64,000 nt of DNA, taken from the NCBI GenBank assembly GCA_000002435.2, contig CM018793.1. The stretch is one strand, 5' to 3'. The DNA is from Giardia intestinalis (Eukaryota). The notes beneath the pieces are model-generated. The model was not told where the DNA came from and did no database searches. It worked only from the letters and a program-made list of their open reading frames with translations. Position numbers and translations under genes: made by a program. Below are positions 1 through 64,000 of this stretch, in pieces. How positions within the stretch are numbered: position 1 is the first letter of the stretch; each line of letters starts with the position of its first letter.

Positions 1-62
1 TCGTCGTGGGGGGCCTCGTGGGCTTCTTGTGTTGGTGGTTTGTGTGTAGAGGGAAGGCGTAG
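1..62 (+). pseudogene. 3' end (…VVGGLVGFLCWWFVCRGKA*) of an upstream VSP unit that is truncated by the window edge
   Basis: Identical to the last 62 nt of units 1-4. TAG stop at 60-62. Confidence 0.9.
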
Positions 63-72
63 GTACTTAGGT

Positions 73-79
73 AGTGAAT
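73..79 (+). terminator. Giardia poly(A) signal AGTGAAT (AGTRAAY) 11 nt after the VSP stop codon. It recurs at 1908, 3743, 5578 and 7413
   Basis: Exact match to the Giardia AGTRAAY consensus at the expected distance from the stop. One copy per repeat unit. Confidence 0.7.
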
Positions 80-130
80 GCTATGAGTGATGATAATGGG
101 TGATAGTGGGTGATAGTATGATAGTGGAGT

Positions 131-1897
131 GTGATATGCACAACAGCCAGTAACGGAGTATGCACTGCTTGTAATACAGCTAACGGCCTGTTCAAGAACC
201 CAGCTACAGCACCGAAGTCTGGTAGTGAGTGCATCCTGTGCTGGGATACCAAGGGAGCAGATGGATATACGGGGGTGGCTAACTGCGCCACATGTACGGC
301 ACCAGCTAGTAGTCCAGGACCTGCCACGTGTACTGAGTGCAAGGCTGGGTACGTTACGAAGGACAGTGCATGTGAGAAGTGCCAAGGGAACTGTGCCACC
401 TGTGAGACTGAGGCGACCCACTGTACCTCTTGTAAGGGAAATACGTTCCTGAAGACTGATACTAACACTTGCGTAGAGGCTGGTCAATGCACTGGAAATA
501 AGTACCCCGACCCAAGCACCGGCAAGTGCACAGCTTGTAACGCTCAAGAAGTGGGGATAGATGGATGCGACACATGTGAGTATGATACGACGCTGCAGAA
601 GCCGAAGTGCCTGACCTGTACTGGTAAGATAGTCAAGGAAGAGGCCGACGGGACGACCACCTGCATTGCTGAGGGGGCTTGTACCCAAAACGGGAACGAT
701 GGTCCGAACTTTCTAACTGAACCGAACAAAAAGTGCATTCTCTGCAGTAATAATGTAGATTCAACCCCTGGCAATACAGGTGTTCTTGGTTGTAGCACAT
801 GCTCTAAAGCTAATTCTGGTACAAATCCTCAGTGCAAGACATGCCTCGACGGATACTACAATAGCGCAAATAGTGGTAGTGGTACCGCTACATGCACAGT
901 CTGTGGCGAGAATTGCGCCACCTGCACTCAAGCTGGCAATAATCAGTGTACTAAATGCAAGCCTGGATTCTTCATGAAAGGCAGTGGTCCTACTGGTGAG
1001 TGCCTTCCTTGTGATAATGCACAGGAGGGCATCGATGGGTGTGCTGAGTGCACTGGTCCTGCAGGGTCCCTCAAGTGTACTAAGTGCAAGCCTAACAGGA
1101 AGCCCGTTGGAACCTCAGACAACTATACATGCACAGAGAAGACCTGCGAGGATGAGACTGCGTGTGGGGGTACCTCTGGTGCCTGTGATGCCATGATAAT
1201 AGATGATAAGGGCAATGCAAAGCACTACTGTTCCTACTGTGGGGATAGTACTAAGTTCCCCATTGATGGACTATGTGTCAGTACTGGTAGCAATGCAAAT
1301 GGTAATACTTGTACCAGTCATACATGTACATCATGTGCTGCTAACTACTTCCTCTATATGAACGGCTGTTATAGTGTATCAGCTCAACCTGGCAACTACA
1401 TGTGCAAGAAAGCAGATAATAATGGGATATGCACAGAGGCGGCCAACAATAAGTACTTCATAGTCCCAGGGGCATCCAATCAGAATCAGTCTGTACTAGC
1501 ATGTGGTAACCCCCTAGGCACACTAGTAGATACTAAGGCATACGTGGGGGTCGAGGGCTGCTCTCAGTGTACAGCCCCGACAGCTCTAACAACAGCTGGC
1601 ATGACCGCTGCTGTGTGTACCTCCTGTGACAGTGATAGGAAGCCCAACAAGGATGGTACTGGGTGTGTGCTGTGCTCTGACACCAACTGCAAGAGCTGTG
1701 TGATGGACGGTGTGTGTGAGGAGTGCAACAGTGGCTTCAGCCTAGACAGCAGTGGGGCCTCCTGTGTGTCCTCTGGCGCCAACAGGAGCGGGCTCTCCAC
1801 GGGGGCCATCGCGGGGATCTCCGTCGCCGTGGTCGTCGTCGTGGGGGGCCTCGTGGGCTTCTTGTGTTGGTGGTTTGTGTGTAGAGGGAAGGCGTAG
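131..1897 (+). pseudogene. VSP copy 1, a 588-codon ORF ending ...CRGKA. It has no in-frame ATG for about 281 codons and no signal peptide, so it is a 5'-truncated VSP body or cassette
   Basis: Many CXXC motifs, a GGCY motif and a C-terminal TM helix with the invariant CRGKA tail. The track 'M' is a GTG. The frame opens after TAG at 122-124 and the first in-frame ATG is near position 975. Stops close all three frames in the 68-bp spacer. Confidence 0.85.
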
Positions 1898-1965
1898 GTA
1901 CTTAGGTAGTGAATGCTATGAGTGATGATAATGGGTGATAGTGGGTGATAGTATGATAGTGGAGT

Positions 1966-3732
1966 GTGATATGCACAACAGCCAGTAACGGAGTATGCAC
2001 TGCTTGTAATACAGCTAACGGCCTGTTCAAGAACCCAGCTACAGCACCGAAGTCTGGTAGTGAGTGCATCCTGTGCTGGGATACCAAGGGAGCAGATGGA
2101 TATACGGGGGTGGCTAACTGCGCCACATGTACGGCACCAGCTAGTAGTCCAGGACCTGCCACGTGTACTGAGTGCAAGGCTGGGTACGTTACGAAGGACA
2201 GTGCATGTGAGAAGTGCCAAGGGAACTGTGCCACCTGTGAGACTGAGGCGACCCACTGTACCTCTTGTAAGGGAAATACGTTCCTGAAGACTGATACTAA
2301 CACTTGCGTAGAGGCTGGTCAATGCACTGGAAATAAGTACCCCGACCCAAGCACCGGCAAGTGCACAGCTTGTAACGCTCAAGAAGTGGGGATAGATGGA
2401 TGCGACACATGTGAGTATGATACGACGCTGCAGAAGCCGAAGTGCCTGACCTGTACTGGTAAGATAGTCAAGGAAGAGGCCGACGGGACGACCACCTGCA
2501 TTGCTGAGGGGGCTTGTACCCAAAACGGGAACGATGGTCCGAACTTTCTAACTGAACCGAACAAAAAGTGCATTCTCTGCAATAACACTGCAGATTCAAC
2601 CCCTGGCAATACAGGTGTTCTTGGTTGTAGCACATGCTCTAAAGCTAATTCTGGTACAAATCCTCAGTGCAAGACATGCCTCGACGGATACTACAATAGC
2701 GCAAATAGTGGTAGTGGTACCGCTACATGCACAGTCTGTGGCGAGAATTGCGCCACCTGCACTCAAGCTGGCAATAATCAGTGTACTAAATGCAAGCCTG
2801 GATTCTTCATGAAAGGCAGTGGTCCTACTGGTGAGTGCCTTCCTTGTGATAATGCACAGGAGGGCATCGATGGATGTGCTGAGTGCACTGGTCCTGCAGG
2901 ATCCCTCAAGTGTACAAAGTGCAAGCCTAACAGGAAGCCCGTTGGAACCTCAGACAACTATACATGCACAGAGAAGACCTGCGAGGATGAGACTGCGTGT
3001 GGGGGTACCTCTGGTGCCTGTGATGCCATGATAATAGATGATAAGGGCAATGCAAAGCACTACTGTTCCTACTGTGGGGATAGTACTAAGTTCCCCATTG
3101 ATGGACTATGTGTCAGTACTGGTAGCAATGCAAATGGTAATACTTGTACCAGTCATACATGTACATCATGTGCTGCTAACTACTTCCTCTATATGAACGG
3201 CTGTTATAGTGTATCAGCTCAACCTGGCAACTACATGTGCAAGAAAGCAGATAATAATGGGATATGCACAGAGGCGGCCAACAATAAGTACTTCATAGTC
3301 CCAGGGGCATCCAATCAGAATCAGTCTGTACTAGCATGTGGTAACCCCCTAGGCACACTAGTAGATACTAAGGCATACGTGGGGGTCGAGGGCTGCTCTC
3401 AGTGTACAGCCCCGACAGCTCTAACAACAGCTGGCATGACCGCTGCTGTGTGTACCTCCTGTGACAGTGATAGGAAGCCCAACAAGGATGGTACTGGGTG
3501 TGTGCTGTGCTCTGACACCAACTGCAAGAGCTGTGTGATGGACGGTGTGTGTGAGGAGTGCAACAGTGGCTTCAGCCTAGACAGCAGTGGGGCCTCCTGT
3601 GTGTCCTCTGGCGCCAACAGGAGCGGGCTCTCCACGGGGGCCATCGCGGGGATCTCCGTCGCCGTGGTCGTCGTCGTGGGGGGCCTCGTGGGCTTCTTGT
3701 GTTGGTGGTTTGTGTGTAGAGGGAAGGCGTAG
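1966..3732 (+). pseudogene. VSP copy 2, same structure. Carries the 'NNTA' variant at the site A SNP cluster
   Basis: Same as copy 1. Five substitutions lie within 12 bp at 2581-2592 relative to copy 1. Confidence 0.85.
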
Positions 3733-3800
3733 GTACTTAGGTAGTGAATGCTATGAGTGATGATAATGGGTGATAGTGGGTGATAGTATGATAGTGGAGT

Positions 3801-5567
3801 GTGATATGCACAACAGCCAGTAACGGAGTATGCACTGCTTGTAATACAGCTAACGGCCTGTTCAAGAACCCAGCTACAGCACCGAAGTCTGGTAGTGAGT
3901 GCATCCTGTGCTGGGATACCAAGGGAGCAGATGGATATACGGGGGTGGCTAACTGCGCCACATGTACGGCACCAGCTAGTAGTCCAGGACCTGCCACGTG
4001 TACTGAGTGCAAGGCTGGGTACGTTACGAAGGACAGTGCATGTGAGAAGTGCCAAGGGAACTGTGCCACCTGTGAGACTGAGGCGACCCACTGTACCTCT
4101 TGTAAGGGAAATACGTTCCTGAAGACTGATACTAACACTTGCGTAGAGGCTGGTCAATGCACTGGAAATAAGTACCCCGACCCAAGCACCGGCAAGTGCA
4201 CAGCTTGTAACGCTCAAGAAGTGGGGATAGATGGATGCGACACATGTGAGTATGATACGACGCTGCAGAAGCCGAAGTGCCTGACCTGTACTGGTAAGAT
4301 AGTCAAGGAAGAGGCCGACGGGACGACCACCTGCATTGCTGAGGGGGCTTGTACCCAAAACGGGAACGATGGTCCGAACTTTCTAACTGAACCGAACAAA
4401 AAGTGCATTCTCTGCAATAACACTGCAGATTCAACCCCTGGCAATACAGGTGTTCTTGGTTGTAGCACATGCTCTAAAGCTAATTCTGGTACAAATCCTC
4501 AGTGCAAGACATGCCTCGACGGATACTACAATAGCGCAAATAGTGGTAGTGGTACCGCTACATGCACAGTCTGTGGCGAGAATTGCGCCACCTGCACTCA
4601 AGCTGGCAATAATCAGTGTACTAAATGCAAGCCTGGATTCTTCATGAAAGGCAGTGGTCCTACTGGTGAGTGCCTTCCTTGTGATAATGCACAGGAGGGC
4701 ATCGATGGATGTGCTGAGTGCACTGGTCCTGCAGGATCCCTCAAGTGTACAAAGTGCAAGCCTAACAGGAAGCCCGTTGGAACCTCAGACAACTATACAT
4801 GCACAGAGAAGACCTGCGAGGATGAGACTGCGTGTGGGGGTACCTCTGGTGCCTGTGATGCCATGATAATAGATGATAAGGGCAATGCAAAGCACTACTG
4901 TTCCTACTGTGGGGATAGTACTAAGTTCCCCATTGATGGACTATGTGTCAGTACTGGTAGCAATGCAAATGGTAATACTTGTACCAGTCATACATGTACA
5001 TCATGTGCTGCTAACTACTTCCTCTATATGAACGGCTGTTATAGTGTATCAGCTCAACCTGGCAACTACATGTGCAAGAAAGCAGATAATAATGGGATAT
5101 GCACAGAGGCGGCCAACAATAAGTACTTCATAGTCCCAGGGGCATCCAATCAGAATCAGTCTGTACTAGCATGTGGTAACCCCCTAGGCACACTAGTAGA
5201 TACTAAGGCATACGTGGGGGTCGAGGGCTGCTCTCAGTGTACAGCCCCGACAGCTCTAACAACAGCTGGCATGACCGCTGCTGTGTGTACCTCCTGTGAC
5301 AGTGATAGGAAGCCCAACAAGGATGGTACTGGGTGTGTGCTGTGCTCTGACACCAACTGCAAGAGCTGTGTGATGGACGGTGTGTGTGAGGAGTGCAACA
5401 GTGGCTTCAGCCTAGACAGCAGTGGGGCCTCCTGTGTGTCCTCTGGCGCCAACAGGAGCGGGCTCTCCACGGGGGCCATCGCGGGGATCTCCGTCGCCGT
5501 GGTCGTCGTCGTGGGGGGCCTCGTGGGCTTCTTGTGTTGGTGGTTTGTGTGTAGAGGGAAGGCGTAG
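3801..5567 (+). pseudogene. VSP copy 3. Its translation is identical to copy 2
   Basis: Identical translation to copy 2. Confidence 0.85.
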
Positions 5568-5635
5568 GTACTTAGGTAGTGAATGCTATGAGTGATGATA
5601 ATGGGTGATAGTGGGTGATAGTATGATAGTGGAGT

Positions 5636-7402
5636 GTGATATGCACAACAGCCAGTAACGGAGTATGCACTGCTTGTAATACAGCTAACGGCCTGTTCAA
5701 GAACCCAGCTACAGCACCGAAGTCTGGTAGTGAGTGCATCCTGTGCTGGGATACCAAGGGAGCAGATGGATATACGGGGGTGGCTAACTGCGCCACATGT
5801 ACGGCACCAGCTAGTAGTCCAGGACCTGCCACGTGTACTGAGTGCAAGGCTGGGTACGTTACGAAGGACAGTGCATGTGAGAAGTGCCAAGGGAACTGTG
5901 CCACCTGTGAGACTGAGGCGACCCACTGTACCTCTTGTAAGGGAAATACGTTCCTGAAGACTGATACTAACACTTGCGTAGAGGCTGGTCAATGCACTGG
6001 AAATAAGTACCCCGACCCAAGCACCGGCAAGTGCACAGCTTGTAACGCTCAAGAAGTGGGGATAGATGGATGCGACACATGTGAGTATGATACGACGCTG
6101 CAGAAGCCGAAGTGCCTGACCTGTACTGGTAAGATAGTCAAGGAAGAGGCCGACGGGACGACCACCTGCATTGCTGAGGGGGCTTGTACCCAAAACGGGA
6201 ACGATGGTCCGAACTTTCTAACTGAACCGAACAAAAAGTGCATTCTCTGCAGTAATAATGTAGATTCAACCCCTGGCAATACAGGTGTTCTTGGTTGTAG
6301 CACATGCTCTAAAGCTAATTCTGGTACAAATCCTCAGTGCAAGACATGCCTCGACGGATACTACAATAGCGCAAATAGTGGTAGTGGTACCGCTACATGC
6401 ACAGTCTGTGGCGAGAATTGCGCCACCTGCACTCAAGCTGGCAATAATCAGTGTACTAAATGCAAGCCTGGATTCTTCATGAAAGGCAGTGGTCCTACTG
6501 GTGAGTGCCTTCCTTGTGATAATGCACAGGAGGGCATCGATGGATGTGCTGAGTGCACTGGTCCTGCAGGATCCCTCAAGTGTACAAAGTGCAAGCCTAA
6601 CAGGAAGCCCGTTGGAACCTCAGACAACTATACATGCACAGAGAAGACCTGCGAGGATGAGACTGCGTGTGGGGGTACCTCTGGTGCCTGTGATGCCATG
6701 ATAATAGATGATAAGGGCAATGCAAAGCACTACTGTTCCTACTGTGGGGATAGTACTAAGTTCCCCATTGATGGACTATGTGTCAGTACTGGTAGCAATG
6801 CAAATGGTAATACTTGTACCAGTCATACATGTACATCATGTGCTGCTAACTACTTCCTCTATATGAACGGCTGTTATAGTGTATCAGCTCAACCTGGCAA
6901 CTACATGTGCAAGAAAGCAGATAATAATGGGATATGCACAGAGGCGGCCAACAATAAGTACTTCATAGTCCCAGGGGCATCCAATCAGAATCAGTCTGTA
7001 CTAGCATGTGGTAACCCCCTAGGCACACTAGTAGATACTAAGGCATACGTGGGGGTCGAGGGCTGCTCTCAGTGTACAGCCCCGACAGCTCTAACAACAG
7101 CTGGCATGACCGCTGCTGTGTGTACCTCCTGTGACAGTGATAGGAAGCCCAACAAGGATGGTACTGGGTGTGTGCTGTGCTCTGACACCAACTGCAAGAG
7201 CTGTGTGATGGACGGTGTGTGTGAGGAGTGCAACAGTGGCTTCAGCCTAGACAGCAGTGGGGCCTCCTGTGTGTCCTCTGGCGCCAACAGGAGCGGGCTC
7301 TCCACGGGGGCCATCGCGGGGATCTCCGTCGCCGTGGTCGTCGTCGTGGGGGGCCTCGTGGGCTTCTTGTGTTGGTGGTTTGTGTGTAGAGGGAAGGCGT
7401 AG
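5636..7402 (+). pseudogene. VSP copy 4, a mosaic: it has the copy-1 allele at site A (SNNV) and the copy-2 allele at site B
   Basis: Its translation equals copy 1, but its alternate-frame ORFs match copies 2 and 3 around 6540-6580. Confidence 0.85.
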
Positions 7403-7470
7403 GTACTTAGGTAGTGAATGCTATGAGTGATGATAATGGGTGATAGTGGGTGATAGTATGATAGTGGAGT

Positions 7471-9186
7471 GTGATATGCACAACAGCCAGTAACGGAGTA
7501 TGCACTGCTTGTAATACAGCTAACGGCCTGTTCAAGAACCCAGCTACAGCACCGAAGTCTGGTAGTGAGTGCATCCTGTGCTGGGATACCAAGGGAGCAG
7601 ATGGATATACGGGGGTGGCTAACTGCGCCACATGTACGGCACCAGCTAGTAGTCCAGGACCTGCCACGTGTACTGAGTGCAAGGCTGGGTACGTTACGAA
7701 GGACAGTGCATGTGAGAAGTGCCAAGGGAACTGTGCCACCTGTGAGACTGAGGCGACCCACTGTACCTCTTGTAAGGGAAATACGTTCCTGAAGACTGAT
7801 ACTAACACTTGCGTAGAGGCTGGTCAATGCACTGGAAATAAGTACCCCGACCCAAGCACCGGCAAGTGCACAGCTTGTAACGCTCAAGAAGTGGGGATAG
7901 ATGGATGCGACACATGTGAGTATGATACGACGCTGCAGAAGCCGAAGTGCCTGACCTGTACTGGTAAGATAGTCAAGGAAGAGGCCGACGGGACGACCAC
8001 CTGCATTGCTGAGGGGGCTTGTACCCAAAACGGGAACGATGGTCCGAACTTTCTAACTGAACCGAACAAAAAGTGCATTCTCTGCAATAACACTGCAGAT
8101 TCAACCCCTGGCAATACAGGTGTTCTTGGTTGTAGCACATGCTCTAAAGCTAATTCTGGTACAAATCCTCAGTGCAAGACATGCCTCGACGGATACTACA
8201 ATAGCGCAAATAGTGGTAGTGGTACCGCTACATGCACAGTCTGTGGCGAGAATTGCGCCACCTGCACTCAAGCTGGCAATAATCAGTGTACTAAATGCAA
8301 GCCTGGATTCTTCATGAAAGGCAGTGGTCCTACTGGTGAGTGCCTTCCTTGTGATAATGCACAGGAGGGCATCGATGGATGTGCTGAGTGCACTGGTCCT
8401 GCAGGATCCCTCAAGTGTACAAAGTGCAAGCCTAACAGGAAGCCCGTTGGAACCTCAGACAACTATACATGCACAGAGAAGACCTGCGAGGATGAGACTG
8501 CGTGTGGGGGTACCTCTGGTGCCTGTGATGCCATGATAATAGATGATAAGGGCAATGCAAAGCACTACTGTTCCTACTGTGGGGATAGTACTAAGTTCCC
8601 CATTGATGGACTATGTGTCAGTACTGGTAGCAATGCAAATGGTAATACTTGTACCAGTCATACATGTACATCATGTGCTGCTAACTACTTCCTCTATATG
8701 AACGGCTGTTATAGTGTATCAGCTCAACCTGGCAACTACATGTGCAAGAAAGCAGATAATAATGGGATATGCACAGAGGCGGCCAACAATAAGTACTTCA
8801 TAGTCCCAGGGGCATCCAATCAGAATCAGTCTGTACTAGCATGTGGTAACCCCCTAGGCACACTAGTAGATACTAAGGCATACGTGGGGGTCGAGGGCTG
8901 CTCTCAGTGTACAGCCCCGACAGCTCTAACAACAGCTGGCATGACCGCTGCTGTGTGTACCTCTTGTGGTGAGAGTAAGAAGCCCAACAAGGATGGCACT
9001 GGGTGTGTGCTGTGCTCTGTGGGTGATTGCAAGAGCTGTGTGATGGATAATATATGTGGGGAGTGCAACAGTGGCTTCAGCATAGACAATGGTAAGTGCG
9101 TGTCCTCTGGCAGTAATAGGAGCGGGCTCTCCACGGGGGCCATCGCGGGGATCTCCGTGGCTGGTCTCGTTGGGCTTCTGTGTTAG
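7471..9186 (+). pseudogene. VSP copy 5, the terminal copy. Its last ~230 bp have diverged and the TM region is shortened, so it ends ...VAGLVGLLC* without CRGKA
   Basis: Identical to copies 2 and 3 up to about 8955, then about 85% identity with an internal deletion in the TM segment. The stop is at 9184-9186. Confidence 0.85.
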
Positions 9187-9804
9187 TGATGACTACTGGC
9201 CCGGGGTGGGCATCCGCTGTCCATCCGCCCGGTGCTGCTACGTGCCCGTGGAGGTCTGGACGCCCGCTGCAACCAGGGTGGAGAGAGTCGGCGCTGCGGC
9301 ACCCCCGCTGGGTCTCGCCGTGAGTGAGGGCAGAAGCTCTCGGGGGCCCCGGGGGCAATGCCTGATGTGCAGAGCAGTGGACAGCTCAGCCGTGGATTTA
9401 AAATAGCGCGTCGCTCGATGGCGCTCCCCGGCCTGCCGAAGCAGCGGGTGCTCGACTGCGTAGCATAGGCGCCGAACCACGCCTGCAGCCGTGGGAGGCC
9501 GGCGCAGCATGGGCGGTCCCTGCACAGGGTGGCTCGGACCCGCCACCCGGCCGTTGCGTGCAGGCACCGCCCACTCGGTCCGCTCGGCTGGCCTCTGCAA
9601 AAGACCGGCACACGGAGTGGCAGGACCTGTGCACCCCCGAGGGACAGGGGCTCGACTCGCCCTCTGAGGATCGCTCCGTGCCGACTCCGGGCCCGCCGTT
9701 CGACCACGCGGAGGCCGGGCATCCGGGAGCCTCCACAGCAGAGGTAGTGTGGCGGATCCTTGCTGATTCGGACACATTAAAAACTTGTATCCTCAAGGAT
9801 TCAC

Positions 9805-12303
9805 ATGAGGGTTCTCATCCTTCTTCTTCTGCACGGTATTTTCTCAGAGTGCACCCAGGACAGCGACTGCGGGGGTGCGACCGGCGTCTGCAACGTCACG
9901 ATCGGCGGCAAGAAGTACTGCTCCAAGTGCGACGGAGCGCGGGTCCCCGTCAACGGAGACTGCAGGCTGCTGAGCCTCTCGCGGGGTATATGCATAGTGC
10001 CCACGGGCAGCAACCCCACTCCGGGCTCCTGCTCGGGCTGCATCCGGGACTTCCTCTTCTACAGGGGCGGGTGCTACCGCACGGCATCCCTGATCAACGC
10101 CATATGCAAGGAGAAGCACGTCGTCGAGGAGGGGATGTACTGCGGGGCGTGCGCCATCGAGGGCGACGTCCCGATCGACGGGGTGTGCGTGCCGGCTGGG
10201 AGTGCTGCAGGAAACACGTGCGACAAGGGCGTGTGCACAACATGCACAGGCGGCTACTTCCTCCACTACGGGTCGTGCTACAAGTTTGATAGTTCTCCCG
10301 GCAGCATTGTGTGTCCTAATCAAGCTGACACCACTGGCTCTGTCTGCGGCTCTTGCGGATCGAAGTTCGTCAAGAACCCCAGTGCGAGCTCGTCTGCCAC
10401 CTCCTGCCTCGCGTGCTACGGGCTGGACGGGACCCTCTTCTGCGAGCGCTGCCGGATGAACGTGCTCACGGGCGCAGATGTGAAGCCTACCCTCTGCACG
10501 CAGTGCAAAATAGGCTACGTGCCCGTCGACGGCCGGTGCCTCTCCAACTACTCCGCCCTGGCCGCGCTCGCCGGGTGCTCCGACCCCCGGGGCAACGGGC
10601 TCTGCGACGCGTGCTCCTCCGGCTTCATGCTCTTCTACGGGAGCTGCTACTCCGTCGACGGCCCCCTCGCCCAGGCCATCTGCGCGGCCGAGGACCAGAT
10701 CTACGTCAACGGCCGGGTGCTCTGCAAGAGGTGCGCCCAGCCCGACCACTACCCCCTGAACGGCGTCTGCATCGGCCAGAGCTCGGACGGGACCGACGGA
10801 CACACGTGCAGCGGCGGGTCGTGCACGGTCTGCAGCACCAAACAGACCGCAGACAATACCCCCGAGTTCTTCCTGTTCTACAGCGGCTGCTACGACATCA
10901 CCCACCCCATCGGGAAGTCGATCTGCTCCGCTGTAGCTGATGGCGCCTGCACAGCATGCGCGTCCTCGGACTCCTCGAGTGTGATAACCATCACTGCAGA
11001 TGGCCAGTCATCCAAGTGCCTCGCCTGCTGGGACGACACGGTGGGGGGAGTAGCCAACTGCGGGGGCTGCTCGCTCGCCAGTGATGGCCCCGCCAAGGTT
11101 GTGTGCACCAGGTGCTCGGACTCGACGGAGCCCGGCGAGGATGGCGCGTGCCCCCGAGCCCTCCCGCCCGCAACGCCCGAAGGGTGCGCCGTCCAGGGCT
11201 GCCAGGCGTGCTCGAAGGACTCTGCCACGACGTGCGACGCCTGCTTCGAGCCTCTCATCATGAAGGAGGACAAGACGAAGTGCTTCGGGAGCTGCCTGGC
11301 GCTGGGCCCGGGCTACTACAACGCCAGCGGGGCCTGTGCGCGCTGCGTGGAGAACTGTCTCTCCTGCGTAGACGGGACCTCGTGCTCCCGGTGCGCAGAC
11401 GGGTACTACCTCGAGGTGTCCGGCAGCGACTCCTCAACGGGGGCGTGCAGGCCGTGTGCCGCCGGGTGCTCAACGTGTAATGACGGCAGTAGCGCAGGTT
11501 GCACGACGTGTCTCCTCGGATACTACATCGCGGCCGAGGGAAAAAGGCAACCTGGGCAGTGTGTGAAGTGTGACTCTAGTATAGGCGGTTACATGGGCGT
11601 CCAACACTGCATTGTCTGCCGCAGCACCGTGGGGGACGGGGGAGCCAAGAACGTCGTCTGCCAGAAGTGCGAGGACGGGTATCTCAAGGAGACGGACCAG
11701 GGCAAGACCGTCTGCGAGGCGCCCCCGCCCACATGCACCGTGGAGCTGTGCGCTCTGTGCGTGGCCGACGACCCCAATAGATGCGAGCACTGCACGGCCG
11801 GCGCGTACCTCTGCCCGCGGACGGCGACGTGCACGAAGGACTGCGCCAGCTGCGGCGGCTCGATGTACCCCGACGAGGACCTCGGGGAGTGCCAGCCGTG
11901 CGACATCGCGAACTGCCGGGTCTGCGCGACGGGGCTCAAGTGCGAGAGCTGCGCGGAGAGCGCCGTCCCCATCTCCCCGGACGTCTACCACACGGCGTGC
12001 ATGGGCTGCAGCGACACCGGGGGCATGGACGGCTGGGTGGGCCTCGCGGGGTGCACGACCTGCGAGCTGACCGACAAGGGCGGCGGGAGCGTCAACTGCC
12101 TCGACCCTGGCTACTACCGGCGGGGCGGGCTCGGCGGGGGAGCAATCGCCGCCATCGTCATCGTCGTCCTCCTCGTCCTGGCCGTCGCCGGCTTCCTCGT
12201 CTGGTGGTTCGTCTTCAGGAGGGGCGGCCGGCCCAAGCGCGGGGCGAAGTACACGTCGCTCACGCGGGGCGAGTCCTACGACTACCGCCAGTCCCTGATA
12301 TGA
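9805..12303 (+). CDS. High-cysteine membrane protein (HCMP, VSP-like). It has a signal peptide, about 90 Cys in CXXC/CXC motifs, one C-terminal TM and a 38-aa basic cytoplasmic tail with no CRGKA
   Basis: ATG at 9805 followed by MRVLILLLLHGIFS. Motifs such as FLFYRGGCY and FMLFYGSCY are present. The TM is GGAIAAIVIVVLLVLAVAGFLVWWFVF. About 68% GC. Confidence 0.9.
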   Translation: MRVLILLLLHGIFSECTQDSDCGGATGVCNVTIGGKKYCSKCDGARVPVNGDCRLLSLSRGICIVPTGSNPTPGSCSGCIRDFLFYRGGCYRTASLINAICKEKHVVEEGMYCGACAIEGDVPIDGVCVPAGSAAGNTCDKGVCTTCTGGYFLHYGSCYKFDSSPGSIVCPNQADTTGSVCGSCGSKFVKNPSASSSATSCLACYGLDGTLFCERCRMNVLTGADVKPTLCTQCKIGYVPVDGRCLSNYSALAALAGCSDPRGNGLCDACSSGFMLFYGSCYSVDGPLAQAICAAEDQIYVNGRVLCKRCAQPDHYPLNGVCIGQSSDGTDGHTCSGGSCTVCSTKQTADNTPEFFLFYSGCYDITHPIGKSICSAVADGACTACASSDSSSVITITADGQSSKCLACWDDTVGGVANCGGCSLASDGPAKVVCTRCSDSTEPGEDGACPRALPPATPEGCAVQGCQACSKDSATTCDACFEPLIMKEDKTKCFGSCLALGPGYYNASGACARCVENCLSCVDGTSCSRCADGYYLEVSGSDSSTGACRPCAAGCSTCNDGSSAGCTTCLLGYYIAAEGKRQPGQCVKCDSSIGGYMGVQHCIVCRSTVGDGGAKNVVCQKCEDGYLKETDQGKTVCEAPPPTCTVELCALCVADDPNRCEHCTAGAYLCPRTATCTKDCASCGGSMYPDEDLGECQPCDIANCRVCATGLKCESCAESAVPISPDVYHTACMGCSDTGGMDGWVGLAGCTTCELTDKGGGSVNCLDPGYYRRGGLGGGAIAAIVIVVLLVLAVAGFLVWWFVFRRGGRPKRGAKYTSLTRGESYDYRQSLI

Positions 12304-12306
12304 CCC

Positions 12307-12313
12307 AGTAAAC
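12307..12313 (+). terminator. Poly(A) signal AGTAAAC 4 nt after the HCMP stop
   Basis: AGTRAAY match. Confidence 0.55.
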
Positions 12314-12334
12314 GGAGCCGTCAGAGCGGACGGC

Positions 12335-14352
12335 TTGCTCTGCAGCGACTTACAGGGGGCAGGCCAGGCAGCCGTGTCCAGGATGGGCGCGCCCGGCTGT
12401 CCCGGCAGAAGGAGGCGCCGGAAGTGCTCGGAGACGGTGTCCTCCGTGTGCTGCATGCAATCAGGAGGCAAGCACACTCTATTCTACGGCAGCTGCTACA
12501 CGAGCACACCAGCACGGGACGGAAGCTTAGGTAGCCCTCTGTGCTCCGACACAGTCGGGTCCGGTGGATACAGGGGCGCCTCTGGTGTCCAAGCCGCGTG
12601 TCCCCCGTACGTGGCAAAACGGCATCGCCCTGTGTGCTAGGTGCTGCCACACAACAGAGAACAGAAGCGTTTATCCAACCGACCATCATGCCAGCTAAGG
12701 GACCCCGTACTTGTGTCAACGGATACTCACATCCTGCCACAAGACACGCCGCCCTACAGGTGTGGATACTAGGGCCGGCACAGCTCGACCGGGCTTGCTA
12801 TAGGTGCAGAGCAGGCCAGTACGAACTGGAGCATGCGACCATCTGCACAGAGTGTGCGAACAACTCCTGCGCCTGGGAGCGGTGCATGCGCCCTTGCTAG
12901 GGAGAGCTCGTCCCTCGAAGAGATCGCTTTGAGCGCACAAAGGACCAACCAAGGGGCGTGCACAGCCTGCTCCAACTCTGTAAAGCCCTTCCTGCTCTAC
13001 GGCGGCTGCTCCGAGGACAGGCTCTACATCTGCTCAAGACCCTGCTCAGAAAGCGGGTCGAATGCTTGCGAACAGTGGAGCAGTGCTTCCGGGTGGATCT
13101 TCTCTAAGAATGCGGGAGCAATGGAGACCGATATCTGTGCGATGACGCTCCAAATGGGGGCATTTCTGGCTGTGCCACGTGTAGGTACAATAACGGTGTG
13201 ACGTGTACGCGGTGCTCGGCGAGGCACCTCGGGGTGGATGGGAAGTCCTGCAGTGAGAGCTGCAGTGGAGACACTCAAGGAGTGTGCACAAAGGTAGCAG
13301 AGGGGAGCGAGTCAACTGAAGTGTCGTGCCGGTGCGTCTGCAGGATGGGCCTCTACAACAGCTCCGGAACCTGCACACCATGTACGGACTCGTGCGCTGT
13401 CTGCAAGGATGGCAAGTCAACCGGCTGCCAGCAGTGCAGCCCCGGCAAAGTCCTGGAGCCGTCAGTCGTCGCAAACGGTAATGCAAAATGTGTAGATGAG
13501 TGCGCTGTTGGTGACGACTGTGCAGAGTGCGGCATCACCATCGACGGCAGCAGGTACTGCACGCGCTGCAAGGACTCGAATATGTACCCTCTCAACGGGG
13601 TGTGTATTCCGAACACACAAAAAGACGCGTACTGCACCAACAAGGCAAATGGTGCTTGTACTACATGCTCAGGAGCGGCCTTCCTGATGAACGGGGGCTG
13701 CTACACAACGGAGCACTATCCAGGAAGCACTATCTGTGACAAACAGGCAGGCGGGAAGTGTGAGAAGACCAAGAAGGAGTACGGGATATCGGACGATGGA
13801 AAGCTGCTGGAGTGCGACCCGACATGTCTGGGGTGCACCGCCCCTGGCCCCGGCCGCTGCACCAGGTGCCCCTCTGACAAGCTCCTGAAGAGGGCCTCAG
13901 GTGCCGCCACCGGGAGCTGCATTGACCCCAACGCCTGTGTAGACGGGTACTATGCAGACGGAGACGCGTGCCTGCCCTGCGCCACTCCGGGGTGCAAGAC
14001 CTGCGGGCATGCCTCCTTCTGCACAGAGTGCGCGGGGGAGCTCTTCGTGAGCCTGGACGGGCAGTCGTGCCTGGGGGAGTGCACCGGGGACAAGGTGGTG
14101 GGAGAGGTGCCCGGTGGCGTGCGGAGGTGCTGGTGCGAGCGGGGTTTCCTGCCGGCGCTGGACAGATCCGAGTGTGTGCTCCCAACCGAGTGTCCCCCTG
14201 ACATGCCATCGTGTGCTGCCTGCGATACGTCGGGTAGGTGCCTCTTGTGTGCCGCCTCGAATCATAACATCCAGACAGATCAGCGGACATGTGCAGAAGG
14301 GTGCGGTGCCAGGGCCTCATCGAACCAGGGGGTGTGTCACAAAAACTCTTAG
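12335..14352 (+). pseudogene. Frameshifted high-cysteine (VSP/HCMP-like) pseudogene. The coding signal alternates between frames 2, 1, 2 and 1, and there is no TM or CRGKA at the end
   Basis: VSP-type motifs occur in successive ORFs: TLFYGSCY (12335..12640), CYRCRAG...CTECANNSC (12541..12900), CTACSNSVKPFLLYGGC (12833..13201) and DDAPNGGISGCATCRYNNGVTCTRC running into 13198..14352. The last ORF 'starts' at a GTG. Confidence 0.7.
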
Positions 14353-14554
14353 CAGGTTCCTCGAGTGGCATGAATAGGAAGACAGGCTATTGTGAGGCCA
14401 CTCGGATCACATCACCAGATGTTTAGTTGCTCGATAACATTGATATTTTCTGCAGACATGCAAGCGAATCGTTAGTGGCTGCTAATAAATGTAGGACTTA
14501 GTGGTGGTAAAAGATCGTCAGTTGAATAGAATACGTCAATAGCATTGGTACATG

Positions 14555-17281
14555 TTACGGACGAACACGGCGCTTCAGTTGAGCAGGAGCTCGCTTTGGC
14601 TTGGAAATCGCGACTGGACAATCATCTTCTGTAAGGACCTCGTTGCTACTAGTCACACAACTATTTTCAGAAGACTCTAATGTAAGGTTGCCTCGAGTAG
14701 AGTAAGACGGCACTTGATAGCAACTCTTAAAAAGCTCAGCATGTGCAATAAAATTGGTCAGTATCTTATTACGTTCCAAATAAGTAGGAGGATCTTTTTC
14801 GCAAATAATTTCAAAGAGGTCAACCGGTTGGATAATGGATAAAATGTGCAACATAATCAAGCGCTCGTATCGATAAAATGCAGGGTCGAATACCAATCGC
14901 GGGTCATCATAGTCTTCTGGCAAGTCTGGCAGTAGTTCTTCTTTAAAGTTGCAAGACATCATGTAACATAGTTCTTCGATGTACTCATAAAACCTTCCAA
15001 ATAAGAAGCCTCCTGCGCGAGAATATATGGTCAGCTGCTCAGAAATAGCATCCAGAGAGGGTGGAGCGGCACTGCATACACTTGTAAGGTGTGCGCTTTC
15101 AAGAGGATTAATAGAGGCGAGACTTACATCCAGCTGCACAAAATCAGACGTCCAATTCTTGACCCTATAATAGTGTCCATCGTGCTTCACCATTTGCTGG
15201 ATGAACTCCTTGGACAGACAAGCCTTAAATACGCTATCAAATATAGGATGGGTCATCATCCGCAACGGGTTGTTAGTTGCCGATATGGTGTTGGTAGGAA
15301 CGGGCACCAATTCAAGCTTACTCAGTACGTGAGACACTTGCTGTGACGCTTCGGGAAAGTCATAGGGGGATAGGGTGATAGGACTTGTTATGCTCACGGT
15401 AAGCATATCTGAAAATTCAGAGCTTCTATATGCAATCAGTTGAGTAAGTGAAGTTGTGAGATAGTCGTACTTGGGACGGTTATCCAAAAACGTAGACGGG
15501 TGCCGAAGAAATAGAGAAACATCAAATAAACTCACAGAGCGGAGTGCAAAAATAAAAAACTGATCATCAGCAATCTGCTTGGGGGTCACAATATTGTCAC
15601 ACAAAAAATCCGCGCGTATAAAGCGGGACATGTCTGAACAGTTATCAAAGTCTACAGGCAGTCGAGCTGCTCTGTTCTTAGTTTCGATGCTCAATAGAAT
15701 GTCTTCAGTGGTTGTATCATTGAAGTAGTCATGAAAGTTATTAAGGAGTTGGGCTTCAATAGGAATAAATTGAATGGATGCATACCTAGCCAATAACATA
15801 GTGTATGCGTGGTTTTTGGGATAAAGCAATCTTGTGAAATCAATAGTCTGTAAATGAGCAGTATCATGAGTATTATTCGTAATAAAAAATCTTTTAAGAA
15901 GAAGATATTTTCCGAGCAGATTTGCATAGTTGATATGCAAAGATATGAAAGCGTTATTATCATGCGCCTCTTCGCTGTCCTCAAGCACCTGGGGGAAAGT
16001 GTCAGTGTCGAAACTATACTTTGTAGAATGGCACCTATTTTTAACAATTCTAGTGTACAGATTTTCAAAATCACATCTTACATATGTGGGCGTCTTTGAA
16101 AAGAGATCGGCAAATTCTGATTCGAGAGCCTTGATCTTCGTTGTTAAGGTTGCTATTTGCAAATGATAGTTGTCTCTAAGGGTTTTAAAATAGATCTTTT
16201 TATAAAGATTTCCTGCAACTTTATAAATGCGAGACATCTTAAATCCGCGGAAGTCTTGCTTAAAGTAATGCTTAGCAAGATACTCTACATCATTGAGTTG
16301 GGATTTTCTAAAGTCGATTAACTTCTGAGTTGCTTCGTCTACAAATTCATACTTCTTATTCTCAGTGTTCACCAAACGTTTAATTGCTGGCCTCCGGACG
16401 CCAACTCCGCTAGTATTAGACTTCTTAGTTAGCCGCTGAGTCACCTTACGGGGTTTTCTTTGGGGCGGCGGAGTCTGCACGTCTGTCAACTGACTCTTTT
16501 GGCTGCTCTTCTGCTGGCTTTGATCAGTGTCGAGGCTCGGAAGACTACTCCTGCCAGTTTCTGTATCCGAGGATATCTGTGAGGGTCGAAATTCATCAGA
16601 AGAAGACACGCTCGGCTCTGAAATGGCACTGCTAGTGTCAGAGGTGATAGCATGGTTGAGGTTTCGGGAAGGTGCATGCTTCTCATTCAGTGATTCTCTG
16701 CTAGGTGCCATTGCAGGTCGTATTTTTTGCTCTTTACCCTTGTCTGATTTAAGCACTGATTCCAGCTGATCCTTCTTGGTGAACGGGGGGCGTTCCTGCA
16801 GTGAAGCATCACCTGGCTCTAACTTAACTCTTCTACGTGCGCCCTCCGGCTTCTTCCTCACTAGAGCAGGAGGATGGAGCGTTTCAGAGCTGTTTATAAG
16901 CTCTATCAGTGTGTTGAATAAGGTTCTGCATTGAGACTCATCGTACTGACGAGCCCGAGAGAGCTTCCGACGACAAGCAGGGCAGTGGTACTTGAACAAA
17001 GCCAACTTTCCCACGTGGCTTACAGTGACATTCTCCATGGATCGGCGAGTCTCAGGATCCTTACTGATTCTAAATTCGAGCGCCCTAGTGGACGCGAGAC
17101 TTGCAAGGCGTGGATGTCCCTTAAGGTCAGTACAGCCTAGGTGACAATACCTGTGACACATCACGCACATAACATTTTCTGGAGCATCCTCCAAAGCTTT
17201 TTTGCACAGAAAGCAGACGCCTTCATCATACACCTCGGACTCCTCAGTGGTAGATCCGCTTTCTAGGTTCCCTCTCGGCAT
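14555..17281 (-). CDS. PHD-type zinc-finger protein, a hypothetical 908-aa protein
   Basis: ATG (rc) at 17279-17281. The N-terminal region shows a C4HC3 pattern: CFLC-x12-CVMC-HRYC-H-LG-C...CPAC. Confidence 0.8.
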   Translation of the reverse strand: MPRGNLESGSTTEESEVYDEGVCFLCKKALEDAPENVMCVMCHRYCHLGCTDLKGHPRLASLASTRALEFRISKDPETRRSMENVTVSHVGKLALFKYHCPACRRKLSRARQYDESQCRTLFNTLIELINSSETLHPPALVRKKPEGARRRVKLEPGDASLQERPPFTKKDQLESVLKSDKGKEQKIRPAMAPSRESLNEKHAPSRNLNHAITSDTSSAISEPSVSSSDEFRPSQISSDTETGRSSLPSLDTDQSQQKSSQKSQLTDVQTPPPQRKPRKVTQRLTKKSNTSGVGVRRPAIKRLVNTENKKYEFVDEATQKLIDFRKSQLNDVEYLAKHYFKQDFRGFKMSRIYKVAGNLYKKIYFKTLRDNYHLQIATLTTKIKALESEFADLFSKTPTYVRCDFENLYTRIVKNRCHSTKYSFDTDTFPQVLEDSEEAHDNNAFISLHINYANLLGKYLLLKRFFITNNTHDTAHLQTIDFTRLLYPKNHAYTMLLARYASIQFIPIEAQLLNNFHDYFNDTTTEDILLSIETKNRAARLPVDFDNCSDMSRFIRADFLCDNIVTPKQIADDQFFIFALRSVSLFDVSLFLRHPSTFLDNRPKYDYLTTSLTQLIAYRSSEFSDMLTVSITSPITLSPYDFPEASQQVSHVLSKLELVPVPTNTISATNNPLRMMTHPIFDSVFKACLSKEFIQQMVKHDGHYYRVKNWTSDFVQLDVSLASINPLESAHLTSVCSAAPPSLDAISEQLTIYSRAGGFLFGRFYEYIEELCYMMSCNFKEELLPDLPEDYDDPRLVFDPAFYRYERLIMLHILSIIQPVDLFEIICEKDPPTYLERNKILTNFIAHAELFKSCYQVPSYSTRGNLTLESSENSCVTSSNEVLTEDDCPVAISKPKRAPAQLKRRVRP

Positions 17282-17450
17282 TTCGGAGACTTATTATCAC
17301 GTCCCAAATGTTGATTGTAAAGAACCGTAAAGTCTACTCCTGTAGAGGATATCAGGAGTAGCTCGTCTACAAACATCCGCAGCACATGGGCATCTGTGAG
17401 GGCTGACTAGAGCTAGATAGAAATTCCCAAGGATTTTTTTGATTTGCTCG

Positions 17451-18143
17451 ATGGAGGCAGACTTGCAGCGTACGCGACTGGTTATCTTCGATTTAGATGG
17501 GACCCTGAGTGACACGTTGGAGAGCATTGGGAAGGCTGTCAATGATACTATGGTGCACTGTGGCATGGATCCGCACCCTCTTGATTCTATCCGAACGTTT
17601 ATTGGCAGCGGCATGATGGTTCTCTTTAAGCGTGCAGCCCCCGGTGTATCTGAGCAGATGCTACAAGATATGTGCACGTTTTATCAAGAAAGAGTCACAC
17701 TTTACGCCAAAGAAGACAGGCTCTACGATGGTATCGAAGAACTTTTAGAAGGTCTTCATAAGAGAGGCACCAAGCTGGCAATTGTCTCGAATAAGCCGCA
17801 GGTAAGTATGGAATCGTGTTTACGGTCCCTTTTCAGAAACCGGCCTGAAATGCGTGAATGGTTTTGCGCTGTGTACGGGCTGTCAGATCTTTCTTTAGCA
17901 AAGCCGAATCCTACGTTCACCCGGCGTGTTCTTGAAGATGAGGGTGTTCATCCGGAAGATGCTATCTACGTTGGAGACAGTATTGTCGACGTTCAAACCG
18001 CTCAGGCTGCGGGACTGCGGTGCATCGGCTGCGCCTGGGGCCTGGGAGAACGAGCAGACGTGGAGAAGGCAGATATGGTGGCTGAGACTACGTTCGATTT
18101 ACTCCACATGCTGTTAGGAGATGCAAGGGCCTCGGGTCTGTAA
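17451..18143 (+). CDS. HAD-superfamily hydrolase, phosphoglycolate phosphatase-like
   Basis: Motif I is FDLDGTL, motif II is SNKP and motif III is VGDSIVDVQTA. The true ATG is at 17451 because the track start 17439 is TTG. Confidence 0.8.
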   Translation: MEADLQRTRLVIFDLDGTLSDTLESIGKAVNDTMVHCGMDPHPLDSIRTFIGSGMMVLFKRAAPGVSEQMLQDMCTFYQERVTLYAKEDRLYDGIEELLEGLHKRGTKLAIVSNKPQVSMESCLRSLFRNRPEMREWFCAVYGLSDLSLAKPNPTFTRRVLEDEGVHPEDAIYVGDSIVDVQTAQAAGLRCIGCAWGLGERADVEKADMVAETTFDLLHMLLGDARASGL

Positions 18144-18155
18144 ACCTGGACAACA

Positions 18156-19148
18156 TCAAACATTCTTAGAGTCGGCCATGGACAAAATCAGGTTTGTTCG
18201 CTCGCCGGTCTCAAGGAGCATTTCAGCATCGGTGAGTCTAGCCTTATAATCCTCTAGCTCGCAAGTCAGATGATCCAGCTCTGACTTGCCCCTGGTAAGA
18301 GCCTCCTCTAGCTGCGTGATCCTTGCACGCATTGCAGCACTCTCCGCAATCACAAGGTCAGCATGGCTGTTTGCGGCATTGAGCATGTCACTATACTTCT
18401 CTAACTTCCTCTCAAGCTCACACTCGTAGCTAGTCTTCATCACCTTGGTCGCCTCAGATCCGAAGTTCTCCATCCCCTTACGAGAAATGTCGATGGCCTT
18501 GATCATGGCACAGATGTCGTACGACTGAGCAACCCCCTGGCTTTGGGCAAGGCTAAGATTCGTGAGAGACTGAGAAACCGTCTCATCGTCGTCCTTCGCA
18601 AACTGGGCCAAGACAGCAGCAACCTCGGCGTGGCCATTCTCAGCAGCGTACTTCAGGGGAGAGCCCGGTCCCATATCCTCGTGACTCTCGCGGGACATCA
18701 GAAACTTGACGCAGTCTAAGTTTCCGCGCTCCGCTGCGTAGGACAGCGCGTTCCTGTTAATCTTGGAGTATTTGTCCTTGAGATACGGCGACAGCACCAT
18801 GACGGCCTCATACGACCCAGACATGGCTGCTATCATGAGGGCGGTGAAATCGTCGCTGCCCCCGGTGAGGTCACCCTCGAAGTGAACGAGGCGGCGGCAA
18901 AGCTTGGATTTGTTGAGCTCGGCAGCGATCATGAGGGCAGTGTAGCCCCTGGCGTCCCGCTTACCGTACTCATTCTGAACAAGAATACGCGCCATGTCGT
19001 CGTCATTCATAATGACAGCCCTCATAAGGCCCGTATGTCCCTCTTCGTTGACACTCCCAGCGTATTGCTCAAGGTTGGCACGCACGTGGTCGTACTCACG
19101 CTTCTCGATGGCCGAGAACCAGGAGTTCTTGCCCTTAAGTTCTAGCAT
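18156..19148 (-). CDS. Ankyrin-repeat protein (Giardia 'protein 21.1'-like) with a C-terminal coiled coil
   Basis: Repeated ankyrin-repeat motifs (GHTGLMRAV, GYTALMIAA, FTALMIAAMSG, NALSYAAERGN). ATG (rc) at 19146-19148. Confidence 0.8.
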   Translation of the reverse strand: MLELKGKNSWFSAIEKREYDHVRANLEQYAGSVNEEGHTGLMRAVIMNDDDMARILVQNEYGKRDARGYTALMIAAELNKSKLCRRLVHFEGDLTGGSDDFTALMIAAMSGSYEAVMVLSPYLKDKYSKINRNALSYAAERGNLDCVKFLMSRESHEDMGPGSPLKYAAENGHAEVAAVLAQFAKDDDETVSQSLTNLSLAQSQGVAQSYDICAMIKAIDISRKGMENFGSEATKVMKTSYECELERKLEKYSDMLNAANSHADLVIAESAAMRARITQLEEALTRGKSELDHLTCELEDYKARLTDAEMLLETGERTNLILSMADSKNV

Positions 19149-19362
19149 AGCTTTTTAAGTTAATGTGTTTTATTTTTTTAACTTTTTTTGAATTTCTTAT
19201 GTATTCTTGTATGACCGAAGGATTCGTGGACACGGCTGAGCGGGCCTAGGCGTCTCTCTACTATAGAACCTGTCCACCGCAATGATAGTCCTTAGCCAAA
19301 ATTGCCAAGACCCATACAGCTTCGAAAATTGCAATTAATTCTTGGCAATTGTCGCCCGACCG

Positions 19363-20313
19363 ATGCAAGGCTTTGAGTTGACCAAGCAGCACGGTCAGCA
19401 CTTACTGGCTAATCCGTTGGTCATAAAGTCCATTGTGGAGAAAGCAGAGATTCGAAGCACTGACACTGTTCTTGAGATAGGCCCAGGAACAGGAAACCTC
19501 ACTCTGGCCCTTCTTGAGAAGGCAAGGCACGTAATAGCCATTGAGATAGACCCACGGATGGTCTCAGAACTCAAGAAGCGGATCGCAGCTATCCCGGAAT
19601 ATCGTGGAAAATTCACTATCATACACAAGGACTTCACTAAGATGCCGCCGAGTGAGATTCCCCCTTTTGACTTGTGCGTTAGTAACTGCCCGTACAACAT
19701 CTCGTCAGGAATAGTGTTTCGATTACTCGAGATCCAACCCCTCCCTCGAAAGTTCGTCCTGATGTTTCAGCTCGAGTTTGCGCAGCGCCTTGCTGCTGAG
19801 CCTGGTCAGGATCAGTACAGCAGATTGACAGTTAACACTAAGTTACTCTCTAAGACTAAAATTATAATACGGGTGAGTAGGAATAGCTTTAAGCCACCGC
19901 CAAATGTTGACTCAGCTGTTGTAGAGATGTATCCTGTTGGCCCTCCGCCTGGGCTGGACCTAGATGAGTTTAATGGGTTAACCCGGATTTTGTTTTCAAA
20001 GAAGAACAAAACGCTCGGGGCCATATTTAAGACTAAGAGCCTCCTAGATGATCTTGCAAATAATATAGCGCGATTGGATGAGATCAGCCGGCTCCATAAG
20101 CCTGCTCAGCACGAGGGCTCTAACCCTAGCCATTCAGCTTCCTCAATTGGAGCTAAGCCCTCAGTATTGACCGGCGTACAGCTTCGTGAACGAATAGCAG
20201 AGGCCCTTGCAGAGGCCAATCTTACAGATACCCGGCCAAATCACATGGCAATCCCCGATCTGTTGAGCCTCATGTGTGCACTCGCTGCCAAGGGGGTTCG
20301 ATTTACAAACTGA
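19363..20313 (+). CDS. DIM1: 18S rRNA (adenine-N6,N6)-dimethyltransferase Dim1/KsgA
   Basis: QHLLANPLVIKSIVEKA, LEIGPGTGNLT, NCPYNISS, FKPPPNVDSAVV and FSKKNKTL are all present. The ATG is at 19363 because the track start 19342 is TTG. Confidence 0.9.
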   Translation: MQGFELTKQHGQHLLANPLVIKSIVEKAEIRSTDTVLEIGPGTGNLTLALLEKARHVIAIEIDPRMVSELKKRIAAIPEYRGKFTIIHKDFTKMPPSEIPPFDLCVSNCPYNISSGIVFRLLEIQPLPRKFVLMFQLEFAQRLAAEPGQDQYSRLTVNTKLLSKTKIIIRVSRNSFKPPPNVDSAVVEMYPVGPPPGLDLDEFNGLTRILFSKKNKTLGAIFKTKSLLDDLANNIARLDEISRLHKPAQHEGSNPSHSASSIGAKPSVLTGVQLRERIAEALAEANLTDTRPNHMAIPDLLSLMCALAAKGVRFTN

Positions 20314-20403
20314 GAGCGTCTAAGTCTGTAGATAAGGAGTAAATGTCGTCTTCTAACGTCATTTTTATCTTAAAAACAACTCATAATTCACTGCCCTCCG
20401 CTG

Positions 20404-22116
20404 ATGCTTTGGACTCTCCTCCCTGTCCTGCTGCCTGGTGCAGTCTGGGCCGTGCAAGCTGCAACTGATGATCCCGCTGCGCGGGCATCTGCTGCGTTTA
20501 AGGAGGGCCGGTATCGTGACGCGTCTGACCTGTATACAAATCTTATTGACGCGGCACAACGCCCACCTGCCGCGTATTATTTTCTTCGTGCCGCATCTTA
20601 TGAGGCCCAGCGCGAGATAGCTAGGGCAGTTGACGACTATCACAAGGTACTCGTGTTGTCGCAAAAACAGGATGTCAAGGCTTATGCTGAGAAGGCCAAG
20701 CTTAAAATGGGACGTCTCTGCTTAACAGGGTGCAGTCTCCAGTGCTCAAAGAAGTACTCCCTGGCCCTGCTGGATTCAGCTACGCGCACAGCTATAGCCA
20801 AAACGGATGAACAGTATCGGCGGGCACCGAGCATGACACTCGCAAAGCTGTCTGAGTTGGCAGAGACATGCTCAGCAGATCCTGAGCTAAGTAAGATCAT
20901 ATTAGTTTCTCAGTTTCGCGCCGGAGCAGACATCAGTGACATAAAGAAGACCATAGAGCGCCTGGTTAAAACGACAACAGCTGCCCCATTCACCCTGCGC
21001 TCTGTGCTTGAGATCTATGAGATAGTCTATTTGCTTCAGGAGGGCAACTTCTCCAGTGTGACAAAACGCGCCAAAGCAGCGTTACAGATGGATCCTGATG
21101 ATCAGTTTCTGGGGTCAGCCTACAAGATTGCCAGAGCCCTTTCAGAGGGTGTTGCTAGCTTTAGCAACGCAACCCCGCTGTCTCACAAGCCCAATCGGAC
21201 CGTCATTGCGAAGATCTTTGGGGATGTTGACAAGGCAGTCGGTCAGATAGATAAGTTCTTTGCCAAGGCAGAAAGCAGTGCGGCCTTCCTTCTAAAAGAT
21301 GCCTTCAAGACAAGTTTCAGACCAACCTTATCAGGTGCAAAGACCCAGCTTATGGGTGCGCTGAACAACTTCCGCTGTATATCTGATCTATACTTCCAGA
21401 AGTATACAGAGGAGTATTGCAGCTTTAGTGATGCCATGCTCGTCGACACTAGCAAAGATCTGCGAATTTCGTCTTTTAACAAGCACCTCTTAGCGCTCAT
21501 ATACGCTCTCCGCTCGAACATCCTGTTGGTATCTATAAATAACAAATATAGTAGGGGCCAGGACATAGAAGACGATGTGAATCTGGCCGAGAAAATTATT
21601 AACTATGCACACACTCTGGCCATCGAGGCCAATAGCCCCACTCAAGGCGACATTGAGACAATCAGCGACCAAGTCTTTACATATGTGCGCAAGGTCATTG
21701 TTCCTGACTTTTATAAGGTCCTGGGAGTGTCCCGCTCAACTCCGATAGCAGAGATCAAAAGGAAATATTATCGCCTTGCAAAGGAATATCATCCCGACTA
21801 CACTCCAGCTGATGCGACAGAGGAGGAGAAGGCTGTACGGCAGCGAAAGTTCCAACGAATTGCAGAAGCTTGGTCTGTTCTTAGCGACGAGACTAAGCGG
21901 AAGGAGTATGATTCTGGCCAATATCGCCGTGAGGAGTTGGAGAGCCGCGAACAGGCGCACCAGAGACGCAAGATGGGCAAAGCAAACCAGGGCCAGCAGC
22001 AGGAAACCTTCCACTTCCACACCGGAGGTGACGGGAACCAACACTTTTTCCGGTTCAATGGCGATGATCATCAGTTTTTCCGGTTCATGAATGGACAACA
22101 ATTCTTCCGCATGTGA
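20404..22116 (+). CDS. DnaJ (J-domain) protein with an N-terminal signal peptide and TPR-like repeats, p58IPK/ERdj6-like
   Basis: MLWTLLPVLLPGAVWA signal, then TPR-like helices, then a C-proximal J domain (DFYKVLGVSRST...YHPDY). Confidence 0.8.
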   Translation: MLWTLLPVLLPGAVWAVQAATDDPAARASAAFKEGRYRDASDLYTNLIDAAQRPPAAYYFLRAASYEAQREIARAVDDYHKVLVLSQKQDVKAYAEKAKLKMGRLCLTGCSLQCSKKYSLALLDSATRTAIAKTDEQYRRAPSMTLAKLSELAETCSADPELSKIILVSQFRAGADISDIKKTIERLVKTTTAAPFTLRSVLEIYEIVYLLQEGNFSSVTKRAKAALQMDPDDQFLGSAYKIARALSEGVASFSNATPLSHKPNRTVIAKIFGDVDKAVGQIDKFFAKAESSAAFLLKDAFKTSFRPTLSGAKTQLMGALNNFRCISDLYFQKYTEEYCSFSDAMLVDTSKDLRISSFNKHLLALIYALRSNILLVSINNKYSRGQDIEDDVNLAEKIINYAHTLAIEANSPTQGDIETISDQVFTYVRKVIVPDFYKVLGVSRSTPIAEIKRKYYRLAKEYHPDYTPADATEEEKAVRQRKFQRIAEAWSVLSDETKRKEYDSGQYRREELESREQAHQRRKMGKANQGQQQETFHFHTGGDGNQHFFRFNGDDHQFFRFMNGQQFFRM

Positions 22117-22223
22117 TGCGTCTTCTTTGGCCTGCGATGACCTTTTTTGGCCGCGGCGAGCTTTGTACATATTTAAGTAAATAGACAATTGAAAATAACA
22201 GAACCAATTAATTTTCACAAAAG

Positions 22224-23381
22224 ATGCCCCTAGCGGATCGCTTTCTTAATGTGGCACTCTCGTCTGGCATGCTCACGACAGGGTCCATTAATACCATCTC
22301 AAAGAAGTTATTGTATCAAAGCACAGGCATAGGTATCGACGGGTCAACGGAACTGTTCGTCAAGCCGTGGTTTCAGACGTCTTCCATGTTTGCTGGGGAG
22401 TGCATGTCGCTACTTGCATATTATATAGTTCAGTGCGCACGGAAAAGAGGCCCTACGGGCAAGATATACATGGATCCGACGAACGGGATTGGATATCACC
22501 GCCTCTTGCCCAGAATTATGGCCCTAGCTCTATGTGATCTTTGTGCCACCACATTGACTGGGATTGCCTTAGTATATTGTTCCGCCTCGATAACTCAGAT
22601 TCTGCGCGGGTTTGTCATGGTCTTCGTGCTACTCTTTTCATATCTATTCCTCAAGCGAAAGCCGACCAAATGGCAGGTGGTTGGTGTTGTTTTTAGTGTA
22701 ATTGGTTTGCTATTCGTAGGACTTTCGGCCCTCTTAGGTGATCTCGAAAGTGGTAGCACACTGAGTATGCTGCTGGGAATTGGCCTTGCTCTTTCGGCTC
22801 AGGTCATCTCCGCTATCCAGTTCGTCCTCGAAGAAAAGTTTGTTAAAGGGAAGGACCTTTCGCCCCTTGTCCTGATAGGCTGGGAAGGTGTATTTGGTTT
22901 GTTCTTAACCGTGGGTGTAGCGTTTCCAATTGCCTGGGCCATTCCAGGCGATGATCACGGAAGCTACGAAAATTATCTTAATTCGTTTTACATGCTGCGG
23001 AATAATGTGCAGCTCATCGCCCTTGTTCTTCTTAACTTCATCTCTATCTCATTCTTTAACTTCTTCTCAATAACCATGAGCAAGAAGCTATCTGCCACAC
23101 ACAGAACTTTAATTGATGCAATGCGTACATCCATCGTTTGGATCTGCATGGTAGTTGTTTACTATTGTACATATAAGTCCAGCAATGTCTATGGGGAGCC
23201 ACTGAATGTTTATAGCATTTTCGAGCTCTTAGGTTTTGGCTTTATGATCCTCGGCACGGTGACACACAACGATGTCAAGGGATTTGGAAGGAAAGTTGTT
23301 TGTCATCGCGAGCTTATGGTCCCAGAAGAAAAGGAAAAAGTTGCTCGGAATGACTCGAGAGTCTCATCCGATGACTTGTAG
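22224..23381 (+). CDS. Multi-pass membrane protein, SLC35F6 (C2orf18/TMEM-like) family of the drug/metabolite transporter superfamily
   Basis: About 10 TM segments. TGSINT, IQFVLEEKFVKG, FFNFFSITMSKKLSATHRTL and IVW align to SLC35F6. Confidence 0.65.
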   Translation: MPLADRFLNVALSSGMLTTGSINTISKKLLYQSTGIGIDGSTELFVKPWFQTSSMFAGECMSLLAYYIVQCARKRGPTGKIYMDPTNGIGYHRLLPRIMALALCDLCATTLTGIALVYCSASITQILRGFVMVFVLLFSYLFLKRKPTKWQVVGVVFSVIGLLFVGLSALLGDLESGSTLSMLLGIGLALSAQVISAIQFVLEEKFVKGKDLSPLVLIGWEGVFGLFLTVGVAFPIAWAIPGDDHGSYENYLNSFYMLRNNVQLIALVLLNFISISFFNFFSITMSKKLSATHRTLIDAMRTSIVWICMVVVYYCTYKSSNVYGEPLNVYSIFELLGFGFMILGTVTHNDVKGFGRKVVCHRELMVPEEKEKVARNDSRVSSDDL

Positions 23382-23543
23382 CGCGGTGCTGTCTTTGATG
23401 CCCTGCGGCAAGCAGCCGTGAGCTCCAATATTTTCATTAGTGTCTCATGAATCGTAAATTTACACTTTCTAATTCCTTTTTCGGTGGGATGAGATTGATA
23501 AGGCTGGGCTCCGTTGGAGTAGCGGGTTTCAAGTAATTAAAAA

Positions 23544-24536
23544 ATGGCAGACCAAGAGAATCTTTTCGACCCATCTGCATTTGAACCAAAGCGCCCCAAG
23601 AAGACCAAGCGTAAGGAGAACAAGACTGCAGAAGTTGATCTGACCAACTATACCGTAGAAAAGCACGGCAAGCTAGAGGTCTATATTCCCATCGATACCA
23701 ACTTGGAGCTGCCCCCAGAAGTAACTTTCGAGGCCACACGAAGGGCATCCGTCGCATATCAGACCAATCAAGCACAAGCTGCCGAGTCTCTTCTCAGGTT
23801 AGATAGAAAGGCCGACAAGGGTGCGGAGAAGCCTGTGGAGGAGACAGAGGCTCGAACTGCAACTAGTACAGCAAAGCAGTCATCGCCCGCGGATGACGCA
23901 AAGGCAAGTGGAGCAAGTGGGACAGTCGTGCCCGAGAGGAAGGACGGGGATGTTTTCGATAGTGCTGGAACCACGGTCAGACGCCGCAGAAGACGCGTGG
24001 CAGATACCACTGAGCTTGGTAAGCTATTTGAGAATTCGGCGAAGTCGGCAGATGACACTGGTCAGCCGAATCAGCCAACCGAAAGTTCATCCATCAAGGA
24101 GCTCACCTACGATGAGATGCTCACCATAATATTCACTATTCTCAACAAGAGAAGGGAGGACTCCGATAACGCACGCACCTTGAATGTGGACCTTAAGGTC
24201 GATTACCACGGCACCAAAAAGACTTTGTTCTACAACTTTGAGGAGATTTGCAGTCAGATGCACCGCTCTATGGACCATGTCGTTGCTTACCTTTCATCTG
24301 AGCTCAGGCAGCAGACGACGATTGATCACGATAACGTCCTTTCGTTTAAGGCTAGAATCTCAGCAACTCAGCTTCGAGGAGTTATCAGAACATACTTACG
24401 TGATTATGTGCAATGCAACGCGTGCCTCAGCTATAACACGCTCCTCTCTAGGGATGGGAGGATGTATCTAGTGCACTGTGAAGATTGTTCAGCTAGCCGT
24501 ACGGTCCCGGCTATATCCAAGTTCTCTGACGAGTAG
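23544..24536 (+). CDS. EIF2B: Translation initiation factor eIF2 beta subunit
   Basis: N-terminal lysine boxes (KRPKKTKRKENK) and the C-terminal C2-C2 finger YVQCNACLSYNTLL...LVHCEDC. Confidence 0.85.
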   Translation: MADQENLFDPSAFEPKRPKKTKRKENKTAEVDLTNYTVEKHGKLEVYIPIDTNLELPPEVTFEATRRASVAYQTNQAQAAESLLRLDRKADKGAEKPVEETEARTATSTAKQSSPADDAKASGASGTVVPERKDGDVFDSAGTTVRRRRRRVADTTELGKLFENSAKSADDTGQPNQPTESSSIKELTYDEMLTIIFTILNKRREDSDNARTLNVDLKVDYHGTKKTLFYNFEEICSQMHRSMDHVVAYLSSELRQQTTIDHDNVLSFKARISATQLRGVIRTYLRDYVQCNACLSYNTLLSRDGRMYLVHCEDCSASRTVPAISKFSDE

Positions 24537-24625
24537 CCTCACGGACGTCCAGTTAATCTTCTCCGTACCACCTGGGCCCCTTCGCCACGTACCCTTTAAA
24601 CTTCCTGGCGCTTGTTTACTTGTCT

Positions 24626-26482
24626 TTATTCGATAACCTTTAACGTGTAGTTTGCCTGAACTACATCCTTAAACAGATTACTCATGCGCTTAGTAAGGCT
24701 GATTTTGTATGGTGTCGGGGCTGTGGCGCGTATGTGGTCTGGACGCATGGTCAGAAGCTGCTCCACTACATATCGTTGAATGTCCAGTACTTGCGGGTGC
24801 TTCAGCTTAATGACTTCTCGCCGCTCACGGTCTACAGACGTCTCGTGGGGGTAGTTAATTTCTCCTGTCTTTAGAATGCAAGTGTGTACCGCTTCAACCT
24901 TGGATGGATACATCATGAGCTGGCGCGTTGGTGTGTGTGGATGTAAACAGTGGACTGGTTGCCGCTCTTTTATTTCCTCGTCTGGGCGTGCAATGAGGTC
25001 TACAAAGGGCGTGTGAGTGCTCGTGTAGAGGCGATAGAGTATCTTTTGCCCAGGAATGGTCACTTTTCCAATCTCATCACTGAACTTAATTCTTGGGATT
25101 CCATCCAGTTCTACAAGCTTGTACACGCCCCCAAGGCTAGGCTGAGAGTTGCATGTCACTAGGTGTGTCCCTATGCCAAACATATCGATACACGCACCTT
25201 CTTTGACCAAATTGTAAAGTATCTCCTCATCGAGGTCATTAGACGCAATCACAAGACAATCTGCAATAGACCCATCCTTCCCACAAAGAAGTGGGTGTGT
25301 GCGTATAGCAGCATCCAACGTAGAAAACGCTCTCTTAATCTCTATACTAAGAAATGAAAGGTCTCCACTATCCAGACGCACACCGCGTGGCTGCACACTA
25401 CATTCAATAAGCCCACACGCCACTATGAGGAAGTTATAAAGACCTGAGTTAAGTGAGTCATACGTATCTATGAGCGCTACAAATGAATTGGGATGTGTGT
25501 AAGCATAGATCATGAATGCACTTAGCTCGGTCAAATTAGCCCTGTAGACCGGATAGATAGGAAGCCTTTCATTAGTAGGACTCTCTGTGGCCTTATAGAC
25601 CTCGGGCTCTTTGGACTCAGCAGGATCCTGGGCGAACAAGCGGGCTTTCCAGTCCATGCACTTTTGTACAAAACTCTCAAAGGATAATGGCAAGTGGGCC
25701 AACGCGACTGAGTCCTTAGAACGAAGCAAAGACATAGAATCAGAGTTTTGGAGAGATGCTAAGAGTGCTTCGGGGGTATCGACAACGGAGAGCACAAATG
25801 AATGTGCCATAGTGCCAACGGGAAGAATGCCTAACTTTCTGGCAGCATACATATTGCTTGTTCCGTTACAGCCTCCCATGATAGCGTATTCAGAGGCACA
25901 TATGCCCCCATTCACCCCCTGCGCCCGACGAAGCCCAAACTCCGATAACACAGGGTTGCTGCAGATTGACTGTACATACGCGTTTCTCTGGTCATATGGT
26001 ATGGTAGAATAAATCTCCATAATCTTTTCGTAGTTGCATGCAACACGTAGGCGGCAAGCTTTCGTGCAAACCAGAGTCGGATAATTGATTAGTACCAAAA
26101 GAGTACTCTCCAGAAGTTGACAGAGCAAGAGGGGGCCGCGGACTATAATCACAGGCTCCCCAGCAAACACAATTGTTCCCTCCTTCGGGGCATAAAGCTC
26201 CAGCTGCCTCCATGAAAGGGTTTTGAGATAGTCAAAGAAGCCCGGGTCAAGGTCTGGTAGACAAAGCTTTAAATAGCTAATGTCATCGTCACTGAAGCGG
26301 AAGTCAAGGATAAAGTCCAGCAGATCTCGCAGACCAGCAAAGACGGCGTACTGTCCGTTAAATGGGTTCTGCCGGAAGAACATTTCGAAGGTTGCCTGCC
26401 GGTTTGCGAATCCTGCTTGGTAGTAGGAGTATGCCATAGTATACTGATAGAAGTCATTCAGCAGAGGAGTCGGGCTGTACAT
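24626..26482 (-). CDS. NAPRT: Nicotinate phosphoribosyltransferase
   Basis: N-terminal LLNDFYQYTMAYSYYQ, FFRQNPFNGQYAVFAGL and DFRF signatures. ATG (rc) at 26480-26482. Confidence 0.85.
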   Translation of the reverse strand: MYSPTPLLNDFYQYTMAYSYYQAGFANRQATFEMFFRQNPFNGQYAVFAGLRDLLDFILDFRFSDDDISYLKLCLPDLDPGFFDYLKTLSWRQLELYAPKEGTIVFAGEPVIIVRGPLLLCQLLESTLLVLINYPTLVCTKACRLRVACNYEKIMEIYSTIPYDQRNAYVQSICSNPVLSEFGLRRAQGVNGGICASEYAIMGGCNGTSNMYAARKLGILPVGTMAHSFVLSVVDTPEALLASLQNSDSMSLLRSKDSVALAHLPLSFESFVQKCMDWKARLFAQDPAESKEPEVYKATESPTNERLPIYPVYRANLTELSAFMIYAYTHPNSFVALIDTYDSLNSGLYNFLIVACGLIECSVQPRGVRLDSGDLSFLSIEIKRAFSTLDAAIRTHPLLCGKDGSIADCLVIASNDLDEEILYNLVKEGACIDMFGIGTHLVTCNSQPSLGGVYKLVELDGIPRIKFSDEIGKVTIPGQKILYRLYTSTHTPFVDLIARPDEEIKERQPVHCLHPHTPTRQLMMYPSKVEAVHTCILKTGEINYPHETSVDRERREVIKLKHPQVLDIQRYVVEQLLTMRPDHIRATAPTPYKISLTKRMSNLFKDVVQANYTLKVIE

Positions 26483-26547
26483 GCTTTTGAGCAGTTTAAT
26501 ATGGTTATTTATTTCAAAATCACATCGGTATCACCGTCCACTATAAG

Positions 26548-27048
26548 CTACAGCCTCTCAATAGCAAATTGCGAGCGGAGCCTCCTAGGTTTTGGCCGTT
26601 TCTGCACTGCGGTTTCGTGTTCCACGACAGCTGCGTGAGGATCATTTTCGAAAACGAAGGGCGGAAGCTCGTATCTGACAGAAGCTTCTGGTGCTCTAGC
26701 TTTCTGCTGCAGATCCGAGGGCACAGCAGCATATGCTAAGTTCCCTTCTTCCAAATTCTGGGGATCGTCGCGCAGGTTTTTATCGAACTTTTCCTTCTGG
26801 CTCTTTATGCTGTCCAAGACACTCTTCACCCTTGCCTTGACAGCGCAGTCAGACCTTTCCACAAAAATGCCACAGCCGAGGTGAACCACAAGAGGCTCTC
26901 GGCTGGGGTGCTTAGTGGATATGAGGGCCACGTTTCCTAAGCGCATATAGGGCCGTGGCTCGCCCCTCTCGCGAATGCCCATATGGCGCTGGAGGTTGCA
27001 GAGCTCGCTGTGCACCGCCGCCAGTGCGTCCGGGGCCCGGGGGTTCAT
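26548..27048 (-). CDS. Hypothetical protein, possibly prefoldin-alpha/UXT-like
   Basis: The start was moved from the track's 27186 to the ATG at 27046-27048, because the track's N-terminal 46 codons are the reverse translation of the tRNA-Val gene. The segment LVVHLGCGIFVERSDCAVKARV weakly resembles the prefoldin beta-hairpin. Confidence 0.5.
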   Translation of the reverse strand: MNPRAPDALAAVHSELCNLQRHMGIRERGEPRPYMRLGNVALISTKHPSREPLVVHLGCGIFVERSDCAVKARVKSVLDSIKSQKEKFDKNLRDDPQNLEEGNLAYAAVPSDLQQKARAPEASVRYELPPFVFENDPHAAVVEHETAVQKRPKPRRLRSQFAIERL

Positions 27049-27111
27049 CGTCCGTTTTACACTGAATAGATCGCTAAGACATAGGCATTTTCCGGTCTGC
27101 GCGCCCGCCGC

Positions 27112-27185
27112 GGTCCGATAGTGTAGCTGGTTAGCACGTTCGCTTGACGTGCGAGAGGTCCGGAGTTCGAGTCTCCGTCGGATCA
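27112..27185 (+). tRNA. tRNA-Val, anticodon GAC
   Basis: Cloverleaf with acceptor GGTCCGA/TCGGATC, D arm GTGT-AGCTGGTTA-GCAC, anticodon stem TTCGC/GCGAG with loop TTGACGT, and T arm CGGAG-TTCGAGT-CTCCG. Close homology to eukaryotic tRNA-Val. Confidence 0.85.
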
Positions 27186-28142
27186 CTTTCCGTTCACTGC
27201 GCGCGGGCCGCTGAGGTCGAGGGCCCGCACGGCCCCCACGACGCCCGCCGTGCTGCCGAGCCGGGGGAGCTCCGGCAGGGGCGGTGCTGACCGCCCGGTG
27301 CAGCCAGAAAGAGCTCCCAGCCTCCGGGAAAGCAGGGAAACGAGTCTTTTCGCCTCGGCGAGGAAGGAAAGCGGCTCCTGCTGCGCTACATGCTTCTCCG
27401 AGCTAGAGACAGACTCCATCACCAAACGCACCTGCTGCGTGAGGTCATTGATTTCTCTGGTAAGCGCCTCCCGATGCACGCCTGCGAGTCGAGTGAGTGC
27501 CCGTTCTAGAGTCACAAATCTCTCTGTAATTACATTAATGATTTCCACCTTTCGGTTGTTTAGATTACTAACTGCTTCCTCCAGCTGTAGATCCAGGTCG
27601 TGCTGCTGGCGTCTGAGCCTCCAGACATGCTTGCGAATCTCTGCAACTGCTAGGCGGATTGCAGTGGTCTTGTTGTGGATCGTGTTTCCAAAGTGCTCCG
27701 CCGCCTCTGTTATAGTGAGCAAGGCCTTCTCAGTGTACAAGGCTGACGACGCGCAGGATGTACAAATAAGCTCACCGGTTTGTACACAAAAGTAGTGGAC
27801 AGAGGTGTTTTTTGTATCTTTGTGGCTTAGTGCCTGACATGTGACAGGAATCAAAGCTGGTAGCTCCGGCGTTATCTTAGAATCTATTGAGGTGAGATGC
27901 GGCGAGATGGCCAAGCAAAAAGGGCACTCCATAGTATCAGGCGGGAGAGATTTGTTTCCCTCCACCAGTACCACAATGCAACGATCGCAGAACGTGTGTC
28001 CACAACCGAGCATAAATGCTTTGCTGAGCGAGAGACAGCATAGGTCGCAGTACCCTCTCTCCCAGTTGGCCGGGGCATCTTCTATGGCATGTATCACTGA
28101 CTTGTGGACGCCCTGTTGGCTATTCCGTAGTCCACGAATCAT
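27183..28142 (-). CDS. RING-finger, B-box-like and coiled-coil (TRIM-like) protein
   Basis: C3HC4 RING CDLCCLSLSKAFMLGCGHTFCDRC...CPFC, then a Cys/His box HYFCVQTGELICTSC...EH, then heptad-rich helices. ATG (rc) at 28140-28142. The stop overlaps the last 3 nt of tRNA-Val. Confidence 0.75.
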   Translation of the reverse strand: MIRGLRNSQQGVHKSVIHAIEDAPANWERGYCDLCCLSLSKAFMLGCGHTFCDRCIVVLVEGNKSLPPDTMECPFCLAISPHLTSIDSKITPELPALIPVTCQALSHKDTKNTSVHYFCVQTGELICTSCASSALYTEKALLTITEAAEHFGNTIHNKTTAIRLAVAEIRKHVWRLRRQQHDLDLQLEEAVSNLNNRKVEIINVITERFVTLERALTRLAGVHREALTREINDLTQQVRLVMESVSSSEKHVAQQEPLSFLAEAKRLVSLLSRRLGALSGCTGRSAPPLPELPRLGSTAGVVGAVRALDLSGPRAVNGK

Positions 28143-28216
28143 ACTTTAATTCATTACACTATGGCATAATAACCGTTTCCACTCTTCAGTCCCTACCTCA
28201 AGTGGCCTAGCACTAA

Positions 28217-29704
28217 ATGGCGGCCTTTGCAGATTGGCTCCAGAAGGCGCAGAGTCTCGCAGTTCAGGAGAAAAACGCTGTTACTGCCCTTCATTCCTCG
28301 TTGGAGCAATCCTCAACGCGTGGCCTAAACGTAGAGTTGAGGACTCTCAGGCAAGCTGATGTATTGGCCATTGCAGAACGCATCTCAGAGTCTCGAAAGG
28401 TCAAACAACATTTGGACCGGCTTCAATTCCTAGTTCAGCAGCTAGGGCTCCAGCTGACATCGAATGCATCTATTGAGGACATCAAGGAGCATGTACAATT
28501 GTTAGATAAACAATTGTATGGTGCACGGCAGGGCTGGGAGCAAGCAAACGACAACCTCCTTTCGCGTGAAGAGGAGCTTCGTGGAGCTGTTACTCAGGCT
28601 GAAGTGCGCTTTGCTACTCTCGAAAAGCTTTCAGCTGACTCCGTAGCAGCCGGTGCTCCTCGGCTACCTGTAAAGCGTACTTCTTCTGCTCCTGCATCAT
28701 CTTCACAACGGCCGTTTGCACGCGATGTCCGTCCAAGAGCGCTGCAACTGATAGAGGAGGAGATGGAGCGTCTGGGCGGTCGGACTGGTGGATGGGATCC
28801 AGCAGACCACGATAAGTTCTACAGCTACTGGAAGATGTCGGGGCAGCAGACAGATAAGCACAGATTTGTCAAGGACATACAGAAGCACTTCCCCCTCTAT
28901 ACGTTGGCTGCTCTTGTAGCACACAATGAGTTTATGGTACGATACGACGAGCTTAACAACCAGAGAAAGCGCTATATTGAGCGTTGGAGAGCCAATCAGG
29001 CTACAAATCTGGATATTCTCATGCAAGGCATTCAAGATCCTGCCACACTGACGCATAGTAAGGCTATGCAAGCCCGGAAAACTACGCAAGAAAAAATACT
29101 AGTCAAGGAACGCCTTCGAGCCCTTCAAGAGCGGAAGAATATGGACTTTGAAAATAACCTCGCAATTGGTCTCCGACGGAAAAGGCGACTTCAGCGAGAG
29201 GCCAGTAACGCTAGACGTGCACTACGAAAGCGTGCCCTCACAGCGAGGGCTAAGAAAACCACCTTGATCGAGGACCAGCCTTCTGAGCCTGTCGAGGACC
29301 TACTATGCACTAGCGCAGAACAGCAACGCAAGATTCAGGAGCTTCGACGACAACGACGCGCAGAGCTAGAACTACTTAAGAAGCGTCACGAGGACCAAAT
29401 TCAAGCTGCCGCACAAAGACGAAAACAGCAGGAAGAGGCTCATCGCCGGCGCTCCTTGGCTTCGAGGGACACAGAACTAGCAGAACACGCGAAACGTGTT
29501 CAGCCATTAAGCATTCAGCAAATCAAGCGGGATCCTGCACGAATCATGCAGCAGACAGCGGCAATGGAGGCCAACAAGAAAGTGTTAGAGGAGGCCAAAA
29601 AAAGACGAGAATCGGGAGAAAACTACCTCGTCAATGTAACTCAGGGCTTTGATCCCTTCAATCCTTTTCTCGGTGGACTTGCACAGCCACTGTGGATGCA
29701 CTAG
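28217..29704 (+). CDS. Coiled-coil hypothetical protein
   Basis: ATG at 28217. The sequence is long, heptad-rich and K/E/R/Q-rich. Confidence 0.7.
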   Translation: MAAFADWLQKAQSLAVQEKNAVTALHSSLEQSSTRGLNVELRTLRQADVLAIAERISESRKVKQHLDRLQFLVQQLGLQLTSNASIEDIKEHVQLLDKQLYGARQGWEQANDNLLSREEELRGAVTQAEVRFATLEKLSADSVAAGAPRLPVKRTSSAPASSSQRPFARDVRPRALQLIEEEMERLGGRTGGWDPADHDKFYSYWKMSGQQTDKHRFVKDIQKHFPLYTLAALVAHNEFMVRYDELNNQRKRYIERWRANQATNLDILMQGIQDPATLTHSKAMQARKTTQEKILVKERLRALQERKNMDFENNLAIGLRRKRRLQREASNARRALRKRALTARAKKTTLIEDQPSEPVEDLLCTSAEQQRKIQELRRQRRAELELLKKRHEDQIQAAAQRRKQQEEAHRRRSLASRDTELAEHAKRVQPLSIQQIKRDPARIMQQTAAMEANKKVLEEAKKRRESGENYLVNVTQGFDPFNPFLGGLAQPLWMH

Positions 29705-29779
29705 CTTTTATTAATTCAAGAGACTACGAATATACTAATGAACTTCCCAACCCTTTGTTTGCAGATCACTTAAATTAAA

Positions 29780-30931
29780 ATGACTACCCTTGCAGAAAAA
29801 GCTGACGGGAGGAATATTTTGTTCTGGATAGGATGTGGCACTGTTCTGATATCTACTACTTGCCAGAATGTAGGGATGTTCATTCAGAAAAAATCTCATT
29901 TACGGCAGCAAATGCGTGACAAAACAGCCTCGCCACGGTATTGGCGAAGCGTTGGCTGGTGGGTGGGCATTGTTGTCTTTGTCTTCGGGGTAATAATGGA
30001 TTTTGTGTCACTTTCTCTACTCCCCACAACTGTGACACTTCCGCTGGGGTCAGTGGGCCTGGTCATCTCTCTCCTCTGCTCCCACTTTGGACTACACGAA
30101 CGTCTATCCTGTTATGACATCATCGGTCTTGTGTTTGTAATTACTGGCGCGTGCATCACCATGATCTTTATACCAAAGGAGCGCTCTCTCTTGACAGTCC
30201 CCGTTCTGCGCGACATGCTCCGGGTCAAGAACATAGAGCTGTGGTATTTTCTTGCATTCTTCTTGCTGACTCCCGCAGTAGTCGGAGTATCATTTGCACT
30301 GCCGTGTGCGTTAACGTATGGAATCTGTCCTGGAGTTAACGGGACTATCACGATGATCTGTGGGAAGATAATTGGCGAGCTAACGCTCCAAACTTTGTTC
30401 TATAATAGCAATCAAATGAAATACATCGAATACTATGCTTTTGTTCTTTGCATTGTGCCCTCCGTGCTGTGCCAGAACCACATGCTGCAACGAGCCTTAG
30501 CTCACTATGATAATATGATTATCGTCCCGGTCTACTATGTTTCTCTGACCATCCTTAATTGTTTGACGGGCTTGCTTTTCTTTAAAGATTTCTCCAATAT
30601 TACTGTCGGCTCCAGCCTTGCATTTGCCGCGGGGATTTTGATTGTGTGCATTGGTTGTGTTTTCCTTAGCATTACACATATTAATAGTCCAAACCGTCTA
30701 GAATCATTCCGAACAAAGAATACCTGTCCCGATGGACCCGTAATTCACATGCATACCACATGCTTACAGACTATCTGCCCGCTCAGCGACCTGGACAATA
30801 TAGTTGATAAACCTGAAGTCAAGCGAAGGGTTTGTAGCTTTCGGAAACACCAACGGCCGCAGGTCTATGAGCAATCTCCGTGTAAAATAGTGACGGGGCA
30901 AAAGTGCCCCCCTGTATGCAGCCAGCAATGA
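29780..30931 (+). CDS. NIPA-like magnesium transporter (DUF803 family)
   Basis: Nine TM helices. The QKKSHLR...RYW and PLGSVGLVISLL pattern is typical of NIPA proteins. Confidence 0.65.
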   Translation: MTTLAEKADGRNILFWIGCGTVLISTTCQNVGMFIQKKSHLRQQMRDKTASPRYWRSVGWWVGIVVFVFGVIMDFVSLSLLPTTVTLPLGSVGLVISLLCSHFGLHERLSCYDIIGLVFVITGACITMIFIPKERSLLTVPVLRDMLRVKNIELWYFLAFFLLTPAVVGVSFALPCALTYGICPGVNGTITMICGKIIGELTLQTLFYNSNQMKYIEYYAFVLCIVPSVLCQNHMLQRALAHYDNMIIVPVYYVSLTILNCLTGLLFFKDFSNITVGSSLAFAAGILIVCIGCVFLSITHINSPNRLESFRTKNTCPDGPVIHMHTTCLQTICPLSDLDNIVDKPEVKRRVCSFRKHQRPQVYEQSPCKIVTGQKCPPVCSQQ

Positions 30932-30984
30932 TTACAGAGCAAGAAAGCAAGCAAGCGATTCTATCTATTAGTTACTTTAGTTCT

Positions 30985-31959
30985 TTACTCAAAGTCTTTA
31001 AGGTTATGTTCCAACTTTTCAATACGGCGCTCCAGGTCATCCATTTGCTTGACCGTACGCCTAATATTCGGTTTCATGGGCCATTCCTTAGGCCTTCCCT
31101 TCTTATCGTAAGCATTCTTTCCAACTTCTTCATAATATTCACTACTGAAGATCTCTTTGCTTTTTTCCGCCCACTCTTTTCTTCGAGCCTCCTTTCTCTC
31201 CTCTTTGAGCTCATTAATTACCCACGAGCCAATGTTGCTTGTTGTGTACGTTCCATTAAAGTTAGTGAAGACGTCGTCTGCTAGTAGCAGAAGATGAGGA
31301 AACTTGCGCATCAATATACGACTGCAGTAATTGTTCTCATCGAGGGTTCCGTCGCAGTTAACTGTCATTGTGGTTACGTTATCCTTTAGAGAGGTTGCCA
31401 ATCGCTGGATGGAGATCATGTTTGCCGCACACGTCTTGCACATCTTACTGGTAAAGAACAACAGCACCGGCTTTCGATCAGTTTCTTCGTAAAAATCAAG
31501 AAGATCCTCCTCAGAGACGAAGGAATACATATCTTCCGGGTCTCCTCTCTGTATTCTATCTAACACAAAGGCTGCTACGTTGGGTACATTGAATGACTCC
31601 TCCATTAACTCTGTTACGTTCTCCTCGCCAAGATGCATCATGAGACGGGGGAGCTTTTTGAAATAAGACAGGTTGAATGCGTCATTATTGGCCTTATTCT
31701 GCTTGTCAATAAGAAATATCGGGTGAAGCCCCTGCACGACCATCGCTTGGGATATGTTATGTAGATCTTGAAGGGTCTCTTTTTGCTGATCCGTTGCTGC
31801 AGCTGAATCCCAGTAAATCGCTATCAGGTCACCGCCCAATTTAAGCATTTCATTATGTGTGATGGAACGCAGACCCTCAGCGGATGCGTCTTGTTGGGGC
31901 GGAGTTGTGTCTGTTGTGAGGTAGAGTGCGAACAAAAACAGGAAGGAAACTATTCTCAT
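30985..31959 (-). CDS. Secreted protein with tandem thioredoxin-like (PDI-like) folds, one CKTC motif and a C-terminal K/E-rich tail
   Basis: MRIVSFLFLFALYL signal and VLLFFTSKMCKTCAAN. ATG (rc) at 31957-31959. Confidence 0.5.
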   Translation of the reverse strand: MRIVSFLFLFALYLTTDTTPPQQDASAEGLRSITHNEMLKLGGDLIAIYWDSAAATDQQKETLQDLHNISQAMVVQGLHPIFLIDKQNKANNDAFNLSYFKKLPRLMMHLGEENVTELMEESFNVPNVAAFVLDRIQRGDPEDMYSFVSEEDLLDFYEETDRKPVLLFFTSKMCKTCAANMISIQRLATSLKDNVTTMTVNCDGTLDENNYCSRILMRKFPHLLLLADDVFTNFNGTYTTSNIGSWVINELKEERKEARRKEWAEKSKEIFSSEYYEEVGKNAYDKKGRPKEWPMKPNIRRTVKQMDDLERRIEKLEHNLKDFE

Positions 31960-32098
31960 TCTTATTTTTCATTATGAAGGAATTTACTCTGAGCCCAGAG
32001 TTTTAATACAAACGTGCTATTCATAAATGTTACTAACCAAGGTAGCCAAGGCTCTACAGTTGGCTCTACAGTTTACAGATGCTATTTTTATATAACAA

Positions 32099-33436
32099 AT
32101 GGCAGCAAGCGCGCGTCAAGGAATAATAACCATAACCTTTTGCAGTCTAGCCTACATGTTTTCTTATATTCACCGCATATGCATCACAAGTATTACTGAC
32201 CTAATGCAAGGCGTGTATGCAGTTGAGCTGGACAAGATTGGAATCCTGGTATCAACCTTTTTCTACACCTACAGCGCCCTCCAGCCATTCGCTGGGCTTG
32301 CAGTAGACATTCTGCAGGCACGGTGGGTTGTGTTTGTGTCGGGGTTCCTCATAGCTGCTGGATCCATACTAATGGGGTGTATCGTGAACTTCCCTGCTGC
32401 CTGTGCGTTCCGTGGCTTGGCTGGAATAGGTAGCGCGTGTCTCTACGTAGCAACAGTCAAATACGCTATGCTTTGGCTTGCACCCAAGCAGTTTGTGATA
32501 TGCACAGGCAGTCTTGCGGCGTCATCAGGGCTCGCGAGCCTTCTGGCTTCAGCACCGTTAAGGCACCTCGCCGATGCTATCGGAATAAGGTTGTTGTTTG
32601 TTATCCTCGGTGTATGTCCGCTCATAGCTTCGATAATCGTGGGGATAGTGGGAAGCTATCCTCCTTCGTATTACGCAGGTGGGAAGCAAACAACAAAGGA
32701 CGCAATTAAAGACTTCAAAAACGGATTCCGAGAATTAGGCCGTACGCGGGCCGCAGTATCCCTCATACCTCTCCTGATCTATTACTTCTTCTTTTCTGGG
32801 GCAAACTATACCATCTCCGCATTCCTTGGCGTGGTGTTCATAACATCCTTAAATCAATCCCTGTCACATACATATGCTACATGGATGTTTCTGCTTCAAA
32901 GCATTGGGCTGATCATTTCAGGGCTTGCTATACCCCACATGGCAAAATACATTGGAAGGAAACCTCCACATATTATAACACCGTTACTTGTCTCAGGATT
33001 GATGTTCTGTATAGCGTTTTTCAAGGAACAGGCAGCCGGATGGAAGTTCGGAATGGTGTACTTCTTCTACGGGATCCTGACTGGGGCCACTGTTCCCATC
33101 GGCTACACGCTGTGTAAGGAATTGGTGCCTCCAGATATCCTTGCAACAGCGATAGGCTTATTTAACTTCTTCCCCGCACTCGGTGGGGCTATTTTTCAAA
33201 ACACATTTCCGCTTCTATTGCGCACCAACTCACTGACAGAATACCAGACAATTGCTTTTATCCTCGCAGGGCAGTATCTCCTTTGTGCCTTCATAGGAGC
33301 GTTTCTGAAGGAGACGTCTGGGCTGACAATAGGACGCACATGCAAACGGCCACAGCGCAGAAGCGCAATCTCAGACAATAACGCAGGTGCTGATGGTAAA
33401 GAGATCCAGATGAATAGTACTCAGATAAGTGCATAA
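32099..33436 (+). CDS. Major facilitator superfamily transporter
   Basis: Twelve predicted TM helices in a 6+6 arrangement with loop motifs such as GLAGIGSACLYVA. Confidence 0.75.
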   Translation: MAASARQGIITITFCSLAYMFSYIHRICITSITDLMQGVYAVELDKIGILVSTFFYTYSALQPFAGLAVDILQARWVVFVSGFLIAAGSILMGCIVNFPAACAFRGLAGIGSACLYVATVKYAMLWLAPKQFVICTGSLAASSGLASLLASAPLRHLADAIGIRLLFVILGVCPLIASIIVGIVGSYPPSYYAGGKQTTKDAIKDFKNGFRELGRTRAAVSLIPLLIYYFFFSGANYTISAFLGVVFITSLNQSLSHTYATWMFLLQSIGLIISGLAIPHMAKYIGRKPPHIITPLLVSGLMFCIAFFKEQAAGWKFGMVYFFYGILTGATVPIGYTLCKELVPPDILATAIGLFNFFPALGGAIFQNTFPLLLRTNSLTEYQTIAFILAGQYLLCAFIGAFLKETSGLTIGRTCKRPQRRSAISDNNAGADGKEIQMNSTQISA

Positions 33437-33452
33437 GTGGTGGCCTCCTCAG

Positions 33453-34313
33453 TCAATAGAAATACGTCGGCTTTGCGGATATGGACAGAATGCTCATCTT
33501 GATGGCGGAGAGCAACCACTTACCATTGTAGTAGCGGTAACTGTAGTCTACCAGGTAGTCTCTAGACTTATTATACCCCCCATTGACTGTTTGTCCGGAC
33601 CTATTTGTCACGGCATACGCTCCCGTCAGTATAGCAGTGAAGTGTAGCTCCATCGAATGTAGGTCAAGCCCTGTGCACTTAACCCCTCGAATGTGATGAA
33701 GGCGGAAGTGTGTATCCACGTCCTTTCGGATACGTTCCTGGATGCCTTCGAGTAGCTGCTTTTGCAGTTTGCTGGTGCAATTGTCAAGCAAATATGCTAT
33801 CGTTTGCCGAGGATAGCTTTGTGGATTGTAGGTATTAAAGATATTGAGGTATCCACCAAGGATTGCCACTAAGGTGTCTATGCCATAGTTCTCAGTGAAG
33901 TGTGGGAGGTCGAAGCTGGGCAGCAAAGATCGAAGACGGCGAAAATCAAGGGCAAGAATAGCCTTAACTTGCTCGACATATGGCCTTAAAAGTGAATAGT
34001 TGGATGCTCGCGTTAGGACAGAAGAGATGAATCTACCATGCTGCTTCGTATGGTTGTAAAGGTCTTCATTATGCGGGTTGGTGGCCGTTTCTCCATCCAA
34101 GAGAGCGTTAGAGATTGTTTCGTTAATTTCCCTCAATCGCGTGCGTATGTCCTCCTCGCAGGTACTTTTGTCCTTTAGCGACGCGGGTGCCATGCGCAGG
34201 ACAGGTCGTTGGCCCAGCAGTTTTCGCCACTCCTTAGTTTCCATCAGCGAGTTCATAAATGCATCTGCGACTCCTTCAAACAGTACTAGCCGATAGGGCG
34301 TAAAACTTTTCAT
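33453..34313 (-). CDS. Hypothetical protein
   Basis: The track start 34415 is TTG and would overlap the divergent gene at 34383. The first ATG (rc) is at 34311-34313, which gives 287 aa. Confidence 0.55.
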   Translation of the reverse strand: MKSFTPYRLVLFEGVADAFMNSLMETKEWRKLLGQRPVLRMAPASLKDKSTCEEDIRTRLREINETISNALLDGETATNPHNEDLYNHTKQHGRFISSVLTRASNYSLLRPYVEQVKAILALDFRRLRSLLPSFDLPHFTENYGIDTLVAILGGYLNIFNTYNPQSYPRQTIAYLLDNCTSKLQKQLLEGIQERIRKDVDTHFRLHHIRGVKCTGLDLHSMELHFTAILTGAYAVTNRSGQTVNGGYNKSRDYLVDYSYRYYNGKWLLSAIKMSILSISAKPTYFY

Positions 34314-34382
34314 GAAGCAGTCGTCCCAGAAAAAGCAAAAGGCGTAGAAGCCCAATTTTAAAGCTAGAACGGAAATCGTCGT

Positions 34383-35651
34383 ATGGAGAATGTGCCTGGT
34401 ATTGATCTGTTTCAAACCGCCGCACGCAAAACCAGTAGTTTCATACCTGTGCCAGTTAGACGGTCAGATCCTATACTAGAGCGTTGTTATGTACCAACAG
34501 TGGATTCTGCCTATCTGAAGCTCACAGATAGCGTCACGAGTTTCAACAGCTCTACGTCCTCATCTATGGTGGGCTCGCACATAGTAGAGTCTCATTTATC
34601 TAATCGTCCTCCTCAATCTGAGAGTTCATTGGCTGCTCCCCTGTCACGGCTCCTTATTCCTGAGGTATCTACTAGCGTTCATCATGCACCACCATTGGCT
34701 ACTACCAATCCAGCTGATGATGCTTTACCTGCTTCGCAATCTGCATCTAAGGTGACTTTTGAAGGTCTTCACAGCGCGGAGACGGTATCGTCGGCAACTC
34801 TTGCCAAGCTTCTAACCGCTACTACCCCTTCACCGTCCCATAAGTTTCTAAATTACATCTACTCGACAACATCTGTAGATCCTAATCAAGAACGAGTCGT
34901 AGATGAACCTGCATTCACAGTAACTTCAGTTAGGCGATCAGATAGAGAGATCGTTAAAGCAGTGCGTCAGAAGAAGGACTCTCCAAATCCTCCGCAGGAC
35001 CCGTACATTCAGAGCGTTACCATGCTGACACAGCTAGTTACTCAAAATACGCACCTAGTAAAAACCGCTTTGGATGCCATATCCGTCGCGGCCATCAAGC
35101 CACATCAAATCACTACACCCAGCCATCTTGTATCTACCACTGTACCCTCGCCATTAGAAAGGCCGACACCGCAGACACCCCAGGCAGCGCAGCCACCTCA
35201 AGTGCCCCATGCACAACTAACAAGAATGACAGAGAAGACACACCCACAGCAGCCTTCTAGGGTGCATCAGAGTATCACCAAGCCACTTCAGAGAAGACCC
35301 ACCAGAATCCCTAAGCCGACAACACCGCCCTGTGCCACGCAACAGTACGCACCGTCGACGCCTATGTTTACTCTCAACAACCATTCTGACGTGAAAGTAC
35401 GCGCTCTCTCCCACGATGACCTTATTGGTGTTCCCATCAGGGCTCAGGAATACATGCCTAATGGGCCAACCTTTGACTTTCTCAACGCACTCATTAAGGA
35501 GGAGTGTCATGAGGCTGTGATTGGCACGCAAGGAGGTCGCTCTTCCGCGCCTGTTTTCGATCCATTTCTGAACGATCTGGTTAACGCAGCATCTCAGCTA
35601 GATGAACTCGTTAACAGTATGTGCTCAGATGTCTCATATCCTGGTAAGTAA
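34383..35651 (+). CDS. Hypothetical Ser/Thr/Pro-rich protein
   Basis: ATG at 34383. Low-complexity S/T/P/Q-rich sequence. Confidence 0.6.
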   Translation: MENVPGIDLFQTAARKTSSFIPVPVRRSDPILERCYVPTVDSAYLKLTDSVTSFNSSTSSSMVGSHIVESHLSNRPPQSESSLAAPLSRLLIPEVSTSVHHAPPLATTNPADDALPASQSASKVTFEGLHSAETVSSATLAKLLTATTPSPSHKFLNYIYSTTSVDPNQERVVDEPAFTVTSVRRSDREIVKAVRQKKDSPNPPQDPYIQSVTMLTQLVTQNTHLVKTALDAISVAAIKPHQITTPSHLVSTTVPSPLERPTPQTPQAAQPPQVPHAQLTRMTEKTHPQQPSRVHQSITKPLQRRPTRIPKPTTPPCATQQYAPSTPMFTLNNHSDVKVRALSHDDLIGVPIRAQEYMPNGPTFDFLNALIKEECHEAVIGTQGGRSSAPVFDPFLNDLVNAASQLDELVNSMCSDVSYPGK

Positions 35652-35697
35652 GGACTACCAACGTAGCACCAGTTTAACGAGCAGACAAGATCTACAC

Positions 35698-38600
35698 TTA
35701 CACAGGCATGTCACGAAAATCTACCGTTGCATCATTGTCACTCTTTAGAAGTTCAATTGGAGTATTTCTATAAAAGGTATCTGCTGCCATTACACTGAAA
35801 ACCATATTAGGTGTGATATCGAAGACTTTTAAGAACGTAGCAAAGCTTCTATTAGTTTGCAGAGACTCAGCCGCCTTCAGATAGACGTTTTTATTCCAGC
35901 GAGTAATGTTGCCGACATCAAATACAAAGTCGTCTCTAGAGATATTGTTCTCGCACATCAGGTGTCGGATGTAAAAAGTCTGAGTCTCGTTTATCCCCAG
36001 ATGAAGGTCCACAATTCTACGAACTGTGCTGTGAGTGTAGATATCGCGTACAGCACTGGTAGCATTTGATGATTTGCCCACCAAACCTCTTTCTTCCTTA
36101 CTTTCGCTGTCTCGGAGTGACTGAATGTCTCTGGTACTGTTGCAAAGCAAAGCTTCCAGTCTACCTCTTAGGCCCAGGGCAGCCATAGGCTTCATATACT
36201 GCTGTGTTGACGTTTTGGAGTCGTGCTGCATAACGGTGTATAGCGCCTCTATGATTACATTTTGTATAACCGTTATCCTCACATGAACAATTGACGAATT
36301 GGATAGAGCAGGATATCGCGAGACTGACTTCAGAAGCTCTGCAAGCTGTGGAGTAAGCATGTCTACTGTGCCGCGATAGATAACTAGGAGCTTTTTCTTA
36401 TTCTGCCGGCAGTTTTCCATCTGCCAAATAGCCGGGCCTCCTATCCCTTGGGCTGCCGTAGATGGAAGATCACTATAACTGAGGAACAGAGGCTCTTCTC
36501 TGGAACATATAGGTCGGTAAACCTGCGCATACTCGTCTCCTATGTAGATATTTTCCAGCCACCTGACCATCAAGCGCTCGATTCCCCCAATACAACGGAA
36601 AAGCTTGGCCAAGCAGTCCAGTGCGATATAGACTAAAAGGTAATATCGGTCAGGGCCCCCATGTGTCTGATTAGATGTTTGTTGGCTAGAAGACACAAGC
36701 ACCTTGTGCAATTTGCTGACAAATACGTTTAGGCAAACGAAGCAGCGTTTAATGTTTTCTTCAACGCCCGTAGATTCTTTAATCAGCTCTATCGCACACT
36801 GCGAGAGGTACAGCACATAGTAGTTAATCAGGACCTTAGCTATTAGCGGTATCTTTTGATATTCTTCTGAGGAAGCATCAGCTATGGATGTTTCTAAACA
36901 GCCGGTAATGATGAATAATAGTTCATTTATGAGGGTGCTGCTCAAGTACTTAGTCCCCTTGCTTGTCAAGTAGACTACTAAGAGCCCACATATACAAGAG
37001 CATTCTATAGCAGAGCAGGTGGAAGACTGAGAGGCATCCTTTTTGATAAGTGCAGCAACCATGTTATTCGCTAGAACATGAGAGCATCTTTTGCTGTGAA
37101 AGTACATCAAGAAAGTTGTTTCAAAGATAGATAGCTTTACGCACTTAAGGGCAATGGACATGCACGCCTCGCTGGTATCTATCTGATCAGTAAAAGATTC
37201 TGAATAGGATATAATGGCTACATGCAGATATGATTTGAGGCAAGTGATGCATGAATTGGCAATCTCAGTTGACTGCTTAGGGGATGTGGTGTCGCCCTTC
37301 TCTGCCTCATTGCAAAGCCATCCTCGACCTGCTATCAGGCTCAGGTAGCACTCAACACCCTTATCAATGAGGCCCCATATTTCTTTCTCCATGACCTCTC
37401 TTGACTTAAGGTTTGGATCTGTCACCATGATATAGGGGTGTAGATTCACGTCCTGTATCATGAACTTTATGAAGCGGGGCATGTTGGCATGGAGTAGGGC
37501 TCTTTTAGCGTCATCCATGCTGCCATACTCTTCGCTCTGGCTTGCTCCAGTAAACGCTATTTTGAGAATCTGGAGGACTATCTCTTGCCTCGCCAAGGTT
37601 TCGTGCATAATTGGCGTTGATTGGGATAAGTCCCTGAGCATCTCAAATACATTGTCCATTGTGAAGATTTGCAGGACATTCCCTTCAGATATGCTCTTCT
37701 TCATCTCCTGAATGGGATGCTTTGAAGACAGAATAGAGAAGTACGTAAGATATGGACACACCATCTGTATGTCTTGCAGAGCAGTTAGCAGGATAGTCAT
37801 CGTGTAACCGTCATCTATAGAGCAAAGACCCTCGGGGTTGGTCTGTCCTGCTGGGTAGGAGTAGTGCTGATGTATCTGGTCAAGACACTTTGCAGGCATC
37901 AAGATTCCGCTTTCTAGAAGCATTGTGGTTGTTTCTCCAGACGGACACAGAGTGGAGGCAGAGTCAGAGATGGAATGCAGCGACCGTGCAGACGCAGAGA
38001 TGCCTGTGGTACTGGATTTCTCAAGCTCGTCGACCTCGATACTACTTGGTAGTGCCAGCTCGTTGGCCCCATCCTTTATGGAGCTCTCAATATCAGACGG
38101 CGGTATCAAATGCCCGACAATACCAGAAGAACCCGAAAGCTTTGATAACCGTGCTTCTACAAAATCAAGCATCGTTTTCAGCTGGCACACTCTATCCGAT
38201 GATCGGAGCTTTTCAACCGTAGCATTAAAGGACGGATCCGGCTCGACGAGTAGTTTGGTGCAGAGTTTAGAGTATATGGAAGCCAGAGACTGCAGGTCAC
38301 AGTAAATATTATCAGATTGAGAATCTGTTCTCAATCCATAAAAGGTTAATTTTAGCTGACCATTAGGATACCGGTAAATGGACGAAGGAGTGAGGAGCCC
38401 ATGACTATACGGAATATCGGGATCTTTCTTACGAAGTGTCGTTAGCACTTTGTACAGCTCCTTGAGGGCTTCAAGGATCTGCTTACAAAGCTTGTAGATA
38501 TATGCCATCTTATCAATGGGATCAAGGTCCATTAGTCCACGGACTCCCTGAGATTGCTTAGTGTCATTATCTGAAAAGAGGGTCTCTAATGTAGATACTC

Positions 38601-38832
38601 CCTTAGTTGCTTTGATATTTGGGTAAAGCCGTACTGAAGTAATGTTATCTGATGTTTTGTACTTTTTAGCTCTATAATATAATAGGAAGCGTGAATCTTT
38701 TATAAGCCTTGAAGAACTCCAAGAAGAGAGAGACTCAATGTCCGAAGCATCTCCGGGCATAGACACGCTTTTAAACTTACTGCCGCGAATGCAAGCATTT
38801 GTGGGAATGAGAACGTGATAGGTTGTGGACAT
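35698..38832 (-). CDS. Large hypothetical protein (1044 aa). The N-terminal ~180 aa weakly resemble a degenerate kinase C-lobe
   Basis: The real ATG (rc) is at 38830-38832 because the track start is GTG. An AT-rich initiator lies upstream. Confidence 0.7.
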   Translation of the reverse strand: MSTTYHVLIPTNACIRGSKFKSVSMPGDASDIESLSSWSSSRLIKDSRFLLYYRAKKYKTSDNITSVRLYPNIKATKGVSTLETLFSDNDTKQSQGVRGLMDLDPIDKMAYIYKLCKQILEALKELYKVLTTLRKKDPDIPYSHGLLTPSSIYRYPNGQLKLTFYGLRTDSQSDNIYCDLQSLASIYSKLCTKLLVEPDPSFNATVEKLRSSDRVCQLKTMLDFVEARLSKLSGSSGIVGHLIPPSDIESSIKDGANELALPSSIEVDELEKSSTTGISASARSLHSISDSASTLCPSGETTTMLLESGILMPAKCLDQIHQHYSYPAGQTNPEGLCSIDDGYTMTILLTALQDIQMVCPYLTYFSILSSKHPIQEMKKSISEGNVLQIFTMDNVFEMLRDLSQSTPIMHETLARQEIVLQILKIAFTGASQSEEYGSMDDAKRALLHANMPRFIKFMIQDVNLHPYIMVTDPNLKSREVMEKEIWGLIDKGVECYLSLIAGRGWLCNEAEKGDTTSPKQSTEIANSCITCLKSYLHVAIISYSESFTDQIDTSEACMSIALKCVKLSIFETTFLMYFHSKRCSHVLANNMVAALIKKDASQSSTCSAIECSCICGLLVVYLTSKGTKYLSSTLINELLFIITGCLETSIADASSEEYQKIPLIAKVLINYYVLYLSQCAIELIKESTGVEENIKRCFVCLNVFVSKLHKVLVSSSQQTSNQTHGGPDRYYLLVYIALDCLAKLFRCIGGIERLMVRWLENIYIGDEYAQVYRPICSREEPLFLSYSDLPSTAAQGIGGPAIWQMENCRQNKKKLLVIYRGTVDMLTPQLAELLKSVSRYPALSNSSIVHVRITVIQNVIIEALYTVMQHDSKTSTQQYMKPMAALGLRGRLEALLCNSTRDIQSLRDSESKEERGLVGKSSNATSAVRDIYTHSTVRRIVDLHLGINETQTFYIRHLMCENNISRDDFVFDVGNITRWNKNVYLKAAESLQTNRSFATFLKVFDITPNMVFSVMAADTFYRNTPIELLKSDNDATVDFRDMPV

Positions 38833-39282
38833 AGGCCACACAAAGTATTTTTAAAATTGGGATAAGTAATTATGCTATGCTACCTATCAGTGTGTGGAGC
38901 ACAATGAAGTCGGAAATGCACGAGCCAGCATATGGAAGGATGCCATGCACAACTGCCTGATTGTTCTTTATTGAAGTGATTGACATTGATAGAAGGTCTA
39001 ATGATAATGATTTACAAGGAAAAACTTTGATGAAGTACTGATGCCTGGAGACTCGAGCAAAGGCATAATATATGCCGCTGTTCAGTACCATCCCTTGTAC
39101 CCCCCAAAGCTAGATGTCGAAAGACTGCCGATCTATATCAACCCCAGACGCCTAAGCACTCTGACGAATTACCTCGAAGCCACTGACAAGGACTTGACTG
39201 CAGCGCTCAAGCGACGATTGATCCCTGTCGCTGGCAACGCTCAGCCAGCACACGGTAGCCGGCATGTAGACCCTGCTACCTC

Positions 39283-40878
39283 ATGCTCGGCGGTACAGAC
39301 ACTCAAAAAAACGCTGTTGTGAATTTTTTGAACAGGATATTAAAAAGTAACGGGGAGATGTCCAAGGCCCAAAAGGTGAAGAGTAACAAGGTTCATTTCT
39401 TCAGCTTCGACTGGAATATACCCTCGTTCCTTACTCTGCCCAAGATTACGCGCCAGATAGACGATGATGTGCGCAAGGAAGTCATCATCGTGCCTGCAGA
39501 CACTGTCATTGCCGGATCGGTCGTAGTCAGCAACTCCGGAGGAAAGAGCCTTGCTTATGACTCTGTTGTCGTCGAACTACAGGGAGTTGTTGAGACTAAC
39601 GACGAGCAGGCCATTCGCCTTCCATTTTTCTCCGTTGCAAGGATAGCCAAGGGTGCAGGGACCCTCACATATCCCGAAACGTTCGGGTTCGATTTCTCCG
39701 GGAACACGCTCCCCTGTGAGACTATTAACGCGATGGATGCTGCGTTCTGCATAAAGTACTTTCTAGTCTGCACTCTGAAGACCAAGACTGGCAATTACTC
39801 TGGAGATACAGAGTTTGCTTGTCTGAAGTACCTTCCTAAACCGCTAGAGACCATCCCCATCAGGACGGAAATAGGAGTGGAGGACACTCTGCAACTGGAG
39901 CTGGAACTCAACAACACGTTCCTTGACATTTCAAGGGACATGCTGGTTGGGCGCGTTCACTTTGTGCATGCGGCCAAGAAGCTGGAAGAAATGGCCATTA
40001 TCATTAGAAGGAGGGAGCTCTTCCGTAAGAGCAAGAGCTCTACGGAGTGGTTCGCCTCTGCCTGGCACGACATACACTACTACGATATCATGGAAGGTGC
40101 CCCAACTCGCGAGGAAGTCATACCGTTCAGAATATACATGTCAAACTTGCAACTATCTCCATCCTTTAGTACAGATATTGCAAAACTAGAGTATGCGGTC
40201 GTCCTTTCGCTGATCGATTCGGAGAGTAGGAGCTACTTCCGGTCACACGAGCTCACGCTCTATAGAGGCTTCCCAGACGGGAAGGAAGCCGGAGAGCAGA
40301 ATATCAACCCGCCAGTGGATCAAGCTATGTCAACAGCAGGAGGTGCCCGCTACGAGACCCAGGTTTCTTTCCCTGGAGCTGCTGCCCCGTCCACAGCCAT
40401 GCCCTACGGCGATCCTACAGCTGGCTTGTCATCCATGATGCCTCAGGCGGGTGTGCCTCAGCAGCAACCTCAGTATGGAAGTGCATATGGTGGAGGATAC
40501 GGCGCTGGGATGGCGTACGGCGCTCCCCAGCCACACCATTCCGGGCCTGTCTCTGGGGCTGCCATGCCTGTTGGGCCAGGGCCGCAACAGTACCAACAGT
40601 TTGGAAACCAGCAGGGGTCTCAGATGCCTCCTCCTATTCAGCCCCAAGGGCAGCTAGGCGCTGCTACCATCCCTTCAGTCACTTCCGTTGAAGCTACGCC
40701 CCAGATAGGATCAACACCAAGTGGCCCTTATGGCGCACCTCCCCCACAATCTTCGATGTACGGTGATGCTTATAAGTCAGAGGGCTCTGGGATGGCAAAC
40801 CCTTATGGCACTCCTAGTTTTAGTCAGAATCCCTATGGCAATCCCTATGGTGCCTCGACTGGTCTGTACGGTTCGTAG
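39283..40878 (+). CDS. VPS26: Retromer subunit Vps26 (arrestin-like fold) with a ~180-aa Q/G/P/Y-rich low-complexity C-terminal tail
   Basis: EIGVEDTLQLELELNNT...VGRVHF, YYDIMEGAPTREEVIPFRIY and SRSYFRSHELTLYR align to VPS26. The start might instead be the ATG at 39358. Confidence 0.8.
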   Translation: MLGGTDTQKNAVVNFLNRILKSNGEMSKAQKVKSNKVHFFSFDWNIPSFLTLPKITRQIDDDVRKEVIIVPADTVIAGSVVVSNSGGKSLAYDSVVVELQGVVETNDEQAIRLPFFSVARIAKGAGTLTYPETFGFDFSGNTLPCETINAMDAAFCIKYFLVCTLKTKTGNYSGDTEFACLKYLPKPLETIPIRTEIGVEDTLQLELELNNTFLDISRDMLVGRVHFVHAAKKLEEMAIIIRRRELFRKSKSSTEWFASAWHDIHYYDIMEGAPTREEVIPFRIYMSNLQLSPSFSTDIAKLEYAVVLSLIDSESRSYFRSHELTLYRGFPDGKEAGEQNINPPVDQAMSTAGGARYETQVSFPGAAAPSTAMPYGDPTAGLSSMMPQAGVPQQQPQYGSAYGGGYGAGMAYGAPQPHHSGPVSGAAMPVGPGPQQYQQFGNQQGSQMPPPIQPQGQLGAATIPSVTSVEATPQIGSTPSGPYGAPPPQSSMYGDAYKSEGSGMANPYGTPSFSQNPYGNPYGASTGLYGS

Positions 40879-40924
40879 GAATAATAAGTGGACGAATAAA
40901 CTTTCGCAATTCAAATTTTATTAG

Positions 40925-43528
40925 ATGGAAACTGAAGCCGCTCGCGAGCTCGAGCGTGTGCAGAAGGAGAACTTCACCTTGAAGCTCAGGGTGTTTTCTC
41001 TGGAGCAGGAGCTTCACCCAGACCGTTCAACCGGCAAAGAGGCAGCCTTTGCATCTGAAATCAGTACGGAGATAGAAAAGAGGGACCAACTTCTTCTCAA
41101 AGCAAAATTGTCCATACAGTCTCTTTCCTCTGAGAACGACACCCTCCGCCATCGCCTCCAGTCAGTGGAGACGCTCCTTTCAGAGACAGAGACTCAGGCT
41201 TTAGAATGGAAGCAACGAGTGTCTGCATTTGATGCAGAAAGCGTGCTAAGGGGCAAGCAGGCAGAGTCTGCGCAGAATAACTTCAAACTAGCATGCCAAC
41301 AAATAGAAGAGCAGAAGCAGAAAATCAAGCAGCAGCACTATCTCATTTTACAACTTCAGAACAAGCTGAATCCATCCACTGGGGTCCCATCTGCTCCTCA
41401 GCCAGGCGGAGCAAGCACTGCAGGCCTCACGCAAGATGAAAGCGAGTGCCTTTTAGAGGACATAGGCGTTCAGTGGCGAAGGTATGTCTCTTCATTAGAG
41501 GTAAAACACGCAGAAGAGTTAGATGCAATCAAGAAAGGACATCAGCAGCAGCTGGAGCGCTTCTTCCAGGGGAAAAATAGCGAAATAGAAACATTTCAAA
41601 AGGATTACGCACAGCTTCAGGAGACAATCTTCGGATTGAGAAATCAGAACGCTGATCTGCATCGTGTGGTAGAAGATATGAAGCTTCAGGAGGACCAGTT
41701 CCGCCAGACAGCAGAGCACTTCAAAAATGATTCTATGGAGAAGGCGGGACAAATACAGCAGCTCAAGCTCGCATTAGGAGAGGCAGAAGATATAAAGATG
41801 CATGCGCAGTCTCTGCAGGCGGCTAATTCGTCTTTGGCAGATCAAGTTTCCGACCTCACCAGTAGAATTGAAATTCTTATCAGAGAGGCGTCCGATCGTG
41901 TGGCCGAAATCTCAAATCTCCATAGTGAAAAACTAACACTGGAGACCAGGGCAAAGCAGGCAGACACGCTTGAAAAGACGTTAGAGGCCAGAAGTACAGA
42001 ACTAAGCGAGCTACGGCGCGACAATATCAAGTACCAGGAAGACAATAAGGCTCTCTTTTTAGAAGTTGAACACCTGAGGATGGTGGCCAGCTTTGTACCA
42101 GAGAAGGAGGAGACCATAAGAAAACAACTTGAAATGATTACCGAGCTGCAAAACATCAACGTCCAAAATTCCTATGAAATTAATTCTTTGAAGGATACAG
42201 TTGCCAGTCTCAGTGCAAAGGAGGTGACAATAGCAGCTCTTACCAAGCAGCTGGAAACGGCAGATGCAGAGCTAAAGAGGCGCCAGATGGACTCTGTGGA
42301 GCTGACGAATCTGCGCTCAACTAACGACCAGGTGATGCTGGAGCTCACAAAGCTCCGAGCAGATCACGCCAGCGCTGGACGAGAGCTCAGAGAAATCAGG
42401 GAGGCTCATGATACCCTCAAGGCACTGCACAGTCAAGTGACCATGGAGGCCGACACTAGATCATCGGAGCTAACCGCAGAGCTGACTGCTTATAAAGCAC
42501 AGGCTTCCCAGCTGAAGACAAGAGTTGCAGAGCTGGAGCTGCAAGGGTCTTCCTTAAAGGCAGAGCTGGACACCGCTCTGGCCCATTTAGAGAGCAGAAC
42601 AAAGGATATTGAATTCGTCAAGACTGAAAAGTGCTCCTCAGAGAGGATTCTCACGGAGTATCGAGAGAATTTGAAAAGGCAGGAGCAAGAATTTGAGGCC
42701 ATGATGACTGAGCAGAATGAACGCATAGCAACGCTTGGGAAAGAGCTTGACAGCGTTTCCATTACGTTTCGTTCTGCATGCAAGGCTGTGGAGGACATGT
42801 CCGTGAGGCTACGTGTCAGTAAGATAACAAACGTGAAAACCCTTGAAGACATTCTCAGTATTACCTCAGCCGTAATTCGGCGGCACGAAGGAGTTCTTGC
42901 GGAGCTGGATGCGTCAAATACTCGAACATATGAGATCCAGCTGAAAGCCGACCAGACCCGCAGCGAGCTGGCTAGAGTCAAGAAGGAGCTGGACTACTGT
43001 AACGGAGAGATCGAGGGAAAGGACAAACGCACACGGGAGTATCTGGCGGAGATAGATACGCTAAACAGATCGATAGAAGGCATGCGGCAAGAGGTTTCTG
43101 TTGCAGAGAAGAATCTGAAGGAGGCTCTTGACCAGCGGTCAAAGCTCAAGACATATAACAATGAATACAAAGATAAAATTGCCCGTCAGGAACTAAGAAT
43201 CACGAGTTTGCAAGAAAAGATAAAGTCCCAGGAGGTTCTAGTGGCAGAGCGAGTTAAAGAGATCGAGCTTAGCATGCAACGCCAGGTCAAGACATTTCTA
43301 GACGCCATGACCGATCACATCTCTCGAAGGGTATCTCCAGAGATTGCCTTATCAGAGATCAAGCGATTCGAGTTAATCTTTTTGTCGACAGAGGATGCAC
43401 TTAACCGGCAACACGTACGGATCGGCGAGCAGCTCAATCCTCCCGCAGATCTACTGAACGATCCCCTCTTAGGGCATAATTTAGGCCCGGGTGTCCTGAT
43501 ATCTAGTAATGTTAGACCTGTTCTGTAA
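40925..43528 (+). CDS. Coiled-coil protein (867 aa)
   Basis: Almost continuous heptad repeats. ATG at 40925 behind an AT-rich leader. Confidence 0.75.
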   Translation: METEAARELERVQKENFTLKLRVFSLEQELHPDRSTGKEAAFASEISTEIEKRDQLLLKAKLSIQSLSSENDTLRHRLQSVETLLSETETQALEWKQRVSAFDAESVLRGKQAESAQNNFKLACQQIEEQKQKIKQQHYLILQLQNKLNPSTGVPSAPQPGGASTAGLTQDESECLLEDIGVQWRRYVSSLEVKHAEELDAIKKGHQQQLERFFQGKNSEIETFQKDYAQLQETIFGLRNQNADLHRVVEDMKLQEDQFRQTAEHFKNDSMEKAGQIQQLKLALGEAEDIKMHAQSLQAANSSLADQVSDLTSRIEILIREASDRVAEISNLHSEKLTLETRAKQADTLEKTLEARSTELSELRRDNIKYQEDNKALFLEVEHLRMVASFVPEKEETIRKQLEMITELQNINVQNSYEINSLKDTVASLSAKEVTIAALTKQLETADAELKRRQMDSVELTNLRSTNDQVMLELTKLRADHASAGRELREIREAHDTLKALHSQVTMEADTRSSELTAELTAYKAQASQLKTRVAELELQGSSLKAELDTALAHLESRTKDIEFVKTEKCSSERILTEYRENLKRQEQEFEAMMTEQNERIATLGKELDSVSITFRSACKAVEDMSVRLRVSKITNVKTLEDILSITSAVIRRHEGVLAELDASNTRTYEIQLKADQTRSELARVKKELDYCNGEIEGKDKRTREYLAEIDTLNRSIEGMRQEVSVAEKNLKEALDQRSKLKTYNNEYKDKIARQELRITSLQEKIKSQEVLVAERVKEIELSMQRQVKTFLDAMTDHISRRVSPEIALSEIKRFELIFLSTEDALNRQHVRIGEQLNPPADLLNDPLLGHNLGPGVLISSNVRPVL

Positions 43529-43535
43529 ATAGAAA

Positions 43536-45161
43536 ATGTCATGGAACAAGGCCGACCTCTCGCGAGTCAAGCAGTTTGCGCGAGATGAAGAAGATCTCCG
43601 CCGCCTTATGGAGATGACAGTCGTAGATCGAGAGGTTGAGATAGAGCGCCGCCACAACAGTCAGATTTGGGGGTCTGCCAAACCATACAGTACTACACAG
43701 CACTTCAATCCCACGCAGATAGATCTGGGGCTTGGAGATGATGACAATGTGCTGAAGGAGAGCTCAGAGTCATTTGTGGTTGAGGATGAAAATGAGGAGT
43801 CTGAACAGTTTACTAACTTCGCTACCCAGGAGCCCATTGAGCCCCAGATCACAGCAAAATGCTATCAGAATGTCATCTTGCCTGCACAGTTTCTTGTTAT
43901 GTATTCTCCGCAGTGGTTCTTTGAAGAAGTGATCCGGAAGCACGCGATGTTTCTTCTTCGGCTCAATAAGCTGGGAGCTAACGTCCTCCCCCAGTATAGC
44001 CGTAATCTTCTTATCCCTGTCCGTGTTTCTCCCGACATGTGGCAGTCTGACGCCAATTCATTCGGCGAAGTGTATCAGGAGAGCAGGGAACATATCTATG
44101 ACAGCTACTTGGCCAATCCTGAAATCTCTCGCTACTACGTAGAAATACTCTTCCCCGAAGATCTGCAGAAGGAGAAGCTTAGGGTTTCATGTGCAGATCT
44201 GGTTCAGGACGAAGAGCAGTACAATGAGAAGATAGAGGCGTCGTCTCTTTTCACGGACACAATGCTGCGGGAGCTCATGAGTGTCAACCAGTGTCCATAT
44301 AGAGCAGTTACATACCGTGAACTTGTGGAGTCTGGATTGGCAATCAAGGCAATCATGCAGGCTGTGATAGGGACTAAGCCAGAGCGGGAATACGTTTCTA
44401 AGTTGATCCAGTTTGAGAACTATATCATAAAGGCACTTAGCCCATTCCCCAATATTAAGATTAACCAGATTCACATGAGAATAGACGCCATAAATGACAG
44501 TGAAAAGCAAATTTTACTATGCCACCACGTAAAAGTAGAAGACTCAACACAAGATGAGTTGGAGGCTAGATACTCAGAGAGCAGCAGAAGGCACCTAAAG
44601 CAGCTTAGAGAGGAATTGCTTCGGTGTGAAGATGCATATAGAAAGTCTCTTACTGCAAAGAAGGAGATTAGCTATTCCCTATACAACACGTCTACTGGCA
44701 CCCAATCAAGCCTAGAGTTTATGTGTTTCAATTCCGCAGGATCATTGCAGCAGCTCTGGCAGAAAGCCTATAAGGAGCTCCTCACCAGCCATACGAAGCC
44801 GCAGTATGCAGAAAAGCTAGCTACACTCAAAGCGCATCTGAAGCTAGACAAGAGTGCGTCCGTTCAGACACAGCTGGGGAAGACCCTTCTGATGGCTGAG
44901 GCCATCGACACCTTTACACTTAATAGTGTGATTAACATCGCAGATGGCTTCTTCACTATCAAGGACCACGCGGACCTTGGCTCCTGGCCTTTATTGGGCC
45001 CCCGGTATCGGGTGGACATCTTGGGGGCCTGCACCGAAGCTTTCAAAGAAAACAGACGGAATGGAGCCTTCTACTTTTGCCATCGCTACGTCGAGGACGG
45101 CTGCACTGTTCTCAAATTCGCGAGCGAGCCGGCTCCCTGCCCGTCGTCTTCGCCCACTTGA
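43536..45161 (+). CDS. Hypothetical protein (541 aa)
   Basis: The ATG lies 7 nt after the upstream stop. Uninterrupted ORF. Confidence 0.65.
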   Translation: MSWNKADLSRVKQFARDEEDLRRLMEMTVVDREVEIERRHNSQIWGSAKPYSTTQHFNPTQIDLGLGDDDNVLKESSESFVVEDENEESEQFTNFATQEPIEPQITAKCYQNVILPAQFLVMYSPQWFFEEVIRKHAMFLLRLNKLGANVLPQYSRNLLIPVRVSPDMWQSDANSFGEVYQESREHIYDSYLANPEISRYYVEILFPEDLQKEKLRVSCADLVQDEEQYNEKIEASSLFTDTMLRELMSVNQCPYRAVTYRELVESGLAIKAIMQAVIGTKPEREYVSKLIQFENYIIKALSPFPNIKINQIHMRIDAINDSEKQILLCHHVKVEDSTQDELEARYSESSRRHLKQLREELLRCEDAYRKSLTAKKEISYSLYNTSTGTQSSLEFMCFNSAGSLQQLWQKAYKELLTSHTKPQYAEKLATLKAHLKLDKSASVQTQLGKTLLMAEAIDTFTLNSVINIADGFFTIKDHADLGSWPLLGPRYRVDILGACTEAFKENRRNGAFYFCHRYVEDGCTVLKFASEPAPCPSSSPT

Positions 45162-45232
45162 TCCGCTGTGTGATAAAAAAATAAATTGATTTTGAATTCG
45201 TATTGGCCTTTTTTGTTTCTGGCTCTGTGAAG

Positions 45233-45988
45233 ATGGGACGCAGGATCCGTGTACAGCGTAAGGGTGCGGGATCGGTCTTCCGCGCACACGTAGCACGACG
45301 CCTTGGGGCCGCGAAGCTCCGCGCCAACGATTTTGCAGAGCGCACAGGCTCTGTCCGTGGCGTCGTCAAGGCGATTCTCCACGACAGAGGCCGCGGCGCG
45401 CCCCTCGCAAGGGTTCAGTTCCCCAACATGCGTGGGGAGGGCCGCGTGAACGAGCTCTTCATCGCCCCGGAGGGTATGTACACAGGCCAAGAGGTCTTCT
45501 CTGGAAACAAGGCCACTCTGCACATCGGGAACATCCTCCCAGTGGGGAACATCCCCGAAGGTACCTACGTCTGCAACGTCGAGGAGAAGCCCATGGACCG
45601 TGGCTGTCTAGCGCGAGCATCCGGGACCTACTGCCTGGTTGTCGCACACAACATGGAGACAAACAAGACCCGCATCCGCCTTCCCTCCGGCCAGAAGAAG
45701 CTGATCTCCTCGAAGGCTCGTGCCATGATCGGCCTTGTTGCTGGCGGCGGCCGCACAGACAAGCCCCTTCTCAAGGCAGGAAACGCTTACCACAAGTACA
45801 AGGCAAAGCGAAACTGCTGGCCGGTCGTTCGTGGTGTAGCAATGAACCCTGTTGACCACCCCCATGGTGGTGGTAACCATCAGCACATTGGTGTGTCTTC
45901 CTGCGTCCCGCGCAATGCGGTCCCGGGTCAGAAGGTTGGTCTTATTGCTGCTCGCCGCACTGGTTGCTCTGGTGGTAAGCGCAGATGA
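45233..45988 (+). CDS. RPL8: 60S ribosomal protein L8 (uL2)
   Basis: [19 protein letters not shown]..., GRGAPLARV and [36 protein letters not shown]. The ATG is at 45233 because the track start 45203 is TTG. AGTAAAC follows the stop. Confidence 0.92.
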
Positions 45989-46038
45989 AGCACCTCGAAG
46001 TAAACACTGGAGCAAATTGTTTCTCTTATAAAAAAGCT

Positions 46039-47829
46039 ATGACGGAGACCTTTTCCCTGCGCATAATTAAGGTCGATGACCACCAAGAATGGACTGTCAG
46101 TGTCACTACGGATGCAACCATCGATATGCTGATCGGACTTGTAGCAGAGTCTACTGGCATAGAGCGGGGTCAATTTCGATTGGTTTTTAGGGGTCGGATA
46201 ATATCAAACTTACCCCCAGGGCACCTCATTAATGAGTGCGGGATTAATAGCACAAACAATTCTATCATTCTTGTCCAAAGGCGTTCTCATAATTTGGATC
46301 CTCCTGCGGAAAGACAGTCCACTCAGGCTCTGCCCCAGGCCCACGCAGCTGACGAGCAGCCCACGATTGAGGAGATAGCACCAAATGTCTATCGACTCAG
46401 GAGGCCTGTAGACGTTGCGAGTTTGAGGATGAGTGTGAGCCCAGAAATGTCGAATGTTAATCCTGTCGATATAGCACGCGATATATTGCAGGGTCTGTTC
46501 ACAGTTCAAGATGGGAGCGGGTCTCGTGTAGCCCCTCCCGCTAGTGGAACGTTTACCACAACTCTCCGCAGCAACTCTACTGAAAGGTCTGGAGATACCT
46601 CTAACCCCATGGTAGCCCTAACAACACTTCTGCATAATCTTTACTCCGACGAATCTCCCAACGATGGCACTAGTGATTCGTACAATGCAGTGATAAACAT
46701 CACCACCAACACTACCGCTCCATCCGAAGGAGCCAGCTCCTCACCGCAGCAAATAGTTTCGCCGACAGAGCATGCTACTGTTTCAGTTCTAATTCCTACA
46801 GACGCACAAAATCAACAGAGCCGTGCAACGCCGACTGACGGTGCTACCCATGGTCCTGTATTAACAGCTTTCCATGTTCCGTCCGTTCCGAATACTACAC
46901 CAATAAACGGGCGATCACTGAATGCTCCACGTCGTGGACAGTTCTCTTCCAGACCTGTTGGTTCTGCAGACCGCGCTCCATTCAGCCAAATATTCTTGGG
47001 CTCAATTCCAGGACAGGGGTCTACTTACCCTCGTGACGCACTACGTTACTCATCTAATAGCACGCAAACAGAGAGGGTCCTCTTGCCATTCGGCTCGGGT
47101 CCTGTCCGGCACGAGTGCAACTCCAATGTTTCAAGTATTACAGGCCCCCGGCCAGCCAGGAAGAACAGACAGCAAGGGAGCACAGCCATTTCGAAAGCGC
47201 GACGGTGCTTGCAACGTGCACGCGACGTCCGGTATCTGCACACAGATGAGTTACAAGCGCTGTTGAGCGATCTATCAGACATGTCTTCGACGCTTTCCAC
47301 AGATATCAACATATTTATGCAGAAATTAACGAGTCTAAATCGTCGCACGACACCTAGTGTCAATCATTCACACGAAGTAAAGAGAGGCAGAAGCGGACTG
47401 TCTACTTCCACAACATCGGCAGTGGTCGTTGGCGGACATCCAGTGACTCAGTCGTTGGTTATCCCGCTGCATGGACACGATCAGCTCCGTGGAAGTACTA
47501 CAAATTACTTTCACGAGAGCATACGCAAGCGAATCCTCAACCTTATGGGCATGTTGATCCACATCAATGCTGCCATTCCTCATTGTATCGATGCCCTCCG
47601 TAACTCTCTTTCCAACAGCATGCTTCAGATAGCAGCCCACAGGTCAGGCATCAGCAGCGACAGCCCCATAACGGAGTTTGGCAACAATGAACTCTTCAAC
47701 GAATTTATTTACAGGATTACGACAAACGAATTCGAAGAAAGGAATCTGCCCTCCACTGATGGCGATAGCGACGATAGCTCGTATGACTGGGATGACAAGT
47801 CATGCACGGCTTCGTTTCTGACAGAATGA
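46039..47829 (+). CDS. Ubiquitin-like-domain protein (N-terminal UBL) with a long S/T-rich region
   Basis: FSLRIIKVDDHQEWTVSV...GQFRLVFRGRII is a ubiquitin fold. The second ATG at 46039 is preferred because the first ATG at 45985 overlaps the RPL8 stop. Confidence 0.65.
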   Translation: MTETFSLRIIKVDDHQEWTVSVTTDATIDMLIGLVAESTGIERGQFRLVFRGRIISNLPPGHLINECGINSTNNSIILVQRRSHNLDPPAERQSTQALPQAHAADEQPTIEEIAPNVYRLRRPVDVASLRMSVSPEMSNVNPVDIARDILQGLFTVQDGSGSRVAPPASGTFTTTLRSNSTERSGDTSNPMVALTTLLHNLYSDESPNDGTSDSYNAVINITTNTTAPSEGASSSPQQIVSPTEHATVSVLIPTDAQNQQSRATPTDGATHGPVLTAFHVPSVPNTTPINGRSLNAPRRGQFSSRPVGSADRAPFSQIFLGSIPGQGSTYPRDALRYSSNSTQTERVLLPFGSGPVRHECNSNVSSITGPRPARKNRQQGSTAISKARRCLQRARDVRYLHTDELQALLSDLSDMSSTLSTDINIFMQKLTSLNRRTTPSVNHSHEVKRGRSGLSTSTTSAVVVGGHPVTQSLVIPLHGHDQLRGSTTNYFHESIRKRILNLMGMLIHINAAIPHCIDALRNSLSNSMLQIAAHRSGISSDSPITEFGNNELFNEFIYRITTNEFEERNLPSTDGDSDDSSYDWDDKSCTASFLTE

Positions 47830-47862
47830 GGTCTTAAAAGTTCTAGTAAATTATAGCTGGCG

Positions 47863-48825
47863 ATGAATTCTGCTGCGAAGCTGGATCGGCAGCTGTCCCA
47901 GATCCTCGAGCAGGTGCGGATACGGGCAGGGTCGCTGAGCACTGGGAGCCGTATAATCATAGAAAAGTGGGTTCTGAAGCTAATGGAGCAGCAGAGCCAT
48001 CTGGAATGGAAGAAGAATCGCAACCTCTACGGGGTCTATCTCCTCGACATGCTCATGAAGCGAACGCTTGACGATCCGTTTAATAAACGTCCACCAGACA
48101 CAGCGCTTCCAACTCTTCCGTCACACATAAAGCAGTATTACGGACGCATGACAAGCGAGATTTTGACGCGCAGCATAGACGAAACAGGCCTAGATCATGC
48201 TGTAGGGAAGTCAGGAATGGGAAAGTCTGTTTTGCGAGCCTCTTCTACATCTAGCGTTGGTAAGCTCGGGTTTAAGAATTCAGCCGTTAACAACACTCCC
48301 GCGTCTAACGACAGCAGGCTGCGCTCCTTATCTAATGCATCTAAGGTGCTTACTTCTGCTACAGCCATATACACACCTCATTCTAGTAACCACCCGTCCG
48401 CTCCCAATCTCAATGCCGACTTTGGGCTATCAAAGCCTTCTGCACCGTCTACTGCTTCTTTAACTGACAACTATCCTCCCGACCCTGTCGGGGCATTGCT
48501 AAGGCGGATTTATAACCCTGCGCCGGTACATGCCGAGGGCATCCATCATGAAAACAATGAGTATCAGCAACACTCAGCAATGCAAGGTGCCCCTTTGCTG
48601 TCTTCTCTAGACACGCTAGCCACTGCACCACATTCAGACCAGGTAGAGCATCAACTTACTGCTTCAAAACTTCGAATCCAGGAGCTAGAGAGCGAGATTC
48701 TGAACTATAAGAATGAAATAACGTCCCTTAAGCGTGTTATAGAGGCACTCAAGGCAGAGGATTTTGCACTAGAGAAAACGGCCAGACAAATCCACGCTGA
48801 AGCTTTATCAATCGTATCTATGTAA
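47863..48825 (+). CDS. Hypothetical protein with a C-terminal coiled coil
   Basis: ATG at 47863. The 320-aa ORF ends 38 bp before the left arm of the inverted repeat. Confidence 0.6.
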   Translation: MNSAAKLDRQLSQILEQVRIRAGSLSTGSRIIIEKWVLKLMEQQSHLEWKKNRNLYGVYLLDMLMKRTLDDPFNKRPPDTALPTLPSHIKQYYGRMTSEILTRSIDETGLDHAVGKSGMGKSVLRASSTSSVGKLGFKNSAVNNTPASNDSRLRSLSNASKVLTSATAIYTPHSSNHPSAPNLNADFGLSKPSAPSTASLTDNYPPDPVGALLRRIYNPAPVHAEGIHHENNEYQQHSAMQGAPLLSSLDTLATAPHSDQVEHQLTASKLRIQELESEILNYKNEITSLKRVIEALKAEDFALEKTARQIHAEALSIVSM

Positions 48826-49135
48826 ATTATTTTGCCACATATACTACGCCAATCTCGTGTTCGCTTCGGGCTCTACGTGGAGACGCGGGGCGCGCGGGTC
48901 GAGGCCTACGGGGCGGGCGCGGCCGGGACGCGGCTGCTCGGGGCGGCAGAGGTCCGGCTCGGGGGCCTGCTCGACGGGCGGGAGGTGCAGGCGGAGGCCC
49001 CGCTGGTCTGGGCAGGCGCAGAGATCGGGCGCGTGGCGGCGCGGATCGCGGCGGAGCAGGCGCTCCGAGTCCAGAAGTAAACAGCACAACCTGCAAACAC
49101 AGAAGCGCTTGTACTGTATGTGTTGGCGCTCCCGC

Positions 49136-49206
49136 GCATCAATGGTTTAGGGGTAGAATGCTTGCTTGCCAAGCAAGAGAGCCGGGTCCGAGTCCCGGTT
49201 GATGCA
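49136..49206 (+). tRNA. tRNA-Gly, anticodon GCC
   Basis: Acceptor GCATCAA/TTGATGC, anticodon stem CTTGC/GCAAG with loop TTGCCAA, and T arm CCGGG-TCCGAGT-CCCGG. Near-identical in layout to eukaryotic tRNA-Gly(GCC). Confidence 0.9.
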
Positions 49207-49427
49207 CTTTTCGCCCGGCCCGAGAAAACGGCCATCATATCATTACAGGGAGCGGGCTCAGGTGCATCGGCCCACACTGCGCCGAGACCTCATGAGGACC
49301 TCCCGCCTACTGTGCGTACAGTTACCTAAACGCATCTGTAATGGCTAAAGCACGCGGCGAGTAAGCGACCAGTTGAGAGAGCAAAGGTAGCTACCTCAGC
49401 AGGCCAGAGCAAGCAAGTAGGCAGTAG

Positions 49428-51150
49428 ATGTGTTCACTACCGAGCTCCCTCCTGGGGCAGCCCTCGGAGTGGGAGTCTCAGAGAGGAGGCCGCCGGGCAC
49501 CCCCACCCGCTGCACGCAATCCGGTCCACACCACAGCCTTTCTACTGATACCCCTGTTGGTGGTGAGCACCATCGCAGTGACCTGCCGATCAGATGGGAA
49601 CCATACAGCGACCTGCCAGACAGACAAGTGCGAGACGGTCGGTAGCACAGAGATCTGCACCCAGTGCAGGGCCGGGGCGTCCCGGTCGACGGCTTCTGCT
49701 GGCCCCCCGGCTCCATCCAGGCCGCGGCAGCCGGGTGCACCAAAGCAGACGGGGCTGCCCTCGACAAGACGGCAACCACCTGTGGAAAGTGCGGCGATGG
49801 GTACCTCCTCTTCATGGGCGGATGCTACAACAAGGATGCACACCCTGGCAGTGACATATGCACAGCAGCCAAGGATGGAGTATGCACTGCTTGTAAGGCA
49901 GATAACGGCCTGTTCAAGAACCCGGCTGCACCATCAGAGAAGGGTAGTGAGTGCATACTCTGTCATGATGCCACGGGAGCAAATGGATATAAGGGAGTGG
50001 CTAACTGCATACAGTGTCAGGCACCACAGAGTGCAGGAGCAGCTACATGCACTGCCTGTCAAGATGGATACTACAAGAACTCTCAGACATGTGAAAGGTG
50101 TGATGAAGCTTGCCTGACCTGTGAGACTGATGCGGCCCATTGTACCTTTTGTAAGGCCGGGAAGTATCTCGATGGGGATCAATGTGCTGATATCTGTGGA
50201 AGTGGCAATGATAAGTATGCTGACGAAGCTACCAGAACGTGCAAGGCATGTAGTACAATAACTGGGTGCACCGCGTGTGAATATAATCCAGTGACCAAGA
50301 AGCCAAAGTGCACCGCTTGTAGTGATAAGAAGGTGAAGACAGAGCTTGACGGGACAACCACTTGTGTAGATGCAAATGGGTGCGCAACAGATAACGTCGA
50401 CGGATCCCACTTTCTAAATCAAGCTAGAAATAAGTGTCTTCTTTGTAGCGATGACAAGACTAATACTAGCAGTCCACCTAATAAAGGACTTAAGGATTGT
50501 GGTAGGTGCAAAAAAGAAAGGGATGATGCAGCTTCAACCTGCTCAGAATGTCTGTCTGGATTTTATTTAGAAGACGCTTGCAAGACCTGTGATGCTAACT
50601 GTGCCGTGTGCTCTGAAAAAACACTAGTGGATAAGTGTAAAATATCCATGCAAGAGTGACTTTTAACCGGGATAGATGAAGGAAAGTGCATTAAGTGTGA
50701 TGCGAAGGCGGCTGAGAATACTTATGTCAGCGTTGAGGGCTGCCTCTCTTGCATAACTCCAACCACCCCAGGTCCGGCCAGCCGCGACCGCTGCAAGATC
50801 GGCTACACGTTACAGGGAGCAACGTGCGCGAAGGTATGCGAGGACGAGACTTCATGTAGAGGTACCTCCGGCTCTTGTGATGCTATAGTAATCGATGCTA
50901 ATGGAAAGGAGCTTCACTGCTCTCATTCGGCAGAGGAGCAGATAACGTGCCAAATGATGGGAAGCGTGTTAATAAAAACAGTACAAACGGAAATACTTGT
51001 GATAATCCTGTCTGTGAGTCTTACAATCAGGGATGCTTCTTATCTACAGGCGGTACCACCAGGTAGTAGACCTACCCAACAGTTACATGTGCAAGAGAGC
51101 AGATGGTGGCATTTTCACAGAAGCAGCAAGCGACAAGTACTTCGTGGCCT
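49428..51150 (+). pseudogene. VSP pseudogene, frameshifted and 3'-truncated. It keeps the signal-peptide and N-terminal region that the tandem-array units lack
   Basis: Frame A reads ...FLLIPLLVVSTIAVTCRSDGNHTATCQTDKCE. It shifts near 49680 into frame B (ORF 49664..50659: GGCYNKD...GVCTACKADNGLFKNP...), which stops at 50659. VSP-like text then continues in other frames (KCIKCDAKAAENTYVSVEGC..., YMCKRADGGIFTEAASDKYF) to about 51150. There is no TM or CRGKA. Confidence 0.8.
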
Positions 51151-53738
51151 TTGATATTATGCTGCTGGACTCGTCTGGGTGTGGTCCAGAGGTCTCACGA
51201 GTGGCCCTCGCTCAATTCCTGACCAATCCAGACGAGGGTTGGTTTTGGATAACATAACGAAAGATTCCCACCCATCAGTACATCCAGAGCCTAGCGCCTT
51301 CCCTGGTCGCTCTGTGGGTGTGTGCTCAGACCGAATGCGTACTTCGGTCCTTTCGGGGTTCAGGCCTTCTTACGGACTCTCTGGTCCACCAGTGGCGCCT
51401 CTTCTTGGTCTTCCTTCGTGGCGGGTGAAGCTCCGGTCGCTGTCTTTTTTAGATGCCCCGTCCGCCAGGGGCTGCCATCGGGCTCTCCGCTGGCTGGGCC
51501 CTCGGTGTCCGGGCAGCTGTGGCTCGAGTCAGTGCTCCCACGGTCGCGGTCACGTAGGTCTCAGTGGGCCGGCTGGTGGGTGAGGCAGGGGTATGGGGCG
51601 GTGAGGCTGGTGGGGACTGGTGGGGGCTGAGGTGGGGGGTGTCTGTATGTGCCTCTGGTCCCTCGATAGACTGGGGTGATCATAGCTGTGGTGACTGGGG
51701 GCTGTCCATCTGTGACTCACCCCTCTGTGTGCTCGTGGTCTGTGAGTGCCTCCACCCAGACAACCCTCAGGAGCCGTGCACACCAGACAGAGAGGATGAC
51801 CAAGGGGAGTCAAGTATCCCTGCCATGAGGGTGCACAGCAGCCAGCCTGGGCTGCATGGCCTGCTCAAGCGATGTAGTGACAGACGACTCCCTCTGACAG
51901 CAGCCCTGGTGACTGCACTGGTCTGCTCTCGAGGCTGAGTGACAGTGTGCACAGATGGACATGAGTGTAGGAGGGCCATCCACACACGGACAGACTGTGT
52001 GGACCCAGAGAGGACTGGAGTCTGCTCGGGACACGCTGACTGTAGACCTCATGCGAGAGCCCCAGACAGCCACCCGAGAGGCAGTGACAGACACGGGCAC
52101 CAGAGATCCCTAGCCAGACACATTGCTATGCTCATCCACAGGGGCATCAGAGGGCCAGGTGGAGTCACCCTCACAGTCAGGGCCTGGTAGGAAGCCAGAG
52201 GACTCACGCAGCACAGCAGAGCAGGCCCAAGGGAGGCACACTCCAGGCAGGTGAGCAGTGGCAGAGCCCTGACAGCTGCCAGCCCCCATGACACCCAGGC
52301 AGGCACCAGACTCACCGAAGACTCCGCTGGCCTCCATCGATGACCCGAGGGGGCAGCGACCAGAGGAGTGAGGAGGCCTTCGGACACCACAAGAGGCCCG
52401 GCTGTCCAGCAGGCGATGGAGCACAGGTGACCTCTGAGCACCACAAAGGCACAGGAGCCGACCATCAGAGTGATGCCCGATCACAGAGACGACCACGAGC
52501 ACCCTCCACCCACTCTGAGGGGCTGTCGATCATCCCACTGCCTCTCATAGCAGACCTCCTTGGAGGCAGTGCAGTGGGTGGCCCAGCTCATGCACGCCTC
52601 CCTCAGTATAGGGTGCCCCGACTCTCCCCGAGAAGTCATCAGAGCCACGAGGAGGGGTCAAGGTCCTGGTGGACCACATCGGGAACTCCTCGAGGGCACA
52701 GCAGGTGAGGTATGGGTAACCATCAGCGTGCTCCTCTCTGCATGATAGAGCATCCTGAGACCAAGGAGGATCACCTCTGCCTACGGACGACACACAGCGC
52801 TCCACAACGAGGACCCACCAGGAGCAGCACAGCTGACCACGGAGACAGTGCAGTCACTGGTGCCCCACCATGCCAGTCTTCTGAGCCATCACACTAGAGG
52901 CACGAGAGAACCCCATCCCATCCACAGGGTCATCCACACCCCTGCTGGTCCCAGGCGAACTACCGTCGAGGCACTGGACAGGGCATGCCAGGGGGCTCAG
53001 CAGACACGCACAGAGCAACAGGAGAGGCTGCGATGGCCTGCCTCAGTCCTCACGTACCGGCCAGGCAGAGAGGCAGTACTGCCCGAGGCATGCAGGGGCC
53101 AGGGAGGCACTCAGTCAGGGGGACACGACACGATCGTCGGTGCCTGTGTCTTGGAGTGCAACGAAGGCTGGGGATCAGACACAACCACCTTAGCAAACAG
53201 AGCGGGGATCACCCCAATGACCCACCGAACCCAGGGGCACATACAGACACCCCCCACCTCAGCCCCCACCAGTCCCCACCAGCCTCACCGCCCCATACCC
53301 CTGCCTCACCCACCAGCCGGCCCACTGAGACCTACGTGACCGCGACCGTGGGAGCACTGACTCGAGCCACAGCTGCCCGGACACCGAGGGCCCAGCCAGC
53401 GGAGAGCCCGATGGCAGCCCCTGGCGGACGGGGCATCTAAAAAAGACAGCGACCGGAGCTTCACCCGCCACGAAGGAAGACCAAGAAGAGGCGCCACTGG
53501 TGGACCAGAGAGTCCGTAAGAAGGCCTGAACCCCGAAAGGACCGAAGTACGCATTCGGTCTGAGCACACACCCACAGAGCGACCAGGGAAGGCGCTAGGC
53601 TCTGGATGTACTGATGGGTGGGAATCTTTCGTTATGTTATCCAAAACCAACCCTCGTCTGGATTGGTCAGGAATTGAGCGAGGGCCACTCGTGAGACCTC
53701 TGGACCACACCCAGACGAGTCCAGCAGCATAATATCAA

Positions 53739-55461
53739 AGGCCACGAAGTACTTGTCGCTTGCTGCTTCTGTGAAAATGCCACCATCTGCTCTCTTGCAC
53801 ATGTAACTGTTGGGTAGGTCTACTACCTGGTGGTACCGCCTGTAGATAAGAAGCATCCCTGATTGTAAGACTCACAGACAGGATTATCACAAGTATTTCC
53901 GTTTGTACTGTTTTTATTAACACGCTTCCCATCATTTGGCACGTTATCTGCTCCTCTGCCGAATGAGAGCAGTGAAGCTCCTTTCCATTAGCATCGATTA
54001 CTATAGCATCACAAGAGCCGGAGGTACCTCTACATGAAGTCTCGTCCTCGCATACCTTCGCGCACGTTGCTCCCTGTAACGTGTAGCCGATCTTGCAGCG
54101 GTCGCGGCTGGCCGGACCTGGGGTGGTTGGAGTTATGCAAGAGAGGCAGCCCTCAACGCTGACATAAGTATTCTCAGCCGCCTTCGCATCACACTTAATG
54201 CACTTTCCTTCATCTATCCCGGTTAAAAGTCACTCTTGCATGGATATTTTACACTTATCCACTAGTGTTTTTTCAGAGCACACGGCACAGTTAGCATCAC
54301 AGGTCTTGCAAGCGTCTTCTAAATAAAATCCAGACAGACATTCTGAGCAGGTTGAAGCTGCATCATCCCTTTCTTTTTTGCACCTACCACAATCCTTAAG
54401 TCCTTTATTAGGTGGACTGCTAGTATTAGTCTTGTCATCGCTACAAAGAAGACACTTATTTCTAGCTTGATTTAGAAAGTGGGATCCGTCGACGTTATCT
54501 GTTGCGCACCCATTTGCATCTACACAAGTGGTTGTCCCGTCAAGCTCTGTCTTCACCTTCTTATCACTACAAGCGGTGCACTTTGGCTTCTTGGTCACTG
54601 GATTATATTCACACGCGGTGCACCCAGTTATTGTACTACATGCCTTGCACGTTCTGGTAGCTTCGTCAGCATACTTATCATTGCCACTTCCACAGATATC
54701 AGCACATTGATCCCCATCGAGATACTTCCCGGCCTTACAAAAGGTACAATGGGCCGCATCAGTCTCACAGGTCAGGCAAGCTTCATCACACCTTTCACAT
54801 GTCTGAGAGTTCTTGTAGTATCCATCTTGACAGGCAGTGCATGTAGCTGCTCCTGCACTCTGTGGTGCCTGACACTGTATGCAGTTAGCCACTCCCTTAT
54901 ATCCATTTGCTCCCGTGGCATCATGACAGAGTATGCACTCACTACCCTTCTCTGATGGTGCAGCCGGGTTCTTGAACAGGCCGTTATCTGCCTTACAAGC
55001 AGTGCATACTCCATCCTTGGCTGCTGTGCATATGTCACTGCCAGGGTGTGCATCCTTGTTGTAGCATCCGCCCATGAAGAGGAGGTACCCATCGCCGCAC
55101 TTTCCACAGGTGGTTGCCGTCTTGTCGAGGGCAGCCCCGTCTGCTTTGGTGCACCCGGCTGCCGCGGCCTGGATGGAGCCGGGGGGCCAGCAGAAGCCGT
55201 CGACCGGGACGCCCCGGCCCTGCACTGGGTGCAGATCTCTGTGCTACCGACCGTCTCGCACTTGTCTGTCTGGCAGGTCGCTGTATGGTTCCCATCTGAT
55301 CGGCAGGTCACTGCGATGGTGCTCACCACCAACAGGGGTATCAGTAGAAAGGCTGTGGTGTGGACCGGATTGCGTGCAGCGGGTGGGGGTGCCCGGCGGC
55401 CTCCTCTCTGAGACTCCCACTCCGAGGGCTGCCCCAGGAGGGAGCTCGGTAGTGAACACAT
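53739..55461 (-). pseudogene. Inverted duplicate of the VSP pseudogene
   Basis: Mirror of 49428..51150. Confidence 0.8.
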
Positions 55462-55682
55462 CTACTGCCTACTTGCTTGCTCTGGCCTGCTGAGGTAGCT
55501 ACCTTTGCTCTCTCAACTGGTCGCTTACTCGCCGCGTGCTTTAGCCATTACAGATGCGTTTAGGTAACTGTACGCACAGTAGGCGGGAGGTCCTCATGAG
55601 GTCTCGGCGCAGTGTGGGCCGATGCACCTGAGCCCGCTCCCTGTAATGATATGATGGCCGTTTTCTCGGGCCGGGCGAAAAG

Positions 55683-55753
55683 TGCATCAACCGGGACTCG
55701 GACCCGGCTCTCTTGCTTGGCAAGCAAGCATTCTACCCCTAAACCATTGATGC
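55683..55753 (-). tRNA. tRNA-Gly, anticodon GCC, the inverted duplicate
   Basis: Exact reverse complement of 49136..49206. Confidence 0.9.
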
Positions 55754-55808
55754 GCGGGAGCGCCAACACATACAGTACAAGCGCTTCTGTGTTTGCAGGT
55801 TGTGCTGT

Positions 55809-57800
55809 TTACTTCTGGACTCGGAGCGCCTGCTCCGCCGCGATCCGCGCCGCCACGCGCCCGATCTCTGCGCCTGCCCAGACCAGCGGGGCCTCCGCCT
55901 GCACCTCCCGCCCGTCGAGCAGGCCCCCGAGCCGGACCTCTGCCGCCCCGAGCAGCCGCGTCCCGGCCGCGCCCGCCCCGTAGGCCTCGACCCGCGCGCC
56001 CCGCGTCTCCACGTAGAGCCCGAAGAGGGGGCTTTGTGTAACAGAGAGGTTCCGCGCTACAAATTCTAGTTCCAGCTGAAGTTGCCGTCGAGTTCCATTG
56101 AATTCTATGGCACGAGATACGAGAGGCTGAAAGTCCCAGAAATGCACAACGATGAATATATAGTGTGTGTTCTCCAAGGCATCTGCGGGGAGAAGATCTC
56201 GTTTGAGGTAGAGATTTGATATAGATATTTCATATGTAAGTTCATCGGCATCCTTGTCTGTATCTATAGAAAACAATTCTTCCGACTGATTTTGCTCGAT
56301 TATGCTGGACTTAACTGAAATATCAACGGTGTCTGCCATCTGGATACTAGGCTCTGGATCAACAAACTGGACAACATTATGGAGCTGCTGCTCTGACTGC
56401 TGAGTAACACTAGGATTGCTGGGAGTAGGCCCCGGTATATTACCGGGTAGGTGTTGTAAAGCATACCCTTGATGATGAGTGTTTGTCTCCATCACTGGAA
56501 ATGCTCTGATTGGGTCAGGCAGCTCACAGAAAGGCATGCTTAACTGCTCACAATCGTGCGGATCAACGGTCTCTCCACTTGCAATAAGGCGTGCTTGATA
56601 CTCCTCTAACATAATCTTGCACATCTTCATCCGCGCCGAAAATTGATCAGCGTCTGCTTGGCGTCGGGTCCTAAGCTCCAAGAGGGCTCTCCTTCCATCC
56701 CCAACTTGTTTGGTCAAGAGGTCTATTTCTGTTTGCTTTTGCTTCAGATCTTGCTTAAGTTCATTCTTTTCTTTGTCATGACGTGCAGCCTCCGTAGCAA
56801 GTGCAAGAGAGTGCTTTTCAGCCTGAAGATCTATATTGCTGTCGGCCTGCTTTCGTTCTGAGGCAAGCTTGCTCTCGTATTCAGTCCGTAAGCGCGAGAG
56901 TTCATAGGTGGACTTTTCTGTCAATTGTGATATCTGCGCCTTACTTTCTGCCTGAAGCACCTCATACTGTGCATGGATCGTGGCGCATTCCTTTCGTGTG
57001 GCCTCCAACTCTGCAGTGAGCCTTGCTATTTCCAAAGCCTTGGAGTCAAGTTCCTTCCTAAACTCTGCATTTGCTGATGCGCGACTATTGTCATCCGTTG
57101 TCCTGAGCTTGTCATAGAGCCGTTCATTTTCCAGCTTGAGTCTATTGTGTGCATCCTTGATTACAGCTAATTCAGTAGACGCCTGGGCTAGTTGCGCCTT
57201 TAGATCTGTTGCGTTTTTGTCACTAAGATAGCTAGTAGAGCTGAGTTCAGACTTCAATTTGATGTTTTCTGCCTGCAACTCGTCATTATCTTTCTCCATT
57301 TTTGTATGTAGCTCCTTTGCCCGCCCAACCTCCTCCTGCATGCTTAGGGCAGACTTTTCGCTCTGTTCTAACTGGGACGTCAACTCAGCGATCCTTTGCG
57401 TTTTACTTTCATCAGACTTGCGTAGTAATTCGTACTGCTCACGAAGGTAGATCAGATTTCGGTACAAGTCACCATATTTGGAGGTTAAGGATGCTAGCTC
57501 AGCCTTGACTGAAATAAGCTTTTCTTCCGCGCTACCAATCTCTGCCAAGGCTCTGCGATCGGATTTTCCTTGCGCGGATATGGACGAATTGTCTGTATCA
57601 GAATCTGCAAAATAGTTGCACAGTTCGCGCCGGACAGCCATGTGGGCCTCATTTTCAACCTTCAGCTTCCTCTTAAGCCCTATGATTACATGCTTCAGCA
57701 TTTTGACTTGGGCATGTACGTTTGCTGGAAGGAGCTTCTCCAGCTCTGCCAGCTCCTGTATGTCGTCGGTAGACAGGTCGCTCATAATGGAGCTGGCCAT
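55809..57800 (-). CDS. Coiled-coil protein (663 aa). Its last 72 codons are encoded by inverted-repeat sequence
   Basis: The start was set to the ATG (rc) at 57798-57800, MASSIMSDL. The track start 57950 is TTG and would overlap the divergent gene. The body is heptad-rich and K/E/L-rich. The tail GLYVETRGARVEAYGAGAAG...RVQK comes from about 80% GC repeat DNA. Confidence 0.75.
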   Translation of the reverse strand: MASSIMSDLSTDDIQELAELEKLLPANVHAQVKMLKHVIIGLKRKLKVENEAHMAVRRELCNYFADSDTDNSSISAQGKSDRRALAEIGSAEEKLISVKAELASLTSKYGDLYRNLIYLREQYELLRKSDESKTQRIAELTSQLEQSEKSALSMQEEVGRAKELHTKMEKDNDELQAENIKLKSELSSTSYLSDKNATDLKAQLAQASTELAVIKDAHNRLKLENERLYDKLRTTDDNSRASANAEFRKELDSKALEIARLTAELEATRKECATIHAQYEVLQAESKAQISQLTEKSTYELSRLRTEYESKLASERKQADSNIDLQAEKHSLALATEAARHDKEKNELKQDLKQKQTEIDLLTKQVGDGRRALLELRTRRQADADQFSARMKMCKIMLEEYQARLIASGETVDPHDCEQLSMPFCELPDPIRAFPVMETNTHHQGYALQHLPGNIPGPTPSNPSVTQQSEQQLHNVVQFVDPEPSIQMADTVDISVKSSIIEQNQSEELFSIDTDKDADELTYEISISNLYLKRDLLPADALENTHYIFIVVHFWDFQPLVSRAIEFNGTRRQLQLELEFVARNLSVTQSPLFGLYVETRGARVEAYGAGAAGTRLLGAAEVRLGGLLDGREVQAEAPLVWAGAEIGRVAARIAAEQALRVQK

Positions 57801-57826
57801 TTTTATGCTGAGAGCAAAAATTAGAA
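57801..57826. promoter_or_regulatory. 26-bp AT-rich spacer between divergent ATGs (57800 on the minus strand, 57827 on the plus strand), a putative bidirectional initiator region
   Basis: The sequence is TTTTATGCTGAGAGCAAAAATTAGAA. Giardia promoters are short AT-rich elements next to the ATG. Confidence 0.45.
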
Positions 57827-60800
57827 ATGGACGAATCTCACAGTGATCAACTACTGGATTATAGTGACGCAGTGCGCAGGATTTTATCAGCAAGTAGGTC
57901 ATCACTAGACCGTTCTGGTCGCCTTCATCAAAGGAGCCTTCCCATGACAACCGAAGACAGTTCCTGGCAAGGCGGAGCAGCAGCCTTGCAGGATTCTTTG
58001 GACGAGCCTCGCACCATCCCTCCAGTAGCAGAAGGCTCGCAGAAGCCTAATACAGCCGATGGCTATCTAACCTCATCTATGTTGGAGTTAGCAAACTCTA
58101 TGATCCACCAACCACGCCAATCTCCTGTTGTCGAGATTTTATCTCAAGCGCGACTAGAGATAGAAAGAAATCGTCAAGAAATCGACTTGCTACGCGCAAG
58201 CCTGTCTACAAAAGACAAACGGGTGACAAGCTTAGAGCATGAGCTGGATGCGTCCAGACAGCTTGCTTCCTCACTAACAGATCAGCTCAAAGCGCAGATC
58301 CAGGTTGCATCATCGGGATCTGTGCACGATCCAGTGCTACTAGCATACTCATTTAGTATGCAGACAATAGGCCCTGCTGTCTTGGATACTGGGCTCCAGG
58401 CGGATAACTTGAATGATAACACAGATCACAAGGAAGTAGAGAGATTGCAAGCAAAATTAGAGCAGATTACAAGTGAATATGAGGCACTGAAGATGGAGCA
58501 TGAAGACTCCCAGCTGAGGTTGGCGTCGGCCAAAAGCGAGAACGAATTCACTTCATTCAAAGCATTCCTCGAGTACAATCAACTGAAAACTGCACACGAA
58601 AATGCACTTACGCAGATCAATGCTGTCGAAACAGAAAACAGCCTGATGGATCATCAGGTGAAAGAGCTGACCTCTCAGCTTGAGATACTAAAAGAGGAGA
58701 ACGGCAAGCTTCTTTCTAAGGTGTCGGCCCTCGAAACAGAAGCTCTAAGCATACAGACACGGTATGACTCTGTCAAGGAGCAGAGCAGCATCTTGTGCAC
58801 GGAGAGTAAAAAGGTCGAGGAGTTGCTTAAGCAGCGAATAAACAATTGTCTGGATGAGTTGGTAGCAGCACGAACAGAAAGTGCAGAAAAGTCAAGTCGA
58901 CTTGACGATTGCACAAATGCATACATGAAAAAGTCAGAAGAGTTAGCAGCGGAGACGCAGCGATTCAAATCGCTGTTGCAGGAAGCTGCAGATTCCAACG
59001 AGCAGCTTGTAAGCCAGTGCAGAGACTTGGAAGAACGCTTGGCCAAGCAACAGACAGCGCATACGTCCGCAAGCAACGCTGTTAGTACAGCGCTGGTAGA
59101 GGCACAAAAGGGTAAAGAGGCACTTGAAAGCGAAGTAAGCGATGTACGCACGGCGCTCAGTCAAGCCATGGATGCGATAGAAGTTCTGAAAGCCGAAAAT
59201 GCTTCTTTACGGAAGAATACGGAGAAGAGCAACATATCAATAGCTGCACGGATGGATGCGGCCATATTAGCAAACAAGGCCAGTTTCGAGCTGCGAATAG
59301 CTCAACTAGAAAGAGAATTGGACGGAGCCCGCTCCGAGACATCTGTAGTCAATATAAAGCTCGCAACCCAGACAGCGCTAGTGGGGCAATCTCAGAAGGA
59401 AATTGACATTCTTAAAATATCCTTAGCAACGGCAGAAAATACTATTTCAACGCTGCAGCAAGCACTGGCCACATATACCGAGGAGGGGAACCTTAAACAG
59501 CAATATGATGCAACAACAGAGCAAAATGTAAAGCTCGCTGAAAGGGTTAAAGAGCTAGAAGTAGAACTGGATAAGCGGAAAACAAAGGAGCACGCCCTGA
59601 GCAAAGACCTCGAGTTTCTTAAAGAAAGCGCTGATAACTTGGCGAGAAAATGTGAACGTAGAGGTTCAGCCAAGTCTGAGCTACAGAATGCACTAAAAGA
59701 AAGGGATGCACAGTTGTCAGAGAAGGCTGTAGAGTTAGAAGTTCAAAAGTCCGAGTTTTCTGCACAGATTGCCCTATTGGAGGCTCACGCTCAGAGCGAT
59801 GCAGAACAACTGCGGAAGCTTAGCTTAGAAAAGGAAGAGCTGAACTCACAAATAAACGGCCTGAAGCAAGATGTTGCCAAACTCCAGATAGAGTTGGACA
59901 AAAAGGACATACAAACAGAGCAGGCCCGCACAAATACTATCAATACCATTAACTCCATATCGGCTGAGAACAAGTCACTTCTTCTCCGCCTTGAGCAAGC
60001 CACTGATGAGACATCCCGGTTACAACTGTCCAGCCAAAAGGCCACCACAGACATCATTCACCTTAAGCAAGAGATGGAGCAGCTCAGACAAGAGAATTCA
60101 GGCCTTCGCATGGAGTTAAAGGAGGCACTTACAAATAAGAACAAAATAGAAGCCCAAGCGAATGCTGATGTTGATGCATTGACTGCACGGATAAGTGAGA
60201 TGGTTAATGAAAGAAATGCTTACGAAAAAGAGCGACAGGAGCTGATGACTCTGTTAGAAGACAAGGAGTCGAGTCTGGACGCTGCACAGATAACAATTTC
60301 CAGCCAGATAAGCCACAAAAGGATCGCAGAGTCTTTATGCACAGAAAATAGCGCACTCAGGCTAGAACTGGAGCAGATTCGTCTCAACTCTGAACAGCTT
60401 ATTACTGAATCGAGACGGCAAAACGAAGAGTTGCTGCGTAAAAATCATTCCGTGCAACGTGCTCTCAACGAAAAAACACACGCACTTGATATGACGGTAG
60501 GCTTACTGAAGGAAGGCAAAGACACAGTGCAGCAGCTTCAGCAGGAAAAGGATATGCTGTTGAAGAAAATCGCTGAGCAGCAGGGGCTTGTGGGGTCTCT
60601 TCAAAGCAAGCTTGTTGCAAGGGACGCAGAACACGCCTCCCAACTGTTACAACTGGAGCTCCAGACCCAGGAGTATGCAACAGAGCTACGACAACTTACG
60701 GACCTTCACAAGAACTATCGCAAATCCATCGAGGCAGGAGATATCGCGGTCGCAGAAAAGCTTAATGCGCTGGCAGAGATCAATAGGGAGATAAGCCGAA

Positions 60801-61087
60801 GCTCTCATAGCAGAACACCTACATCACTCTCTACCGTAGACAGTATTAACGAGGGTAATTTGAGCAAGTCTACTAGAGCTCCTTTCGCGTCTAACATATC
60901 GAGTAAGCTGGGACTATCAGGGATAGGTGGCCACGGTTTCCGGGCCAAGGAAAAGCCTGCTTCTGCCTCATCAAATTGGGATGCCGTTGCTAGCATAGAT
61001 GAAGAAGTCACGCGGCTCACCATGCTTCGAGAGGAGCTCCAGCGCTCTATGCAGGGCAACAAGCACCCAATAAAGTATACCGAGTGA
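57827..61087 (+). CDS. Large coiled-coil protein (1086 aa)
   Basis: ATG at 57827. Long uninterrupted heptad-rich ORF. Confidence 0.8.
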   Translation: MDESHSDQLLDYSDAVRRILSASRSSLDRSGRLHQRSLPMTTEDSSWQGGAAALQDSLDEPRTIPPVAEGSQKPNTADGYLTSSMLELANSMIHQPRQSPVVEILSQARLEIERNRQEIDLLRASLSTKDKRVTSLEHELDASRQLASSLTDQLKAQIQVASSGSVHDPVLLAYSFSMQTIGPAVLDTGLQADNLNDNTDHKEVERLQAKLEQITSEYEALKMEHEDSQLRLASAKSENEFTSFKAFLEYNQLKTAHENALTQINAVETENSLMDHQVKELTSQLEILKEENGKLLSKVSALETEALSIQTRYDSVKEQSSILCTESKKVEELLKQRINNCLDELVAARTESAEKSSRLDDCTNAYMKKSEELAAETQRFKSLLQEAADSNEQLVSQCRDLEERLAKQQTAHTSASNAVSTALVEAQKGKEALESEVSDVRTALSQAMDAIEVLKAENASLRKNTEKSNISIAARMDAAILANKASFELRIAQLERELDGARSETSVVNIKLATQTALVGQSQKEIDILKISLATAENTISTLQQALATYTEEGNLKQQYDATTEQNVKLAERVKELEVELDKRKTKEHALSKDLEFLKESADNLARKCERRGSAKSELQNALKERDAQLSEKAVELEVQKSEFSAQIALLEAHAQSDAEQLRKLSLEKEELNSQINGLKQDVAKLQIELDKKDIQTEQARTNTINTINSISAENKSLLLRLEQATDETSRLQLSSQKATTDIIHLKQEMEQLRQENSGLRMELKEALTNKNKIEAQANADVDALTARISEMVNERNAYEKERQELMTLLEDKESSLDAAQITISSQISHKRIAESLCTENSALRLELEQIRLNSEQLITESRRQNEELLRKNHSVQRALNEKTHALDMTVGLLKEGKDTVQQLQQEKDMLLKKIAEQQGLVGSLQSKLVARDAEHASQLLQLELQTQEYATELRQLTDLHKNYRKSIEAGDIAVAEKLNALAEINREISRSSHSRTPTSLSTVDSINEGNLSKSTRAPFASNISSKLGLSGIGGHGFRAKEKPASASSNWDAVASIDEEVTRLTMLREELQRSMQGNKHPIKYTE

Positions 61088-61098
61088 ACAAAAATAAA

Positions 61099-64000
61099 AT
61101 GCAAGAGCTGGCATCTGCTATTCGTCTTTCTTGCTCCACACTCCAGCAAGAGCTAATGCAAGCGCAGGAAGTTGTTGCTAGGCTAAAGAACTCCAACGAA
61201 TTCGATCAAATTTGCATTTCTCTGATTGAGAACTATTCGGCTCTTAATTTGGAGCCACAACATGTCTTTGCCGTCGTGATCCAGCTCCGTTTATGGGTTA
61301 AGGTTGAGGATAATATCAAGGGAGTCGGGGAACTTGTAGCCTTCAGTGAGAAGCTTATTGTGCTGGCCCACTCCGCATTGAATGTTCAGATCCTAAAGCT
61401 TATTGCAGAGACACTTGCTTTAGCAATCGCGCACATTGACACTCCTACTTTGTGTACCCTTGTTTCCAAGCATATTGGAACACTTATTGCAAACAGCTCT
61501 GTGACGCTCACCGAGGACGCCTACCTCAAGGAGCCCTTGCCGATTGGCAACGTTACGACTAACTCCGCATACATCCAGAAGCTTGCAAGTATTTACATTC
61601 TAGCAACGGTCGTAGCTCGCTTCCGTACAGTGACAAACAACCGCAACAGGCTCGACCAGATTTTATCTGCAGATTGCATTAATGGCCTTTTGAAGAATAT
61701 CAGGACATCAGGGAGTTTCGTAGCTCGCTCTGCCGCAGATTACGCCTTTCAGTACAGTTTGATGATATTTACATATTCTTTTTCACCAATGATTGTGACA
61801 ACTATTTGCATGCAGATCGAAGAGATCTACTACACTATCCATAAGGCTTTTGAGCACACGCTAGCCGACGGACAGTACCTCCAGTCGTCTCTTTACACGG
61901 TAATAATCTTTATCATTTTCTATCAAAACCTATGGCTGGCTGAGTTCAGGGTTAGAAACCGGCCGCTGGCTATGCGTACCACTGAACTAAATGCCCTCTT
62001 GGAGTTTTGGAAGACCCATAGGCTCAATGATAGCATCTTCCAGCTCATGCTGAGTTGCTTGGAGTTTTTCTCGAACATGATGTTGAAGCCCTTGCCCATG
62101 TCCTTGCACAATGTGACCTGCGAACACGTCCTCGGCTTAATATATAGCTTTATTTCAGTGATTGTGAAATCTATTGATCCGGTGTCCCAGTTAGACAACA
62201 TTATGCATCTCACCAAAAGAATTCTTTCGATCAGCGACATGCTCATGCACAAGGTTCTCGGTGACTATCTATCTCAGTCGAGTCTTTGCGAGCAGCAGAA
62301 GCCAATAAAGTTGTTCTCAAGGGAGCCCAAGGAAATAGCTGCTCTTGCTACGGAAGAGGTGGAAGAGCTGTTTTATGTTACGTTTGGGTCATCCGTGAGC
62401 ATGACAAAAAAAGACGCCGAGGAAGCTGAGCAGCTGTCTCAGATCGATGTCGGCATAGACTTTAAGATACTACTAGATGAGATTGTCAAAACAAATGCAA
62501 GTGTGATGAAAGTTTTGTCCGAGGGAGAGCTTCAGATGATACTCACCAAGTTGTCTGAGATGGCGAAGCAGCTTCTCCACGGACCTGTCGCCGCAGCATC
62601 CCAGTTAGGTCCGCTCACTCGGATAATTTCAATTGACAACACGTCTACTGTAGAGTTTTTCATTGCTCTTACGAATGCACCAGGCGCACTCCTTCAACTA
62701 TGCAAGATAGTCCCGGATGCAGAAAGCCATGAATTTAATAACAGGGTAGGAGAGCTTATCAATCTACTGCTGAGCATAGGTCCTTATCTCTCGTCGTTTT
62801 TAAACAGCAGGATCTTTTGGCTGATAAATGAGTTCATGACGGGTAACATCATCATCAACGAATCGTTGCTGCTGCCTATGCTGCCCATGCCCATCCTGCA
62901 GCATCTCGAGAATAGCAAGAGTAGCACCGAAGCCTACCTAGCTATCGTCTTGTGCAAAAGCCTCATGACCCGTCTCTATATCTCGATAGAGTTTCAGAAG
63001 GATGATCCTAGCACAGATGTTTCTTCCCTGCTTAGCAATATTCAGCCGTCTGTGATGATAAGCTCCCTGGCCACAATGCTTGCAAGGGTTCCTTCTGACG
63101 CTACGTTTCACGCCGACCTATTTGAGTTGCTAACCTCTTCGTTGGAGGTTTGCAGCTTCATAGACCCGGTGAGTACTAATCAGTGCTTAGAGATGCTTCT
63201 ACGGTCGATTGTCCAAGGCTGGGAAGCCCAAGCCCCCGGATATGCGGTGTTTGATGACTACTACAGGCAGAACGATACAATACACCCGTCCCTCCTTACA
63301 ACCAGCAATATTCTGGCGACCGTCACGACCATTTGCATCTCAGCTTCGATCCCGTTGTCGCATGCCTTCTTCTGCTATGTCTGCTCTCTTGTCAAGCACA
63401 TTTTTTGTTTTCTGCATCCAATTCTGGAGTTCGCCTACTCCAACCTTCTAACGACTGCTGTATCAGCCCTGAGTGCAGTCTATAGCTCAAAGAGCATCTA
63501 CCACCAAGAGGATGCTATCAAGCAAGCCATAACCCGCCAGCTCCTAGCAACCATAGTTGAATTCGTCTTGCAATATGATGAGGAGTTCGATCTTCTTCCA
63601 GAGTGCCTTCCTCTATTCATCACTATGACTAATTATTTGGGAGTTGTTGGGGATAAAGAGGTGATTAGCTTTATCCAGAGTTCGTTCACACTGCAATTAG
63701 CTGCTAGCCCTGACTATCTCTTCACGTCTAGATTGTTGTCTGGTGCATACTTCGCAGGATTGTTGACAAATTTCCTAATGGCATCTCCAGGGACGGATAG
63801 CTCCCTCAGATTACCGCCAGACAGCTACATAGCGATTGTAGACGCAGCAATGGGCTCCTTTTTCGATATTACCGTCTCTAGTAGGCAGGGATACTCGACT
63901 ATAGAGCAGCACATCTGCGCCCTTCTGTACATGTCCCTTGCTGCTGCTGCCCTTCTAGTTACAACCACACATAGCCTAATCTATTTTGAGAAGTATTCGT
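61099..64000 (+). CDS. Hypothetical protein, 5'-complete and 3'-partial, with at least 967 codons that run off the window end. It is not in the supplied ORF track
   Basis: Translated codon by codon from the ATG at 61099 (MQELASAIRLSCSTLQQELMQAQ...) to 64000 without meeting a stop. The start lies 11 nt (ACAAAAATAAA) after the upstream stop. Confidence 0.8.
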   Translation, partial: MQELASAIRLSCSTLQQELMQAQEVVARLKNSNEFDQICISLIENYSALNLEPQHVFAVVIQLRLWVKVEDNIKGVGELVAFSEKLIVLAHSALNVQILKLIAETLALAIAHIDTPTLCTLVSKHIGTLIANSSVTLTEDAYLKEPLPIGNVTTNSAYIQKLASIYILATVVARFRTVTNNRNRLDQILSADCINGLLKNIRTSGSFVARSAADYAFQYSLMIFTYSFSPMIVTTICMQIEEIYYTIHKAFEHTLADGQYLQSSLYTVIIFIIFYQNLWLAEFRVRNRPLAMRTTELNALLEFWKTHRLNDSIFQLMLSCLEFFSNMMLKPLPMSLHNVTCEHVLGLIYSFISVIVKSIDPVSQLDNIMHLTKRILSISDMLMHKVLGDYLSQSSLCEQQKPIKLFSREPKEIAALATEEVEELFYVTFGSSVSMTKKDAEEAEQLSQIDVGIDFKILLDEIVKTNASVMKVLSEGELQMILTKLSEMAKQLLHGPVAAASQLGPLTRIISIDNTSTVEFFIALTNAPGALLQLCKIVPDAESHEFNNRVGELINLLLSIGPYLSSFLNSRIFWLINEFMTGNIIINESLLLPMLPMPILQHLENSKSSTEAYLAIVLCKSLMTRLYISIEFQKDDPSTDVSSLLSNIQPSVMISSLATMLARVPSDATFHADLFELLTSSLEVCSFIDPVSTNQCLEMLLRSIVQGWEAQAPGYAVFDDYYRQNDTIHPSLLTTSNILATVTTICISASIPLSHAFFCYVCSLVKHIFCFLHPILEFAYSNLLTTAVSALSAVYSSKSIYHQEDAIKQAITRQLLATIVEFVLQYDEEFDLLPECLPLFITMTNYLGVVGDKEVISFIQSSFTLQLAASPDYLFTSRLLSGAYFAGLLTNFLMASPGTDSSLRLPPDSYIAIVDAAMGSFFDITVSSRQGYSTIEQHICALLYMSLAAAALLVTTTHSLIYFEKYS

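What the first reader, a model, noticed from the sequence alone, without database searches (positions are those of the whole stretch)
1..9186. Tandem array of at least 5 VSP copies that lack both start codon and signal peptide, suggesting silent cassettes
Each 1835-bp unit holds a 588-codon VSP reading frame with CXXC repeats, a TM segment, the invariant CRGKA tail and a correctly placed AGTGAAT poly(A) signal. The frame opens only 2 codons before the track 'start', which is a GTG. The first in-frame ATG sits about 281 codons in, and there is no N-terminal hydrophobic signal peptide. All three frames are closed by stops in the 68-bp inter-unit spacer, so read-through from the upstream unit is impossible. 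A tiny ATG-CAC-AAC-AGC-CAG-TAA mini-ORF sits at the head of every unit in another frame. The VSP pseudogene in the 49-51 kb inverted repeat is about 85% identical to the array over the shared body, but continues 5' into a signal peptide. The tandem unit's left breakpoint sits exactly where that homology starts (…ICTAAKDGVCTAC versus (GTG)ICTTASNGVCTAC). The array therefore looks like iterated duplication of a 5'-truncated VSP body plus 3'UTR. The copies are analogous to the silent donor cassettes of recombinational antigenic-variation systems, although Giardia VSP switching is thought not to involve DNA rearrangement. Alternatively only the founder copy upstream of the window is intact, and the rest are unusually well preserved dead copies.
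Basis: partly seen in the sequence, partly recalled or inferred. Interest (0 to 1): 0.85.

Follow-up and report, generated by a model that had tools for sequence, protein, structure and literature searches.

The report
Known Giardia pseudo-VSP tandem array
This is a real tandem array of start-less, signal-peptide-less surface-antigen gene copies in the Giardia WB reference genome, but the copies are already annotated as pseudogenes and both such arrays and the "silent cassette" idea are already published, so it is ordinary.

Summary
Window 1-9186 is an 1835-bp head-to-tail repeat. It holds four complete near-identical units, the tail of a fifth upstream, and a last unit with a decayed 3' end. 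Each unit has an open VSP frame with 26 CXXC motifs, a TM segment, a CRGKA tail and the VSP poly(A) signal. None has an ATG, signal peptide or VSP initiator. One claim fails: the 49-51 kb pseudogene is not about 85% identical to the unit (75% nt over 316 nt; 44% aa).

The window is Giardia intestinalis WB chromosome 5. The units are the RefSeq pseudogenes pVSP GL50803_0050050 to 0050055. The next annotated pVSP upstream, 0050049, is a divergent pseudogene without start or signal peptide, so no intact founder was found. The same spacer-to-body fusion (GGTGATA|TGCACA) occurs in divergent WB pVSPs and in other Giardia contigs. The truncation therefore predates this amplification.

Best reading: recent unequal-crossover expansion inside an older pseudo-VSP linear array. 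The copies cannot be expressed as surface antigen. Six near-identical copies add no antigenic diversity, which argues against a working donor archive. Linear pseudo-VSP arrays and the cassette or gene-conversion-reservoir hypothesis were published in 2010 and 2020. Novelty: already known. Interest is low.

The parts
1..62 (+). 3' end (TM segment, CRGKA, TAG stop at 60-62) of the unit upstream of the window, annotated pVSP GL50803_0050050
   Evidence: Window 1-130 is identical to 1836-1965. Table S7 of the 2022 preprint lists six pVSPs with this head, 0050050 to 0050055. The SNNV/NNTA variants assign window unit 1 to 0050051.
63..124 (+). Inter-unit spacer, repeated at 1898-1959, 3733-3794, 5568-5629 and 7403-7464. 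It holds the extended VSP poly(A) signal TACTTAGGTAGTGAATGCTA (64-83; AGTGAAT at 73-79) followed by C-poor GGTGATAG-type repeats. Stops close all three frames.
   Evidence: The same 20-mer is listed for 0050049 to 0050054 in Table S6 of the preprint. Homologous spacers occur in L008 and L010.
125..1897 (+). Array unit 1 (pVSP GL50803_0050051). An open VSP frame of 590 codons after TAG 122-124, with no ATG before codon 282 of the 588-codon frame counted from the GTG. Has TM, CRGKA and a stop codon.
1960..3732 (+). Array unit 2 (inferred pVSP GL50803_0050052). Differs from unit 1 at 7 nt.
3795..5567 (+). Array unit 3 (inferred pVSP GL50803_0050053). Carries the same 7 variants as unit 2.
5630..7402 (+). 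Array unit 4 (inferred pVSP GL50803_0050054). A recombinant haplotype: block A as in unit 1, block B as in units 2 and 3.
7465..9186 (+). Terminal unit 5 (pVSP GL50803_0050055, 1722 nt). Identical to the others up to about 8963. The tail (8964-9186) is patchily diverged, has TM deletions and a TGG-to-TAG stop, and lacks CRGKA, the poly(A) signal and the spacer. It marks the 3' boundary of the array.
   Evidence: The 1722-nt length matches the Table S7 entry.
136..153 (+). ATG-CAC-AAC-AGC-CAG-TAA mini-ORF in frame +2 at the head of each unit. It is an incidental by-product of ...GAT|ATG CAC A... at the fusion point, with no sign of function.
   Evidence: The same bases form the conserved junction in L010.

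Best explanation
Window 1-9186 is the downstream part of a linear pseudo-VSP array on chromosome 5 of Giardia intestinalis WB (RefSeq pVSP GL50803_0050050 to 0050055).

What the unit is. The 1835-bp unit has four parts: (i) a VSP body that lacks the first ~107 codons (signal peptide and first Cys-rich segment); (ii) the conserved TM/CRGKA tail; (iii) the extended VSP poly(A) signal; (iv) a short GGTGATAG-repeat spacer fused directly to ...ATATGCACA (Ile-Cys-Thr).

Age of the truncation. This truncated architecture is old and is shared by many array pseudo-VSPs.

Inferred mechanism. One such unit was recently amplified to six copies by unequal crossing-over. The first exchange was probably between the conserved 3' tails of neighbouring array members. 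Later exchanges were between the now-identical repeats. Short gene-conversion patches then created the few copy-specific variants.

Expression. The copies have no ATG, signal peptide or VSP initiator, so they cannot produce a surface VSP. At most they are weakly transcribed.

Likely role. Any role would be the one already proposed in the literature: raw material for occasional segmental recombination with other VSP genes over evolutionary time. They are not programmed donors in antigenic switching.
For: SHOWN
- Exact 1835-bp periodicity, with 3-7 differences between units.
- Two variant blocks form haplotypes, and unit 4 is a recombinant of them.
- The terminal unit keeps a different, decayed tail.
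- No ATG before residue 282, no hydrophobic N-terminus, and stops in all spacer frames.
- No PyAATGTT initiator anywhere in 1-9186.
- The window is WB chr5: housekeeping proteins match KAE83048xx / GL50803_0021234 exactly.
- The units are listed as pVSP pseudogenes in Table S7 of 10.1101/2022.03.07.483299, with six copies of this head.
- The next annotated pVSP upstream, 0050049, is a divergent pseudogene.
- No protein more than 67% identical exists in a 5.8-billion-sequence database that includes the WB proteome.
- The junction is shared with divergent pVSPs 0050045 and 0050046 (47-60% aa identity) and with L010. L008 shows a longer ancestral-looking form that keeps an ATG.
- The unit is a mosaic. 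Its best-matching VSP changes every 50-100 residues, at 65-96% identity (mostly 80-92%).

FROM THE LITERATURE
- Linear arrays have ~60-bp spacers and downstream members without an Inr (PMC2996952).
[quoted passage not shown] INFERRED
- The first crossover lay between the tails of 0050049 and the ancestral unit. This rests on the poly(A) 20-mer that Table S6 lists with identical score for 0050049 to 0050054 and 0050182.
Against: - ORFs stay open in array members that have diverged by 40-50% at the protein level. This is not expected for freely decaying pseudogenes. It suggests either continued exchange with functional genes or some selection on the reading frame.
- Some pVSPs are transcribed. 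In one RNA-seq data set GL50803_50049 is at about 6 log2 CPM and 50050 at about 1-2.6. The array is therefore not strictly silent.
- Copy number and the chromosome sequence upstream of the window could not be checked directly.
- Adjacency of 0050049 to 0050050 is inferred from consecutive identifiers and table order, not from sequence.
Confidence: 0.85

Rival explanations
1. Working silent donor cassettes. The units are copied by gene conversion into expressed VSP genes during infection, as in trypanosome VSG arrays, Borrelia vls or Anaplasma msp2 pseudogenes.
For: - The copies are promoterless and start-less but have open frames.
- They have conserved flanks: a shared head junction and a conserved 3' tail.
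- The unit has a mosaic relationship to other VSPs.
- Open frames persist in divergent array members.
- The hypothesis has been raised in the literature.
Against: - The six copies differ by at most 3-4 amino acids, so they add no antigenic diversity.
- Outside the family-wide conserved C-terminus, the longest exact match to any catalogued VSP is 27-31 residues.
- About 136 WB VSPs each have their own initiator and signal peptide, and no single expression site is known.
- VSP switching is described as epigenetic or post-transcriptional, without DNA rearrangement.
Confidence: 0.06
2. Assembly artefact. A single-copy, or lower-copy, pseudo-VSP was inflated by the PacBio assembler.
For: - The unit is absent from the older Sanger-based protein set and from short-read-derived proteins.
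- Exact-product look-ups find nothing.
- A later study disputes one chr5 placement in this assembly.
Against: - Copy-specific clustered variants form haplotypes, including a recombinant one. A further variant (EDTT) is present in 0050050.
- The terminal copy has a distinct tail.
- The assembly used 200x PacBio coverage with read N50 12.7 kb and an optical map, and the authors reported no misassemblies.
- Near-identical 1.8-kb repeats are expected to collapse in Sanger and short-read assemblies, which would explain their absence there.
Confidence: 0.05
3. Regulatory RNA source. Read-through or antisense transcripts of the array feed the RNAi or miRNA pathways proposed to silence non-expressed VSPs, through the family-wide conserved 3' region repeated six times.
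For: - Low but non-zero RNA-seq signal for 50050, and a moderate signal for 50049.
- Most VSP loci show more antisense than sense reads.
Against: - No Rfam family matches in 1-10000.
- No small-RNA data could be examined here.
- G. muris psiVSP arrays are essentially untranscribed.
- The antisense 319-aa ORFs hit no protein family, and there is no sign of a dedicated promoter.
Confidence: 0.04

Closest known systems
Linear arrays of pseudo-VSPs (psiVSP/pVSP) in Giardia intestinalis WB (Adam et al. 2010, PMC2996952; Xu et al. 2020, PMC7000408; Rodriguez-Walker et al. 2022 preprint)
   Same: - Head-to-tail orientation and ~60-bp spacers.
- Downstream members without Inr, start codon or signal peptide.
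- Conserved TM/CRGKA tail and extended poly(A) signal.
- These very units are listed as pVSP GL50803_0050050 to 0050055.
   Different: Most described WB array members are divergent from one another; the closest pair cited is 94% identical. Here six copies are more than 99.5% identical. That degree of identity was not reported for head-to-tail copies in the 2010 Sanger assembly, where such copies probably collapsed.
Giardia muris psiVSP arrays, especially the internal chromosome-5 array (Xu et al. 2020, PMC7641422)
   Same: - Tandem arrays of signal-peptide-less VSP copies.
[quoted passage not shown]
- Interpreted as a reservoir for recombination or gene conversion.
   Different: - G. muris arrays are mostly next to telomeres.
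- The tail motif is GCRGK.
- They are reported as untranscribed.
- This array lies next to housekeeping genes within the window.
Silent cassette archives of recombinational antigenic variation (Trypanosoma brucei VSG arrays with 70-bp repeats, Borrelia vls cassettes, Anaplasma msp2 pseudogenes, Pneumocystis MSG)
   Same: - Promoterless, 5'-truncated copies with open frames, in tandem.
- Bounded by a conserved upstream repeat and a conserved 3' end.
   Different: - No dedicated expression site is known in Giardia.
- The cassettes here are near-identical, not diverse.
- No conversion into an expressed gene has been shown.
- Giardia switching is described as not involving DNA rearrangement.

Membership tests
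Giardia VSP (functional variant-specific surface protein) | Cys-rich ectodomain with many CXXC motifs; Pfam PF03302 | tested here: met
   26 CXXC motifs and 11.9% Cys. PF03302 hit at E = 7.5e-35, 121 bits against a cutoff of 31.4.
Giardia VSP (functional variant-specific surface protein) | C-terminal TM helix followed by a CRGKA cytoplasmic tail | tested here: met
   Present in units 1-4 and in the upstream partial unit. Not met by the terminal unit, which ends ...GLVGLLC*.
Giardia VSP (functional variant-specific surface protein) | ATG start followed by an N-terminal signal peptide | tested here: not met
   The frame opens after a TAG. The first Met is residue 282. The N-terminal maximum hydropathy is 1.1, against 2.3 for the signal peptide of WB VSP P0014. 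The head motif ICT.A..G.C sits at about residue 108 in intact VSPs but at residue 2 of the 588-codon frame (residue 4 of the 590-codon open frame) here.
Giardia VSP (functional variant-specific surface protein) | VSP initiator PyAATGTT at the start codon (135 of 136 intact WB VSPs, per the 2022 preprint) | tested here: not met
   No match in 1-9186. The nine matches in the window all lie elsewhere.
Giardia VSP (functional variant-specific surface protein) | Extended poly(A) signal ACTYAGRTAGTRAAY a few nt after the stop | tested here: met
   TACTTAGGTAGTGAATGCTA at 64-83 and in each of the five spacers. The same string is listed for 0050049 to 0050054 in Table S6.
Pseudo-VSP linear array (Adam 2010; Xu 2020) | Two or more head-to-tail VSP-like ORFs separated by very short spacers (mean 60 bp, up to 241 bp) | tested here: met
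   Five ORFs on the + strand with 62-nt stop-to-frame spacers (68 nt to the GTG).
Pseudo-VSP linear array (Adam 2010; Xu 2020) | Downstream members lack a proper start codon, Inr and signal peptide, and are annotated psiVSP/pVSP | tested here: met
   Annotated as pVSP GL50803_0050050 to 0050055 in Table S7.
Recombinational silent-cassette archive (VSG / vls / msp2 type) | Cassettes differ from one another, so that copying one changes the antigen | tested here: not met
   Units differ at 3-7 nt, giving at most 3 amino-acid changes among the units in the window, plus one more in 0050050.
Recombinational silent-cassette archive (VSG / vls / msp2 type) | Demonstrable transfer of cassette sequence into an expressed gene | tested here: inconclusive
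   Only old mosaicism was seen: segments mostly 80-92% identical, and exact runs of at most 31 aa outside the conserved tail. Only protein catalogues were available. No clone-resolved DNA or cDNA could be examined.
Recombinational silent-cassette archive (VSG / vls / msp2 type) | A dedicated expression site that receives the cassettes | not testable with these tools
   The literature reports about 136 VSPs, each with its own Inr and signal peptide, and no expression site.

The most novel reading that the evidence does not exclude
The conserved junction module could define recombination-competent cassettes. The module is the VSP 3' tail, the extended poly(A) signal, the C-poor GGTGATAG-repeat spacer and the fixed fusion to ...ATATGCACA. 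It is found in divergent WB pVSPs and in other Giardia genomes. On this reading the spacer repeat would work like the 70-bp repeats upstream of trypanosome VSG cassettes. Array pseudo-VSPs would then exchange segments with expressed VSPs at a meaningful rate, which would explain why their frames stay open after 40-50% protein divergence. Giardia would have a DNA-level diversification layer beneath its epigenetic or RNAi-based switching.
Probability: 0.07. Interest if true: 0.7.

Novelty: already known. Interest (0 to 1): 0.12.

Why it matters
As it stands, the finding re-discovers an annotated feature of the Giardia WB reference genome and a hypothesis already in print, so it changes nothing for the field.

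Two small points may be useful to specialists:
1. This is a clear case of a very recent six-copy amplification inside a G. intestinalis pseudo-VSP array. It gives a convenient marker locus for measuring unequal crossing-over and copy-number change between clones and isolates.
2. The spacer-to-body fusion is conserved across divergent pseudo-VSPs and across genomes, while the frames stay open. This is indirect evidence for continued sequence exchange between arrays and functional VSP genes, and it could be tested.

Tried and rejected
- Tandem Repeats Finder found nothing because its longest period is 500. The repeat was established with the repeat finder and a direct comparison instead.
- Extending the sequence upstream failed. 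The exact-product index holds no chr5 record for window genes, and neither the 832-aa neighbour nor the 307-aa internal-ATG product is on record. The upstream context was recovered from published Tables S6 and S7.
- P0004 turned out to be a solitary VSP in another isolate, not an array member. P0030 was likewise solitary.
- The bacterial promoter and terminator scan is irrelevant to Giardia and showed nothing above the shuffles for promoters.
- The Rfam scan of 1-10000 gave no match.
- The antisense 319-aa ORFs that span unit junctions, and the 179-aa ORF beyond the array, hit no Pfam family. I treat them as chance ORFs in compositionally biased DNA.
- A retroposition origin for the 5'-truncated copies was considered and rejected. 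There is no poly(A) tract after the poly(A) signal, the copies are tandem rather than dispersed, and the junction is a shared repeat spacer.
- The 49-51 kb pseudogene was considered as parent of the unit and rejected because identity is only 75% nt / 44% aa.
- The apparent ATG start of the homologue P0015 ('MICTAAS...') is a GTG called as a start by the gene finder. It is not evidence for a one-mutation-away start codon in use.

Full report
**1. What is in the sequence**

Window 1-9186 is a head-to-tail repeat with an exact 1835-bp period, with copies starting at 1, 1836, 3671, 5506 and 7341. Tandem Repeats Finder missed it only because its period limit is 500.

- Units 1-4 differ at 3-7 positions.
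- The fifth unit is identical up to about 8963 and then diverges.
- Each unit has a 588-codon frame counted from a GTG. The frame actually opens two codons earlier, straight after a TAG at 122-124.
- The translation is a typical VSP body. It has 26 CXXC motifs and 11.9% Cys, a Pfam PF03302 match at E = 7.5e-35, a C-terminal TM helix and the CRGKA tail.
- The extended VSP poly(A) signal TACTTAGGTAGTGAATGCTA follows the stop.
- The first in-frame Met is residue 282.
- The N-terminus is not hydrophobic.
- All three frames of the 62-nt spacer carry stops.
- The VSP initiator PyAATGTT is absent from the whole array.
- The mini-ORF ATGCACAACAGCCAGTAA exists in every unit, in frame +2. It is simply the fusion point read out of frame.

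- The last unit is 3'-decayed. Its tail has diverged in patches, has deletions in the TM region and ends at a TGG-to-TAG change. It has no CRGKA, no poly(A) signal and no spacer.
- The VSP pseudogene in the 49-51 kb inverted repeat is not about 85% identical. BLASTN gives 75% over 316 nt and almost nothing beyond. Protein identity is 44% over 278 columns.

**2. Where the window comes from, and what is already annotated**

Three housekeeping proteins in the window are exact matches to Giardia intestinalis WB (ATCC 50803) proteins KAE8304807, KAE8304811 (GL50803_0021234) and KAE8304820. All lie on a 4,018,654-bp contig, which is chromosome 5 of the PacBio reference.

The unit protein has no database relative above 67% identity, even though the database contains the WB proteome. 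This fits annotation of the units as pseudogenes. That is confirmed by Table S7 of Rodriguez-Walker et al. (bioRxiv 10.1101/2022.03.07.483299):

- The table lists six pVSP entries on NC_051860.1 whose sequence starts tggagtgtgatatgcacaacagccagtaacgg.
- These are GL50803_0050050 to 0050054 (1773 nt each, equal to window 125-1897 and so on) and GL50803_0050055 (1722 nt, equal to window 7465-9186).
- The SNNV and NNTA variants place window unit 1 as 0050051. The fragment at window 1-62 is the tail of 0050050.

**3.

I could not fetch chromosome sequence beyond the window. The same table gives the neighbours.

- GL50803_0050049 (1941 nt) retains part of the N-terminal region (…GDGYLLFMGGCYKTESQPGSDICTAASNGVCTEC…). 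It is frameshifted, has no ATG or signal peptide, and its body is only about 55% identical to the unit.
- It is therefore not an intact founder. Together with the absence of any close intact relative, this leaves the 'only the founder is intact' alternative without support.
- Adjacency of 0050049 to 0050050 is inferred. The basis is consecutive identifiers, adjacent rows in a genome-ordered expression table, and a poly(A) 20-mer that Table S6 lists with identical score for 0050049 to 0050054 and 0050182.

**4. The truncation is older than this array**

- Two further WB pVSPs, 0050045 and 0050046, start with the same head: WSDICTAASNGVCTTC and WSVICTAASSGVCTEC. 0050046 shares the exact 18-mer TGGAGTGTGATATGCACA with the unit.
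- Their bodies are only 60% and 47% identical to the unit at the protein level.
- Two contigs from unrelated ENA metagenome assemblies carry Giardia VSP arrays with homologous spacers.
  - L010 has two successive junctions with the identical fusion GGTGATA|TGCACAGCAGCCAGTAA.
  - L008 has a longer form in which the spacer is followed by ATGGGACTTCTCTTCATAGGAGGATGCTAC…GAGATATGCACA (MGLLFIGGCY…EICT). Relative to that form, the WB unit lacks about 57 nt, including that ATG.
- Several SP-less 'VSPs' of the old WB annotation begin MLYSDSDS…GGCY…ICT. This is the same spacer read in its Ser-Asp phase.
- In intact VSPs the ICT.A..G.C motif lies at about residue 108. In many SP-less homologues from WB, P15 and other isolates it lies at residues 2-40.

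So the unit belongs to a widespread class of array pseudo-VSPs with a stereotyped junction. It was not created by a private truncation event.

**5. How the six copies most likely arose (inferred)**

- The variants fall into two tight blocks. One has four changes within 10 nt, giving SNNV versus NNTA. The other has three synonymous changes within 43 nt.
- Unit 4 combines the block A allele of unit 1 with the block B allele of units 2, 3 and 5. This is the signature of unequal crossing-over, or of short conversion tracts between repeats.
- The terminal copy keeps a different, decayed tail. The internal copies carry an intact tail with the same poly(A) 20-mer as 0050049.
- This fits a first unequal exchange between the conserved 3' tails of 0050049 and an ancestral unit, followed by expansion through the resulting identical repeats.
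- The copy-specific variants and the distinct terminal tail argue against an assembly artefact. So do the 200x PacBio data with read N50 12.7 kb, optical-map scaffolding and a negative misassembly check. The exact copy number remains unverified here.

**6. Function**

Nothing in the sequence allows production of a surface VSP. There is no ATG, no signal peptide, no initiator, and stops lie upstream in every frame.

Published RNA-seq (PMC8700996, Table S1, log2 CPM) shows:
- about 6 for GL50803_50049;
- about 1-2.6 for 50050;
- no rows for 50051-50055 in the held part of the table. This is probably because reads that map to several copies were not counted.

Transcription is therefore low at best.

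The unit is a mosaic. Its best-matching VSP changes every 50-100 residues, at 65-96% identity (mostly 80-92%). Outside the family-wide conserved C-terminus, the longest exact run shared with any catalogued VSP is 27-31 residues. That shows old segmental exchange and no recent donation.

For the donor-archive idea this array is a weak case, because six near-identical cassettes add no antigenic variety.

One observation does point to continued exchange or frame maintenance. Array members that share the junction have diverged by 40-50% at the protein level, yet still show no stops in the roughly 400 residues shown.

**7. Comparison with what is known**

- Adam et al. 2010 (PMC2996952) described linear arrays holding over half of the WB vsp repertoire. 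Spacers average about 60 bp and downstream members lack the Inr. [quoted passage not shown]
- Xu et al. [quoted passage not shown] It reported evidence for recombination or gene conversion, and drew the analogy to Trypanosoma brucei and Pneumocystis archives.

**8. Verdict**

- The feature is real and is described correctly apart from two errors.
- It is a recent six-copy amplification inside an older pseudo-VSP linear array.
- Novelty: already known. Interest is low.
- What remains open is whether the conserved junction module and the persistent open frames reflect an active recombination role. I give that reading about 7%.

Noticed in passing
window 63-124 (and every 1835 bp); L010 1-60 and 1875-1945; L008 1-100, 1875-1935 and 2145-2215: The inter-unit spacer is a C-poor run (2 C in 62 nt) of ~10-nt GGTGATAG-type repeats directly after the extended VSP poly(A) signal. 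Homologous spacers occur at array junctions in two unrelated Giardia contigs. The reading phase of the repeat gives either TGA/TAG stops (here) or Ser-Asp runs, as in old WB ORFs that start MLYSDSDS... I found no description of this spacer family in the papers read.
   Followed up: partly
L008 1935-2147: In another Giardia array the same spacer is followed by a mini pseudo-VSP of only 70 codons (…CKSCVVDNICGECSDGFSLDNGKCVSSG…CRGKA). Array members are thus truncated at very different depths but share the same 3' tail, poly(A) signal and spacer module. This resembles vsp14 of Adam et al. 2010.
   Followed up: no
window 48864-51658 and 53231-56025: A perfect (100%) 2795-nt inverted repeat with 1572 nt between the arms. 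Each arm carries a frameshifted VSP pseudogene, tail-to-tail. Its signal-peptide-like stretch (AFLLIPLLVVSTIAV) is in a different frame from the body. This matches the known '-> <-' VSP pair arrangement, here with both copies pseudogenised.
   Followed up: partly
window 9805-12303 and 13198-14352: GC-rich DNA (62-66% GC, against about 51% in the array) holds two Cys-rich ORFs (832 and 384 aa) that hit PF03302. The first starts with a signal-peptide-like MRVLILLLLHGIFS and has an AT-rich ATTAAAAA element upstream. Its exact product is not on record, so it may be annotated differently or as a pseudogene (HCMP/CRMP-like).
   Followed up: partly
window 302-356: A 55-nt exact match (CCAGCTAGTAGTCCAGGACCTGCCACGTGTACTGAGTGCAAGGCTGGGTACGTTA) between the unit and the otherwise ~71%-identical pVSP GL50803_0050045. 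It looks like a short conversion patch between array members.
   Followed up: no
window 1564-2523 (-) and every 1835 bp: A 319-aa antisense ORF with a TTG start spans each unit junction. It has no Pfam match and is most likely a chance ORF in compositionally biased DNA.
   Followed up: partly
literature, PMC11169602: A 2024 comparison with strain Be-2 reports that a region placed at the 5' end of chr5 in the WB PacBio assembly belongs to chr4. I could not determine whether this window lies in that region.
   Followed up: no

What the first reader, a model, noticed from the sequence alone, without database searches (positions are those of the whole stretch)
9187..14352. Sharply bounded GC-rich island (about 65-70% GC) holding an intact HCMP gene and a decayed cysteine-rich paralogue
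Composition jumps from about 50% GC in the array to about 68% across a 618-bp non-coding GC-rich tract (9187-9804), the HCMP gene and the downstream pseudogene. It then falls to about 45% from 14.4 kb onward. A 618-bp intergenic tract is very long for this otherwise 10-70-bp-spaced genome. The HCMP keeps a long basic cytoplasmic tail (RRGGRPKRGAKYTSLTRGESYDYRQSLI) in place of CRGKA. The island, together with the VSP array on one side, looks like a variable or accessory block abutting a conserved housekeeping block that begins at 14.5 kb.
Basis: partly seen in the sequence, partly recalled or inferred. Interest (0 to 1): 0.5.

Follow-up and report, generated by a model that had tools for sequence, protein, structure and literature searches.

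The report
GC-rich HCMP gene pair in Giardia
The GC-rich island is real. It is an already annotated Giardia surface-protein gene plus a broken neighbouring copy, an example of the GC-rich cysteine-rich-gene islands already described in this parasite. It sits at the same place in three isolates.

Summary
Window 9187-14352 is 64.3% GC, against 49.9 ± 2.9% for equal-sized windows elsewhere, and both edges are sharp.

The window is Giardia intestinalis WB, on the 4.02-Mb contig. The island contains:
- a 618-bp non-coding upstream tract (68% GC);
- an intact, already annotated HCMP Group 3 gene (XP_001704229.1, GC3 0.87);
- a Group 4 HCMP pseudogene with no start, signal peptide or TM/tail.

Both edges are structural breakpoints. 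On the left, the last unit of a headless pseudo-VSP array is truncated at about 9190. On the right, about 0.9 kb has been deleted at 14336-14371.

The island is not isolate-specific. DH (AII) and P15 (E) carry the same pair next to the same housekeeping genes, and P15 still has an intact second gene.

The content does change quickly. The central region of the Group 3 gene is a different type in P15. The 3' ends of the paralogues evolve in concert. WB-DH dS is 5-17 times that of the flank.

Paralogue gene conversion is well supported. That a GC bias in this conversion causes the high GC is my inference.

GC-rich VSP/HCMP islands were described in 2009-2010, so novelty is low.

The parts
7471..9190 (+). 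Last, 3'-truncated unit of the 1835-bp headless pseudo-VSP tandem array. It forms the left border of the island.
   Evidence: Array units are 99.6-100% identical. The last unit diverges from about 8900 onward. Its TM segment carries a deletion and a TGG-to-TAG change. Homology to the other units stops at about 9190, so ...WFVCRGKA, the AGTGAAT signal and the 68-bp spacer are all missing. The unit ORFs have no ATG before codon 282. Pfam VSP, E = 7.5e-35.
9187..9804 (+). GC-rich (68%) non-coding tract upstream of the HCMP gene. An A-rich initiator-like element, ATTAAAAACTTGT, lies about 20 bp before the ATG.
   Evidence: 68.1% GC. Cys-rich-protein similarity is no better than in dinucleotide shuffles: best 27.7 bits against 26.2 ± 2.2, maximum 34.7. 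No Rfam match at E <= 1. The proximal 276 bp (9529-9804) align at 73% with the equally GC-rich upstream of a P15 paralogue at another locus, L004. The AAAAACTTGT core is shared by all four upstream regions aligned. Sequence read.
9805..12303 (+). Intact HCMP Group 3 gene of 832 aa. It has a signal-peptide-like N-terminus, 34 CXXC motifs, one C-terminal TM and a 28-aa basic tail.
   Evidence: The translation is exactly XP_001704229.1 / KAE8304798.1 of Giardia WB. Pfam VSP, E = 3e-46. 11.5% Cys, with a single hydrophobic peak whose 19-residue windows start at residues 773-788. GC3 0.87. dN/dS is 0.22-0.30 against paralogues and orthologues.
12307..12313 (+). AGTAAAC, a Giardia-type polyadenylation signal 3 nt after the HCMP stop codon. 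Paralogue homology ends at 12319-12322.
   Evidence: Sequence read. That AGTRAAY is the Giardia poly(A) signal comes from my own knowledge.
12320..14352 (+). HCMP Group 4 pseudogene. The 5' third is collapsed and frameshifted. The 3' part is still an open 384-codon frame (13198-14352). It has no start codon, signal peptide, TM or tail.
   Evidence: tblastn with the intact P15 gene matches residues 204-753 at 12694-14337 in frame 1 and residues 151-345 at 12539-13111 in frame 2. The ORFs are fragmented. Relative to P15 there are multiple 1-2-bp indels and about 670 bp of deletions, shared by WB, DH-L006 and DH-L005. The nearest proteins are annotated HCMP Group 4. No hydrophobic segment. Pfam VSP, E = 5e-32.
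14336..14371 (.). Deletion junction forming the right border of the island. About 890 bp present in P15 is missing here: the last 72 codons of the Group 4 gene, including the TM and tail, plus about 700 bp of spacer.
   Evidence: Window 14336 corresponds to L001 5479, and window 14371 to L001 6403. The DH paralogous copy L005 keeps this sequence up to L001 5813, so it is ancestral. DH-L006 shares the WB junction and the ...GVCHKNS* end.
14555..17281 (-). First gene of the conserved housekeeping block. It is 908 aa, has no Pfam domain, and converges on the pseudogene.
   Evidence: ORF. Identity is 99.2% to DH and 85% to P15, with conserved downstream genes HAD, Ank, RrnaAD and DnaJ. No Pfam family.

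Best explanation
The island is a positionally conserved tandem pair of Giardia cysteine-rich surface-protein genes. The first is an intact HCMP Group 3 gene with its upstream region. The second is a Group 4 HCMP that has become a pseudogene in assemblage A. The pair lies between a headless pseudo-VSP array and a core housekeeping block.

Its edges are sharp because both are rearrangement breakpoints. On the left, the last array unit is cut at about 9190. On the right, a deletion of about 0.9 kb removed the 3' end of the Group 4 gene and its spacer.

The high GC is mainly extreme third-position GC (0.87), plus GC-rich flanks.

Shown or strongly inferred: the Group 3 and Group 4 families are dispersed multi-copy families whose members repeatedly overwrite each other by ectopic gene conversion.

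Inferred, not shown: this recombination is GC-biased. Over time it has driven silent sites and the adjacent non-coding DNA of the exchanged segments to high GC, while neighbouring single-copy genes stay at about 45-50%.

The pseudogene's open 3' frame is best explained by continued overwriting from intact paralogues rather than by a function of its own.
For: Identity and anatomy.

Synteny: P15 and DH.

Breakpoints.

Dispersed copies:
- DH L005 carries the whole 9784-14336 segment at 94.5% identity next to different genes.
- DH L007 and P15 L004 carry only the Group 3 gene next to yet other genes.
- WB has two further copies at least 96% identical to this one, plus two at 75%.

Gene conversion:
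- In the last 98 codons, 14 sites unite the two P15 paralogues against the A copies, and none unite P15-L004 with the A copies. Elsewhere the counts are 96 and 367 (Fisher p = 6e-10).
- Third-position identity between the two P15 paralogues is 0.97-1.00 over the last three 40-codon windows (about 120 codons) and 0.33-0.90 elsewhere.
- C-terminal residues 661-832 cluster by genome, whereas central residues 241-660 fall into two types only 60% identical. The syntenic P15 gene is type II and the WB/DH gene is type I.
- DH paralogues are closer to each other (97.4-98.0%) than to the syntenic WB gene (96.7%).
- WB-DH dS is 0.015 in the 908-aa gene, 0.078 in the HCMP and 0.262 in the pseudogene ORF, with no gaps and dN/dS of 0.36.
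- Pseudogene residues 76-105 are 50-63% identical to the syntenic DH copy but 90-93% identical to another DH Group 4 gene.

Link to GC:
- GC3 is 0.92-1.00 in the concertedly evolving 3' segment in assemblages A, E and B. In B the rest of the gene is only 0.31-0.71.
- Non-coding flanks are also GC-rich, at 68% and 63%. At fourfold sites both C (0.50) and G (0.36) are raised.
- A homologue in a more distant lineage has background GC3 of 0.25-0.47.

Literature: Giardia genes inside gene-conversion events are GC-enriched and enriched for VSPs (PMC12669663).
Against: - GC bias of the conversion was not measured. The identity-GC3 correlation (rho 0.73-0.90) is partly automatic, because fewer states exist at high GC3. 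It would also arise from stronger codon selection on conserved segments.
- Fourfold-site GC (86%) exceeds flank GC (63-68%), which leaves room for codon selection.
- The adjacent VSP array is itself highly homogenised but only 51% GC. Homogenisation alone therefore does not produce high GC.
- DH and P15 are short-read draft assemblies whose contigs break in these repeats. Some mosaicism could be an assembly chimera.
- The WB paralogue loci could not be read as DNA.
Confidence: 0.55

Rival explanations
1. Translational selection. The HCMP is, or is when induced, a highly expressed gene. Its GC3 would then reflect selection for Giardia's GC-ending optimal codons, and the flanks would be GC-rich only because they are recently decayed coding sequence.
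For: - GC excess is concentrated at third positions (GC3 0.87, GC1/2 0.54/0.58).
- Fourfold GC of 86% exceeds flank GC of 63-68%.
- C is favoured over G at fourfold sites (0.50 vs 0.36).
- The gene is under purifying selection (dN/dS 0.22-0.30).
- Giardia optimal codons all end in G or C (Lafay & Sharp 1999, PMID 10555279, cited in PMC1805757; the content is from my own knowledge).
- HCMPs are induced by host-cell contact (PMC7461913).
Against: - The 618-bp tract has no coding remnant, yet it is 68% GC.
- The pseudogene remains at 61% GC with GC3 of 0.69-0.73.
- In assemblage B, GC3 is 0.31-0.71 over most of the homologue and above 0.9 only in the exchanged 3' end.
- A more distant homologue has background GC3.
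- The Group 3 genes named in the induction tables show only modest changes, and which of them is this gene was not established.
Confidence: 0.22
2. Regional property of chromatin or mutation. VSP/HCMP regions are GC-rich domains with a regulatory or silencing role, as Franzen et al. suggested, or with a distinct mutational environment. The genes merely sit inside such a domain.
For: - Coding, pseudogene and non-coding parts are all raised.
- Other GC-rich patches in the window also accompany Cys-rich genes, for example the 51.7-53.2 kb spacer of an inverted pair.
- The published suggestion is in PMC2723961, and longer, more GC-rich upstream regions of Cys-rich genes are reported in bioRxiv 10.1101/2022.03.07.483299.
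Against: - High GC travels with the sequence to unrelated chromosomal contexts. L004, L005 and L007 are GC-rich only across the HCMP segment and drop to 45% at its ends.
- The adjacent VSP array is at genome-average GC.
- The upstream region of the syntenic P15 gene is 45% GC.
Confidence: 0.15
3. One reading: an isolate-specific accessory insertion, or foreign DNA, next to the core genome.
For: - The compositional borders are sharp.
- Draft contigs of other isolates break here.
- HCMPs are often found in non-syntenic regions (PMC3091692).
Against: - The same pair lies beside the same genes in AI, AII and E.
- All homologues are Giardia proteins.
- The contig breaks are explained by the 94-98% identical paralogues.
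Confidence: 0.05

Closest known systems
GC-rich VSP/HCMP chromosomal islands of Giardia intestinalis (Franzen et al. 2009, PMC2723961; Jerlstrom-Hultqvist et al. 2010, PMC3091692)
   Same: A sharply bounded stretch of above-average G+C with atypical codon usage, made of HCMP or VSP genes and set between core genes with stable composition. A few such HCMPs are reported as positionally conserved between genomes.
   Different: Here the VSP array itself is not GC-rich (51%). The island is the HCMP pair alone. Those papers, as far as I read them, do not give the breakpoints, the type switch or the 3'-end concerted evolution.
HCMP Group 3 and Group 4 genes of Giardia WB (Davids et al. 2006 family; GL2.1 annotation of Xu et al. 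2020, PMC7000408)
   Same: The Group 3 gene is the annotated WB protein itself. The pseudogene's nearest relatives are annotated Group 4.
   Different: The Group 4 copy here lacks a start codon, signal peptide, TM and tail. It matches the 'high cysteine protein = probable pseudogene' class of bioRxiv 10.1101/2022.03.07.483299.
Non-reciprocal gene conversion in GC-rich, VSP-enriched genes of G. duodenalis (PMC12669663)
   Same: Conversion tracts are short (median 3.3 kb), GC-enriched and concentrated in Cys-rich surface-protein genes. That scale and that kind of target match this island.
   Different: That study concerns exchange between sub-assemblages AI and AII. Here the evidence is for exchange between paralogues within a genome. 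Neither study measures a GC bias of repair.
Pseudogene-fed segmental gene conversion in antigen families, e.g. trypanosome VSG (from my own knowledge)
   Same: The pseudogene has a mosaic of segments shared with different intact paralogues.
   Different: There is no evidence here that the pseudogene donates sequence to an expressed gene. HCMPs are not known to undergo antigenic switching.

Membership tests
High cysteine membrane protein (HCMP), gene 9805-12303 | Cysteine-rich ectodomain (about 10% Cys or more) with many CXXC motifs and similarity to VSPs | tested here: met
   11.5% Cys and 34 CXXC motifs. Pfam PF03302 VSP, 158.5 bits, E = 3e-46.
High cysteine membrane protein (HCMP), gene 9805-12303 | N-terminal signal peptide and a single C-terminal transmembrane segment | tested here: met
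   There is one hydrophobic peak, with 19-residue windows starting at residues 773-788 (Kyte-Doolittle 3.34). The N-terminus MRVLILLLLHGIFS was read. No dedicated signal-peptide predictor was available, so the signal peptide is judged by eye.
High cysteine membrane protein (HCMP), gene 9805-12303 | Cytoplasmic tail that is not CRGKA | tested here: met
   The tail is RRGGRPKRGAKYTSLTRGESYDYRQSLI.
HCMP Group 3 | Sequence membership in the annotated Group 3 cluster | tested here: met
   [quoted passage not shown] The group label is the annotators' own.
Variant-specific surface protein (VSP), gene 9805-12303 | Invariant C-terminal CRGKA tail | tested here: not met
   The tail is 28 aa and unrelated to CRGKA. 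The array units at 1-7402 do end in CRGKA.
HCMP Group 4 pseudogene, 12320-14352 | Closest intact relatives are Group 4 HCMPs | tested here: met
   The syntenic P15 gene is annotated Group 4. WB and DH relatives are 61-80% identical to it. tblastn gives 58% identity over 560 aligned positions to the window.
HCMP Group 4 pseudogene, 12320-14352 | Disabling lesions: loss of start and signal peptide, frameshifts, loss of TM and tail | tested here: met
   The N-terminal 150 or so codons are absent and the homology switches frame. The ORFs are fragmented. The C-terminal 72 codons are deleted. There is no hydrophobic segment. Placement of the 1-2-bp indels at 73% identity is approximate.
Giardia GC-rich VSP/HCMP island | G+C clearly above the flanking core genes, atypical codon usage, and VSP/HCMP gene content | tested here: met
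   64.3% against 49.9 ± 2.9%. GC3 of 0.87 against 0.41-0.68. Definition from PMC3091692 and PMC2723961.
Isolate-specific (non-syntenic) accessory region | Absent from the orthologous position in other isolates | tested here: not met
   Present beside the 908-aa gene in DH (AII) and P15 (E). Assemblage B and more distant lineages could not be judged, because their contigs end 290-350 bp past the 908-aa gene.
GC-biased gene conversion tract | Evidence of non-reciprocal exchange between paralogues | tested here: met
   Site patterns 14:0 against 96:367, p = 6e-10. Clustering by genome in the C-terminal region. A mosaic pseudogene. Raised dS.
GC-biased gene conversion tract | Excess of AT-to-GC over GC-to-AT changes inside the converted tracts | not tested
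   This needs polarised substitutions from many paralogues or population data. Only the correlation of GC3 with paralogue identity was obtained, and it is confounded.

The most novel reading that the evidence does not exclude
The Group 3 and Group 4 HCMP families of Giardia assemblages A and E are undergoing ongoing GC-biased ectopic gene conversion, with a hot spot over the last 100-200 codons. This has driven silent sites to almost 100% GC. It keeps a start-less, anchor-less pseudogene 'open' as a mosaic partner in the exchange. That would make these loci a natural system for measuring gBGC in a putatively asexual or rarely sexual, tetraploid, early-branching eukaryote.
Probability: 0.35. 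Interest if true: 0.45.

Novelty: already known. Interest (0 to 1): 0.2.

Why it matters
On its own it matters little. The gene is annotated, and GC-rich HCMP/VSP islands were described in the first comparative Giardia genome papers.

The useful result is a correction. The sharp compositional border marks old structural breakpoints around a conserved slot, not an isolate-specific insertion.

If the GC-biased-conversion reading holds, loci like this would give a direct handle on recombination-driven base-composition change in Giardia. They would also bear on how its surface-protein families diversify, and on the debate about sex versus gene conversion in this parasite.

Tried and rejected
- DNA of the WB paralogues. 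The look-up of encoding contigs has no record of the WB proteins P0001, P0002 or the window's own HCMP. The other WB copies could therefore be compared only as proteins.
- Synteny in assemblage B and more distant lineages. The only B locus recovered (L003) is a paralogous position. Contigs carrying homologues of the 908-aa gene (L008, L009) end 290-350 bp after that gene in AT-rich non-coding DNA. No conclusion was possible.
- The 618-bp tract as a decayed antisense VSP/HCMP. The best tblastn score of 27.7 bits falls inside the distribution from dinucleotide shuffles, so this was rejected.
- The tract or island as an RNA gene. There is no Rfam match at gathering threshold or at E <= 1.
- rDNA or a retroelement as the source of the GC. 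There is no rRNA match and no repeat of the tract elsewhere in the window.
- Retroposition as the origin of the dispersed copies. I considered this because paralogue homology ends just after the poly(A) signal. I rejected it because at least 276 bp of upstream sequence is shared with L004.
- The correlation of GC3 with paralogue identity as a test of gBGC. It was computed but I judge it confounded, so I do not use it as proof.
- A recalled title. I remembered Lafay & Sharp's paper as '...genes and isochores'. The reference list in PMC1805757 shows it is '...genes and isolates'.
Full report
**Observation**

A sliding-window profile shows a plateau of 59-72% GC from about 9.2 to 14.3 kb. To the left lies an array at about 46-58% GC. 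To the right lies a block at about 36-50% GC.

The stated interval, 9187-14352, is 64.3% GC. That is the maximum of all 5166-bp windows. Windows of the same size lying wholly outside it average 49.9% (sd 2.9, maximum 57.8, n = 98).

GC by part:
- upstream tract 9187-9804: 68.1%
- HCMP gene 9805-12303: 66.2%
- remainder 12304-14352: 60.8%

Both edges are abrupt. The left edge goes from 55.5% to 69.5% across 9186/9187. The right edge goes from 59.0% to 42.5% across 14352/14353.

The excess lies mainly at third codon positions. The HCMP has GC1/2/3 of 0.54/0.58/0.87 and the array units have 0.45/0.58/0.50-0.52. The 908-aa gene to the right has 0.48/0.39/0.44. No other ORF of at least 250 codons outside the island exceeds GC3 0.68.

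**Identity of the sequence**

The 832-aa product of 9805-12303 is identical to XP_001704229.1 / KAE8304798.1. [quoted passage not shown]

Its features:
- It matches Pfam VSP at E = 3e-46.
- It is 11.5% Cys with 34 CXXC motifs.
- It has one C-terminal hydrophobic segment.
- An A-rich initiator-like element lies about 20 bp upstream of the ATG.
- AGTAAAC follows the stop codon.
- dN/dS against relatives is 0.22-0.30.

It is an intact gene under selection, and it is already annotated.

**The downstream gene**

The syntenic locus of isolate P15 (assemblage E, L001) carries an intact 824-aa 'HCMP Group 4' gene after the Group 3 gene.

Its protein aligns to window 12694-14337 in one frame and to 12539-13111 in another.

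A DNA alignment shows that the WB copy lacks most of the P15 intergenic region and about the first 150 codons. It also carries a series of 1-2-bp indels in its 5' third. Only in-frame changes occur from about 13.2 kb onward.

The open 384-codon frame at 13198-14352 ends ...GVCHKNS* without a transmembrane segment. 'Decayed cysteine-rich paralogue' is therefore correct. More precisely, it is a Group 4 HCMP pseudogene.

**The borders**

Left border. The five array units have a period of 1835 bp and are 99.6-100% identical, but the last one diverges from about 8900. It has a deletion in the TM segment and a TGG-to-TAG change. It loses all similarity at about 9190, so the ...WFVCRGKA end, the AGTGAAT signal and the spacer are missing.

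The units have no ATG before codon 282. [quoted passage not shown]

Right border. WB 14336-14371 (35 bp) replaces 924 bp of P15. That stretch comprises the last 72 codons of the Group 4 gene, with its TM and tail, plus about 700 bp of spacer. A paralogous DH copy (L005) still has this sequence. It is therefore ancestral and was deleted at this locus.

Both compositional steps are thus structural breakpoints.

**Synteny**

DH (assemblage AII, L006) is collinear with window 10435-20000. It has the same Group 3 gene and the same truncated pseudogene, a 505-codon ORF ending ...GVCHKNS. It also has the same 908-aa, HAD, ankyrin, RrnaAD and DnaJ genes.

P15 has the pair in the same place and orientation.

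For assemblage B and two more distant lineages the contigs stop just past the 908-aa gene. For the VSP array no comparison was possible.

The draft contigs break here because the Group 3 gene is a 94-98% identical repeat.

**A dispersed, exchanging family**

Copies at other loci:
- DH L005 carries the whole 9784-14336 segment at 94.5% identity, next to unrelated genes.
- DH L007 and P15 L004 carry only the Group 3 gene, next to other genes.
- WB has four more Group 3 proteins on other contigs or elsewhere on this one.

Several results indicate gene conversion between these copies:
- In the central region (residues 241-660) the proteins fall into two types that are only 60% identical. The syntenic P15 gene is type II, whereas the WB and DH genes at the same position are type I.
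- In the C-terminal 170 residues, all assemblage-A paralogues of both types are 94-98% identical to each other. The two P15 paralogues are 97% identical to each other. Identity between A and E is 90-92%.
- At the DNA level, in the last 98 codons, 14 sites unite the two P15 paralogues against the A copies and none support the orthology pattern. Elsewhere the counts are 96 against 367 (Fisher p = 6e-10).
- Third-position identity between the P15 paralogues is 0.97-1.00 over the last three 40-codon windows and 0.33-0.90 elsewhere.
- DH paralogues resemble each other (97.4-98.0%) more than the syntenic WB gene (96.7%).
- WB-DH identity is 99.0-99.2% in the housekeeping genes. It is 96.7% in the HCMP and only 88.0%, without gaps, in the pseudogene ORF.
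- The corresponding dS values are 0.015, 0.078 and 0.262. dN/dS is 0.36 in the pseudogene ORF.
- Pseudogene residues 76-105 are 50-63% identical to the syntenic DH copy but 90-93% identical to another DH Group 4 protein.

**Why the island is GC-rich**

This step is inferred. Four observations point to a process that acts on the exchanged DNA segments rather than on codons alone:
- GC3 is 0.92-1.00 in the concertedly evolving 3' segment in assemblages A, E and B. In B the rest of the gene is only 0.31-0.71.
- A homologue in a more distant Giardia lineage (L002) has GC3 of 0.25-0.47.
- The non-coding flanks are 63-68% GC. The upstream tract has no coding remnant.
- High GC moves with the segment into unrelated genomic contexts and stops at its ends.

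GC-biased gene conversion is the most economical candidate. It also fits the report that Giardia genes in conversion events are GC-enriched and VSP-enriched (PMC12669663).

Several points count against it or remain open:
- Fourfold-site GC (86%) exceeds flank GC.
- The homogenised VSP array is not GC-rich.
- The GC3-identity correlation is confounded.
- No polarised substitution spectrum was obtained.
- The DH and P15 drafts could contain chimeric joins.

Translational selection for GC-ending codons, and a regional chromatin or mutational domain, remain rivals.

**Comparison with what is known**

Franzen et al. 2009 reported that WB regions containing VSPs have higher GC than their surroundings. 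They called these 'high GC% islands' (PMC2723961).

Jerlstrom-Hultqvist et al. [quoted passage not shown] They also noted that a few VSP and HCMP genes are positionally conserved across genomes (PMC3091692).

The 2022 preprint on Cys-rich families describes start-less and anchor-less 'high cysteine proteins' as probable pseudogenes. It also describes longer, more GC-rich upstream regions for these genes.

The finding is therefore an example of an already described feature. What this analysis adds is local detail:
- the two breakpoints;
- the shared AI/AII deletion;
- the type switch at a conserved slot;
- the 3'-end concerted evolution that coincides with GC3 near 1.

**Verdict**

Novelty is 'already known'. 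Interest is low at 0.2. The gBGC reading is a moderately interesting hypothesis that remains testable.

Noticed in passing
window 48864-51658 and 53231-56025: A 2,795-bp inverted duplication, 99.96% identical. Each arm carries a tRNA gene (49136-49206 +, 55683-55753 -) and a Cys-rich 331-codon ORF (49664-50659 +, 54230-55225 -), arranged tail-to-tail. The 1.57-kb spacer is 59-62% GC and has no long ORF. It resembles the known inverted VSP pairs of WB.
   Followed up: partly
window 1-9190: The VSP array consists of 1835-bp units that are 99.6-100% identical. Their ORFs end in CRGKA but have no ATG before codon 282 and no signal peptide, so this is a headless pseudo-VSP array. The edge unit is the only diverged one.
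   Followed up: partly
window 1-9186 compared with 9187-24000: CpG observed/expected is 0.47 in the VSP array. It is 0.74-0.99 in the island and 0.84 in the housekeeping block. The cause was not examined.
   Followed up: no
protein P0007 (P15, 57.6-kb contig): This 922-aa 'HCMP Group 4' protein reads as a Group 3 N-terminal part, identical to P0004 from about residue 110, joined to a Group 4 body. That suggests a deletion fused another Group 3 + Group 4 tandem pair.
   Followed up: no
L002 (Logan run ERR3333383), 1758-4292: A Group 3 HCMP homologue, 56% identical, from a more distant Giardia lineage. It has only 43% GC and GC3 of 0.25-0.47, so the GC enrichment is lineage-specific. The organism was not identified.
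   Followed up: partly
window 12301-12322 and the homologous ends in L001, L004, L007: Similarity between dispersed Group 3 copies ends 16-19 bp after the stop codon, just past the AGTAAAC signal. This point is presumably close to the transcript's 3' end, which I could not verify.
   Followed up: partly

Follow-up and report, generated by a model that had tools for sequence, protein, structure and literature searches.

Organization of the locus

The analysed window is a stretch of 64,000 nucleotides from chromosome 5 of Giardia intestinalis WB. A repeat search of the window revealed a palindrome of 7.16 kb in total (48864-56025), in which two arms of 2,795 nt each surround a unique spacer of 1,572 nt. 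The left arm occupies positions 48864-51658 on the plus strand, and its inverted-repeat partner, the right arm, positions 53231-56025 on the minus strand. The arms are complementary at 2794 of 2795 positions, the sole mismatch being at 51654, and the identity collapses past 51658. The cargo of each arm consists of a 217-nt copy of the 3' end of a coiled-coil gene, a tRNA-Gly(GCC) gene and a dead VSP gene.

The coiled-coil gene lies at 55809-57950 and corresponds to an ORF of 713 aa. An 82-aa ORF at 48832-49080 (...LYVETRGARVEAYGAG...RVQK) is identical to its C-terminus, and the fragment within the left arm (48864-49080, plus strand) is a reverse-complement copy of its last 72 codons and stop, duplicated and functionless. 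Of the two arms, the right one is probably ancestral, since the coiled-coil gene has its true 3' end in the outer 217 nt of this arm. The tRNA-Gly(GCC) gene was found by both Rfam (RF00005, 60.8 bits for the left copy) and ARAGORN at 49136-49207 on the plus strand of the left arm and at 55682-55753 on the minus strand of the right arm.

The central spacer (51659-53230, not assigned to a strand) has 62% G+C and holds no recognisable gene. It showed no similarity to itself or to the rest of the window, its ORFs had no Pfam matches, and Rfam returned only tRNAs, none of them in the spacer. No VSP remnant was detected past 51185 by blastx against 123 VSPs and two local cysteine-rich ORFs.

The VSP pseudogene in the arms

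The left copy of the pseudo-VSP spans 49539-51176 on the plus strand and comprises a leader, an N-terminal module and a CXXC body. Its lesions were mapped by tblastn with three VSPs (P0003, P0004 and P0010) and the array unit described below as queries. The right copy, at 53713-55350 on the minus strand, is its mirror image, and the translations of the mirror ORFs 54230-55225 and 54772-55461 are identical to those of the left-arm ORFs; the view of an earlier note on this DNA, that each arm holds the pseudogene, is thus borne out. Among a total of 149 VSP homologues, the best intact ones share 46-59% identity with the pseudo-VSP, and 70-88% in the N-terminal module. Its match to PF03302 reaches 35.5 bits against a cut-off of 31.4 (E=7e-9).

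The gene is damaged from one end to the other. The leader FLLIPLLVVSTIAVTC, which the earlier note had recognised as VSP-type, starts at 49539 in frame 0, where residue 2 of P0010 aligns, and at the usual site of the leader ATG (49536-49538, plus strand) there is a GCC codon instead. The nearest in-frame ATG, at 49428, is 37 codons upstream of the first residue of the leader, in a frame that is not conserved in assemblage AII or in the paralogous locus L001; this locus also has a leader without ATG. A scan for the PyAATGTT initiator (Inr) found none in 48864-49700. The first frameshift, proposed earlier to be near 49680, was located by three-frame translation to 49674-49677 on the plus strand, where one G is missing from a G-run expected to read CRAGGVPVDGFCW; tblastn placed the switch, a -1 shift, at 49676, and the frame entered there encodes CGKCGDGYLLFMGGCYNKD. 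Only the WB lineage has this frameshift; the AII orthologue has the extra base at 49674 but carries other indels. The second frame ends, as had been noted, in a premature in-frame TGA at 50657-50659 (plus strand, after ...KISMQE), which is common to the AII orthologue P0121 and was already present in the models of the 2007 Sanger assembly.

VSP coding does continue past this stop to about 51150, although not at once in the other frames, as the earlier note had it: it stays in the same frame to about 50935. The frames of the tblastn HSPs then indicate two more frameshifts within 50936-51075 on the plus strand, from frame 2 to frame 1 (50950-51054) and on to frame 0 (51075-51146), making a total of three, at 49676, about 50940 and about 51060. 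The zone 50936-51075 is identical in AII, and there are no differences between WB and AII at 50564-51063. VSP homology runs to about 51146-51176, with the end of the gene at about 51150-51185, equivalent to residues 539-553 of VSPs that are 689-713 aa long, so the 3' truncation leaves the gene about 140-175 codons short of the normal VSP C-terminus. In agreement with the expected absence of a transmembrane (TM) segment and CRGKA, neither a TM segment nor CRGK/CRGKA, RGKA, GFLCWW or LSTGAIAGI was found in six frames of 48864-56025. Compared with a functional VSP, the copies have the CXXC-rich VSP-like extracellular domain but lack the start codon with signal peptide, the uninterrupted frame and the TM segment with CRGKA tail.

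Perfect palindromes and homopolymer indels are classic errors of long-read assembly, and the frameshift at 49676 does sit in a G-run. The inverted duplication, the frameshifts or both could accordingly be artefacts that conceal a single and possibly intact gene, and exact look-ups of the 281-aa and 331-aa ORFs (with V or M as first residue) in short-read assemblies returned nothing. We nevertheless regard this as extremely improbable. The 281-aa model was present twice in the Sanger-era annotation (XP_001703955.1 and XP_001704259.1). Short-read contigs of independent origin are cut off at the arm boundary, after exactly k-1 or k nt: Logan contigs from at least 20 samples stop at 48893, 30 nt inside the left arm, one k141 contig ends exactly 141 nt inside the arm, and contig L014 begins exactly at the arm boundary. 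Moreover, the left and right junctions were both recovered in AII, and the TGA and the 3' truncation occur in three independent AII assemblies. We therefore take the duplication and the lesions as genuine.

The ORF 49814-50659 is annotated as a 281-aa "High cysteine protein" (HCP), KAE8304825.1/KAE8304826.1 (GL50803_00117440/00d117440), with XP_001703955.1/XP_001704259.1 as accessions in the older assembly; it is 100% identical to database protein P0001 on a WB contig of 4,018,654 bp. It might be taken for the gene of a genuine, expressed and secreted cysteine-rich protein, its dosage doubled by the duplication, since it is annotated as protein-coding in the reference, its end is conserved in AII and multi-mapping RNA-seq gives 0.25-24 TPM in some samples. 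Uniquely mapped expression, however, was 0 in 14 of 14 samples, and in the supplement of a 2022 preprint GL50803_00117440/00d117440 are listed as a duplicate pair at about 0 TPM (bioRxiv 10.1101/2022.03.07.483299). An HCP is expected to have a signal peptide and a complete ORF of its own, but a hydrophobic signal sequence is absent from the annotated N-terminus MGGCYNKDAHPGSD, and no hydrophobic segment could be recognised by reading of MGGCYNKDAHPGSDICT. The ORF is instead an internal slice of a VSP, with homology running upstream in another frame and downstream past the stop, and in AII it starts elsewhere, within a 400-aa ORF that passes through out-of-frame sequence. According to the same preprint most annotated HCPs are pseudogenes, and HCPs without a signal peptide are moved to that category (bioRxiv 10.1101/2022.03.07.483299). 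A genuine HCP gene is for these reasons very unlikely; judged from its sequence and from the published expression tables, the palindrome VSP is a pseudogene.

The closest intact-looking relative, P0002 (59% aa identity), was considered as an orthologue and rejected, as it lies in another gene neighbourhood; it is also without a start codon.

The tandem array

At the start of the window, positions 1-9186 on the plus strand are occupied by a head-to-tail array of pseudo-VSP units with a period of 1,835 bp. The array was found by the repeat search; Tandem Repeats Finder is blind to it, the period being above the limit of 500 bp. It starts with a partial unit ending at 62, followed by four near-identical ORFs (131-1897, 1966-3732, 3801-5567 and 5636-7402), all ending in CRGKA, and by a terminal variant unit (7471-9186) without CRGKA, which is a hybrid with a different 3' end. 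CRGKA occurs five times in the array. Units 1-4 differ pairwise by 3-7 nt, and the array scores 121 bits against PF03302 in Pfam. By direct reading, the units are separated by a spacer of 68 nt (63-130, plus strand) that recurs every 1,835 bp. It follows the TAG at 60-62 and contains an AGTGAA polyadenylation-like hexamer and low-complexity GTGATAGTGG. An in-frame stop lies in the spacer at 122-124, and the frame of the unit opens 3 nt later without ATG.

ATG, leader and N-terminal module (about 106 aa) are missing from every unit, and the observation that they lack the N-terminal part kept by the palindrome pseudogene was thus correct. The locus resembles the pseudo-VSP linear arrays described by Adam et al. 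(2010), by Xu et al. (2020) and in G. muris (PMC7641422) in its head-to-tail order, its short spacers (68 nt here, compared with a mean of 60 bp in Xu et al., 2020, PMC7000408), the lack of start codon, Inr and signal peptide, and the conserved CRGKA 3' ends. It is a typical pseudo-VSP linear array of headless units. Unlike arrays of diverged paralogues, it is a true tandem repeat of near-identical units with a hybrid terminal unit.

Relationship between the pseudogene and the array

The earlier note had proposed that the two loci hold complementary pieces of one VSP family, a 5' part in the palindrome and a 3' part with tail in the array, at about 85% nucleotide identity over the shared body. 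The collinearity on which this proposal was built is real. Homology runs from 49850 (aligned to 128) through about 51146 (aligned to 1459), collinear and far above shuffled controls. The identity had been overestimated: global alignment of 49850-51150 with 128-1475 gave 62.1% over all columns and 75.1% ungapped, with 81% in the first 100 nt and 53-66% past 50150. The blastn matches were confined to 49850-50156 against 128-437 (75.0% over 316 columns, 9 gaps) and 51084-51143 against 1397-1459 (76.2%).

The homology does begin, as stated earlier, at the 5' boundary of the array unit, with 49850 aligned 3-6 nt past the stop at 122-124, yet the significance of this coincidence is trivial. The homology starts at the edge of the unit because VSP coding begins there, after the 68-nt 3' spacer of the preceding unit. 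From that point on any VSP of full length can be aligned, and headless units of other isolates (P0030 and P0057) begin at the same ICT residues.

Complementary remnants of one subfamily, which could recombine into an intact gene, would account for the collinear homology and for the presence of the leader and N-terminal module in one locus and of the TM segment and CRGKA in the other, and pseudo-VSP arrays are considered in the literature as reservoirs for recombination or gene conversion. The two loci are, however, neither nearest relatives nor clearly closer to each other than background VSP paralogues. In a ranking of 123 sequences (120 database relatives and three array units) by protein identity to the pseudogene over the shared body, the array unit came about 42nd-46th, at 41.5%, while more than 40 VSPs from WB, P15, DH and other isolates were nearer, at 46-53%. 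At the nucleotide level, too, the pseudogene and the array are each closer to third-party VSP genes than to one another: L001 is 76.8% identical to the pseudogene over 1031 nt and 79.2% to the array over 1058 nt, and L018 78.2% over 609 nt and 75.6% over 721 nt, respectively. The longest exact match between pseudogene and array is 21 nt, with no shared 25-mers, whereas third-party VSPs have exact runs of 42-67 nt with each of the two loci. Furthermore, the 5' piece is without ATG and frameshifted, so that its fusion with an array unit would still leave a broken gene. With the boundary coincidence being generic and the identity 62-75% instead of 85%, we consider a common subfamily highly doubtful. 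The similarity is real homology, but of the generic kind common to all VSPs. As the 5' and 3' pieces do not match as a set, the two loci do not speak for VSPs being assembled in trypanosome style from complementary fragments.

Probable gene conversion and age of the palindrome

Both outer junctions of the palindrome are present in assemblage AII, and the left junction also in assemblage E. AII contig L012 links the right flank to the right arm and AII contig L015 the left flank to the left arm, while the evidence from assemblage E consists of a P15 contig that has the same left junction and ends 52 nt into the arm. The three AII contigs all end at the equivalent of 51286, their last ~45 nt being increasingly divergent from WB, and none crosses the spacer. 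Judged by these junctions, the palindrome is older than the AI/AII split and probably older than the A/E split.

Comparison of the AII left arm (L015) with the AII right arm (L012) gave 1598 matches in 1598 positions. The two contigs belong to different isolates and to different assemblies, and because repeats are collapsed and small bubbles popped by short-read assemblers, this figure could hide a few differences between the AII arms. Between WB and AII, the arms differ by 89 mismatches and 45 gap columns in 2433 columns (5.5%), as compared with 0.89% overall and 1.84% at third codon positions in the flanks. Windowed comparison showed a mosaic patch at 49564-50163 (plus strand) with 60 mismatches and 44 gap columns in 600 nt, whereas divergence elsewhere in the arm is about 1-2%. 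Within each lineage one version of the patch is found in both arms, and AII left equals AII right across it. The 600-nt patch would have come, probably, from another VSP and would then have been copied into both arms. L001 and L018 were tried as donors and rejected (79.5% and 84.8% identity to the AII version, 76.8% and 78.2% to the WB version).

With the junctions shared, and with arms that are identical inside each of WB and AII but 5.5% apart between the two, the comparison argues for recurrent arm-to-arm gene conversion, rather than recent duplication, as what has kept the arms identical. The ampliconic palindromes of primate Y chromosomes, with arms up to Mb in size, are homogenised by arm-to-arm gene conversion. 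The present palindrome is like them in its near-identical arms within a lineage, divergence between lineages, conserved outer boundaries and unique spacer. It is unlike them in the size of its arms (2.8 kb), in its cargo, a dead gene and a tRNA with no evident selective benefit, and in its setting, the tetraploid and binucleate Giardia. The dead VSP is probably without a function of its own, a passenger of a self-homogenising palindrome.

Comparison with known VSP pairs

The palindrome has the layout of the tail-to-tail VSP pairs of WB, with vsp1267 as prototype (PMC2996952, PMC7000408), in that two identical copies converge. In the published pairs the ORFs are 2393-3222 bp apart and the 3' flanks are identical for 318-559 nt (Adam et al., 2010, PMC2996952). 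Here the gap between the two pseudo-VSP ends is about 2,540-2,590 bp (about 2.5-2.6 kb), within that range, and the 3' flanks are identical for about 480-510 nt (482-508 nt) before they give way abruptly to a unique centre of about 1.6 kb without an annotated gene. The 3' flanks of L001, L018 and L019 had no match to 51150-53739; none of these three loci is known as a tail-to-tail pair. The palindrome differs from the published pairs in that both members are dead instead of complete VSP genes, and in the additional content of its arms, a tRNA-Gly gene and part of an adjacent gene. It is because both members are dead that the pair is filed as HCP and does not appear in the available portion of Table 2 of Xu et al. 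The locus likewise agrees with the Type II Cys-rich pseudogenes, formerly "High cysteine proteins" (bioRxiv 10.1101/2022.03.07.483299), in its HCP-annotated ORF without signal peptide, its VSP coding split across frames and its truncated C-terminus. There is no material difference from that category, of which the palindrome locus is an instance, and the pair is in the supplement of that paper.

The palindrome VSP copies are decayed members of the published class of identical tail-to-tail (-> <-) VSP pairs. Our overall reading, to which we give a probability of roughly 0.85, is that 48864-56025 is a palindrome with a decayed tail-to-tail VSP pair, its arms homogenised by conversion, and that the array is related to it only as an ordinary VSP paralogue. 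Headless pseudo-VSP arrays, 3'-truncated or frameshifted pseudo-VSPs and identical inverted VSP pairs are all already documented in the WB genome, and the palindrome pair itself is already annotated and tabulated.

In published work the identity of tail-to-tail VSP pairs has been read as recent duplication (PMC2996952; PMC7000408). In contrast to that reading, the present palindrome predates the AI/AII split, and probably the A/E split. As a by-product of the analysis, and for one pair only, perfect arm identity would thus mark an old palindrome that has been homogenised over the long term and not one recently duplicated. If this were true for the roughly 20 intact VSP pairs, the reading of pair identity would change, and active intrachromosomal gene conversion at VSP loci would be implied.

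An RNAi-type pathway is the proposed silencer of non-expressed VSPs. Read-through of both arms could conceivably yield a hairpin RNA with a ~2.8-kb stem, a Dicer substrate for such silencing; we think this very unlikely. If true, the palindrome would be more than an inert leftover, and there would be a reason for the retention of a dead but homogenised VSP pair from before the assemblage A/E split onward. The stem would hold the most conserved VSP 5' sequences, as another VSP locus matches the upstream and leader region of the arm at 93% identity, and many VSPs match the N-terminal module at 70-88%.

Structure of the palindrome and its VSP pseudogenes

The palindrome occupies 48864-56025, and its arms (48864-51658 and 53231-56025) are complementary at 2794 of 2795 positions, with the sole mismatch at 51654. 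The spacer between them, a unique centre, is 1,572 nt long. Each arm carries one tRNA-Gly(GCC) gene, one VSP pseudogene (49539-51176 on the plus strand, 53713-55350 on the minus strand) and the last 217 nt of a coiled-coil gene located at 55809-57950. Since this gene end is functional in the right arm only, the right arm is suggested as the original copy. Both pseudogene copies are real, their VSP ends being separated by about 2,540-2,590 bp, with an identical 3' flank of 482-508 nt.

Lesions were mapped by tblastn with three full-length VSPs and an array unit. The leader and residues 2-47 were placed in frame 0 (49539-49676), residues 48-473 in frame 2 (49676-50935, with an in-frame TGA at 50657-50659), a further VSP segment in frame 1 (50950-51054), and the last one again in frame 0 (51075-51146/51176). 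The earlier note had described these frames essentially correctly, including the retained N-terminal part, except that it assigned the VSP text after the TGA to other frames, whereas it continues in the frame of the TGA to 50935. Similarity to VSPs ends past 51146/51176, 136-174 residues before the normal C-terminus, and no remnant of a TM segment or CRGKA was found in any frame of the whole palindrome. The leader has a GCC codon in place of the expected ATG, and no PyAATGTT initiator was found in the palindrome. The pseudogene probably has no function of its own. An origin of the TGA as a long-read error was rejected, as the codon is present in the models of the older assembly and in three independent assemblies of the diverged AII lineage, whose 400-aa ORF ends with the identical KISMQE*.

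The locus of the closest intact-looking relative, P0002, has an in-frame stop upstream and no Met. Its positions 9860-10000 (on L001) share with 49441-49577 an ATG-less leader (…TTAFLLIPLFAVSTIAVTC) at 93% identity, including about 100 nt upstream of the leader, and therefore a 5' region devoid of a start appears to have spread among VSP paralogues.

The VSP-like ORF at 49814-50659 is a 100% match to a 281-aa "High cysteine protein" of G. intestinalis WB, encoded on chromosome 5 of the 2020 long-read reference (4,018,654 bp). Its newer accessions, KAE8304825.1 and KAE8304826.1 (locus tags GL50803_00117440 and 00d117440), are adjacent to one another; the earlier assembly likewise contains it as two models (XP_001703955.1 and XP_001704259.1). 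The neighbour left of the palindrome is GL50803_005070. The pair is a catalogued kind of object, and has already been catalogued individually. According to a 2022 preprint (10.1101/2022.03.07.483299), the majority of annotated HCPs are pseudogenes; its supplement gives the GL50803_00117440 pair as duplicates whose uniquely mapped expression is zero.

Relationship between the pseudogene and the tandem array

The head-to-tail array at 1-9186 has a period of 1,835 bp, with a low-complexity spacer of GTGATAGTGG-type sequence at 63-130 and then every 1,835 bp. The pseudogene and the array had been read as complementary pieces of one VSP family, about 85% identical in nucleotide sequence. Global alignment of the shared body (49850-51150 against 128-1475) gave 62.1% identity when all columns are counted and 75.1% over ungapped columns, falling from 81% in the first 100 nt to 53-66% beyond 50150. 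Only two stretches were aligned by blastn, 49850-50156 with 128-437 (75.0%) and 51084-51143 with 1397-1459 (76.2%). The two sequences match collinearly and far better than shuffled controls, and the likeness is therefore true homology, but the figure of 85% does not hold.

However, the special relationship did not hold. At the protein level an array unit is 41.5% identical to the pseudogene over the shared body, against 46-53% for dozens of other VSPs (WB, P15, DH and environmental assemblies), so that the unit ranked about 42nd-46th among 123 sequences (120 database relatives and three array units). Two unrelated VSP genes each fit both loci better than the loci fit each other: L001 has 76.8% identity with the pseudogene over 1031 nt and 79.2% with the array over 1058 nt, and the values for the DH contig L018 are 78.2% over 609 nt and 75.6% over 721 nt, respectively. 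The longest exact run between pseudogene and array unit was 21 nt, with no shared 25-mers, compared with runs of 42-67 nt between the third-party genes and each locus. The start of homology at the 5' edge of the unit (49850 against 128) was real, but it is uninformative on kinship because any full-length VSP would start aligning there: the unit is a VSP body opening 3 nt past an in-frame stop, preceded by the TAG of the previous unit and the 68-nt spacer. Headless units of other isolates start at identical ICT residues. The array is a generic paralogue of the pseudogene.

Both loci fit published classes on all points. Of the 14 identical inverted VSP pairs known from Adam et al. 2010 (PMC2996952), 10 are arranged tail-to-tail; their ORFs lie 2393-3222 bp apart, and their 3' flanks stay identical over 318-559 nt and then diverge abruptly. 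The pseudogene pair is alike in gap, identical flank and unique centre. Xu et al. (PMC7000408) reported 12 convergent pairs, those in the portion of their Table 2 consulted being 2526-2777 bp apart. The linear arrays of Adam et al. have spacers of about 60 bp, similar to the 68 nt found here, and downstream members devoid of the initiator and often of ATG. Those authors speculated that such arrays either serve as a reservoir or consist of discarded genes; the former idea, on which the earlier reading draws, has been published before, also for G. muris.

The palindrome in other isolates

WB-type short-read contigs from at least 20 samples were 100% identical to 37863-48893 and ended 30 nt inside the arm, the signature of a repeat boundary. 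Both outer junctions were also recovered from AII, whose flanks match WB at 99.1% (98 differences across 11,001 nt, with 1.84% divergence at third codon positions). L015 (isolate DH) extends from the left flank through the first 1,598 nt of the arm, L016 ends exactly k=141 nt into it, L012 and L013 span the junction of arm and right flank, and L014 starts exactly at the arm boundary. In assemblage E (P15; flanks at 88.6% identity to WB), conservation of the left junction is seen over 52 nt: the contig with the left neighbour ends at that distance inside the arm, and it includes the duplicated coiled-coil fragment as well.

The left-linked and right-linked AII arms were identical at 1598/1598 positions, in a comparison of different isolates and collapsed short-read assemblies. 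Between AII and WB, the arms are 94.5% identical, with 89 mismatches and 45 gap columns among 2,433 columns. Both lineages carry the TGA as well as the 3' frameshifts and the truncation; the frameshift at 49676 is confined to WB, AII having an extra G at the site plus indels of its own. Recent duplication is the literature's assumption for such pairs. Arms identical within WB and within AII, and 5.5% diverged between them, argue instead for arm-to-arm gene conversion. In the simplest view, the palindrome would be old, and its arms would evolve in concert through such conversion.

Most of the divergence falls within 49564-50163, a stretch of 600 nt with 60 mismatches and 44 gap columns, compared with about 1-2% in the rest of the arm. 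This patch looks like a tract imported from another VSP, presumably by ectopic conversion, and then copied onto the second arm; a donor was looked for and not found. Its gap columns include a 30-nt indel (49580-49609) also present in the paralogous L001.

Three independent AII assemblies (L012, L013, L014) end at one base, equivalent to 51286/53603, 372 nt short of the inner end of the WB arm, and their last 45 nt or so become increasingly unlike WB. Lineages may therefore differ in the spacer or in the inner boundary of the arm; all non-WB contigs end before the spacer. A long VSP hairpin RNA feeding an RNAi-type pathway of VSP control could arise by read-through transcription, but this is unlikely; the only data consulted on it, a published expression table, show a near-zero signal for the pair.

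L012 also carries, at 464-556, a 97.8%-identical copy (93 nt, flanks included) of the tRNA-Val(GAC) at 27112-27186. It would fall past the right end of the window and indicates a second local copy.

Surroundings of the array

Older WB gene models begin with translated GTGATAGT-type spacer (SDSDSDS), as in the N-termini of P0022, P0044 and P0066 (MLYSDSDSDS...). Therefore, one spacer family divides the units in other arrays as well, and some annotated N-termini are spacer artefacts. In the last unit (region 7341-9611), the sequence departs from that of the other units at about 8960 and onwards, and the frame closes with ...GLVGLLC*, lacking CRGKA. The 3' end of this unit, together with 425 nt downstream (9097-9611), is 93-95% identical to the corresponding gene end and flank on L018 (AHGT01000182.1), where the 749-aa DH "VSP" P0016 ends ...VVVGLPC*, also without CRGKA; hence the array abuts an older, tail-damaged resident gene. 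Directly downstream lie an 832-aa Cys-rich protein (9805-12303, plus strand) and, next to it, a 384-aa Cys-rich ORF without ATG (13198-14352, plus strand). The former, encoded within an island of 62-66% G+C, has a C-terminal TM segment, no CRGKA and a PF03302 score of 158 bits, and resembles a high-cysteine membrane protein.

Follow-up and report, generated by a model that had tools for sequence, protein, structure and literature searches.

The locus described here raises the question of where a gene's own end lies when its last codons belong to a repeat. In a stretch of 64,000 nt from Giardia intestinalis WB (below, the window), the gene for a coiled-coil protein runs into one arm of a long inverted repeat, and over these last codons the GC content rises abruptly. 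In principle, either of two histories named in the original prediction can account for this arrangement: a duplication took a gene end along, or the native 3' end was replaced by repeat sequence of foreign composition, so that the gene now terminates at the first stop codon met, as a chimera. The comparisons below support the former. The copy in the right arm is very probably the ancestral, working end of the gene, which would then not be a chimera, and the 216 bp in the left arm would be the copied fragment. The same high confidence extends to the core of the account as a whole, namely the native origin of the tail, the direction of the duplication, the age of the junction, the concerted evolution of the arms, and the persistence of the GC-rich block.

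The gene and its end comprise the following features.
55809-57800, minus strand: gene for a 663-aa 'Coiled-coil protein' (XP_001703956.2), identified from the ORF, an annotation match and orthologues.
55809-56025, minus strand: gene tail, the outermost 217 nt of the right arm, with 71 codons and the stop; probable ancestral copy.
55807-55813, minus strand: AGTAAAC overlapping the stop codon, read from the sequence and conserved in the assemblage-B-like orthologue.

The ORF extends from an ATG at 57800 to a stop codon at 55811-55809, and its translation is identical to the annotated protein of G. intestinalis WB C6 (XP_001703956.2 / KAE8304827.1). The protein has an N-terminal coiled coil and a C-terminal C2-like domain, and full-length orthologues share 99% and 81% identity with it. 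The AGTAAAC at 55807-55813 fits AGTPuAAPy, which we take to be the Giardia polyadenylation motif, and is a candidate poly(A) signal.

The repeat boundary coincides with codon position 3 of Leu592; F593-K663 and the stop thus lie inside the repeat. The tail had been placed correctly, but its length had been given as 72 residues when it comprises 71 codons and the stop, and the peptide quoted with it has 70 aa. An inverted repeat that starts in the last codons together with a jump in GC is indeed what the sequence holds: the arms are 100% complementary, and GC rises from 0.49 over the 100 nt that precede the arm to 0.79 in the arm's coding part, with 0.468 for the gene body. The 150-nt peak over the tail (0.83) is the maximum of the 64 kb (99.9th percentile, 0.813). 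By codon position, the GC content of the tail is 0.875/0.54/0.94 (GC1/GC2/GC3), and Gly, Ala, Arg and Pro make up 0.51 of its residues vs 0.20 elsewhere in the protein. Its coding strand has 12 runs of at least three G and a single run of at least three C. Five of the six reading frames over the block are fully open; the sixth, also thought to be open, has two stops. Tryptic peptides unique to the tail include VEAYGAGAAGTR, LLGAAEVR and LGGLLDGR. A search of the block and spacer against Rfam at E up to 1 returned tRNAs and sub-threshold chance matches only, and no tandem repeats were found.

The tail forms the outer edge of a palindrome, which is described by three features.
48864-51658, no strand: left arm, from self-comparison of the window.
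53231-56025, no strand: right arm, from self-comparison of the window.
51659-53230, no strand: unique spacer between the arms, 1,572 nt, GC 0.58-0.67.

Each arm measures 2,795 nt. The spacer held no convincing gene and no known RNA. Both arms carry a copy of the gene tail and of an adjoining tRNA gene, and the left arm abuts a second gene.
48864-49080, plus strand: left-arm copy of the gene tail, a half-domain fragment; derived copy.
47863-48825, plus strand: GL50803_005070, a DUF4485 protein abutting the left arm (Pfam DUF4485, E 1.3e-19).
55682-55753, minus strand: tRNA-Gly(GCC) of the right arm (ARAGORN and Rfam, 60.8 bits).
49136-49207, plus strand: tRNA-Gly(GCC), left-arm copy (ARAGORN and Rfam).

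The left-arm copy of the tail begins 38 nt after the stop of GL50803_005070, which bears out the earlier description of a 216-bp fragment following the end of an unrelated gene. It has no upstream coding context and is a functionless half-domain relic. Gene finders call it as a protein of 67-79 aa. On the right, the tRNA-Gly(GCC) lies 55 nt downstream of the coiled-coil stop, and it occupies the same place in contigs L001 and L002. Roughly 350 bp of the arm, comprising the tail and the tRNA-Gly, are common to WB and the B-like lineage.

The original prediction had called for comparison with the orthologue's C-terminus in another assemblage. The assemblage-B-like orthologues (P0002-P0006, 81% identity) have an Ala/Gly/Arg-rich tail that equals the WB tail in length, contains no indels and ends at the same stop codon, and GC jumps at the junction in the B-like contigs L001 and L003 too; these matches speak against a chimera. 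Such a tail in orthologues had been named as the observation that would refute the prediction, and for the tail it is what was seen; the proviso of an absent repeat is set aside, the repeat itself having proved ancient. L001 is collinear with positions 58611-55674 of the window, through junction, tail, stop and tRNA-Gly, and diverges only after 55674. The B-like tail also resembles its WB counterpart in composition (GC1/GC2/GC3 0.90/0.57/0.92), and in both lineages the periodicity of GC over codon positions is that expected of coding sequence in the real frame. Non-synonymous divergence between assemblages A and B is equal on either side of the junction (pN 0.17 and 0.17). Within the tail, pN is about equal to pS; since the pinning of GC caps tail pS at 0.20, compared with 0.69-0.72 elsewhere, dN/dS is uninformative here, and rates alone cannot prove constraint at the protein level. 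Codon-position periodicity and a domain match were therefore used in its place as the coding test of the tail.

The domain in question extends across the junction.
55851-56246, minus strand: C2-like domain, residues 519-650 (Pfam C2-C2_1), spanning the repeat boundary at 56025.

The match to Pfam C2-C2_1 (PF11618) covers profile positions 7-135 of 143, runs collinearly across the junction at residue 592 and leaves 13 residues to the end of the protein. It scores 25.1 bits with the whole protein and 26.2 bits with the last 173 aa (E 1.9e-5 and 8.7e-6, respectively), values below the gathering score of 29.2 bits that sets membership of PF11618. The WB tail alone scores 16.4 bits at profile positions 75-135, and the head of the domain alone gives no C2-C2_1 score. 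The B-like orthologues reach 21.9-23.3 bits, and their tail alone 15 bits (profile 72-123). Collinear coverage is specific to the real sequence and frame, as four other frames, the reversed tail and two shuffled tails gave no match to C2-C2_1. The last 193 aa were modelled with AF2 at low confidence (mean pLDDT 43, pTM 0.45), with seven strands, four of them in the tail; Foldseek ranked 2YRB, the structure of KIAA1005's first C2 domain, highest for this model (E 1.4e-6, TM 0.42-0.50), and nearly all listed matches are C2 domains or C2-containing proteins. KIAA1005 is presumably RPGRIP1L. Searches for homologues outside G. duodenalis were negative: phmmer with the last 173 aa against 1.84 billion representatives returned Giardia and two spurious low-complexity matches only, and phmmer of the C-terminal domain against PDB sequences chance matches only. 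A word-indexed search with the same 173 aa gave no match at all, existing close relatives included, and a scan of JGI metagenomes for the start of the tail in its A, B or E form likewise gave none. With no homologue outside the species, membership of the domain family rests on signals that are below threshold and consistent with one another. The profile match, with the low-confidence model in line, indicates that the tail very probably supplies the C-terminal half of an RPGRIP1-type C2 domain spanning the junction, roughly four β-strands.

The outer junctions of the palindrome recur well beyond WB. The left one is present in the independent AII-like contigs L013-L018, in L004, in L005 (from P15, assemblage E), in L009/L010 and in L011/L012, and the right one in the independent contigs L001, L002, L003 and L006. 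In P15 both outer junctions were recovered; contigs from both sides end just within the repeat, and the left and right copies share P15-specific variants. Two further lineages (runs ERR3333378-81), which may be the dog assemblages C and D and are 72% identical in the neighbouring protein, have tail-like sequence at the corresponding position after the DUF4485 gene. On the DUF4485 side, the B-like contigs L007 and L008 end 27 nt past the stop, before the expected junction, and the B-like L001 has no internal inverted repeat within its 6 kb. The arms of WB are identical to each other, and the AII-like arms agree in the same manner: the six left-arm contigs L013-L018 and the right-arm copy in L002 have every variant relative to WB in common, among them a 30-nt deletion and over 50 substitutions. 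Lineage-specific variants are thus present in both arms of a structure older than the lineage splits. Such sharing points to an old palindrome whose arms have been kept uniform by arm-to-arm gene conversion.

These observations bear on three ways in which the junction might not be original. It is extremely improbable that the assembler created the perfect inverted repeat and, with it, the junction within the coiled-coil gene. The 2.8 kb of perfect arm identity would fit such an error, and inverted vsp pairs are known to upset Giardia assemblies (PMC2996952), but independent read sets and isolates contain the junctions as well: L004 and L013-L018 have the left one, L002 has the right one, and P15 has both, so the repeat is no assembly artefact. 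A recent chimera, in which an end of foreign composition replaced the native one and the ORF ran on to the first stop, would explain why GC jumps within a few bases of the repeat boundary and why the arms look recent, and with five of the six frames open an ORF could run on by chance. Neither orthologues without the new end nor a domain broken at the junction was found, however. The 81%-identical orthologues share tail, length, stop and GC jump, the B-like contig is syntenic through the junction to the tRNA-Gly, one domain profile is collinear over it in the real frame only, and concerted evolution accounts for the identity of the arms. The chimera reading fails on the shared tail, the synteny and the continuous domain, and in its recent form it is highly improbable.

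An older replacement would have taken place before the assemblages split, with the left-arm copy or a lost source as donor, and all lineages would have inherited the foreign tail. A junction common to several lineages leaves the direction of copying open as far as conservation alone is concerned, and zero orthologues were recovered outside G. duodenalis. This reading is nevertheless very unlikely: the tail fits profile positions 72-135 and the sequence upstream 7-74, and a random GC-rich insert would hardly complete a half-domain in register. In addition, the supposed donor in the left arm lacks coding context, and foreign composition should have decayed at dS >1.8, yet GC3 is still 0.92-0.94 in both lineages. 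The account preferred here, a native end that was copied, begins with an ancient inverted duplication, which would have carried the gene end and the adjacent tRNA-Gly to the far side, beside GL50803_005070. The interior of the resulting palindrome would now house a tail-to-tail pair of VSP-like genes; arm-to-arm gene conversion would keep the arms identical, with the interior cargo turning over between lineages.

This cargo consists of two further features.
49428-50659, plus strand: VSP-like cysteine-rich gene copy, left arm (Pfam VSP, E 9.8e-11).
54230-55461, minus strand: VSP-like gene copy, right arm, placed by tblastn mapping against the L002 gene.

The ORFs listed for the two copies (49664-50659, plus strand; 54230-55225, minus strand) are arranged tail to tail, 3,570 nt apart. 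Relative to the AII-like orthologue in L002, the copy is frameshifted near its 5' end, and its ORF ends in ...CKISMQE at an in-frame stop (50657-50659) beyond which the Cys-rich frame goes on. Three-frame translation of 50501-51760 revealed no CRGKA end in the arm. Bona fide vsp genes are CXXC-rich with a CRGKA C-terminus, and in spite of the Pfam VSP domain these copies do not qualify; both are probably pseudogenes, to judge from their reading frames.

The GC-rich block itself is about 214 nt long and has sharp edges in both lineages, one of them the stop codon. It occupies the same codons in A and B, although synonymous sites elsewhere are saturated between the two. Exchanges between G and C account for 16 of the 39 A/B differences in the tail (41%), compared with 8 of 128 and 3 of 244 elsewhere. 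The 58-nt spacer between stop and tRNA, although inside the arm, has a GC content of 0.52 in WB and 0.40 in B. Within the window, GC3 also reaches 0.86 at VSP 3' ends, and a second spike at 27200-27299 (GC 0.83; GC3 0.90 over the last 40 codons of a gene) adjoins a tRNA-Val and has no inverted repeat. In L002, another tRNA-Val has a third, milder spike next to it. When about 25 non-VSP ORFs are ranked by 3'-end GC3, the two that adjoin tRNA genes come out highest. That the block came from a foreign or rDNA-like source was considered and rejected, as its composition is maintained in two lineages and its sequence is homologous between them. The extreme GC content thus appears to be a locally maintained state and not a foreign one.

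What maintains this state is less clear. Regions of gene conversion in Giardia have been reported to be GC-enriched (PMC12669663). GC-biased gene conversion, promoted by the palindrome and/or by a recombination-prone tRNA-gene neighbourhood, may keep the third positions at G or C, and may have pushed the amino acids of the tail towards Gly, Ala and Arg. Taken by itself, this step is a tentative suggestion, somewhat short of an even chance; the fuller proposal, a long-lived, sharply bounded and GC-pinned block kept by biased conversion that is tied to the ancient palindrome and/or the tRNA neighbourhood, is possible but rather unlikely. The sharp edges and the ordinary GC of the spacer inside the arm are counted against simple GC-biased conversion, as is the similar tRNA-Val spike outside any inverted repeat.

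The same features lend themselves to another cause, under which the protein reading is right and selection on the nucleic acid keeps the block GC-rich. Candidates are a nucleosome or insulator element between a Pol II gene and a Pol III tRNA gene, and a G-rich 3' element prone to R-loops or G4 formation. Sharp edges in both lineages beside a spacer that is not GC-rich would be expected of such an element; the window's other independent tRNA gene, the tRNA-Val, also lies beside a GC-spiked gene end without inverted repeat, the L002 case adds a milder instance, and the GC3 ranking of gene ends and the excess of G runs on the coding strand point the same way. The pattern comprises only three loci, however, G-richness follows from Gly, Ala, Arg, Glu and Val codons, and the block has no Rfam match. 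Nor is such a mechanism documented for Giardia in the literature searched, which also yielded nothing of relevance on GC-rich sequence beside Giardia tRNA genes and no mention of the protein accession. Selection of this kind must be regarded as unlikely, if a serious candidate.

Some consequences follow from the native reading of the gene end. For annotation, the gene model of XP_001703956.2 is sound, and neither a fusion nor a truncation should be read into it. It would further follow that at least one identical inverted VSP-type pair is of long standing rather than recently duplicated, with a conserved outer junction, uniform arms and replaceable cargo. The locus also offers a compact test case for GC bias in Giardia gene conversion, and it suggests that tRNA genes might be linked to GC spikes in adjoining gene ends. 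Should the reading of GC-biased conversion hold, the tail would be a direct, datable footprint of a half-domain remodelled towards Gly/Ala/Arg, and this in a protist whose ability to recombine is disputed, and 'recent' inverted vsp pairs would be old palindromes with exchangeable cargo.

The protein is best compared with RPGRIP1 and RPGRIP1L, in which a coiled coil is likewise followed by such a C2 domain (RPGRIP1N-C2, described by Zhang and Aravind 2012; PMC3495828); the extent of the profile match and 2YRB as best structure agree with this. The full architecture of RPGRIP1L comprises the coiled coil, RPGRIP1N-C2, PKC-C2 and RPGRIP1C-C2 (PMC3495828). The Giardia protein has one coiled coil and one C-terminal C2-like domain only, without the central PKC-type C2 or the C-terminal RPGRIP1C-C2, and the second half of its domain is 51% Gly/Ala/Arg/Pro, with a score below the Pfam gathering threshold. 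As Giardia has been reported to be without any transition-zone proteins (PMC4092220), orthology to RPGRIP1L is not claimed.

The cargo is a tail-to-tail VSP-like pair of a kind already described in Giardia. In the identical inverted vsp pairs of G. lamblia WB, the ORFs are 2-4 kb apart (Adam et al. 2010, PMC2996952), a range that includes the two identical inverted ORFs here. Their flanks match until an abrupt divergence 139-729 nt from the coding region (PMC2996952); here the identity stops just as suddenly at 48864 / 56025. This break lies 564 nt upstream of the VSP-like ORF if counted from the ATG at 49428 and 800 nt if counted from 49664, and the larger value slightly exceeds the published range. 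The authors considered such pairs possibly recent (PMC2996952), whereas here several assemblages have the outer junction in common and the arms show concerted evolution. The present pair also differs in that its divergence point falls within a neighbouring housekeeping-type gene, so that 71 codons and a tRNA gene were co-duplicated, and in that its VSP-like copies are pseudogene-like and lack CRGKA.

The composition of the tail recalls the tracts of GC-biased gene conversion, enriched in Gly/Ala/Arg/Pro codons, that are described in mammals, birds and yeast. Here, too, a local GC3 spike (0.94) and a shift towards these residues occur within gene-converting sequence. The differences are the sharp edges, one of them at the stop codon, and the adjacent arm spacer that is not GC-rich.

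In human Y-chromosome palindromes and plastid inverted repeats, the arms are homogenised by arm-to-arm gene conversion. The Giardia arms are much smaller (2.8 kb), and their interior cargo differs between A and B past the tRNA. The likeness is that in each case the identity of the arms is far younger than the structure itself, and lineage-specific variants occur in both arms.

The tail of the 663-aa coiled-coil gene lies in an inverted repeat of Giardia intestinalis WB clone C6, whose arms (48864-51658 and 53231-56025) are each 2,795 nt long, 100% complementary, and separated by a 1,572-nt spacer. The protein, read on the minus strand from 57800 to 55812, matches at every residue the product annotated as 'Coiled-coil protein' (XP_001703956.2 / KAE8304827.1). 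The right arm starts at the third base of its Leu592 codon; the original prediction that both the repeat and a jump in GC content begin inside the gene is borne out, except that the repeat holds the final 71 codons plus the stop (55809-56025), not 72 codons. As also proposed, the tail DNA recurs in the left arm, where the same 217 nt (48864-49080) lie 38 nt past the stop codon of an unrelated DUF4485 gene. That gene, GL50803_005070, is the left-hand neighbour of the repeat. Read from either outer end inward, the order of features is as follows.

Features of the inverted repeat
Gene tail; outermost part of each arm
58-nt stretch of ordinary composition (stop codon and 55-nt spacer); each arm, directly inward of the gene tail
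55682-55753, minus strand; tRNA-Gly(GCC), right arm, inward of the 58-nt stretch
49136-49207, plus strand; tRNA-Gly(GCC), left arm, inward of the 58-nt stretch
VSP-like Cys-rich ORF; each arm, inward of tRNA-Gly (Pfam VSP match, E 9.8e-11)

The VSP-like copies of both arms are arranged tail to tail. The palindrome centre (spacer 51659-53230 and inner arm ends 51300-51658 / 53231-53600) has a GC content of 0.58-0.70, with A strongly exceeding T on one side and T exceeding A on the other; its ORFs all look spurious, and an Rfam search of it gave no match.

The tail had been read either as a chimeric 3' end of foreign composition or as a gene end carried along by a duplication. Searching with the full-length protein recovered one orthologue that is 99% identical (AII-like) and five, from human gut metagenomes, that are 81% identical; these five are taken to be assemblage-B-like. 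When C-termini are compared, all six share the Ala/Gly/Arg-rich tail, free of indels and with the same stop position. The contig encoding one of the 81% orthologues (L001) shows collinearity with window positions 58611 to 55674, through junction, tail, stop and tRNA-Gly, and homology ends only past the tRNA. Its GC content jumps at the same codons, from 0.40 to 0.80 (GC3 from 0.26 to 0.92); in WB, the 100 nt before the arm have 0.49 and the arm's coding part 0.79 (GC3 0.94). The GC1/GC2/GC3 values of the tail, 0.875/0.54/0.94 in WB and 0.90/0.57/0.92 in the B-like lineage, show the periodicity of a sequence that codes in this frame while under GC pressure, and pN between A and B is 0.17 both just before and within the tail. 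Of the six frames said to be open in the block, five are; the sixth has two stops.

A partial, assemblage-E-like orthologue on a Logan contig (P0017) ends ...SPLFALYVEIGRAHV, and appears to skip from the tail's start (LYVE) to near its end (EIGR...). This would be either an internal deletion of ~150 nt carried by some E isolate or an erroneous join where the sequence is GC-rich and of low complexity. The last 173 aa, used as the query of a word-indexed protein search, gave no match at E <= 0.01, despite the presence of 99% and 79% identical proteins in the collection; a null from such a search is not to be trusted for GC-rich or low-complexity queries.

The tail also forms part of a putative domain. 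Residues 519-650 align with Pfam C2-C2_1, which represents the first C2 domain of RPGR-interacting protein 1. The alignment covers profile positions 7-135 of 143 and crosses the junction (residue 592); its 25-26 bits fall short of the gathering score, 29.2.

Pfam C2-C2_1 matches of C-terminal sequences
WB tail alone: 16.4 bits, profile positions 75-135
101 residues upstream of the tail, alone: nothing
B-type C-terminus: 23.3 bits
B-type tail alone: 15 bits
The block's four other reading frames: nothing
Reversed tail fused to the real head: nothing
Two shuffled tails, each fused to the real head: nothing

AlphaFold, applied to the last 193 aa, gives a model with seven strands, four of them in the tail, at low confidence (mean pLDDT 43). 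For this low-confidence model the best PDB match (E 1.4e-6) is 2YRB, a structure of the first C2 domain of KIAA1005 (RPGRIP1L); C2 domains or proteins that contain one make up nearly all of the further matches listed.

A half-domain that completes an upstream half-domain in register cannot be a random graft. Orthologues, domain and codon pattern are three independent lines that say the tail is native, leaving the chimeric reading unsupported and the alternative of a carried gene end correct. Since the half-domain is in register in the right arm and nothing upstream of the left-arm copy gives it a coding context, the duplication ran from right to left, carrying the gene end and the tRNA along.

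The palindrome itself is old. In assemblage E (P15), the contig of the coiled-coil gene stops 24 codons into the tail and that of the DUF4485 gene stops 81 nt past the gene's stop; the final 45 nt of both are the same tail sequence, with common P15-specific bases that differ from WB. In two further lineages (runs ERR3333378-81, possibly dog assemblages), the DUF4485 protein is 72% identical to that of WB, and contigs from both reach 21-31 nt into tail-like sequence, in sense orientation and at the same place past the DUF4485 gene. With the left junction found in these lineages and in AII-like isolates, the palindrome predates the split of several assemblages. In the AII-like case, six independent left-arm contigs (L013-L018) have every variant of the right-arm copy on contig L002, including two tail amino-acid changes, a 30-nt deletion and >50 substitutions in the first kilobase; in WB, both arms are identical to each other. 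The 100% identity of the arms is a product of gene conversion rather than of youth. The WB-like read set L004 (Logan SRR22286252) crosses the left junction exactly as the window does. Otherwise identical to WB, it has a 7-nt deletion (TGTTGGC, equivalent to 49121-49127) between the tail's stop codon and tRNA-Gly of the left arm, which may mean that the two arms differ in this stock or may be a quirk of assembly.

Between A and B the interior of the palindrome differs beyond the tRNA, and the VSP cargo has therefore been exchanged. In the WB arms the VSP-like gene looks like a pseudogene, with a frameshift near its 5' end (near codon 25) relative to the AII-like orthologue, and it ends at an in-frame stop past which the Cys-rich frame continues. 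That stop is present in both the WB and the AII-like copy; no CRGKA end was seen within the WB arm. The AII-like gene is intact (400 aa; L002 9525-10727); the WB copies lie at 49428-51000 and 53890-55461. WB and AII diverge by ~10% plus a 30-nt indel in the VSP-like gene, 0.65% in the arm's outer 620 nt and 0.55% in the unique flank. Elsewhere, positions 1-9170 hold a 1,835-bp unit repeated five times head-to-tail, the copies being 100% identical and each carrying a VSP-type ORF of 307 aa whose 3' end is GC-rich (GC3 0.86 vs 0.48); a diverged sixth copy follows, and then Cys-rich genes of 0.68-0.70 GC to about 14.2 kb.

No other 150-nt stretch of the 64 kb has a GC content as high as the peak in the tail block, and Gly, Ala, Arg and Pro make up 51% of the tail against 20% of the rest of the protein. 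Foreign origin was set aside, because A/B dS elsewhere in the gene is saturated (1.8-2.5), a distance over which imported composition would have decayed, yet tail GC3 is 0.92-0.94 in both lineages. In the tail, 16/39 A/B differences are G<->C, against 8/128 and 3/244 elsewhere in the gene, and pS is 0.20. The block is still changing, but within G and C; together with the low pS, this shows that a persistent force favours G and C.

One candidate is GC-biased gene conversion, inferred because the block sits in demonstrably converting sequence, because the conversion-prone VSP 3' ends of the window are likewise high in GC3, and because Giardia genes in conversion tracts are reported to be GC-enriched (PMC12669663). 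Real obstacles to this reading are the sharp edges of the block, one of which is the stop codon, and the 58-nt spacer inside the arm, with a GC content of only 0.52 (WB) or 0.40 (B). Furthermore, the window's other independent tRNA gene, tRNA-Val (27112-27186, plus strand), adjoins a GC-spiked gene end with no inverted repeat present; the spike reaches 0.83 (27200-27299), and GC3 is 0.90 in the gene's last 40 codons vs 0.57 in the rest. That gene (27183-28142, minus strand; 319 aa) has a Cys-rich N-terminus, a coiled coil and an Ala/Gly/Arg/Pro/Leu-rich tail (...GRSAPPLPELPRLGSTAGVVGAVRALDLSGPRAVNGK), and its stop codon overlaps the 3' end of the convergent tRNA by 4 nt. Its tail looks like the same phenomenon. 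A third, milder case is a second tRNA-Val just beyond the window's right end (L002 470-544). A 1,116-aa gene (L002 552-3902, minus strand) ends 8 nt from it, with GC3 of 0.83 in the last 60 codons vs 0.57 before, and the tRNA flanks have 0.60-0.70 GC for about 300 nt on each side. Of the roughly 25 non-VSP ORFs compared across the window, 3'-end GC3 is highest in the two that adjoin tRNA genes. Given the sharp edges, the ordinary spacer and these spikes, an effect of the tRNA neighbourhood may be primary, whether through a hot spot of recombination or through selection acting on the DNA itself, and it may simply be that the palindrome's boundary arose at the edge of the block.

Once explained, the tail is ordinary; the by-products, of modest interest, are an ancient palindrome whose arms evolve in concert, a half-domain that is conserved and GC-pinned, and the GC spikes adjoining tRNA genes. 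The coiled-coil/C2 gene (ATG at 57800, minus strand) lies head to head with a gene for a 1,086-aa coiled-coil protein (57827-61087, plus strand); only 27 nt separate the two ATGs, a very short shared upstream region.

In its coiled coil (residues 1-480) followed by an RPGRIP1N-type C2 domain (519-650), the 663-aa protein resembles the N-terminal part of RPGRIP1/RPGRIP1L. The resemblance is weak and only a lead; as the match is under the Pfam threshold and the rest of the RPGRIP1L architecture is missing, the protein is not filed as an RPGRIP1L orthologue. The likeness nevertheless merits closer study, since Giardia is reported to be without any known transition-zone proteins (PMC4092220). The repeat behaves like other palindromes homogenised by gene conversion, and its arrangement is that of the 14 vsp gene pairs of WB described as 'identical inverted pairs', whose flanks are identical until an abrupt divergence point (Adam et al., PMC2996952). 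It belongs to that known class; unlike those pairs, its divergence point falls within the neighbouring gene, and its cargo is degenerate.
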